From Streptococcus cuniculi (GTDB taxonomy: Bacteria; Bacillota; Bacilli; Lactobacillales; Streptococcaceae): DNA of 24,000 bases. Below, in pieces: positions 1 through 24,000 of this stretch. The notes under the pieces are model-generated. The model was not told the DNA's origin, made no database searches, and saw nothing but the letters and a program-made list of their open reading frames with translations. Position 1 is the stretch's first letter. The number at the start of each line of letters is the position of its first letter. The position numbers and the translations under genes were made by a program. The stretch spans positions 233,691-257,690 of the forward strand of contig NZ_MSJM01000001.1 of NCBI RefSeq assembly GCF_001921845.1, given 5' to 3'.

Positions 1-477
1 CAGATAGGCAAGTAGTCCGCCCAGTGTATTGGTCCAGAGGTCATCGACTTCAAAGACACGGCCTGCATCAAAGAGAAAGTCCAGCAAGAGCTGGGTACAC
101 TCGATGAACAAGCTCATCAAAAAGCTATAGATGGCAACTGCTCGAAGGCTCTGCCATTTTCTAAAAAGAAACACAAGGGCCAAGACAAGGGGGTAGAGCA
201 GGAAAATGTTGGTGAGGTTCTGAAGCAGGACCAGCCACCAGTCAGCTAGGCTATCGAGCTGATCAGCATTGACGAAACTATTAAAGGGCACAGGCAAGAG
301 ATAGAGCCTGCCGATTTGAACAATCCCTGGCGTGGAAAAGGTCTTATACTGGGGGTAGATGTTCTGCGGCAGAAAGCACAGGCAACAGATTGCAAGAGCG
401 TAGAGCCGCGCCAAAAATAGGGCGACTTTTCGTCCGACCGTGGTCAATTCTCCGTCTGCTCGAAATAGATTGCTCAT
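1..477 (-). CDS. VanZ-family membrane protein (3' end cut by window edge)
   Basis: Absent from the ORF track because it is open at the window edge. Translating the reverse complement from the ATG at 477..475 gives 159 codons with no stop: [39 protein letters not shown]...[40 protein letters not shown]. It is hydrophobic and multi-TM, with the E..Q / R.F..DD...N..GG pattern typical of VanZ-like proteins. The ATG overlaps the rlmN stop (ATGA). Confidence 0.6.
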
Positions 478-1586
478 GCCTTGATACCTGCTTTGGCCTT
501 GGCTGCTGCAATGCGGGCACGCGCTGATTCGCGGTCTTTTTTCATGGTGTTGGAACGCAACTGGCCACAAGCTGCATCAATATCGGTACCATGTTCCTGA
601 CGGACAACGCAGTTAACCCCATTTTTCTTGAGGCGGTCATAGAAAGCTGCCACCCGTTCTGGTGTGGAACGGCTATATTGGTCATGTTCGCTCACAGGGT
701 TATAAGGAATCAAGTTAACGTAGGACAGCTTGCGAATATTCTTGGTCAAATCAGCCAATTCTTGGGCTTGTTCCACTCCGTCATTGACTTCATTGAGCAT
801 GATATACTCGAAGGTCACCCGGCGATTGGTCGTGTCAATATAGTCTTCAATGGCTTCAAACAAGACTTCGATTGGGAACTTGCGGTTGATGCGCATGATG
901 CTGGAGCGAATGTCATTATTTGGAGCGTGGAGAGAGACTGCTAGATTAACCTGCACACCTTCTCGTGCAAATTCACGGATTTTCGGTGCCAAGCCAGAGG
1001 TGGAAACGGTGATGTGCCGAGCCCCGATGGCCATTCCTTTATCATCATTGACAATCCGCAAGAAATTGAGGACATTGTCGTAATTATCAAAGGGTTCCCC
1101 AATCCCCATGACCACGATATGGCTGACGCGCTCCCCTTGATTGCGGTCATCAAAATACTTCTGGACCAGCATAATCTGCGCCATGATTTCTCCACTATTT
1201 AAGTCTCGTTGCTTACGAATCAAGCCAGAGGCACAGAAGGTACAGCCGATATTGCAGCCGACCTGGGTCGTCACACAGACAGACAAGCCGTAATGCTGGC
1301 GCATCAAAACTGTCTCAATCAGCATTCCATCAGGCAATTCAAAGAGGTACTTGACCGTCCCGTCTTTTGATTCCTGTACGACGCGCTGCTTGAGGGGGTT
1401 GACGACAAAGTGGTCGTTTAGTTTTGCAATCAAGTCTTTTGAAAGATTGGTCATCTCGTCAAAGGTCTGGACACGCTTCCGATAGAGCCACTCCCAAATC
1501 TGCGTGGCGCGAAATTTCTTCTCATCCTGTGCCAATACCCAGTCCGTCAAATCCGTGCGGCTAAGGCTATAAATCGATGGTTTCAT
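474..1586 (-). CDS. rlmN: 23S rRNA/tRNA m2A methyltransferase RlmN (radical SAM)
   Basis: 370-aa ORF. It has the radical-SAM cluster motif [16 protein letters not shown], and the C-terminal DIDAACGQL with the second catalytic Cys. The N-terminus ([11 protein letters not shown]) is typical of RlmN. Confidence 0.93.
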
Positions 1587-1593
1587 AGGTCTC

Positions 1594-2160
1594 CTACTTC
1601 TGGCGAATCACAAAGCCACGCTTGGCTTCCTGTGGTTCACGCTGGTTCTTTTTCTTGTGTTGTTTCTTGCTACGTTCTGGTTTCGTCTGCTTTTGTGAAC
1701 GTTGATTTTGTTTATCGCTTTTTTCTTTTACGGTAAATGAACGTTGAGGTTTGCGATTGTTTCTGCTACGGCGTCTGCGGGTTGGGCGTTCTTCCACTTC
1801 TACTGGTAGTTCCTGCGGATTTGGATTTTCCAAGACAAAATAGGCGCAGCCAAAATTACAAAACTCTGTCAAGTAATCGTCCAAACGGCTGATTTTCAAG
1901 TCGGACTTCACTGCCTTCTCGTCCCTGTAAAAGCCTTTCAAACGGAGCTGCTCGTTGCCCCAGTCTCCCACAATGTAATCAAACTTTAGCATGAGGGGAG
2001 AAAAACGTTGGCCAAAAGCCGTCTGATCAAAGGCTTGACGGTAGTCTTCCAAGAGATCTAATTCAATATTTTCTGCGACAACCTTGTCCCCGACTCGGGC
2101 AAAACTGGGACCAGGAAATTTATTATAATTGTACAATTCAGGTGCGATTTCCTTTTTCAT
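1594..2160 (-). CDS. YutD-like protein (DUF1027) with K/R/Q-rich C-terminal tail
   Basis: 188-aa ORF. The N-terminal 120 aa (YNYNKF...[19 protein letters not shown]...[12 protein letters not shown]) match my memory of the YutD family. The last ~70 aa are low-complexity and basic. An AGGAGGAG RBS lies upstream of the ATG at 2160. Confidence 0.75.
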
Positions 2161-2195
2161 AACTCCTCCTTTTCTTTTTTCTATCTAACCTTATT

Positions 2196-2204
2196 ATTAT
2201 AACA
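2196..2204 (-). promoter_or_regulatory. Putative extended -10 promoter (TGTTATAAT) for yutD-rlmN
   Basis: The minus strand reads TGTTATAAT about 35 nt upstream of the yutD-like ATG. There is no good -35 at 17-nt spacing. Confidence 0.35.
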
Positions 2205-2344
2205 CGATTCAGCATCAATTTGATAGAGCAAGGCTATAGAATAGAAATTTCAGAATATTCTCATCTCAATCCATGCAGAAACATTTTTTGATTATTTCTT
2301 AGGTAGTGCGGATGCAAGCAACCTCCTACAATCTTCAAAGTATC

Positions 2345-2368
2345 AAAAAAGAGCCCTTATTGGCTCTT
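2345..2368 (-). terminator. Rho-independent terminator
   Basis: The minus strand reads AAGAGCC-AATAAG-GGCTCTT followed by further T residues (a T6 run in total). Confidence 0.7.
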
Positions 2369-2634
2369 AGAATGAAGATAAACCCGATTTTCTATTTAAA
2401 CAAGTTGCAAAGCTCTGCTCACTTAGCATTCGTTTTGCCGATTTTCACGAGCGGAGCGAGCCTCATCAGATACTTTTCGCTGTGGTAAAAGTAGCGTCAC
2501 CATTAGTAGTGACGCTACTCGGAAATGTTGAGACCCTAGGCTCAACATTTAGGTATGGAATGCCGCAGGAAGTCGCTACCGGCCGAGCCACCTAAGAAAA
2601 GTATCACAAAAGAATGTTTTCTGCAATCTGAAAG
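2369..2634 (-). other. Structured ~280-bp insertion (candidate MITE-like element or 3'UTR/sRNA) flanked by 14-bp direct repeats
   Basis: The direct repeat CCTTATTGGCTCTT occurs at 2355..2368 and at 2635..2648. The second copy contains the sepM-like stop codon. Inside are two perfect 10-bp hairpins (2491..2518 and 2523..2550). They are enclosed by a perfect 10-bp long-range pairing, GATACTTTTC/GAAAAGTATC (2469..2478 with 2596..2605). Confidence 0.45.
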
Positions 2635-2636
2635 CC

Positions 2637-3686
2637 TTATTGGCTCTTGGTTTTCTTCAGATAGTCAATGGCTTCCTTGACATGGGTCACGGGGACGACT
2701 TCGATGTCTAGCTTATCCTTTTTGACAGCTTCCATTGCTTCTTCATAATTGGTTTTGGCATCTGGATGTTGTTTCAAAATCTCTTTATCGACGGGATTGT
2801 TGGGAACAAAGAACACACTTGCTCCTGCTTTGGCCGCAGAGAGGACTTTCTTGTCGGCACCACCAATGTCGCCAACGGAACCATCTTCTCCAATCGTTCC
2901 AGTCCCCGCAATCATGCGACCGTCCCGTAAATCAGGATCTGCTAATTGGGTGTAAATGGCTAGCGTGAACATCAAGCCTGCACTTGGACCACCAATGCTT
3001 CCCGTTTGGAAATCAATCTGCTCACTACTTTTGACTTCGGTATGGTCTACAAGGCCGATTCCAATCCCATTTTTCCCATTTTCTAGCTTGATGATTTTTC
3101 CATCTGCGGTCAATTCCTGACCAGCGCTCACATAACCTACTGTGACATCGCTCCCCAGCTTCAAACTGCTGACATATTCAATCAACTCTGGCGAACTCTT
3201 GAAGGTTTTACCATTGACGCTGACGACAGTATCGGCAATATTCAAAATATGCTTAAAGGTGGAATCCTCAGTCACATTGAGGACATAGACCCCGAAAAAT
3301 TCCAAAGATGTTTCTTTCTTCGCCAAGGTCAATCCCTGATATTTGGCGATATTCTGGGAAGTTTCCATATAGAATTGATTGATACGGTAGAATTCTTCAC
3401 TATTTGCGCCACCTGCCAACTCTTCCTTGGAAATAATATCAGAGTGCGAATCAAGGGCCGCAAAGAGGAGCTGAATAGCCGTAGCTGGCTTGACTTGCAC
3501 ATAGACAAAATTATAGGAGCCTGACTGTTCATCCTCTTTTCCACCAACGGTTAAGACCGTACGAATATCGGCTGCACCCCCTGGGCTTTCGATATAGTAG
3601 GGAAGTGGGAATAAAAAGGCAACCCACAACAAGATGGTTGAGAGGACAATCGATAGAATCAGGACTAGTTTTTTATTTTTTTTCAT
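2637..3686 (-). CDS. SepM/YlbL-like membrane-anchored PDZ + Lon-C (S16) serine peptidase
   Basis: 349-aa ORF with an N-terminal TM helix and a central PDZ-like segment. The C-terminal Lon-protease-like domain carries the Ser motif IGGPSAGL and the Lys motif GGADKKV. Confidence 0.8.
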
Positions 3687-4161
3687 GCTTCATGAGTTCC
3701 TTGCTAATGACTTTAGGTACATAAGGGCTGATGTCTTGCTGGAAATGCAGGAGTTCCCGCACTTGACTGGAAGAGACAAACTTATATTCGGGGCTTGCTA
3801 CTAGATAAATGGTCTCAAGTTCTGGCGCCAACCTGCGATTGTAAAAATCAAAACTGGATTCGTATTCCAAGTCAATCCCGTTGCGCAGACCGCGCACCAA
3901 GTAACTGGCACCGATTTTTTTCGCCACATCCACAACCAGCTCATCTTGGGCGACCAAGACCTTGACCGTAGGCATCTCGGCCACTACCTCTTCAATCAAT
4001 CGTTTACGTTTCTCGCTTGTCAACAGCCCTTGCTTGTGCGGATTGACAAAGATACCTACGTAGAGTACATCAAAGAGCTGACTGGCACGCCTAATCAAGT
4101 CCAAATGCCCATTTGTAAGAGGGTCAAATGACCCTGTAAAAAGTCCAATTTTACCTGACAT
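3673..4161 (-). CDS. coaD: Phosphopantetheine adenylyltransferase
   Basis: 162-aa ORF with the nucleotidyltransferase motif [10 protein letters not shown] and a C-terminal SSSQVRE. Its length is typical of CoaD, and it overlaps its neighbours on both sides. Confidence 0.93.
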
Positions 4162-4690
4162 AAACCGTCACCTTGCTAATTCCATAGATTTTTTCTTTCC
4201 AAATGCCCAGGTCCGCGATTTCTTCTGGAAGCTGAACCTGCTTATCCGTCTCACAGACCACCATGACATCTTCTGCCAGCAACTTTTTCTGACACAAGGC
4301 CGTGACCGTCTCTACAATCGTTTCCTTGGCGTAAGGTGGGTCTAAAAAGACGAGGTCAAAAGGACCCTTTACCACCTCTAGCGCATGCTGTGCCTCCATC
4401 TGCAAGAGCTGAAACTTACTAGCTTCCTTGGTCATAGCAATGTTTTCTTTAATGATTGCCTGCGCTGGTCGGTCACGCTCCACCATAACTGCCTGCTCCA
4501 TGCCACGTGAGATGGCCTCAATGGACAAGCCACCACTTCCTGCAAATAAATCTAAGACACGCCCCCCATCAAAATAAGGGCCAATCATATTAAACATGGC
4601 ACCGCGAACCTTGTCAGATGTCGGACGCGTCGTCTTTCCTGCTAAGGTTTTGAGCGGTCTGCCACCGTAATTTCCAGAAATAATTCTCAT
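4151..4690 (-). CDS. rsmD: 16S rRNA m2G966 methyltransferase RsmD
   Basis: 179-aa ORF. N-terminus [18 protein letters not shown]-binding [10 protein letters not shown] and the catalytic FLDPPY motif. Confidence 0.9.
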
Positions 4691-4697
4691 AGTTCTT

Positions 4698-4706
4698 ATT
4701 ATAGCA
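4698..4706 (-). promoter_or_regulatory. Extended -10 promoter (TGCTATAAT) 7 nt upstream of the rsmD ATG (leaderless candidate)
   Basis: The minus strand reads TGCTATAAT-aagaact-ATG. There is no Shine-Dalgarno sequence between the -10 and the start codon. Confidence 0.4.
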
Positions 4707-4765
4707 TACCCGTCGCCAATATGACCTGTAAAAAAATATCTATCCCTATCTATTAAAGATACAGA

Positions 4766-4787
4766 AAAAGAGCAAACTTGCTCTTTT
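4766..4787 (-). terminator. Rho-independent terminator after the rhodanese-like gene
   Basis: Minus strand: AAAAGAGCA-agtt-TGCTCTTTT, then TC. It is a near-perfect palindrome, so it could act in both directions. Confidence 0.65.
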
Positions 4788-4799
4788 CCTACATGAACT

Positions 4800-5183
4800 T
4801 TAGTTCACCTTCACTTTGCCATCCCAGGCATTTAGACCATAGCTAAGAATGTAGATGTCGGTAAACCCTTGCTTTTTCAAATAGAGGGCTGCTTGAGTGA
4901 CCAATTGCCCACGATCGTTTTCATAAAGCAAGACAGGCTTATCCTTGCGAAGGGCTGCAAGGCTCTGTTTCAATTGTTGATAAGGAATATTACGCGCCCC
5001 CATAATATGTTTCTTCCGATATTCTGTTGGCTCACGCAAATCAATCAGTTGCCCGTCGTGAATTTTTTGAGCAAATTCATGATTTTCAACTACTTTTGCT
5101 GCTTGACGCAAACGCCAATAATTGAATGCGATCCAAGCTCCTACTAATACAACAAATGCCAGTAATACATATAAGGTTGACAT
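4800..5183 (-). CDS. Membrane-anchored rhodanese-like domain protein lacking the catalytic Cys
   Basis: 127-aa ORF with an N-terminal TM helix (LYVLLAFVVLVGAWIAF). The rhodanese-fold pattern is LIDLREPTEY..HI.GA.NIP ... PVLLYENDRGQLV..AALYLKKQGF...L.YG..AW. The protein contains no cysteine at all. Confidence 0.75.
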   Translation of the reverse strand: MSTLYVLLAFVVLVGAWIAFNYWRLRQAAKVVENHEFAQKIHDGQLIDLREPTEYRKKHIMGARNIPYQQLKQSLAALRKDKPVLLYENDRGQLVTQAALYLKKQGFTDIYILSYGLNAWDGKVKVN

Positions 5184-5399
5184 TTAACTCTCCTTTTTCT
5201 TTTGATACTCTGACTCCAAACGATGTTCTCGTCTTAAAACCATCTCTGCTTCCATGTACTCCAATCGATCGATGACACCTGCTTGATAAAGACCATGCAA
5301 TTCAATCTGCATCAATTCAATATCATAGAGTCGATTGCCCATATACACAATAATTCCAAAACGTTTCAGCAATTGCTGTACATCATAAAGTCTCGCCAT
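5184..5399 (-). CDS. YqgQ-family small protein (DUF910)
   Basis: The tracked ORF (5184..5519) is over-extended. The family-typical N-terminus MARLYDVQQLLKRFGIIVYMG starts at the ATG at 5399, and the extra 40 codons overlap a promoter-like sequence. The stop abuts the rhodanese start. Confidence 0.75.
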   Translation of the reverse strand: MARLYDVQQLLKRFGIIVYMGNRLYDIELMQIELHGLYQAGVIDRLEYMEAEMVLRREHRLESEYQKKKES

Positions 5400-5405
5400 A
5401 AAAAG

Positions 5406-5434
5406 AGTGTAGCAAAACTTGAAAGATAATGCAA
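5406..5434 (-). promoter_or_regulatory. Putative sigma-A promoter for yqgQ (TTGCAT-17-TACACT), ATG 6 nt after the -10 (leaderless candidate)
   Basis: Minus strand: TTGCAT (5434..5429), a 17-nt spacer, TACACT (5411..5406), then cttttt-ATG. No Shine-Dalgarno sequence is present. Confidence 0.45.
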
Positions 5435-5579
5435 TAGTCAGTAGACAATCCTTACATCCTACCCCTCTCACAAAACAGGAAGTAGAAAAGAACTCGAATG
5501 TACCAACCACTGGGTCCATCTGTTTTTATAGTCTTTTGAATGAACTTTGATACATCGTCACTTTCGACTTGCCGTACTC

Positions 5580-5690
5580 ATACTCAATGAACATCAACAG
5601 CAAACTAGGCGACACCGATGCAGATAGAACTAAAGTTCATCAAATCAAGGCAACAACATCTGCTTTGGATTTTTGAAGAATATCAAGTAT
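5580..5690. repeat. BOX-like interspersed repeat (degenerate)
   Basis: ATACTCAATGAACATCAACAGCAAACTAGG ... GCAGATAGAACT ... TTTGAAGAATATCAAGTAT is colinear with the pneumococcal BOX termini and core as I remember them (ATACTCAATGAAAATCAAAGAGCAAACTAGG ... CAGATAGAACTGA ... TTTGAAGAGATTTTCGAAGAGTAT). It lies in a non-coding gap. Confidence 0.55.
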
Positions 5691-5752
5691 TGTCCGCGTC
5701 TTTCGGTTCCTTATCTGAAAGTTCATTCATTTGACTATACTAATGATGATAA

Positions 5753-5779
5753 GAAAGGCTGGACTTAAGCCAGCCTCTG
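5753..5779 (-). terminator. Terminator of the PTS/peptidase operon
   Basis: Minus strand: AGGCTGG-cttaagt-CCAGCCT followed by TTCTTATC. It sits about 25 nt downstream of the stop at 5801. Confidence 0.55.
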
Positions 5780-5800
5780 AAAATTTATTGAAGAAAATGA

Positions 5801-6700
5801 CTATCGGTTCACGGAGGTCGCTACCCTGTTAATGGTATGACGACGTCCACGAACAGCTACTGACATCGCAAAGATATTTTCCACATTGGCTAGTCCGCCG
5901 TAACCTGCATCGCCGATATGCTGAATGTCTACCCCTGCGACTTTGTTGCGAATTGCCAAATCTTCAATCACGCGCTCTGTGGCACTTTCTTGACTGGTTC
6001 CAATCGCTGACATGACAAGCGCTCCATGCGCATGAGCAAATTGTACAATCTTGACCAATTCTTCATCTGTGAAACCAGGAACTGTTCCGACAGCAGGTAC
6101 CAGTACCACATCTGCTCCTGCATCGATAAATTCTTTCATAATGTCCAGATTGGAAACAGGTTCATTGGCACCTGCCCCATGCATTTTCCCAGCAATAATG
6201 AGCCCATCAAAGTGCTCTCTGGCTACCCGAATATAATGGGCAATCTGCTTATTGGAAACGCCTGTACCAGGATTTCCTGTCAGACAAATAAAGTCTAGGC
6301 CTAGTTCATTGGCGGCTTGTAAGGTCTCAACAGAACAGATACGGCCTTCCTCCAAGCTGATGCGCCCCTCTAACATGGCCACATCTGCATCAATCGGTTC
6401 AAGATTGGCACCGATAGGACGTCCTACCAATTCTTTGAGCTTGCTGATAACCTCTTTTGATTCTCCCTCGATACCGTAGACAACAGGGTGGAAGCAATCA
6501 AATCCGTTTAAGAGCATCAAATCTGCACCAAAGGCACGCGCAATTTCAGCATTGGTCAGATTACCACCACACGTTGGTCTTGGAGCAACCATTTCTGAAC
6601 AAATCGTCCGTCCTTCACCAGCTTGAATCGCTTGTTTTAATTGTTTTCTATCGTAGGATAAAAAATCACTCGATGTACAATCTAATATTCGTTTTACCAT
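5801..6700 (-). CDS. Conserved protein of unknown function (alternating beta/alpha pattern, possibly TIM-barrel-like)
   Basis: About 299-aa ORF. The ATG at 6700 overlaps the upstream stop (TGATG) and follows a GAGGA RBS. I recognise no family signature by eye. The Gly-rich loops GNPGTG and AGKMHGAG suggest phosphate binding; that is an inference. Confidence 0.6.
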   Translation of the reverse strand: MVKRILDCTSSDFLSYDRKQLKQAIQAGEGRTICSEMVAPRPTCGGNLTNAEIARAFGADLMLLNGFDCFHPVVYGIEGESKEVISKLKELVGRPIGANLEPIDADVAMLEGRISLEEGRICSVETLQAANELGLDFICLTGNPGTGVSNKQIAHYIRVAREHFDGLIIAGKMHGAGANEPVSNLDIMKEFIDAGADVVLVPAVGTVPGFTDEELVKIVQFAHAHGALVMSAIGTSQESATERVIEDLAIRNKVAGVDIQHIGDAGYGGLANVENIFAMSVAVRGRRHTINRVATSVNR

Positions 6701-7851
6701 CAATTTTCCTCTTTCTTCATGTCTATTTCTTGTTCCAACACCGTCTTTAGCCGAGCTAAGGCTAGACCGTAAATACGGGTGTTCATTTTCAAATCATCTA
6801 AGTCAATCCACTCATCTGGCAGATGGGCAATATCGGTTTGACCCGGAAAACTAGGACCATAAGCAATAATATTGGGGACAATTTTCGCAAAGGTTCCTCC
6901 TGTCGTTGTCACAGGAGTCGCATCCTTTCCTGTACAATCATTGTAGGCTTGTTGCAGGGTTTGCACATAGCTGGACGACTTATCATAGAGTACCGGATCC
7001 CAGTTACTCAATACATCGATACGGATGGTCGGCGAGAGATGCCTTGTGATCTGTGCGACCAATTGTTTTTTCGTGCAAGCTGCTGGGTAGCTGATTGAAA
7101 ACTCAAACGAATGCCCTGCCTCCTTGCGTAACTGATAGCCTCTCATCACGACAGTGCCAAAATCGTCATCTGAAAAATGAATGCCTAATTTTCTACCGTC
7201 ATTGGTTGAAGAGAGGATAAAGTCATTGACAAATTGATACAGGTCAGCCACATGCTCGTCTTGGCTCGATAAGCGGAGGCGTACACGTCCTCTCTCCCCG
7301 TACACAACTGGCCATTTGCAATCCGGTGTCCAGCCAAATAGGGGAGGGTTTTCCTTGGTCAGGTAATGGGTCACACACTTGAAACCTGTTTCTTCATTTG
7401 TCCCAAACACAATGCGAACGGGATAAGGAAAGCGTACCCCCAACTCTTTTAAAACGTATAAGGCAAACAGGTTGGTCAAAATGGGACCCTTATTATCCAA
7501 GACACCTCTGCCATACATGCGATTGTCCTCAATCTCACAAGCTAGAGGATCGTGCTGCCAACCCTCTCCCGGCGCAACGACATCTACATGTCCAAAAATC
7601 CCAATGTAGCCGTCTGGATGATCTTCTCCGTACTGGGCATAGCCCACCTTGTGATCAATATTTTTAGTGGTAAATCCTAATTCTTCAGCAATGGTTAGGG
7701 CTTCGAGTAAGGCTGCTTTGGGACCTGGCCCAAATGGCGCCTCTTGGCTTGCTTCTCCCTCTACACTATAAATAGCGACAAGGCGTTGAATAGCTGCCTG
7801 TAACTGTGGCTGAATGTCTTCTAAATGCTTGATGAGTATGGTCTCATTCAT
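6700..7851 (-). CDS. M20-family Sapep/PepV-like dipeptidase
   Basis: Motifs GHVDVVAPGEGW, GRGVLDNKGP and FGTNEETG give the metal ligands and catalytic Glu expected for M20 dipeptidases. The likely start is ATG 7851 (MNETIL), after a GAGGGAG RBS. The tracked TTG at 7875 lies inside the upstream gene. Confidence 0.82.
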   Translation of the reverse strand: MNETILIKHLEDIQPQLQAAIQRLVAIYSVEGEASQEAPFGPGPKAALLEALTIAEELGFTTKNIDHKVGYAQYGEDHPDGYIGIFGHVDVVAPGEGWQHDPLACEIEDNRMYGRGVLDNKGPILTNLFALYVLKELGVRFPYPVRIVFGTNEETGFKCVTHYLTKENPPLFGWTPDCKWPVVYGERGRVRLRLSSQDEHVADLYQFVNDFILSSTNDGRKLGIHFSDDDFGTVVMRGYQLRKEAGHSFEFSISYPAACTKKQLVAQITRHLSPTIRIDVLSNWDPVLYDKSSSYVQTLQQAYNDCTGKDATPVTTTGGTFAKIVPNIIAYGPSFPGQTDIAHLPDEWIDLDDLKMNTRIYGLALARLKTVLEQEIDMKKEEN

Positions 7852-8818
7852 CTTCTCCCTCTTTTCTAACAACAAGGGGCTGCATGCGGTCAGCCAAGTA
7901 GCGGTCCAACCATTCCTGGTCTGCTACGCTATGCTCCATGCGCTGCCCGTCTCTCTTTGTCCGATAAACAACCGTCCCTTCTGTTTCAGTCGTCACCACA
8001 AAGGAGAAATTATCAATCGTTGAAGCACTCCCCCAACGTCCTTGATGATCCATCGCTACAACAGATATATCCCCTGCCTGCCCTCTGCGCGCAATCAATT
8101 CTTGTTCCAGAGAAAATGTTGCGATTTCACAGGCTTCTTGCGGGTGCTTTCCTTCTTTCATTAGGCGCACAATTTCATACGAAAGGATTCCCTTCATGAT
8201 ATCCTCGCCCAAGCCAGTCGCACTCGCTCCGCCGATTTGACTATCCACATACAAGCCTGAGCCTATAAAGGGAGAATCGCCAACGCGGCCTTTTTTCTTC
8301 ATAAAGAGACCACTGGTTGAGGTTCCTGCAACCATTTGCCCATGAGCATCGAGCGCAACCATCCCAACCGTATCATGACCTGCATAAGGGACCAATTGTT
8401 CCTGCTTCATATCCACCAAGCGATTATGGTAGTGGATTTTGGCACGATCTGTCAGCATTTCCTTTTGTTCAAATCCTTCCTTTTGGGCATAGGCCTTGGC
8501 CCCTTGGTCCACTAGAACATTGTTGACTGCTTGCTTACTTAGCTTTCTGGCCACTGAAATGGGATTGGCAACATCTTTTAGGGCGCAGACCGCTCCAAAA
8601 TCAAAACTTGTCCCATCCATATAAGCAGCATCCAACTCTACTTCCATTTCTTCATTTGGTAAACCACCGTAGCCTACGGATTTGTAATAAGGAAAATCTT
8701 CTACTGCTTTAATGGCTTCTTCTATTGCATCTCCTGCCGATTGATGATTGGCCAACAAGGTGCGCGATTGTTCTACACCTTCTAAGGCCATTCGCCATGT
8801 GGCAATCATTCCCCACAT
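7844..8818 (-). CDS. Ntn-hydrolase, glycosylasparaginase (aspartylglucosaminidase, AGA)-type
   Basis: 324-aa ORF. It has the N-terminal IATW motif and SVGYGGLPNEEMEVELDAAYMDG. The autoprocessing/nucleophile site is GHD|TVGMVALD, and the Asp-binding segment is GTSTSG...GRVGDSPFIGSG. The alignment with human AGA as I remember it (VNTWPF.., SVGFGGSPDE.., GHDTIGMVV.., GRVGDSPIPGAG) is closer than to the IHGGAG/GTVGAVA pattern of EcAIII-type isoaspartyl peptidases. Confidence 0.78.
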   Translation of the reverse strand: MWGMIATWRMALEGVEQSRTLLANHQSAGDAIEEAIKAVEDFPYYKSVGYGGLPNEEMEVELDAAYMDGTSFDFGAVCALKDVANPISVARKLSKQAVNNVLVDQGAKAYAQKEGFEQKEMLTDRAKIHYHNRLVDMKQEQLVPYAGHDTVGMVALDAHGQMVAGTSTSGLFMKKKGRVGDSPFIGSGLYVDSQIGGASATGLGEDIMKGILSYEIVRLMKEGKHPQEACEIATFSLEQELIARRGQAGDISVVAMDHQGRWGSASTIDNFSFVVTTETEGTVVYRTKRDGQRMEHSVADQEWLDRYLADRMQPLVVRKEGEDE

Positions 8819-9948
8819 TGTCTCTCCTCCTTATCCTTTCTTGTAATGGTTTCATTCTCTATCCCGTATCGATAATCTTGCTCCAGTATCAAGTCCAATT
8901 TTTCTCGTGTCATATCCTGTGCGACTGCCTGTAATAACCGATAGGTCGCTAGGACATCCTCCTTGTGGATAATGCCTTCATGAGTGTGCATATAGCGCAT
9001 TGGAATCGAAAGCGTGGTGGCTACAATCCCCTGCCCTGTCTTATGGATATTTCCCGCATCTGTCCCACCAGCTGTAAAACAGCTCAACTGATACGGAATC
9101 TGTTCCTTGCGGCATAGGTCTTCTAGGTAAATCAACAAGCCCCTGTTCGTAACGGTCATCGAATCAATCACGTTAATGGTCACTCCCTGCCCTAGCTTGA
9201 CATTGTTTTGATCCAAAGGAGTATCTCCTGCAAGAGTAGTATCAACCGCAAAGGCAATATCAGGAGCCATTGTAGCAGCAACTGTCCGAGCTCCTCGTAA
9301 GCCAACTTCCTCCTGAACAGTAGTCGCTAGGGTGATGCAATTTTTCAGCTCGCTCGTTGCCAGCTGCTGCAACACCTGCATGCCAACGGCGACGCTTATT
9401 CGATTATCAAAGGCCTTTCCAACTAAAAAGTTGGGATTTGCCAGACTAAGCATCTCGGTAGCTGGACACACCATATCTCCAATCTGAATGCCAAGTGCGA
9501 GCACTTCGTCTTTACTCGCCACTCCCAAGTCGATATAGAGTTGTTCGAGCGATAAGACCTGCTGACGCTTTTCAGGAGACAAAGCATGTACAGATGGACT
9601 GCCAATGATGCCGATATAGTCCTGACCTTGCTTGGTAAAAATACGGACACGGTGATTCAGCAAGACATGCGGCCACATATTGCCAACGGATTGGAGCTTC
9701 AGATACCCGTGTTCATCGATGTCTGATACAAGAAAACCGACTTCATCCATATGGGTTGCAATCATTATGTGAACCCCTGTCTCCGTCTTTGTCCCTACTT
9801 GAAACAAGCCAGATCCTAGACGATCAGTCCCGACAAACTCCGTGTTCAACTGGCTCATAAGATAGGCTAGCACTCTCTCTTCTTGACCAGAGATACCGCA
9901 GAGATTTGATAGCGTCTCTACGACCGTCCAATCAAATGGATTCATCAT
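8806..9948 (-). CDS. M42-family metallo-aminopeptidase (FrvX/YsdC/TET-like), catalytic residues intact
   Basis: M42 motifs are present: ATHMDEVGF (His/Asp), AFDNR (Asp), VQEEVGLRGA (catalytic Glu plus ligand), AVDTT (Asp) and MRYMHTHEG (His). The start is probably ATG 9948 or 9945 (MMNPFDW). The tracked TTG at 9966 lies inside the upstream gene. Confidence 0.85.
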   Translation of the reverse strand: MMNPFDWTVVETLSNLCGISGQEERVLAYLMSQLNTEFVGTDRLGSGLFQVGTKTETGVHIMIATHMDEVGFLVSDIDEHGYLKLQSVGNMWPHVLLNHRVRIFTKQGQDYIGIIGSPSVHALSPEKRQQVLSLEQLYIDLGVASKDEVLALGIQIGDMVCPATEMLSLANPNFLVGKAFDNRISVAVGMQVLQQLATSELKNCITLATTVQEEVGLRGARTVAATMAPDIAFAVDTTLAGDTPLDQNNVKLGQGVTINVIDSMTVTNRGLLIYLEDLCRKEQIPYQLSCFTAGGTDAGNIHKTGQGIVATTLSIPMRYMHTHEGIIHKEDVLATYRLLQAVAQDMTREKLDLILEQDYRYGIENETITRKDKEERQCGE

Positions 9949-10939
9949 CCTCCACCAACCTTTCAAAGTGATAGCGCCTCATATCTTCTATGGTCAATTC
10001 TTGCAAATACAGACGGAGCAACTGCTTCAAACATGCCACATCTTTCATATTGACGATATTGGAGAAGGGCGTTTTTTGCTTCAAGGGAATGTCCAATACA
10101 ACTGTCGGCGTGCCAGCTAGACTTTTATGAATAAAAGCCCCATCCGTTCCTGTTTCTTGTACCTCATGAATCAGACGAATCCCGTTTTTGGCCGCAACTG
10201 CTTCAAGGTGTTCTATTAGCTGTCGATTAGGCAACAAGGTCTTATCAAAATAGCGGATATAACAGGCTTCTTCTTGGTAGTGTGGCACGGGACTAGCTTC
10301 AATGACAAGAGCCAAATCTGGCCGAATGGTGGTCGTTGCTGTAATTGCACCTCTTTGCCCTGTCACCGAATGCGCGATACCACCGATACATAGGTGATAA
10401 GGAAGCTCCTCATCTTTCAACTCATTTAGTAGTTCTAATCCAAGTGCCAGACCAATCTTATTTTGAAGATTGTTACTCATAACTAGATGAGGTTGAAGGT
10501 ATTTGGTCCGGTGTTCAAGGACAATCGTATCCCCAATAGTCACTCCAAGGGCTTCGACCTCGCTTTTGCTATAGGCTCCGATATCCACCCGTAGGGCCTC
10601 ATCTACTGCAATCACTATCCCTGGAAAAGGTTTGTGTCGCCTGTCCAAGACCACAACATCCTGATAACGGAAAGCCTCTTTCGGCAAGGTCCCCACGGGA
10701 ACAAATTCCAAGGTTCCATCTTCTCGGAGGTTCGACACTATTCCCCCAGACTCATCTAGACTCGAACTAATCATCACCGTATAAGGATGCTGGCCTGCTT
10801 TCTTTGCAAAGATGGAGCCGAGCCTATCTTGAACAATAGCCATGCCTAGATGTTGGTATTGCTCTCTTAGATAATCACGAACGTCCTTTTCGTCCCCAGA
10901 TACTGCTGGTAACTGATACAATCGGTCAACTGCTGTCAT
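9932..10939 (-). CDS. M42-family paralogue with degenerate active site (predicted pseudo-peptidase)
   Basis: It aligns along its whole length with the neighbouring M42 protein, but the ligand positions are replaced. SSSLDESGG replaces THMDEVGF, NLQNK replaces AFDNR, IAHSVTGQRGA replaces VQEEVGLRGA, VIEAS replaces AVDTT, and LKQKTPFSN replaces MRYMHTHEG. The likely start is ATG 10939, after a GGTGA RBS. Confidence 0.8.
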   Translation of the reverse strand: MTAVDRLYQLPAVSGDEKDVRDYLREQYQHLGMAIVQDRLGSIFAKKAGQHPYTVMISSSLDESGGIVSNLREDGTLEFVPVGTLPKEAFRYQDVVVLDRRHKPFPGIVIAVDEALRVDIGAYSKSEVEALGVTIGDTIVLEHRTKYLQPHLVMSNNLQNKIGLALGLELLNELKDEELPYHLCIGGIAHSVTGQRGAITATTTIRPDLALVIEASPVPHYQEEACYIRYFDKTLLPNRQLIEHLEAVAAKNGIRLIHEVQETGTDGAFIHKSLAGTPTVVLDIPLKQKTPFSNIVNMKDVACLKQLLRLYLQELTIEDMRRYHFERLVEDDESI

Positions 10940-10948
10940 CACTATCAC

Positions 10949-11470
10949 CTACTCATACACATAGGAAGCAACATCATCTAAGGATTGATGATGTCCAACT
11001 TTTACCATGACCTCCGATAAGTGTCGGAAGGACTCACTAAGCCCAACACCACCCTTTTTCGGCATCTTGACCATGACCACTTGCTGCTTAAACGCTTCGA
11101 TAATCTCTTCATTTTCCTGGGAGCACATGACAATCGCTCGACATTCTGGCAACTGTTCATTGACGGTAGCGGCTAATTGAGCCGCCATTTCAGCATAGGG
11201 TTCGTAATTATAACAAGGACCGCATAGGAGCAAATCAGCCCTTACTTTCTTCAGTAGACCAAGCATTTTTTTCATGACTTCTGCCTTGTTGTCTTGAAAA
11301 TACCCAATACCGGAATAAGTGGTGGCAATCACCGTCAAAGACGGATCCAGATACTGTTGAAAGGTCAGGTAGGCACCAATCCCACCTTTTTCAACGGCTA
11401 ATGGGACCGCTGTCTGCTCTTTTCCACCTGCTCCTGCCTGAATTTGATCAAAAAATAATACAACTCTCAT
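10949..11470 (-). CDS. Short GrdB-family (glycine/sarcosine/betaine reductase component B) N-terminal-domain-like protein
   Basis: 173-aa ORF. MRVVLFFDQIQAGAGGKEQT ... IATTYSG ... DLLLCGPCYNYEPYAEMAAQLA resembles the N-terminus of GrdB as I remember it (RVVHYINQFFAGIGGEEKA ... GPAFNAGRYG). It is far shorter than GrdB (~430 aa) and lacks the Sec/Cys region. This needs HMM confirmation. Confidence 0.5.
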   Translation of the reverse strand: MRVVLFFDQIQAGAGGKEQTAVPLAVEKGGIGAYLTFQQYLDPSLTVIATTYSGIGYFQDNKAEVMKKMLGLLKKVRADLLLCGPCYNYEPYAEMAAQLAATVNEQLPECRAIVMCSQENEEIIEAFKQQVVMVKMPKKGGVGLSESFRHLSEVMVKVGHHQSLDDVASYVYE

Positions 11471-11500
11471 CCTTCATCCTTTCCTTGTTTGTTTTAAAAC

Positions 11501-11832
11501 CATGATATAAGAGCGTTTAAAAATCGATAGAAAATTAGGGAGACGGACGAAGAAATCGGATTTCTAGGAGGGCTCCTCTATTTTCCGAGATTTAGCTCGC
11601 ATTCAAATAACATGATATAAGAGCGTTTAAAAATCGATAGAAAATTAGGGAGACGGACGAAGAAATTGGATTTCTAGGAGGGCTCCTCTATTTTCCGAGA
11701 TTTTAGCTCGCATTCGAATAACATGATATAAGAGCGTTAAGAAATCGACAGAAAATTAGGGAGACGGACGAAGAAATCCGATTTCTAGGAGGGCTCCTCT
11801 ATTTTCCGAGATTTTAGCTCGCATTCAAATAA
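11501..11832. repeat. Tandem repeat, 3 copies of ~110-111 bp (11501-11610, 11611-11721, 11722-11832)
   Basis: Direct reading shows that each copy starts with CATGATATAAGAGCG and contains GGGAGACGGACGAAGAAATC(G/T/C)GATTTCTAGGAGGGCTCCTC. The copies differ by only a few substitutions or 1-nt indels. The unit length is not a multiple of 3. The array is intergenic, between the EIIC stop and the GrdB-like start. Confidence 0.95.
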
Positions 11833-11847
11833 CCATTCTCAATGGAA

Positions 11848-11907
11848 AGAGGAGAGATAACCGCAATCGTCTATTCTTCTGACATCCGTTGCAGTTACCT
11901 CTCTTCT
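11848..11907 (-). promoter_or_regulatory. Large intercistronic stem-loop (about 19-bp stem, 22-nt loop) just downstream of EIIC
   Basis: Arms 11848..11866 and 11889..11907. On the minus-strand RNA, AGAAGAGAGGUAACUGCAA pairs with UUGCGGUUAUCUCUCCUCU with two G-U wobbles and one mismatch. On the plus strand the wobble positions become A-C mismatches. Only a weak U-tract follows. Confidence 0.5.
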
Positions 11908-11927
11908 ATTATTTCGATTACAATTGC

Positions 11928-13274
11928 TTAATCAAATGAAAGATCATCTAGAGATATATCATCTAAATCATCTTCTTCTGCAGCTACCCCACTTGTCTCA
12001 TCTTGTAGATATTGCTTATCCAATACCTTAAAGAATGGATAGTAAACCGCGCAACCTAGTGCAACCAAGAAAATTTGGAACAAGCCTGCAACGATGCTTC
12101 CAGTTGATAACCAACCTGAGAAGAATAAAGGTGTGGTCCATGGAAGTGCTGCTCCTGTTGTATAAGGAATAATGCCTGCCATAGTTGCCAATGTCGCTAA
12201 AACTGTATTCATCAATGGGACAAATAAGAACGGCACTAAAATAACAGGGTTCAAGACAACCGGAAGACCAAAGATGACCATTTCGTTGATTCCGAAAATA
12301 CCAGGTAAGATGGAGAGACGGCCTAATTTTTTCATCCGTTCGCTCTTACCAGCAAAGACCATTAAGAGGACGAGTGATAGGGTACTACCGCCACCACCGA
12401 AGTTTCCAAAGAAGTCACCGAACGGTCCTGTAAAGATATTTGGCAACGGAAGTCCTGCATGGAAGGCTTCCAAGTTTTCAGTTGTCAATGCCAAATGAAT
12501 TGGGCTGAAAATAGTATTGGTAACCGCTGGGCCGTTGATACCAAAGAACCAGAACAAGGTTGATAGGAATTGATAGATTGGCTCAAAAACAACACTTTGA
12601 CCAAAGCCCATTAACGGCGCTTGTAGAATCTGATAGATAAAGTTATGCGCATATCCATAACTTGTCAATGAAAAGAGAATATTGACAAGCAAGAAAAAGA
12701 ACATAACAAACATACTTGGAATCAAAGCCGCAAAAGAAGCAGTAACTGCTGGTGGAACTCCGTCTGGTAGTTTAATCACCCATCCTTTTTCCTTGACAAA
12801 GGTAAAAATCCGCACCGCTAATAAGGCTGAAATCATGGCGATAAAGAGACCAGCAGATCCTAAGTTTCCAAAGGCAAATCCCTTGAACACCTTGTCTGCA
12901 TCATCCATAAAGGTTGGATGAACTTGCGGCGCTAAAATCAAGAAGGAAACCAGGGAAACCGCTCCTGCTGCAATCGCATCCGTGTTTAACTGTTTACCGT
13001 AAGAATATCCAATCCCTACCGCACCAAGTAGGCCTACACAACTAAAGGTGGCATTGATAATGGGGTCTAAAGAGCTTTCCCATCCTTGTCCAAATAGTTG
13101 CGCTACAAATTCTGAATATCCTGGAATTGGGAAATTCGCAACAACCAAAAAGATTGAGGCCACAATCAACAAGGGAGTGCTGACTAAGAAACCATCACGA
13201 ATAGCAATTAACTCCCTGTTGTTTCCTAGTTTGACAGCGAGAGGAGCTAAAATACGCTCTATTTTATCCAACAT
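11928..13274 (-). CDS. PTS EIIC, lactose/cellobiose (ChbC/CelB) family
   Basis: 448-aa polytopic ORF. The N-terminus (LAPLAVKLGNNRELIAIRDGFLVSTPLLIVASIF) is typical of Lac/Cel-family EIIC. It has an acidic C-terminal tail, EEDDLDDISLDDLSFD. An AAGGAGG RBS is present. Confidence 0.9.
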   Translation of the reverse strand: MLDKIERILAPLAVKLGNNRELIAIRDGFLVSTPLLIVASIFLVVANFPIPGYSEFVAQLFGQGWESSLDPIINATFSCVGLLGAVGIGYSYGKQLNTDAIAAGAVSLVSFLILAPQVHPTFMDDADKVFKGFAFGNLGSAGLFIAMISALLAVRIFTFVKEKGWVIKLPDGVPPAVTASFAALIPSMFVMFFFLLVNILFSLTSYGYAHNFIYQILQAPLMGFGQSVVFEPIYQFLSTLFWFFGINGPAVTNTIFSPIHLALTTENLEAFHAGLPLPNIFTGPFGDFFGNFGGGGSTLSLVLLMVFAGKSERMKKLGRLSILPGIFGINEMVIFGLPVVLNPVILVPFLFVPLMNTVLATLATMAGIIPYTTGAALPWTTPLFFSGWLSTGSIVAGLFQIFLVALGCAVYYPFFKVLDKQYLQDETSGVAAEEDDLDDISLDDLSFD

Positions 13275-13275
13275 G

Positions 13276-13602
13276 CTACTTTCCTCCTTTTTCCTTGAGC
13301 AGTTTAATGGCCCGTTTTAAAATCCGCTCACCATTAACATTTCCATAATCTTCCAGATCGATGACCGCAACTGGAATCCCTTGGGGTTCGTACTTTTTCT
13401 TGGTCTCTTCATATTTGAATTTGACCTGCGGTCCTAATAAAATCACATCTGGATGATGTTCTTCAACCGTCGAAGCGAGTTTTGCATCCGAAAATGCTTT
13501 CACTTCGATTGGCAACTGATGCTGGTTCGCAACATCTTGCATCTTACTAGCGACAAGGCTAGTAGACATGCCAGCGTTGCAAAACAAATAAATCTTTTTC
13601 AT
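13276..13602 (-). CDS. PTS EIIB, lactose/cellobiose family
   Basis: About 108-aa ORF with the active-site Cys in IYLFCNAGMSTS. An AAGGAGG RBS is present. The start is ATG 13602 or GTG 13605. Confidence 0.88.
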   Translation of the reverse strand: MKKIYLFCNAGMSTSLVASKMQDVANQHQLPIEVKAFSDAKLASTVEEHHPDVILLGPQVKFKYEETKKKYEPQGIPVAVIDLEDYGNVNGERILKRAIKLLKEKGGK

Positions 13603-13622
13603 CACTTTGACCTCCTTAATCC

Positions 13623-13942
13623 TTATTTTTCAATTTGATGAAATTTCTCATAGACTCCAATCGTTTCTTCTGCAAGCACTTTAATCACTTCTGAACTCAT
13701 CAGTTGATCCTCTGCATGCATCAGTAAGAGGTGATATTTTCTCCTTCCCCCGAGCTTTCCTTGCTAAGCAAGTCAAAGTGGACATCGTGCCCCTTTAAGC
13801 GGTATTCTTCTCCCTCTTCAATCAACTGCCGCGCTGTTTCAAATTCGTACCGCTTGGCTGCCTGAATCGCTTCCATAAATAAGGAACGTGCAGCTCCTAA
13901 GTTACTAATCATCTTAAAACAAATCATTTCCAACTCTTGCAT
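13623..13942 (-). pseudogene. PTS EIIA, lactose/cellobiose family, interrupted by a -1 frameshift near 13737..13740
   Basis: The tracked ORF (13721..13942, 73 aa) ends ...SGEGENITSY*. The adjacent frame continues YHLLLMHAEDQLMSSEVIKVLAEETIGVYEKFHQIEK*, which carries the conserved phospho-His segment (compare ChbA GEGKMKVSLVLVHAQDHLM). Changing the A4 run to A5 (GAAAAT to GAAAAAT) restores a 106-aa EIIA. Confidence 0.8.
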
Positions 13943-13979
13943 TATCTTCTCCTTTGTCTCATGCCCCTCTTATGCCTTG

Positions 13980-15894
13980 TCAATGTTGTACAATATACTG
14001 AATAAACTGATCCCGATTATCGATGGATACCAAGGTACGAATACTGTCCTGATCTGAAATAATCCGAGCTAACCAGTCAAAAAAGATGGTCATAAATTCC
14101 CGATCTGCTTCATTCAAGGCTAACAACATCACCATTTCTACCCTACTACCACCCCATTCTATTGGATGATCCAAATGTGCGATTGAAATAACGGATTGCC
14201 GACTATTTAATACCAGAGGATGAGGAATCGCCAGAGAATAGTCAAAAGAAGTGGCCGAGCAGGCTTCCCTTTGCAAACACGACTCTAAAAAAGAATCATC
14301 CACAATCGAGTACCGCTTTAATTTATCCACCATCACGGTGATTGCTTCTGTAGCTGTCTCAACCTTTAATTGCGGATAAAAGAAGGTTTCGTCAATAAAT
14401 CGCCCAATCATCATGTTAAATTCAATATTGGCCTGACGCTTTTCTAACTCATTTAATAATTTAAAGAGACTCAACTCATCCTGAGCATTGAAGAAAGGGG
14501 TGATAACAAGGGTCTCAACTGGAAGTCGATGCTTTAAGGGCACACAACTGACAATCAAATCAGCATTTTTCTCCAGCACAACCGATTCTTCAAAATAAGG
14601 TAAGCTACTCACAATCTCAATACGATTTTGAAACCGATCGGTGATTTTTTCAACCACCAATTTTTTCAGATGGGGATTCAGTGCACCAACCAAAATGGCT
14701 TTTTGCTTTTTGGCATGGGAGTCTTTAGCATAACTAGCTCCCAAATGAAGAGCGATAAAACCCACTTCTTCTTCCGATAAGCTCATCCCAATCATTTGAG
14801 ATAAACGATTGGCAATACAAACTGCCATGTCAAATACCAGCGGATACTGGGACTTGATATTTTTCAGTAGCAAATTCGGAACGTGAATCTGATTCTCCAA
14901 ACGCTCTAGTACCCCCTGTAAATGGATACATAAACCATGAACAAATTCAAGATCTTCACCAAAGTCAATGCCCAGGCTGTCCTTTATGGCTTCCAAGGTT
15001 TCTTTGACAAAGAGTTCCAGTTGTTTTTGTTGCGAACTGGCCTGATAGACATCTCTTTCCCGATAGCCAATTAAGAGCCTTGCCATCATCTTTACTTCAC
15101 AGGGCGGAATGGTAATACCAAGGAGCTGGGACACTTCCTCTAAAAACTGCTGGGCTACCTGCCACTCTTTGCTGCTTTCGATTGTGTCGTCTTTTGTATC
15201 ATAATGCACGATTTGTCCCACCAGCATACGGTCGATCGAGATTCCAATATGGACCAGTAAGACAGGAATTAAGGTCTGCCTGACCGGATAATCTAAGCGC
15301 GCTAAGGTCGCATCAAATAGCTTGGATATTTCCAACATGTTAAAGTTGGGGTAGAGGGTCGCTAGGCGATTCAGATTGATAAATTCTCCTTGAATTTCAC
15401 TGGTCAATAAGTCACGGTACAATTTCCGTTTCGGATACTCCAGCCCCTCTAGCAATAAGGTGTCCTTCTTCTTTTTTTAAGGACAGACCCTTATAGCCTT
15501 TGATCATTTTCCTCAGTTGCAGAATGTCCAAATCCAAGGTGTAAGAACTAATAAACAGCTGTTCTTCTAACTTGCTTAAGCGAATCCCTGCTGGATTCAA
15601 GAGCAATTGTCGCAATAACCAGCCGATTCTTTCTTCTGGCTTTTCGGGAATGACATTCATATACTCTTGAGGCATCTGCTTCTGAAACACATAATATTTT
15701 TCCCTATCCAGCCAGTATCCCCTATGCGTATGGGATTGAATGACCCCTGGAACAATCGCATTCATTTCGCCAATATCTGTTCGCAAGGTACGACTCGAAA
15801 TCATTAAACGTTTAGATAACTCACTCCCTTTTACCCATTTGCTTGGATACTTTTGGTATAAGATAGTGAGAATTCGATAATATCTTTGTTTCAT
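13980..15894 (-). pseudogene. PRD-domain PTS regulator (HTH-PRD-PRD-EIIB-like-EIIA-like, LicR/MtlR type) split by a frameshift in an A7 tract
   Basis: Two overlapping ORFs, 15412..15939 (HTH part) and 13980..15455 (the rest). The second contains the PRD His motifs (VHGLCIHLQG, FIALHLGASY) and an EIIA-2-like LAIPHP. Removing one A from the A7 run (15472..15478) fuses them as ...GLSLKKKKDTLLLEGLEYPK..., about 637 aa. The true start is probably ATG 15894 (MKQRYYRILT). Confidence 0.8.
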
Positions 15895-15924
15895 GCGCTT
15901 TCTCCCACTCCTTACTATATTCTT

Positions 15925-15933
15925 ATTATAGCA
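15925..15933 (-). promoter_or_regulatory. Putative extended -10 promoter (TGCTATAAT) of the PTS/peptidase operon
   Basis: The minus strand reads TGCTATAAT about 30 nt upstream of ATG 15894. The -35 is weak. The palindrome TTTCCTAA-N3-TTAGGAAA (15963..15981) lies just upstream. Confidence 0.35.
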
Positions 15934-15998
15934 AATCATTTTTCCAATACTAGAGAATTGTCTTTCCTAAGTGTTAGGAAATCATGCTCCCTTTTCCT

Positions 15999-16937
15999 CT
16001 AACGTGCAGGCTTCATCATGCTTAAAAATTCTGCCATGGCCCTGCTGACATAGCGCCCTCTCTTCCAATAAGCATAGACATTCCTCCTTGCATAATCAGT
16101 CCCCACTTTATAGTAGATGACAGAATGAGAAGTTGGTAAACCCAAAATCAAGAGATTCCCAACAAAGGAAATGCCCATCCCAGAAGCTGTAATCATATAG
16201 GCTGTTAACTGTTGGTCGACTTCTAGCAGAACCTTGGGCTCAAATGCCGCTTGCCGGCAGATTTTTCGTGCCCGTCTGCCTGTATCATTATCCGCTTTTT
16301 GTAAAATAAAGGCCTCTTGCTGGAAAAGTTCTAACGGGATAATCGGTGCTTCCTCCACCTCAAATCGACTTCGAATTTGATTAAGCGAGAGTTGATACTC
16401 CACCAATTCTTGATTGATAGGATAATGCTCTGGAACAGCTAACAAGAGATACTCTTGAAAGAATAACTGACGTTCTACTACCCTATCGTCCAGCTCATCA
16501 TTATCAATCAGTACATCAATCTCTCCTTTCTGCAGTTTTTCTTCTAATTTTCCCGTACTAGCTTCTTCTAGGGTGAGGCAAATATTAGGGTACAGAGCCG
16601 AAAAACGAGCCATGATAGGCGGAAGAACCAAGGCGGAGAATAAACTCGTCCCGCCAATCGTCAAACTCCCCACATGAGCCTCTTGCCACTCGTTTAAATA
16701 ATCCGTAAACTCTTGTTCAACCGCCATTATCTCCTCAATCGCCGCGATGTATTTTGCGCCACATTCCGTTATAGATAAAGGCTTAGAACTACGATCAAAA
16801 ATTGGATAGCCAATTCGTTCTTCTATTTTCTTCACCGAAGCACTAAGGGCTGGCTGCGAAATAAACAATTGCTGCGCCGCCTTTGAAAAACTTCTGGCCT
16901 TGTACACCTGATAGACATAATGCATTCCTGAAAACAT
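15999..16937 (-). CDS. LysR-family transcriptional regulator
   Basis: The N-terminal wHTH region (YKARSFSKAAQQLFISQPALSASVKKIEERIGYPIFDRS) precedes a LysR substrate-binding domain of typical length. An AAGGAGG RBS lies 5 nt before ATG 16937. The gene is divergent from aspA. Confidence 0.88.
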   Translation of the reverse strand: MFSGMHYVYQVYKARSFSKAAQQLFISQPALSASVKKIEERIGYPIFDRSSKPLSITECGAKYIAAIEEIMAVEQEFTDYLNEWQEAHVGSLTIGGTSLFSALVLPPIMARFSALYPNICLTLEEASTGKLEEKLQKGEIDVLIDNDELDDRVVERQLFFQEYLLLAVPEHYPINQELVEYQLSLNQIRSRFEVEEAPIIPLELFQQEAFILQKADNDTGRRARKICRQAAFEPKVLLEVDQQLTAYMITASGMGISFVGNLLILGLPTSHSVIYYKVGTDYARRNVYAYWKRGRYVSRAMAEFLSMMKPAR

Positions 16938-16949
16938 CAAAACCTCCTT

Positions 16950-16965
16950 ATAAGCAAAACCTTAT
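16950..16965. promoter_or_regulatory. Inverted repeat ATAAG-N6-CTTAT, candidate LysR-type operator
   Basis: The repeat is centred about 65 nt upstream of the TSS predicted from the aspA promoter, the usual position of a LysR recognition site. It overlaps the lysR-family gene's own RBS region. Confidence 0.3.
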
Positions 16966-16988
16966 AGTTAATATATGAATATAGATAT

Positions 16989-17017
16989 TTGCTTATACAA
17001 TAGCATATTTCTATAAT
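16989..17017 (+). promoter_or_regulatory. Near-consensus sigma-A promoter for aspA (TTGCTT-17-TATAAT)
   Basis: TTGCTT at 16989..16994, an exact 17-nt spacer, and TATAAT at 17012..17017. This implies a 5' leader of about 250 nt before ATG 17277. Confidence 0.6.
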
Positions 17018-17076
17018 AAAGACAAGGAGATATGGGAGTAGGACTCAATCATGATTTCGAAGAAATCGATTTTGTA

Positions 17077-17180
17077 GTCCTCGCTCTCTAGTTTCTAAGC
17101 TCGGATATCAACAGTCACTCCCCTGACTGTCCTCGCTCTCTAGTTTCTGGGCTCGGGTATCAACAGTCCACTGGACTGTT
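17077..17180. repeat. Two tandem 52-bp repeats inside the aspA leader
   Basis: GTCCTCGCTCTCTAGTTTCT(A/G)(A/G)GCTCGG(A/G)TATCAACAGTC... starts at 17077 and again at 17129. Each copy ends in a short hairpin (CAGTCA..TGACTG and ACAGTCC..GGACTGT). Confidence 0.85.
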
Positions 17181-17276
17181 AATATATACGTCAACCTGTT
17201 AAAACTATGAAACGTAACGAGGCAAGTGACTTTTGTCCCAGCCTTATCCCATCATCCCACATCGGAGGCACATCGT

Positions 17277-18698
17277 ATGAACAAACTGCGGATCGAACAC
17301 GATTCGATTGGAACAAAAGAAATCGCCCACTCTTCTTACTATGGTATTCATAGCCTACGTGCAGCGGAGAATTTTCCTATTACAAAACAAGCAATCCACT
17401 CCCAGCTCATCAACAGTTTAGCTGTCATCAAACAAGCAGCTGCAATTACAAACTATGAGGCTGGTCTCTTGGAGGGAACAGTCAAAGATGCGATTGTTCA
17501 GGCAAGTCAAGATATTTTAGACGGCTTATTCCACGATCAATTTATCGTAGATCCTATTCAAGGAGGAGCAGGAACTTCCATGAATATGAATGCCAACGAG
17601 GTCATCTGCAACCGTGCACTTGAGCTATTAGGCAATAAAAAAGGAGAATATCACATTCTCCACCCCAACGATCATATCAATGCTGGTCAATCGACCAACG
17701 ATGTAATTCCTACCGCAGGAAAAATAGCCACCATCCAATTAATGCAACAACTCAAACAGACCTTGCACACCCTTATTCTGGCGTTAGAAGACAAGGCGAC
17801 TGAATTTTATCCTATCTTGAAAATGGGCAGGACCCAGCTACAAGATGCCGTTCCCATCCGCCTCGGTCAAGAATTTCATGCCTATGCCATTGCCGTAGAA
17901 CGCTGCACCAATCGGTTGGACAGCATTCTTCAAGAATTGTATACGGTCAATTTAGGAGGCACCGCCATTGGAACAGGCTTAAACGCAGATCTCTACTACT
18001 TCCACCACATTGTCCCCAACCTATCCCGCATTACGCATTTACCCCTACAGCAAGCTGAAGATTTAGTGGACGGTACTCAACATGTCGATGTCTTTGTCAT
18101 GGCTTCAAATGCAGTAAAGACTTGCGCCGTGACTCTCTCTAAAATTGCAAGCGACCTACGCCTCCTTTCATCTGGCCCCAAGACAGGATTTGGAGAAATT
18201 ACCCTACCTGCCAAGCAAAATGGATCATCTATTATGCCTGGAAAAGTCAATCCTGTCGTTCCAGAAGTCATCAATCAGATTGCCTTTAACATTATCGGAA
18301 ACGATGTGACCATTGGACTAGCAGCAGAAGCTGGCCAACTGGAACTTAATGCCTTTGAACCCATTATTTTCTATAAATTGCTAGAATCAATTGAAACATT
18401 AACAAATGGCATTAAAACCTTTACAGATAATTGTATTCGTGGAATCACAGCCAATGCCAAGCGTTGCAATCAGCTCGTCACTTCAAGCGTCGGTATCGTG
18501 ACAGCTCTATGCCCTTATATCGGTTATGGCCAAGCTGCTTCTCTCGTCAAAGAAGCAATGACTTCAGGAAAAACTATTGAGGAACTAGCTTTACATCATC
18601 AGCTCATCTCTCAAGAAGAACTCGCAATCATCCTAAATCCCATCCATATGACACAACCAGGCATCTCTGGAAAAGTTTATAAGTCGAATCTATCATGA
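17277..18698 (+). CDS. aspA: Aspartate ammonia-lyase
   Basis: It has the class-II fumarase/aspartase signature GSSIMPGKVNPVVPEV, where the VVPEV continuation is typical of aspartase. Other motifs are TNDVIPT and an N-terminal RIEHDSIGTKEI. The start at ATG 17277 (MNKLRIEHD) follows a GGAGG RBS. The tracked GTG at 17226 has no RBS. Confidence 0.85.
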   Translation: MNKLRIEHDSIGTKEIAHSSYYGIHSLRAAENFPITKQAIHSQLINSLAVIKQAAAITNYEAGLLEGTVKDAIVQASQDILDGLFHDQFIVDPIQGGAGTSMNMNANEVICNRALELLGNKKGEYHILHPNDHINAGQSTNDVIPTAGKIATIQLMQQLKQTLHTLILALEDKATEFYPILKMGRTQLQDAVPIRLGQEFHAYAIAVERCTNRLDSILQELYTVNLGGTAIGTGLNADLYYFHHIVPNLSRITHLPLQQAEDLVDGTQHVDVFVMASNAVKTCAVTLSKIASDLRLLSSGPKTGFGEITLPAKQNGSSIMPGKVNPVVPEVINQIAFNIIGNDVTIGLAAEAGQLELNAFEPIIFYKLLESIETLTNGIKTFTDNCIRGITANAKRCNQLVTSSVGIVTALCPYIGYGQAASLVKEAMTSGKTIEELALHHQLISQEELAIILNPIHMTQPGISGKVYKSNLS

Positions 18699-18704
18699 CC
18701 GAGC

Positions 18705-18747
18705 ATATGAAAACGGACCAAGCCAAGTGCTTGGTCCGTTTTCATAT
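18705..18747. terminator. Bidirectional terminator between aspA and the CRISPR array
   Basis: A perfect 19-bp stem, ATATGAAAACGGACCAAGC / GCTTGGTCCGTTTTCATAT, with the loop CAAGT. A/T runs flank it on both sides. Confidence 0.8.
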
Positions 18748-18753
18748 CATAAA

Positions 18754-18920
18754 ATTTCAGAAGCAACTCAAACTACACAACTCTAAAACGTTGGATGAGC
18801 TGGGGTATGATGCGGAATGTTTTGGAAGCAGTTGAATCAGCATAGCTCTAAAACACAGGGCTGATACCAGAGTTGAGAACAAGGATTTTGGAATCAGTTG
18901 AATCAGCACGGCTCTAAAAC
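18754..18920 (-). CRISPR. Type II-A CRISPR array: 3 x 36-nt repeats, 2 spacers (30 and 29 nt)
   Basis: Repeats in minus-strand sense are as follows. 18920..18885 is GTTTTAGAGCCGTGCTGATTCAACTGATTCCAAAAT. 18854..18819 is GTTTTAGAGCTATGCTGATTCAACTGCTTCCAAAAC. 18789..18754 is a degenerate terminal copy, GTTTTAGAGTTGTGTAGTTTGAGTTGCTTCTGAAAT. The spacers are at 18855..18884 and 18790..18818. The GTTTTAGAGCTATGCTG... start is typical of SpCas9-type repeats. Confidence 0.9.
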
Positions 18921-18994
18921 GTAGAAAAAAATTTTTCTGTTACATTTCGTAATTGCGCCATTCGTCTCAGCTGATTCCTTATGTTCGTATCTGA
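18921..18994 (-). promoter_or_regulatory. CRISPR leader
   Basis: A 74-nt AT-rich segment between the csn2 stop and the first repeat, which is the standard position in type II-A loci. Confidence 0.5.
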
Positions 18995-19660
18995 TTACAC
19001 CATATGCTCGGCAGTTAAAAAGTAATCTTGGTCGAGGATGTATTGGGGAAAATCGTATAATTTTCGTGGTTCTAAAAACAAGACGGTCTGATTCGATAAG
19101 CTAATATATTCTACCAATCGCGTCAGTTCCTTCCTTGTTAAATAGGCGCCACTATTGAAAAAGACAAGCAGACGTTTTTTCTGTAGATAGTTGTAGATTT
19201 GTAAAATTTCAAAACATTTTTCAAAAATAGTATCGCTTCTTGTCTCAATCTGAACCCCCAAAGCCTTGATTAGCTCTAAAATGGTAATCTCATCATATTC
19301 TAAATCTAATTCATTTTCCAAACATTCAAATGCAATTAAATCTGTGATCGTCGATGCCAACTTTTCAATCATGGATTTCACTTCAGGCTTTTCATTTAAC
19401 TGATTTTCTATTGTTGCATGGATTAATTTCAGTAGAGCTGGAGAATTGATATCATAGCCTAGAATATCTGTCACAAGCATCAGTTCATTTCCTGATAATG
19501 CCTTGTTTCTCTCATCAAAAATCTTCAAATCATGATTTTCAGGATACTGGTAAAAATTTCTAGTGATTGCCGCATAAAGCGCTGTATCCTCAACAGCTAG
19601 AATAGTCGGACTTTCAATAGAAAGAGCATCATCAAAAATAGGTAGATTAATCTTCACCAT
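18995..19660 (-). CDS. csn2: Type II-A adaptation protein Csn2
   Basis: 221-aa ORF immediately after cas2 in a cas9-cas1-cas2 operon. Its size and position match the S. pyogenes-type Csn2. Confidence 0.85.
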
Positions 19661-19991
19661 GATAGTCCTCCCCTAGAAAAACAATTCGATCCTCGGTATT
19701 TGCAATACTTGTATCCTTTTCACCATGCAGGTAAATCATCCTCGCAAACTGTTTTTCTGTTACTGTCAATAAAGTAATATGTCCCTTTTGTGGATTATTT
19801 TCTCTCAAACGCCCCAGCATCGCCTGGTTCGCTGTTCCGTTCAAGAGAAGTTTGCTATAAACTGAAAATTGATGCATGAGAAAGCCCTCACTCAGCAAAA
19901 ATTTTCGAAATTTACGATAGGCTTTTCGCTCGTCGGCTGTATCTGTTGGCATATCAAACATTAATATCATCCGCATATATCGATAACTCAT
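19647..19991 (-). CDS. cas2: CRISPR-associated endoribonuclease Cas2
   Basis: 114-aa [18 protein letters not shown]...[11 protein letters not shown]...GF.M.Q.SVY is typical of Cas2. It overlaps both cas1 and csn2. Confidence 0.9.
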
Positions 19992-20854
19992 ATCCTAAAT
20001 TCAGGAACTCCTTTCCCTTCATTATTCAATGCTTTTACAACTTTCTTCGTATAATCACTGACAATATTGGAGAGATACATTTCTTTTCCCATATAGGCAT
20101 AGGTCTCTGAAAAGATAGAAAATAGCTCCCGCTTTATTTTTACAAATGAAGATGTCCGATTCGTATAAACTATTCGATCAATAATTGGTCGAAAGGGCTC
20201 CATGATATCGCTAGCAAAATTGAATTGGTTAAATTGATTGACGTGTTTTAGACCAAACTGGGTCATACAACCTGCTACAACCACCTCACGCGCAAACAAA
20301 CTCAACAATAAGGTATAGCCGTAATCAAGTGCTGCATTGATATCGTTATCCTCTTCCCTAGAAAAGCCATTTCCAAACAAGCGATTAAAGTAAATTCTCG
20401 CCGCATGCCCTTCTCGGTTAGTCGGATCAAAAACTTCCAACTCCCTATGCAAACGCATGAGTGACTCTGACTTCTCATAGAAACCATATTCTCCTAAAAC
20501 ATAACTCTGATTTAGAATTTTTTGAGAGATAATATCTGTCCACACGCTGGCCTTCATTTCTTCTAACCAAGCAACCTGTTTTGCCAATTGCAGACTCGAA
20601 TCATGCCGACCATAGTAAGGCATGAGCATGGATTTTGGCAAGCGTTTATCATCGCAAAAAATCACTAAGATATTCTCATCCACCAAACGCTTCATCAGCA
20701 TCGTCGAAAGCAAGATATCCGTCGTCTCAAGTAGCAAGATGTCAATCTCGGACAGATGAATCAACTCCGTCCGAGAGGCATCTTTAAAAATCAAGTGATT
20801 ATTCTTATAAGATAGTTTAGAGTGTGTATTGACTACTACGGTGCGCCAGCCCAT
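19988..20854 (-). CDS. cas1: CRISPR-associated integrase Cas1 (type II)
   Basis: 288-aa ORF. The sequence [23 protein letters not shown] ... [11 protein letters not shown] ... is typical of type II-A Cas1. The start overlaps the cas9 stop by 1 nt. Confidence 0.92.
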
Positions 20855-23800
20855 TAGTCTCCTCCCAACTTGCTCAAATCAATACGGGTTTCATAAAGTC
20901 CTGTAATGGACTGATGAATGAGAGTCGCATCTAAGCACTCCTTGGTAGAAGTGTACCGCTTTCTATCAACTGGCTTCTCAAAAAACTTAAAGGCAGCCGG
21001 TGCTCCAAAAGCTGTAAAGGTTAACAGATTGCTAAAAGAAGAAGCAACTGTCTTGAGGTCTTGTTCATCAGCTTGGTCATATAAGGCCTGGATTTGTCTC
21101 CATTTATCTTCTGCTAAAACGTATTTCTCTGCAAAATCACCTATGTAATCAAGCAATTCTTTAAACTGGGAGATGTTCTTTGTTACATGTGCGAGATGAT
21201 CTTCTTGGTCATCTTGTCTTTCGATTCTCTGGGCATGATAGAGTAAAGCAACTAAATCAGCTGGTAATACCATTTGATTGCCTTTTTGCAGTTCTTTTGC
21301 ACTAGCTAATAAACGTCTGCGACCATTCTCAAATTCAAATAAGCTAAACTTCGGCAGTTTCAAAATGGTATCTGTTTGGATATTGTGATAGCCTTTCTTT
21401 TCCAGAAATGCAACTGGATCTTTTTCAAACGCTGGTCGCTCCATAATGGTAATCCCAACTAATTCTTTGACGGTTTTTAATTTCTTGGCCTTCCCCTTTT
21501 CAATATCTGCAACTACAAAGACAGAATAGGCAACCGTCGGATGATCAAATCCGCCATATTTCTTCGGATCAAGGAAAATGTGCTTAGTTTTTCTAGCAAT
21601 GAGCTTAGCAGAATCTCTTTTTGATTGAATGGATTCATTAGAGAAGCCTCCCGTTTGAACCTCCACCTTTTTCACCACATTAACTTGCGGATAGGAGAGA
21701 ACCTTCCGAACAGTTGCAAAATCTTTGTTCTTATCCCAGACAATCTCACCGGTTTCGGAATTAACTTCAACAGTTGGTTGCTCAATCTCACTACCATCTG
21801 CTAACTTAATCTTCGTTTTAAAGAAATTCAGTAGATTTGAGTAAAAGAATTTCTTGGCGGTTGCTTTTCCAAGCTCAGACTGATTATTCGTTTTTGCAAC
21901 TAATTTCCGAAGATTGTACTTTTTATATTCACCATAGACAAATTCTGGCGCTAACTTTGGATATTTTTTCAAGAGAGCTGTACCAACAACAGCATTTAGA
22001 TAGGCATCGTGAGCATGGTGATAATCATTGATTTCCCGCACTTTATAAAGCTGAAAGTCTCTGCGGAATTGCGATACGAGTTCGGATTTCAAGGTGACGA
22101 TTTTAGTCGTTCGAATAACCTTACCCGCCTCATCTTTTTCCTTATTCCAACGACTGTCTAAGATTTGGGCAACGTGTTTGGTAATTTGTCGTGTTTCTAC
22201 TAGTTGGCGTTTGATAAAACCAGCCTTATCGCGCTCAGTCAGTCCACCGCGTTCTGCTCTGGTCAGATTCTGATATTTGCGTTCAGAGATTAAACCAGCT
22301 TTCTGCAGTTTTATCCATAAAGATTTCCTAGCACGGACAACTTCTATACTTGGAACATTATCTGACTTTCCGCGATTCTCAGCAGAACTTGTCAAAACCC
22401 TATTATCTAAAGAATCATCCTTGATAAAACTGCGTGGAATGATATGATCGATATCATATTCGTGGAGTTTATCAATATCAAGCGGATCGCCCGTGTACAT
22501 ATCCTGACCATTTTGAAGATAGTAGAGGAATAAGCGATCATTTTGAAGGCTTTGATTATCTAAGTCTTTAATACGAACAGTACTCCCTTGCAATTTTTCC
22601 ATACCAGTCTGGAGCCGTTTCAAGCGTGGTTGTGAATTGCCCCTGCCTCTGCTCGTTGTCTGATTCTCCCGTGCCATTTCAATGATAATCTGTTCTGGTG
22701 GCTGGTTGCCCATTACCCGAACCAATTCGTCCACAAGCTTCACACTTTGGAGAATGCCTTTTTTAATGGCTGGACTACCTGCTAATCCACGCACGGTATG
22801 AGCTAAACTGTCTTCTTCGCCAATCACTTGTGCCTTTTCAATGATTTCTTTGAAATCCAAATAATCGTCATGAATCAATTGCATGAAATTTCGATTACCA
22901 GCATCATATTTTAGATAATCCAAAATAGTATCACCCGTCGCTTTATGGCGAATACCATTGATTAACTTATACGACAATTTCCCCCAACCTGTATAATGCC
23001 TACGCTCTAGTTTATTCAACTGATCTTGCGTAAACATAGCACGATACTTATCAAGACGTTTGCGAATCATCTCCCTATCTTCAAACAAGGTCAAGGTATG
23101 GAGAATATCTTCAATCATATCTTGGTTAGCTTCATCATCTAAGAAGGATTGATCTAGAATTTTCTTCAAGTCATGATAGGTTCCTAAAGAGGCATTAAAG
23201 GCATTTTTCTCCTTGTCTAAGCCTGTTAAGTCAACAATTCTACAGTCAACAGATTCTTGTTGTAAATAATTTAATAGATGTTGCTTGCTTACCTTCCGGT
23301 ATTTTTTGAAAACATGATTAAAAATCTTTTGTCTCATATCTGGATCAAAAAACTCTTCTGTACCTTGCTCATTTACATATTGGACCTTGATCAACTCGTT
23401 GTAAACTGCAAAAGTTTCATAGACCAGACTATGCTTTGGAAGCACTTTTTCAGCTGGTAAGTAAAAATCGTTTGACGTCATCCGCGTGATAAACTGCTCT
23501 GCCGAACCTTCCTTATCAATCACATCATCAAAATTCCACGGAGTGATCGCATCATCCGAATGGTAGGAAGCCCAGGCAAAGCGACTTCCCTTGCGGGCCA
23601 AGGGACCTACATAATAAGGAATTCTAAAGGTTAGGATTGCCTCAATTTTCTCCTGATGGGTCTTTAAAAATGGATAGTGCGCACCTTGACGGCGTAAAAT
23701 CGCCTGCATTTCTCGTAAATGAATTTGGTGAGGAATAGAGCCATTATCAAAGGTCCGCTGTTTTCGCAAAAAATCCTCACGGTCAATCTTATCGATAAAA

Positions 23801-24000
23801 TACTCACTACCTTTGATTTTGGACAAGATGCCCTTGAGGTAACGATAGAAATCTTCCTGCTTCACACCATTTTCGATATAACCTGCATAGCCATGTTTAC
23901 TAGTATTTTTGAATATGTCTGAATAGCTATCTGGTACATGATTCTTGATAAATTTCTTCAACTGAGCCAAGTCTTCCTGGTGTTCTTCATACCGTTTGAC
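20854..24000 (-). CDS. cas9: Cas9 (SpCas9-like, type II-A), N-terminal ~320 aa outside the window
   Basis: The frame is open to position 24000 ([10 protein letters not shown] precedes the tracked 'M'). It is colinear with SpCas9 from about residue 320. The HNH motifs are [10 protein letters not shown] and [10 protein letters not shown], RuvC-III is [11 protein letters not shown], and the C-terminus is [38 protein letters not shown]. Confidence 0.97.

Follow-up and report, generated by a model that had tools for sequence, protein, structure and literature searches.

A probable IS1182-family MITE inserted in the terminator hairpin of sepM in Streptococcus cuniculi

We analyzed a 24,000-nt stretch of the Streptococcus cuniculi genome (contig NZ_MSJM01000001.1, positions 233,691–257,690), hereafter called the window, and all coordinates without a prefix refer to it. 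Every gene in the region of interest lies on the minus strand. The sepM-like gene (2637–3686, minus strand) encodes a 349-aa protein with PDZ and Lon_C domains (Pfam), which is 98% identical to its counterpart in S. cuniculi WM131. It is the final gene of an rsmD-coaD-sepM block, and a YutD-like gene is located at 1594–2160. The spacer between the two genes contains an insertion, whose target is the 3′ end of sepM.

A first-pass annotation of this DNA had reported a 14-bp repeat flanking the insert, and CCTTATTGGCTCTT was present at both 2355–2368 and 2635–2648. We found that the duplicated segment is really about 18–20 nt long (2349–2368 versus 2631–2648), with 14 nt still identical. What has been duplicated is the sepM terminator hairpin. 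Because the sepM-like open reading frame spans 2637–3686, its stop codon (2637–2639, minus strand) falls within the proximal copy of the hairpin (2631–2648, minus strand); this copy has no U-tract, because the hairpin abuts the end of the insert directly. The distal copy (2349–2368, minus strand) is followed by a U-tract at 2343–2348. A terminator scan of the region scored the distal hairpin as the sole intrinsic terminator and did not call the proximal copy, in agreement with the earlier claim that the insert separates the stop codon from its terminator. Judged by its sequence, the distal copy is the working terminator of sepM. Since the proximal copy lost the U-tract and the distal copy kept it, the operon transcript would be expected to read through the insert; we predict that the rsmD-coaD-sepM transcript has a 3′UTR of ~280 nt, formed by the folded element, and ends at the distal hairpin. 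A promoter scan of the region called no promoter-like site, and so did not report the weak internal promoter suggested earlier.

The body of the inserted element is ~262 bp long (2369–2630) and lies on the plus strand in the orientation of the Rfam model that matches it (see below); a blastn coverage profile placed its boundaries at ~2369 and 2633. It consists of a left module (2369–2494), a middle hairpin module (2495–2562), and a right module (2563–2630), all on the plus strand. The left terminal inverted repeat (2368–2385, plus strand) reads TTAGAATGAAGATAAAC. Its family consensus, TTCAGAACGTAGACAAAC, had 34 matches in the genome, almost all of them continuing into element copies. The right terminal inverted repeat (2614–2630, minus strand) reads CAGATTGCAGAAAAC on the minus strand, and aligns with ends of the form CAGAyyGAAGACAAAs found in insertion sequences (IS) of the IS1182 family. 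The longest open reading frames within the insert were ≤60 aa, as expected from the earlier remark that it holds no convincing coding sequence. Directly downstream of the terminator, the coverage profile also revealed the remnant of a short related element (2284–2345, minus strand), which has a 33-nt inverted match to 2567–2599 and a right-module-like part that occurs in 8 genome copies. The remnant, which S. cuniculi WM131 has too, is oriented opposite to the main insert. Its presence beside the main insert indicates that the spacer was struck more than once.

The earlier annotation had predicted what the site should look like when empty, and we found that site in S. acidominimus CCUG 27296 (L024), where sepM ends in one stop-containing hairpin followed by a T-run. 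This single hairpin aligns with the distal copy in the window and differs by one base, in the hairpin loop, from the earlier reconstruction. In more distant relatives, including S. suis, sepM likewise ends within a terminator hairpin. A second empty site was identified in Streptococcus sp. ZJ93, which has one hairpin at the position where the window’s genome carries the element copy C1:47571–47843. Separately, we observed other sequences in the same spacer of other streptococci. In Streptococcus sp. LysM4 (L022:3548–3900), a different IS, with an end beginning TGTACTGACCCC, starts directly after the sepM stop codon. The spacer behind sepM in S. azizii (L023:3530–3760) contains two copies of an unrelated ~130-nt repeat. 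Insertions thus recur in the spacer behind sepM.

The element proved to be repeated in the window’s genome. In the 2.09-Mb assembly, 60 segments matched the element sequence, and separate module searches returned 44 matches to the left and 39 to the right module, giving 32 paired copies on 13 contigs. We estimate that the genome holds about 40 copies. The middle that connects the left and right modules is ~69 nt long (as in the window copy), ~96 nt long, or doubled. A different 5′ part with the boxA-like sequence ATCGTCACTTTCGACTTGCCGTAC was seen in the copies at C1:92011–92378, C12:166043–166410, C1:176542, and C1:210425, pointing to a second repeat family that is either nested within the left module or fused with it. 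When 31 copies were compared with the genes around them, none was located between divergent genes and 12 were located between convergent genes; background spacers were 14% divergent and 14% convergent, and the probability of finding 0/31 in divergent spacers was P = 0.008. The copies thus adjoin the 3′ ends of genes, and they do so in either orientation relative to the neighboring genes.

For the 18 copies in which both termini are present, we took 34 nt of flank from either side and matched cognate as well as non-cognate pairs. Cognate pairs shared 14–25 nt in 9 of the 18 copies, whereas the longest match between non-cognate flanks was 9 nt. A chance repeat was rejected on this control, which never exceeded that length. 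Furthermore, nearly all of 20 copies drawn from 19 other Streptococcus genomes were bracketed by locus-specific duplicated hairpins of up to ~31 nt. The duplicated flanks are terminator-like hairpins that differ from locus to locus.

The helices described earlier within the insert were all recovered as perfect pairings (2469–2478 with 2596–2605, 2490–2500 with 2509–2519, and 2523–2532 with 2541–2550), and the motif GTCGCTACC was found at 2572–2580, where it had been placed. Together they outline a conserved structured core (2469–2605) in which a closing helix surrounds two hairpins of 10–11 bp and a fourth stem. Among 15 copies with the same middle module, pairing was Watson-Crick in 648 of 690 pair cells, and compensatory changes occurred in each helix. 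The whole element folds at −103.8 kcal/mol on the minus strand (z −5.3) and at −102.3 kcal/mol on the plus strand (z −4.3), and in the minus-strand fold, which is the sense of sepM, the two hairpin copies are able to pair as an outer stem. A comparison of the strands showed no preference for either one (G-U versus A-C, 14 versus 6; alifold −49.6 versus −48.1). Because neither strand is singled out, the pairing could be maintained at the level of DNA or of RNA.

A search against Rfam, also suggested earlier, matched the insert to RF02616 (SSRC8_2, “Streptococcus sRNA 8”) with 86.2 bits (E = 8e-23; model positions 1–281; window 2346–2653, plus strand), which is above the curated gathering score of 72 bits. 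Matches to RF02616 at E ≤ 0.001 were present in 137 of the 151 Streptococcus genomes sampled, and in 21 of them the match was above the gathering score. The outer helix of the RF02616 model corresponds to base pairing of one flanking hairpin copy with the other. The Rfam entry describes an sRNA gene, whereas the family observed here behaves as a dispersed, transposon-derived repeat whose flanks are specific to each locus. At the sepM locus, the strand in Rfam sense is antisense to sepM.

The ends of the element led to its probable parent. DUF772 matches were found in 95 of 201 streptococcal genomes, and the loci fetched from these matches hold an IS of 1535–1552 bp; two variants are longer, at 1694 and 1730 bp. 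The IS open reading frame scored 450 bits against the NCBIfam model for IS1182 family transposases (NF033551; cut-off 270) and contains DUF772, DDE_Tnp_1, and DDE_Tnp_1_6. The IS and the element have terminal inverted repeats of 16–17 nt in common. An alignment of both ends of the element with eight IS ends showed the invariant pattern T.AGA..G.AGA.AA, and one IS end (L177:440–455), CAGAACGTAGACAAAC, is identical over 16 nt to the left-end consensus of the element. Beyond ~17 nt at each end, we saw no clear similarity between the element and the interior of the IS. Direct hairpin duplications of 16–34 nt flank the IS in 25 of 26 copies from several genomes.

The transposase reading frame at L174:1336–2850 passes the end of the IS (2781 of that locus) without meeting a stop codon and continues into the duplicated hairpin and flank. 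The transposase reading frame of ISSmi2 in S. mitis B6 likewise overruns the end of its IS without a stop codon (PMC2828477), and ISSmi2 has been assigned to the IS1182 family (PMC10383233). Apparently the parent IS is of the published ISSmi2 kind, a likeness drawn from the description of ISSmi2. The genome paper for S. mitis B6 describes ISSmi2 as having no target duplication (PMC2828477). On the sequences of the flanks compared here, our observations would disagree with that statement, unless the element was defined there so as to include the hairpins.

We also considered whether the parent IS resides in the window’s genome, and did not find it there. Two Pfam searches (including DUF772 and DDE_Tnp_1) and a tblastn search with the transposase detected no IS1182 transposase there, and a terminal-repeat search of the genome for the parent IS returned only the ends of the miniature element. 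Because no transposase was found in the window’s genome, the copies there are orphans, and recent mobility in this strain is unsupported.

We concluded that the insert is very probably a MITE of an IS1182-family IS, presumably mobilized in trans and targeting terminator-like hairpins, in this case the hairpin of sepM. The mobile-element reading offered in the first-pass annotation is thus upheld by the many copies, by the ends that match those of the IS, by the occurrence of the same hairpin duplication around both IS and MITEs, and by the empty sites. That reading had named the absence of other copies, of empty sites, and of covariation as grounds against it, but other copies, empty sites, and covariation were all found. 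It had also spoken of an unusually long target duplication. The duplication is indeed long, but it is not unusual; because 25 of 26 IS copies carry direct hairpin duplications, a long duplication is what this IS lineage normally leaves behind. The second suggestion, a captured sRNA or 3′UTR module, is not required to explain the insert, even though the element would form the 3′UTR of sepM and its family is listed by Rfam as an sRNA.

The following series of events would account for the observed arrangement. The MITE would have been mobilized in trans by the DDE transposase of an IS1182-family IS, whose lineage appears to target hairpins resembling intrinsic terminators; here the target would have been the stop-codon hairpin of sepM. 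A staggered cut guided by structure would place one join at each base of the stem, with the two ends of the element linked to opposite strands; the substrate may be an extruded cruciform. Because the joins would be at both stem bases, gap repair would then copy the entire stem-loop, duplicating 14–34 nt according to the size of the hairpin. Indeed, joining at both stem bases of an extruded hairpin may be the reason that the length of the duplication would equal the length of the hairpin (14–34 nt). Transcription of sepM would thereafter read through into the element, as far as the distal hairpin.

In MITE copies, the loops of the two flanking hairpins often run in opposite orientations. This was the case in 10 of 21 informative MITE copies, whereas none of 25 IS copies showed it (Fisher p = 9e-5). 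Inverted loops were found in 3 of 9 informative copies in the window’s genome and in 7 of 12 in other genomes; examples from the window’s genome are C15:29378, C13:122453, and C11:268966. At an orthologous locus in three species (L151, L153, L162), the left loop is GTTT, ATCT, or AGAT, and the right loop is constantly AGAC. Because inversion occurs in MITEs and not in IS, it seems that insertion creates direct copies and that the loops flip later. Such flipping could result from quasi-palindrome correction or gene conversion between nearby inverted segments, either of which could make one long perfect hairpin of a MITE together with its flanks. Another possible cause is selection for an outer stem in the RNA, as represented in the Rfam model of SSRC8. 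It is possible, and we suggest it tentatively rather than as probable, that the IS lineage measures its target by structure and that the flanking loops of MITEs flip after insertion, both perhaps being undescribed properties.

The same hairpin of sepM is occupied in S. cuniculi WM131 (L021:3548–3960), where the element has the opposite orientation and a different middle, and where the loop of the first internal hairpin contains ~130 nt from another repeat. The flanks of the site are 94–95% identical between WM131 and the window’s genome. Nevertheless, the right module of WM131 is 88.7% identical to that of the window copy versus 89.4% to its best paralogue, and the window copy is absent from the 12 best matches to the WM131 left module. 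Given the difference in orientation, either the hairpin was struck twice or an old copy was inverted and converted. Since neither copy resembles the other more than it resembles paralogues, the evidence leans toward a second insertion or toward conversion. Contigs from other sequencing runs (Logan contigs L101–L104) carry the arrangement of the window. WM131 has ~13 copies of the element versus ~40 in the window’s genome; thus copy number differs strongly among close relatives.

These data bear on a reading that is compatible with the MITE explanation, namely that an element of MITE origin was later co-opted by the host as a structured 3′UTR that stabilizes or regulates the mRNA of the sepM operon. 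The very stable closed fold in the sense of sepM, the preservation of pairing among copies, and the retention of the element at the site in L101–L104 and WM131 are what such co-option would lead one to expect. However, the WM131 element is reversed and has a different middle, and close relatives lack an element at this site. Moreover, because the WM131 modules are no nearer to the window copy than paralogues are, there is no sign of sequence-specific constraint at the sepM locus. We therefore consider co-option unlikely here, although not far-fetched.

We think it highly improbable that the element belongs to the BOX-type repeat families of S. pneumoniae and S. suis and was moved by the machinery that moves BOX. 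BOX-type elements are modular, highly base-paired intergenic repeats of streptococci that are co-transcribed with neighboring genes (PMC3049150). The present family resembles them in its modular, base-paired build, and it has exchangeable middle modules as BOX does; boxA-like sequences lie beside or inside some of its copies, and the BOX-type families described from S. suis have end modules as large as 115 and 133 nt (Croucher et al. 2011, PMC3049150). In contrast, the ends of the element match IS1182-family IS directly, and a blastn search with the element against five S. suis genomes gave no match, the defining criterion for BOX membership being the published module HMMs. We also tried identity with the boxE-B-F family of S. 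suis, which was unsupported by the same search of five genomes.

Least probable of all is that the insert is a genuine trans-acting sRNA gene, a homologue of S. pyogenes SSRC8 lying by chance behind sepM: the match to RF02616 above the gathering score, the conserved helices with compensatory changes, and the Northern signal and circular RACE ends obtained for SSRC8 in S. pyogenes (Tesorero et al. 2013, PMC3675131) favor it, but a genome with about 40 copies in either orientation to their neighbors, a strand in Rfam sense that is antisense to sepM and has no promoter-like site in our scan, two strands that fold equally well, and ends and flanks of the transposon type all argue against it, and the paper that described SSRC8 mapped no promoter for it either (PMC3675131).

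The MITE reading has consequences for annotation. RF02616, which is listed as a streptococcal sRNA, appears to be a transposon-derived repeat, and matches to it that lack expression data should not be taken as regulatory RNA genes. It also shows how an IS lineage that seeks terminators can rewire the 3′ ends of genes, by parting the stop codon from the U-tract and by adding a stable, folded 3′UTR; such rewiring occurs behind many genes simultaneously. The element is of an ordinary kind and does not represent a new kind of system. The family was already known as an sRNA in Rfam, as were streptococcal IS1182-family elements and the targeting of hairpins by the IS1182 family. In the literature that we examined, we found no statement that SSRC8_2 is a MITE of an IS1182-family IS, and none that the streptococcal IS and MITE duplicate an entire hairpin.

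Three comparisons place the element among known systems. The first is with the streptococcal IS1182-family IS, with which the MITE has terminal inverted repeats and flanking duplications of hairpin length in common; unlike the IS, it is only ~262 bp long, has no transposase, and contains an unrelated structured interior. A second likeness is to YPAL/RU-2 of Yersinia, which are non-coding miniature insertion sequences of ~170 bp (De Gregorio et al. 2006, via PMC2229807) with target duplications of 3–26 bp that span or abut dyad symmetries (PMC2229807). These belong to a different phylum, the summary in PMC2229807 names no parent IS for them, and we liken them to the MITE by description. Lastly, IS1272 and TnSha1 of staphylococci, which are also of the IS1182 family, target terminators and other hairpins without specificity for primary sequence, and can strike the same hairpin repeatedly and in both orientations (PMC4923244, PMC5678879). 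On insertion they remove or replace this hairpin and create no duplication (PMC4923244, PMC5678879), whereas the streptococcal IS and MITE are each left with a complete copy of the hairpin on either side. Duplication in streptococci and deletion by IS1272 thus form a natural pair for studying how IS1182-family transposases recognize DNA structure.

Follow-up and report, generated by a model that had tools for sequence, protein, structure and literature searches.

Gene order and state of the operon

The window, a stretch of 24,000 nucleotides from Streptococcus cuniculi, carries a minus-strand operon (15894 to 5801). Domain matches to Pfam and NCBIfam models account for all ten of its gene products, which are, in order, a PRD regulator, EIIA, EIIB, EIIC, a GrdB-like protein, an inactive M42 protein, an active M42 peptidase, a glycosylasparaginase, an M20 dipeptidase and a DUF7916 protein. 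The features, with their neighbours, are:

17226..18698, plus: aspartate ammonia-lyase aspA, divergent (NF008909, 682 bits; cut-off 510)
16940..15999, minus: LysR regulator, neighbour of the operon
13980..15894, minus: PRD-type regulator, frameshifted (HTH_11/Mga, two PRD and EIIA_2 domains; Pfam/NCBIfam)
13623..13942, minus: Lac/Cel-family EIIA, frameshifted (PTS_IIA PF02255, 62.7 bits)
13276..13605, minus: Lac/Cel-family EIIB (PTS_IIB PF02302, 63.8 bits; TIGR00853, 89 bits)
11928..13274, minus: Lac/Cel-family EIIC, ega-type (PTS_EIIC; TIGR00410 lacE, 402 bits; cut-off 236)
11848..11907, minus: strong hairpin immediately 3' of the EIIC stop codon (RNA fold of 11930-11480)
11501..11833, no strand: three tandem 111-bp repeats in the EIIC/GrdB-like spacer
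10949..11470, minus: GrdB-like protein (GrdB_like_no_Se NF041545, 218 bits; cut-off 175)
9932..10948, minus: M42 pseudo-peptidase (PF05343, 145 bits; likely start ATG 10939)
8806..9966, minus: intact M42 (TET-type) aminopeptidase (PF05343, 314 bits; likely start ATG 9945)
7844..8818, minus: glycosylasparaginase-type Ntn hydrolase, AGA (Asparaginase_2 PF01112, 216 bits)
6700..7875, minus: Sapep/PepV-family M20 dipeptidase (TIGR01887, 324 bits; cut-off 208; likely start ATG 7851)
5801..6703, minus: DUF7916 protein (PF25509, 429 bits)
5753..5779, minus: terminator-like hairpin 3' of DUF7916 (AGGCTGG-CTTAAGT-CCAGCCT at 5779-5753, read from the sequence)

The gene order proposed in a preliminary description is borne out, and the Asparaginase_2, Peptidase_M42, M20, Lac/Cel PTS, PRD and GrdB-like profiles were all matched; its count of 11 genes becomes ten, the regulator being split into two ORFs. 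The protein that it left as unknown now has a family, DUF7916. Not all junctions overlap or abut as had been stated, since EIIC and the GrdB-like gene lie 457 bp apart, and the terminator placed at 5753-5779 is indeed a hairpin, but one that the consensus scan did not call because its T tail is weak.

The 457-bp spacer is unusual in itself. The entire folded region 11930-11480 has a z-score of -5.1, and the hairpin after EIIC may be a terminator, an attenuator or an RNA-stabilising element. The repeat (TRF: period 111, 3.0 copies, 95% matches) matched no family in an Rfam search; it is missing from the corresponding spacer of S. respiraculi, which is 116 bp, and the short-read contigs L088 and L089 terminate at the array. 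In the S. cuniculi strain, a spacer with such a hairpin and repeats could uncouple the genes beyond it from the PTS genes.

The regulator gene is read as two ORFs (15894/15939..15412 and 15455..13980) because an A7 run at 15478-15472 holds one A more than the intact 637-aa orthologue of S. respiraculi; the identical split is present in the Logan assembly of ERR1430728. Upstream of its ATG at 15894 lie an extended -10 element, TGcTATAAT, and an AAGGAG ribosome-binding site, and the protein matches the FrvR model weakly. The EIIA frame ends at 13721, and the match to PF02255 spans only positions 2-65 of the 94 in the profile: by comparison with the intact 108-aa EIIA of S. respiraculi, one base is missing near 13728/13727, which places the phospho-His motif LLLMHAEDQLM in another frame. 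Both frameshifts recur in the second assembly. The two assemblies may derive from the same reads. EIIB has its active-site Cys within LFCNAGMSTS. EIIC had been labelled ChbC-type, which overstates the case, its score against the chitobiose IIC equivalog being 176 bits with a cut-off of 760. With an activator-type regulator and the EIIA both frameshifted, the operon in this strain is, to judge from the sequence, probably silent or reliant on other factors.

The glycosylasparaginase and the other enzymes

The AGA shares the Ntn-hydrolase fold family with the glycosylasparaginases of Flavobacterium/Elizabethkingia and man (EC 3.5.1.26; PDB 1p4k, 1apy). Its best solved relative is the Flavobacterium enzyme (192 bits, as against 122 bits for isoaspartyl peptidase/L-asparaginase), and it scores 114 bits against the beta-aspartyl-peptidase equivalog, for which the cut-off is 567. 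The motifs IATW, GHDTVGM and GRVGDSP noted previously are found in the translation, with the autocleavage and nucleophile site predicted at D149|T150. Among 71 linked homologues, the equivalents of W11, S50, T152, R180, D183 and T203/G204 are invariant and that of T170 is Thr in 69 and Ser in two; the near-invariance of catalytic and Asp-binding residues upholds the AGA-type assignment. The HDT autocleavage site and the Trp11, Arg180, Asp183 and Thr203/Gly204 equivalents are common to this protein and the solved glycosylasparaginases. Unlike the latter, it is cytoplasmic, linked to a PTS and has a C-terminal extension, and its substrate may be 6-phosphorylated. At position 175, 70 of the 71 homologues have a basic residue and the Flavobacterium enzyme has Met, a difference that we regard as a lead only.

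The two M42 proteins are a dead and a live copy, as had been proposed. The first has lost every metal ligand, with S, Q, H-S, E and T at the positions of the His, bridging Asp, Glu-Glu, Asp and His; the second, closest among solved structures to B. subtilis YsdC (1vhe, 268 bits), keeps all seven catalytic and ligand residues. The M20 protein, aligned to 3khz and 1lfw, keeps the HVD, DNKG, NEE, PD and H motifs and has a lid domain about 100 residues shorter (residues ~214-316 are missing); short forms of 368-380 aa also occur in S. respiraculi, Erysipelothrix and Pseudoleptotrichia.

The GrdB-like protein corresponds to the N-terminal half of selenoprotein B without Sec. It has invariant motifs (D8-Q9, G13/G15/K17, C83-G84-P85 and MPKKGG) and its AF2 model is an alpha/beta fold (pLDDT 96), for which a comparison with solved structures found no close relative. 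Its gene always comes after EIIC, also in loci that lack the asparaginase, and a role connected with the transporter or with its phosphorylated product is more likely than one connected with the asparaginase. DUF7916, with a mean column identity of 72% across Streptococcus, Abiotrophia, Leptotrichia and Anaerococcus, is probably a (beta/alpha) barrel enzyme.

Conservation and relation to known systems

Synteny was counted over 51 GrdB-like loci of other species with enough flanking sequence. EIIC precedes the GrdB-like gene in 51/51, and EIIB is linked in 50, M20 in 49 and AGA in 48, so that the core of the neighbourhood is strongly kept, and EIIB-EIIC-GrdB-like-AGA synteny spans Bacillota and Fusobacteriota. 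CutC (36/51), M42b (30/51) and DUF7916 (16/51) are less regular. The M42 pair is absent from about 40% of these loci. Among related M42 pairs, 37/37 consist of one dead and one live copy, the first degenerate alike and the second with all its catalytic and ligand residues. DUF7916 is the first gene in loci of Leptotrichiaceae (Leptotrichia, Pseudoleptotrichia) and the last in others, and CutC takes its place elsewhere. A MupG/GH170 6-phospho-glycosidase gene is added in 21 related loci and a ROK protein in single ones (Helcococcus L065; Anaerorhabdus L062, which lacks AGA and M20); both additions fit phosphorylated GlcNAc-containing substrates.

The operon is a relative of the ega (enterococcal glycosylasparaginase) locus of Enterococcus faecalis, and the pathway is already known. 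The preliminary description had presented it as undescribed, a claim that fails because Combret et al. reported a PTS-coupled route in 2023/24 (Res Microbiol 175:104169, as cited in PMC11549559 and PMC11976118). In the accounts given by these two articles, the ega locus (OG1RF_10933-10939) encodes EgaG, EIIB, EIIC, a GrdB-like 'putative oxidoreductase', a dipeptidase and a GntR regulator; CelA1 acts as EIIA for this 'GlcNAc-L-Asn PTS'; and the locus is needed for use of GlcNAc-Asn, PTS transport having been shown genetically. Import by a PTS followed by AGA-type cleavage, as had been proposed here, is thus reported for E. faecalis. Both loci have the glycosylasparaginase, Lac/Cel EIIB and EIIC, a GrdB-like gene directly 3' of EIIC and an M20 dipeptidase. 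They differ in the regulator (PRD-type here, GntR in ega), in the EIIA (an own, broken copy here, the shared CelA1 there) and in the dead/live M42 pair and DUF7916, which are extra here; the M42 pair, DUF7916 and a PRD regulator are not listed in the description of the E. faecalis locus, so that the extended form could take a different or larger substrate. Orthology was compared only through an E. gallinarum-like locus: in Enterococcus locus L079 the genes stand in the order published for ega, GntR-M20-AGA-EIIC-GrdB-like, and its AGA and EIIC show 56% and 55% identity to those of the window. The PTS genes come first and AGA-M20 last here, as opposed to M20-AGA-PTS-GrdB-like in enterococci.

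A second comparison is the alf-2 cluster of Lacticaseibacillus casei, for use of fucosyl-alpha-1,6-GlcNAc-Asn (Becerra et al. 2020, PMC6960285). The earlier statement that pepV adjoins asnA2 there, with a permease in place of a PTS, is correct. The two systems share the adjacent asnA2-type glycosylasparaginase and pepV-type M20, cleavage of GlcNAc-Asn in the cytoplasm and a link to aspartate catabolism; alf-2 differs in its MFS permease AlfH, fucosidase AlfC and kinase SugK, and lacks the PTS, GrdB-like, M42 and DUF7916 genes. GlcNAc-Asn itself does not support growth of L. casei, and pepV is dispensable for use of 6'FN-Asn (PMC6960285). The L. paracasei chb operon combines a PTS with a GH170 (MupG/ChbE) 6-phospho-glycosidase (PMC12791066). 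What GH170 operons share with the system proposed here is uptake of a GlcNAc-containing beta-glycoside by a Lac/Cel PTS and breakdown of the phosphorylated product in the cytoplasm. No GH170 gene lies in the window, and the bond cleaved would be an amide (Asn-GlcNAc) rather than glycosidic.

The frv, sgc and ypd clusters of E. coli combine an M42 peptidase (FrvX, SgcX, YpdE) with PTS genes and a PRD-type regulator in one operon. Their PTS families are different, they have one M42 in place of the dead/live pair, and they are not known to include an asparaginase, GrdB-like protein or M20. A literature search on the PTS-M42 pairing in these clusters found no explanation.

A route for GlcNAc-Asn and its alternatives

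GlcNAc-Asn is the stub on asparagine once N-glycoproteins have been deglycosylated and digested. We consider it probable that the operon is the S. cuniculi version of an ega-type catabolic locus for this compound. EIIC and EIIB, fed by an EIIA, would import GlcNAc-Asn, or possibly short GlcNAc-peptides, with phosphorylation of the sugar on uptake as in other Lac/Cel PTS, presumably at the 6-position. The Ntn hydrolase would cleave the beta-aspartyl-glucosylamine bond to give aspartate and a glycosylamine, the latter decaying to GlcNAc(-6P) and ammonia. The adjacent aspartase is a possible sink for the aspartate, which it would turn into fumarate; the same LysR and aspA neighbours are found in S. 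respiraculi, and in Erysipelothrix an aspartase (646 bits) lies inside the cluster, with fumarase and malic enzyme upstream. The active M42, its inactive paralogue and the short-lid M20 would most likely trim residues flanking the glyco-Asn, the GrdB-like protein may act with the transporter or the phosphorylated product, and DUF7916 (CutC in other genomes) may be an enzyme of the same pathway.

Whatever its ancestral role, there is an even chance that the locus in S. cuniculi is a decaying, non-functional relic. The frameshifts seen in two assemblies and the repeat insertion separating EIIC from the downstream genes point that way. However, the A7 run may reflect reversible slippage or an error in the reads, the assemblies may share their reads, the other eight genes are full length and the three compared with S. 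respiraculi are well preserved (AGA 91%, GrdB-like 80% and DUF7916 94% identity); moreover, in E. faecalis this PTS is described as working with a shared EIIA encoded elsewhere.

It is possible, though rather doubtful, that the substrates of the extended locus are N-glycopeptide stubs or chitobiosyl-Asn, not free GlcNAc-Asn. Uptake of Xaa-Asn(GlcNAc)-Xaa by the PTS would be followed by trimming in the cytoplasm, carried out by a mixed dead/live M42 complex and the short-lid M20, before AGA acts. The constancy of the M42 pairs, the linkage of M20 and the MupG/GH170 genes of related loci are in keeping with this, but we know of no Lac/Cel PTS that carries peptides, and the loci without the M42 pair argue against it. 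Glycosylasparaginases require free alpha-amino and alpha-carboxyl groups, which favours prior trimming; against this, pepV is dispensable in L. casei (PMC6960285) and no M42 genes are described for the locus by which E. faecalis uses GlcNAc-Asn.

A very improbable reading makes the Ntn hydrolase an isoaspartyl peptidase or a plain L-asparaginase; the operon would then salvage muropeptide fragments or other peptides of the beta-aspartyl or D-Asx kind, and the PTS genes would simply lie alongside. The Asparaginase_2 family spans these activities, the operon has three peptidase genes and MupG belongs to a peptidoglycan-recycling enzyme family, but the two bit-score comparisons given above, the invariant sugar-stacking Trp, the synteny across two phyla and the reported requirement for the E. 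faecalis locus in GlcNAc-Asn use all run counter to it. Least credible as substrates are Amadori compounds, an alternative listed in the preliminary description, and other glycated amino acids, with fructose-asparagine as an example: the Salmonella fra locus also has an asparaginase-type enzyme, but no deglycase or kinase is evident in family searches of the ten gene products, whose matches are limited to the families reported here, Lac/Cel PTS take up beta-glycosides and the AGA bears the glycosylasparaginase signature.

With a GlcNAc-Asn route as the preferred reading, what this locus adds is an extended form of the system, in which conserved extra genes, the dead/live M42 pair and DUF7916 (or CutC), go beyond the ega core.

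Gene content and the probable glycosylasparaginase

A row of minus-strand genes, defined by ORF listing and translation, runs from 15939 to 5801. Profile searches with the asparaginase, M42, M20, PTS EIIA, EIIB and EIIC, PRD and GrdB families all returned matches, and the Pfam and NCBIfam scans bear out each of the gene assignments that the preliminary description had made by eye.

Features of the operon, in gene order
minus strand: regulator with HTH_11/Mga, two PRD domains and EIIA_2 (Pfam/NCBIfam)
minus strand: Lac/Cel-family EIIA, EIIB and EIIC (Pfam/NCBIfam), EIIB and EIIC adjacent; EIIC scores 402 bits with TIGR00410 (cut-off 236)
11848-11907, minus strand: hairpin with a stem of ~17 bp, immediately 3' of the EIIC stop codon
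11501-11833: 111-bp repeat, three tandem copies, 95% matches
minus strand: GrdB-like protein, 173 aa; NF041545, 'GrdB-related putative oxidoreductase', 218 bits (cut-off 175)
9932-10948 and 8806-9966, minus strand: two M42 proteins, first copy (M42a) and second copy (M42b); 145 and 314 bits
7844..8818, minus strand: asparaginase; Asparaginase_2 (PF01112), 216 bits
minus strand: M20 peptidase of the Sapep/PepV family; TIGR01887, 324 bits
minus strand: last gene; Pfam DUF7916, 429 bits
5779-5753: hairpin, weak

Most junctions overlap or abut, as had been proposed, but the EIIC and GrdB-like genes lie 457 bp apart; the hairpin taken as the terminator of the operon does exist at 5779-5753, although it is weak. 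The 457-bp gap holds a strong hairpin, which may be an internal terminator, an attenuator or an mRNA-stabilising element between the PTS and the catabolic genes, together with the three 111-bp repeats. The repeat is missing in S. respiraculi, the comparison species with an intact operon, and short-read contigs break there. It matched no Rfam family, had no exact copy in 89 related loci and could represent a dispersed intergenic repeat of streptococci.

Amongst the closest solved relatives of the asparaginase the best match is the Flavobacterium glycosylasparaginase (192 bits, as against 122 bits for the isoaspartyl peptidase/L-asparaginase). Alignment to 1p4k shows that the equivalents of W11, S50, T152, T170, R180, D183 and T203/G204 are retained. 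Among 71 linked homologues they do not vary, apart from Ser in place of the T170 equivalent in 2. The glycosylasparaginase signature is thus present: the H-D|T autocleavage site and nucleophile, the Asp-binding Arg and Asp, the oxyanion Thr-Gly and the sugar-stacking Trp. The alternative, that the enzyme is a plain L-asparaginase or isoaspartyl peptidase, has in its favour the shared family match, but the NCBIfam beta-aspartyl-peptidase equivalog (IaaA type) was not reached (114 bits, cut-off 567). The protein is therefore predicted to be of the glycosylasparaginase type and to hydrolyse GlcNAc-Asn or its 6-phosphate. To call the EIIC ChbC-type, as had been suggested, goes too far: with the NCBIfam equivalog for ChbC, the N,N'-diacetylchitobiose PTS, it reaches 176 bits where 760 are required.

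The published ega locus and the extended form

The pathway had been put forward as undescribed. This is not so: a PTS-coupled route for GlcNAc-Asn, the ega locus of E. faecalis, was in print in 2023/24, and the proposed function was largely right but already published. Two papers that cite Combret et al. (Res Microbiol 175:104169) give an account of the locus. It includes a pseudogene that in other strains encodes a GrdB-type 'putative oxidoreductase', and a GntR regulator and a dipeptidase adjoin; the same group names CelA1 as the EIIA of 'the GlcNAc-L-Asn PTS'. The pathway is reported to be important during E. faecalis infection. The window resembles the ega locus in having a glycosylasparaginase-type gene in the cluster, adjoining Lac/Cel-family EIIB and EIIC, a GrdB-like gene directly 3' of EIIC and an M20 dipeptidase linked to the asparaginase. 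It differs in that the regulator is of the PRD/EIIA_2 type and a Lac/Cel EIIA is encoded in the operon itself, each of them frameshifted, where the enterococcal locus has a GntR repressor and an EIIA encoded elsewhere. The alf-2 cluster of L. casei is, as the preliminary description stated, a further parallel; its AlfH MFS permease, AlfC alpha-L-fucosidase and SugK kinase are absent among the ten operon products and their neighbours in the window.

A genome scan with an alignment of the GrdB-like protein found 253 relatives among the GTDB species representatives, so that the module occurs in at least 253 of them, in Bacillota and Fusobacteriota. The scan yielded 80 loci, which were annotated by phmmer with the window proteins as queries; components were counted in the 51 that have 6 kb or more of sequence upstream and 7 kb or more downstream.

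Occurrence of each component among the 51 loci
EIIC: 51/51
EIIB: 50/51
M20: 49/51
asparaginase: 48/51
EIIA: 43/51
PRD regulator: 38/51
CutC: 36/51
active-type M42: 30/51
degenerate M42: 25/51
DUF7916: 16/51

The EIIC gene is followed by the GrdB-like gene in 51/51. The core is thus co-conserved (48-51/51 loci), as the preliminary description required, and on the strength of this synteny the idea that the PTS and catabolic genes merely happen to adjoin was rejected. Related loci are found in Leptotrichia, Erysipelothrix, Abiotrophia, Granulicatella, Streptococcus, Carnobacterium, Anaerococcus, Helcococcus, Lachnospiraceae, Clostridium, Paraclostridium, Tissierella, Vagococcus and Enterococcus. 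Against these, the enterococcal locus in the literature is shown to be the minimal form; extended ega-type loci predominate in Bacillota and Leptotrichiaceae.

The link to the published order comes from one Enterococcus locus (L079), which is E. gallinarum-like (97-98% identity). It has a GntR/UTRA regulator and reads GntR-M20-AGA-EIIC-GrdB-like, the published ega order, with the M42 pair next; EIIB was not detected there by phmmer with the window proteins. In this comparison with the window, made via the E. gallinarum-like locus, the asparaginases are 56% and the EIICs 55% identical. A protein search seeded by the L079 asparaginase gave mostly E. gallinarum matches, among which no protein was named as being from E. 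faecalis. A gene for a membrane protein of the RDD family lies just upstream of EIIB in many related loci (L049 7263-7910, L055 7267-7845, L062 6827-7384 and 7676-8239, L065 7610-8224, L080 7621-8226) and is absent in S. cuniculi and S. respiraculi.

Peptidases and accessory proteins

M42b has a complete two-metal site (His, Asp, Glu-Glu, Asp, His), with all seven catalytic and ligand residues, whereas in M42a every ligand position is substituted; the fold family is kept and the catalytic site lost. The same division is seen in 37 related loci with a tandem M42 pair: every second copy (37/37) is intact, and among the first copies the bridging Asp and C-terminal His are missing from 37/37 and the catalytic Glu from 35/37. 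By this ligand pattern the dead paralogue is a conserved partner rather than a recent pseudogene. The two copies would form a conserved pairing of pseudo-enzyme and enzyme, possibly as a mixed TET complex. Tandem pairs lie 3' of the GrdB-like gene at L010, L015-L017, L022-L024, L047-L086 and others (37 loci). The M20 protein has its metal-site motifs and ~100 fewer lid residues than PepV and Sapep, a short form common to its relatives. The literature searched for FrvX, SgcX and YpdE offered no reason why PTS and M42 genes are paired. In one Bacillota genome (CP060636; L002/L003, 1.3-8.7 kb) a separate cluster 3 kb upstream of an asparaginase-M20-CutC trio encodes a PRD regulator, M42, EIIA, EIIB, EIIC, an M24 Xaa-Pro peptidase and an aminotransferase, and is a ypd-like PTS/peptidase operon.

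The GrdB of glycine/sarcosine/betaine reductase has ~430 aa, with Sec in its C-terminal half; the window protein lacks this, its 173 aa covering only profile positions 2-163 of 347, and NCBIfam files it as a no-Se relative. It is modelled as a small alpha/beta domain (pLDDT 96) and has the invariant motifs DQ..G.G.K, CGP and MPKKGG. Foldseek searches of the model against the PDB returned generic alpha/beta folds only (TM <=0.52), with no close solved relative. Three loci have the PTS and the GrdB-like gene with no asparaginase or M20 within the sequence at hand, although one of these (L074) stops ~200 bp past the GrdB-like gene. In L055 the PTS is present, the asparaginase absent and a MupG-like gene follows the GrdB-like gene directly. 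By such loci the GrdB-like protein tracks the EIIC clade rather than the asparaginase.

DUF7916 shows 72% column identity and a beta/alpha repeat pattern. Folded without an alignment it gave a pLDDT of 46.7, too poor for a fold search, and its profile found nothing significant among PDB sequences (best E-value 0.016, a GH3 barrel segment). CutC, a 'copper homeostasis' TIM-barrel, is joined to the asparaginase-M20 pair in 36/51 loci, sometimes together with DUF7916 (CutC-linked loci L001-L003, L004, L012-L014, L016, L025-L045 and L048-L086). This linkage, which persists in L001 although neither a PTS nor a GrdB-like gene adjoins there, suggests that CutC has an unrecognised role in glyco-Asn catabolism. 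The literature on CutC, asparaginase and N-glycan yielded only a STITCH-based association in Xanthomonas. Common ancestry of DUF7916 and CutC is unsupported (hhalign probability 36%).

State of the locus in S. cuniculi and the proposed pathway

One extra A in an A7 run (15478-15472) splits the S. cuniculi regulator in two, so that the DNA-binding part is cut off from the PRD/EIIA_2 part, and a one-base deletion near 13728/13727 cuts the EIIA short, leaving its phospho-His segment LLLMHAEDQLM out of frame. Both frameshifts also occur in the Logan assembly of run ERR1430728, whose reads are possibly shared with the GenBank assembly and whose contigs stop at the repeat. Regulators of the LicR/MtlR type are activators, and the split regulator would thus probably leave the operon with little expression. 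A missing EIIA by itself would not have to disable the system, since E. faecalis works with a shared one. The locus is probably crippled in this strain, which makes S. respiraculi the better experimental model. Its chromosome is fully syntenic (aspA, LysR, regulator, EIIA, EIIB, EIIC, GrdB-like, M42, M42, asparaginase, M20, DUF7916, then YqgQ and rhodanese genes), it has an intact regulator of 637 aa and an intact EIIA of 108 aa, and 116 bp separate its EIIC and GrdB-like genes. The window asparaginase is 100% identical to the S. cuniculi protein and 91% identical to that of S. respiraculi.

Two other features lie in the window:
2346-2653, plus strand: Streptococcus sRNA 8 (SSRC8_2, RF02616), Rfam 86 bits, gathering score 72
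18755-24000, minus strand: type II-A CRISPR-Cas with cas9 (running past the window end), cas1, cas2 and csn2, and a degenerate array at 18755-18920 of three 35-nt repeats spaced at 65-66

The matching place in S. respiraculi lacks cas genes.

In the proposed scheme, the PTS would take up GlcNAc-Asn, presumably with 6-phosphorylation, and the self-processed Ntn hydrolase would cleave it; the aspartate would be disposed of through aspartase, GlcNAc(-6P) would enter central amino-sugar catabolism, and the peptidases would trim residues flanking the glyco-Asn. Transport and cleavage are the only steps with experimental backing, which comes from E. faecalis; we infer substrate phosphorylation and the roles of the peptidases, the GrdB-like protein and DUF7916. 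An aspartate ammonia-lyase gene adjoins the operon in both S. cuniculi and S. respiraculi. Aspartate as a product also fits the arrangement in Erysipelothrix, with aspartase inside the cluster and fumarase-like and malic-enzyme genes upstream.

A MupG/GH170 6-phospho-glycosidase gene is present in 21 related loci and a ROK-family protein in 2 (L065 and L062), and the GH170 enzyme ChbE splits PTS-phosphorylated diacetylchitobiose (PMC12791066). For the MupG/ROK-bearing variants the substrate may be chitobiosyl-Asn or a related glycoside of GlcNAc. MupG/GH170 loci were recorded at L046, L047, L048-L051, L055-L061, L064, L066, L069, L072, L073, L075, L077, L081 and L086.

What is new is that the extended architecture is widespread and brings with it four conserved proteins without an assigned role: the GrdB-like protein, the inactive M42 partner, DUF7916 or CutC, and the short-lid M20. 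It is conceivable, though we consider it unlikely, that the extended loci process N-glycopeptide stubs in the cytoplasm after import by the PTS: an M42 hetero-oligomer of dead and live subunits and the short-lid M20 free glyco-Asn, the GrdB-like protein is a new accessory or enzyme of the EIIC clade, and DUF7916 and CutC act as unrecognised enzymes on the phosphorylated product, glycosylamine or sugar. Were this so, it would provide the first concrete substrate logic for the long unexplained association of PTS and M42 genes in frv, sgc and ypd, and would give CutC-like and DUF7916 proteins a function. The locus gives a defined substrate with which to probe why PTS operons carry M42 peptidases, and through the core pathway host-associated bacteria can feed on the last remnant of N-glycoproteins.
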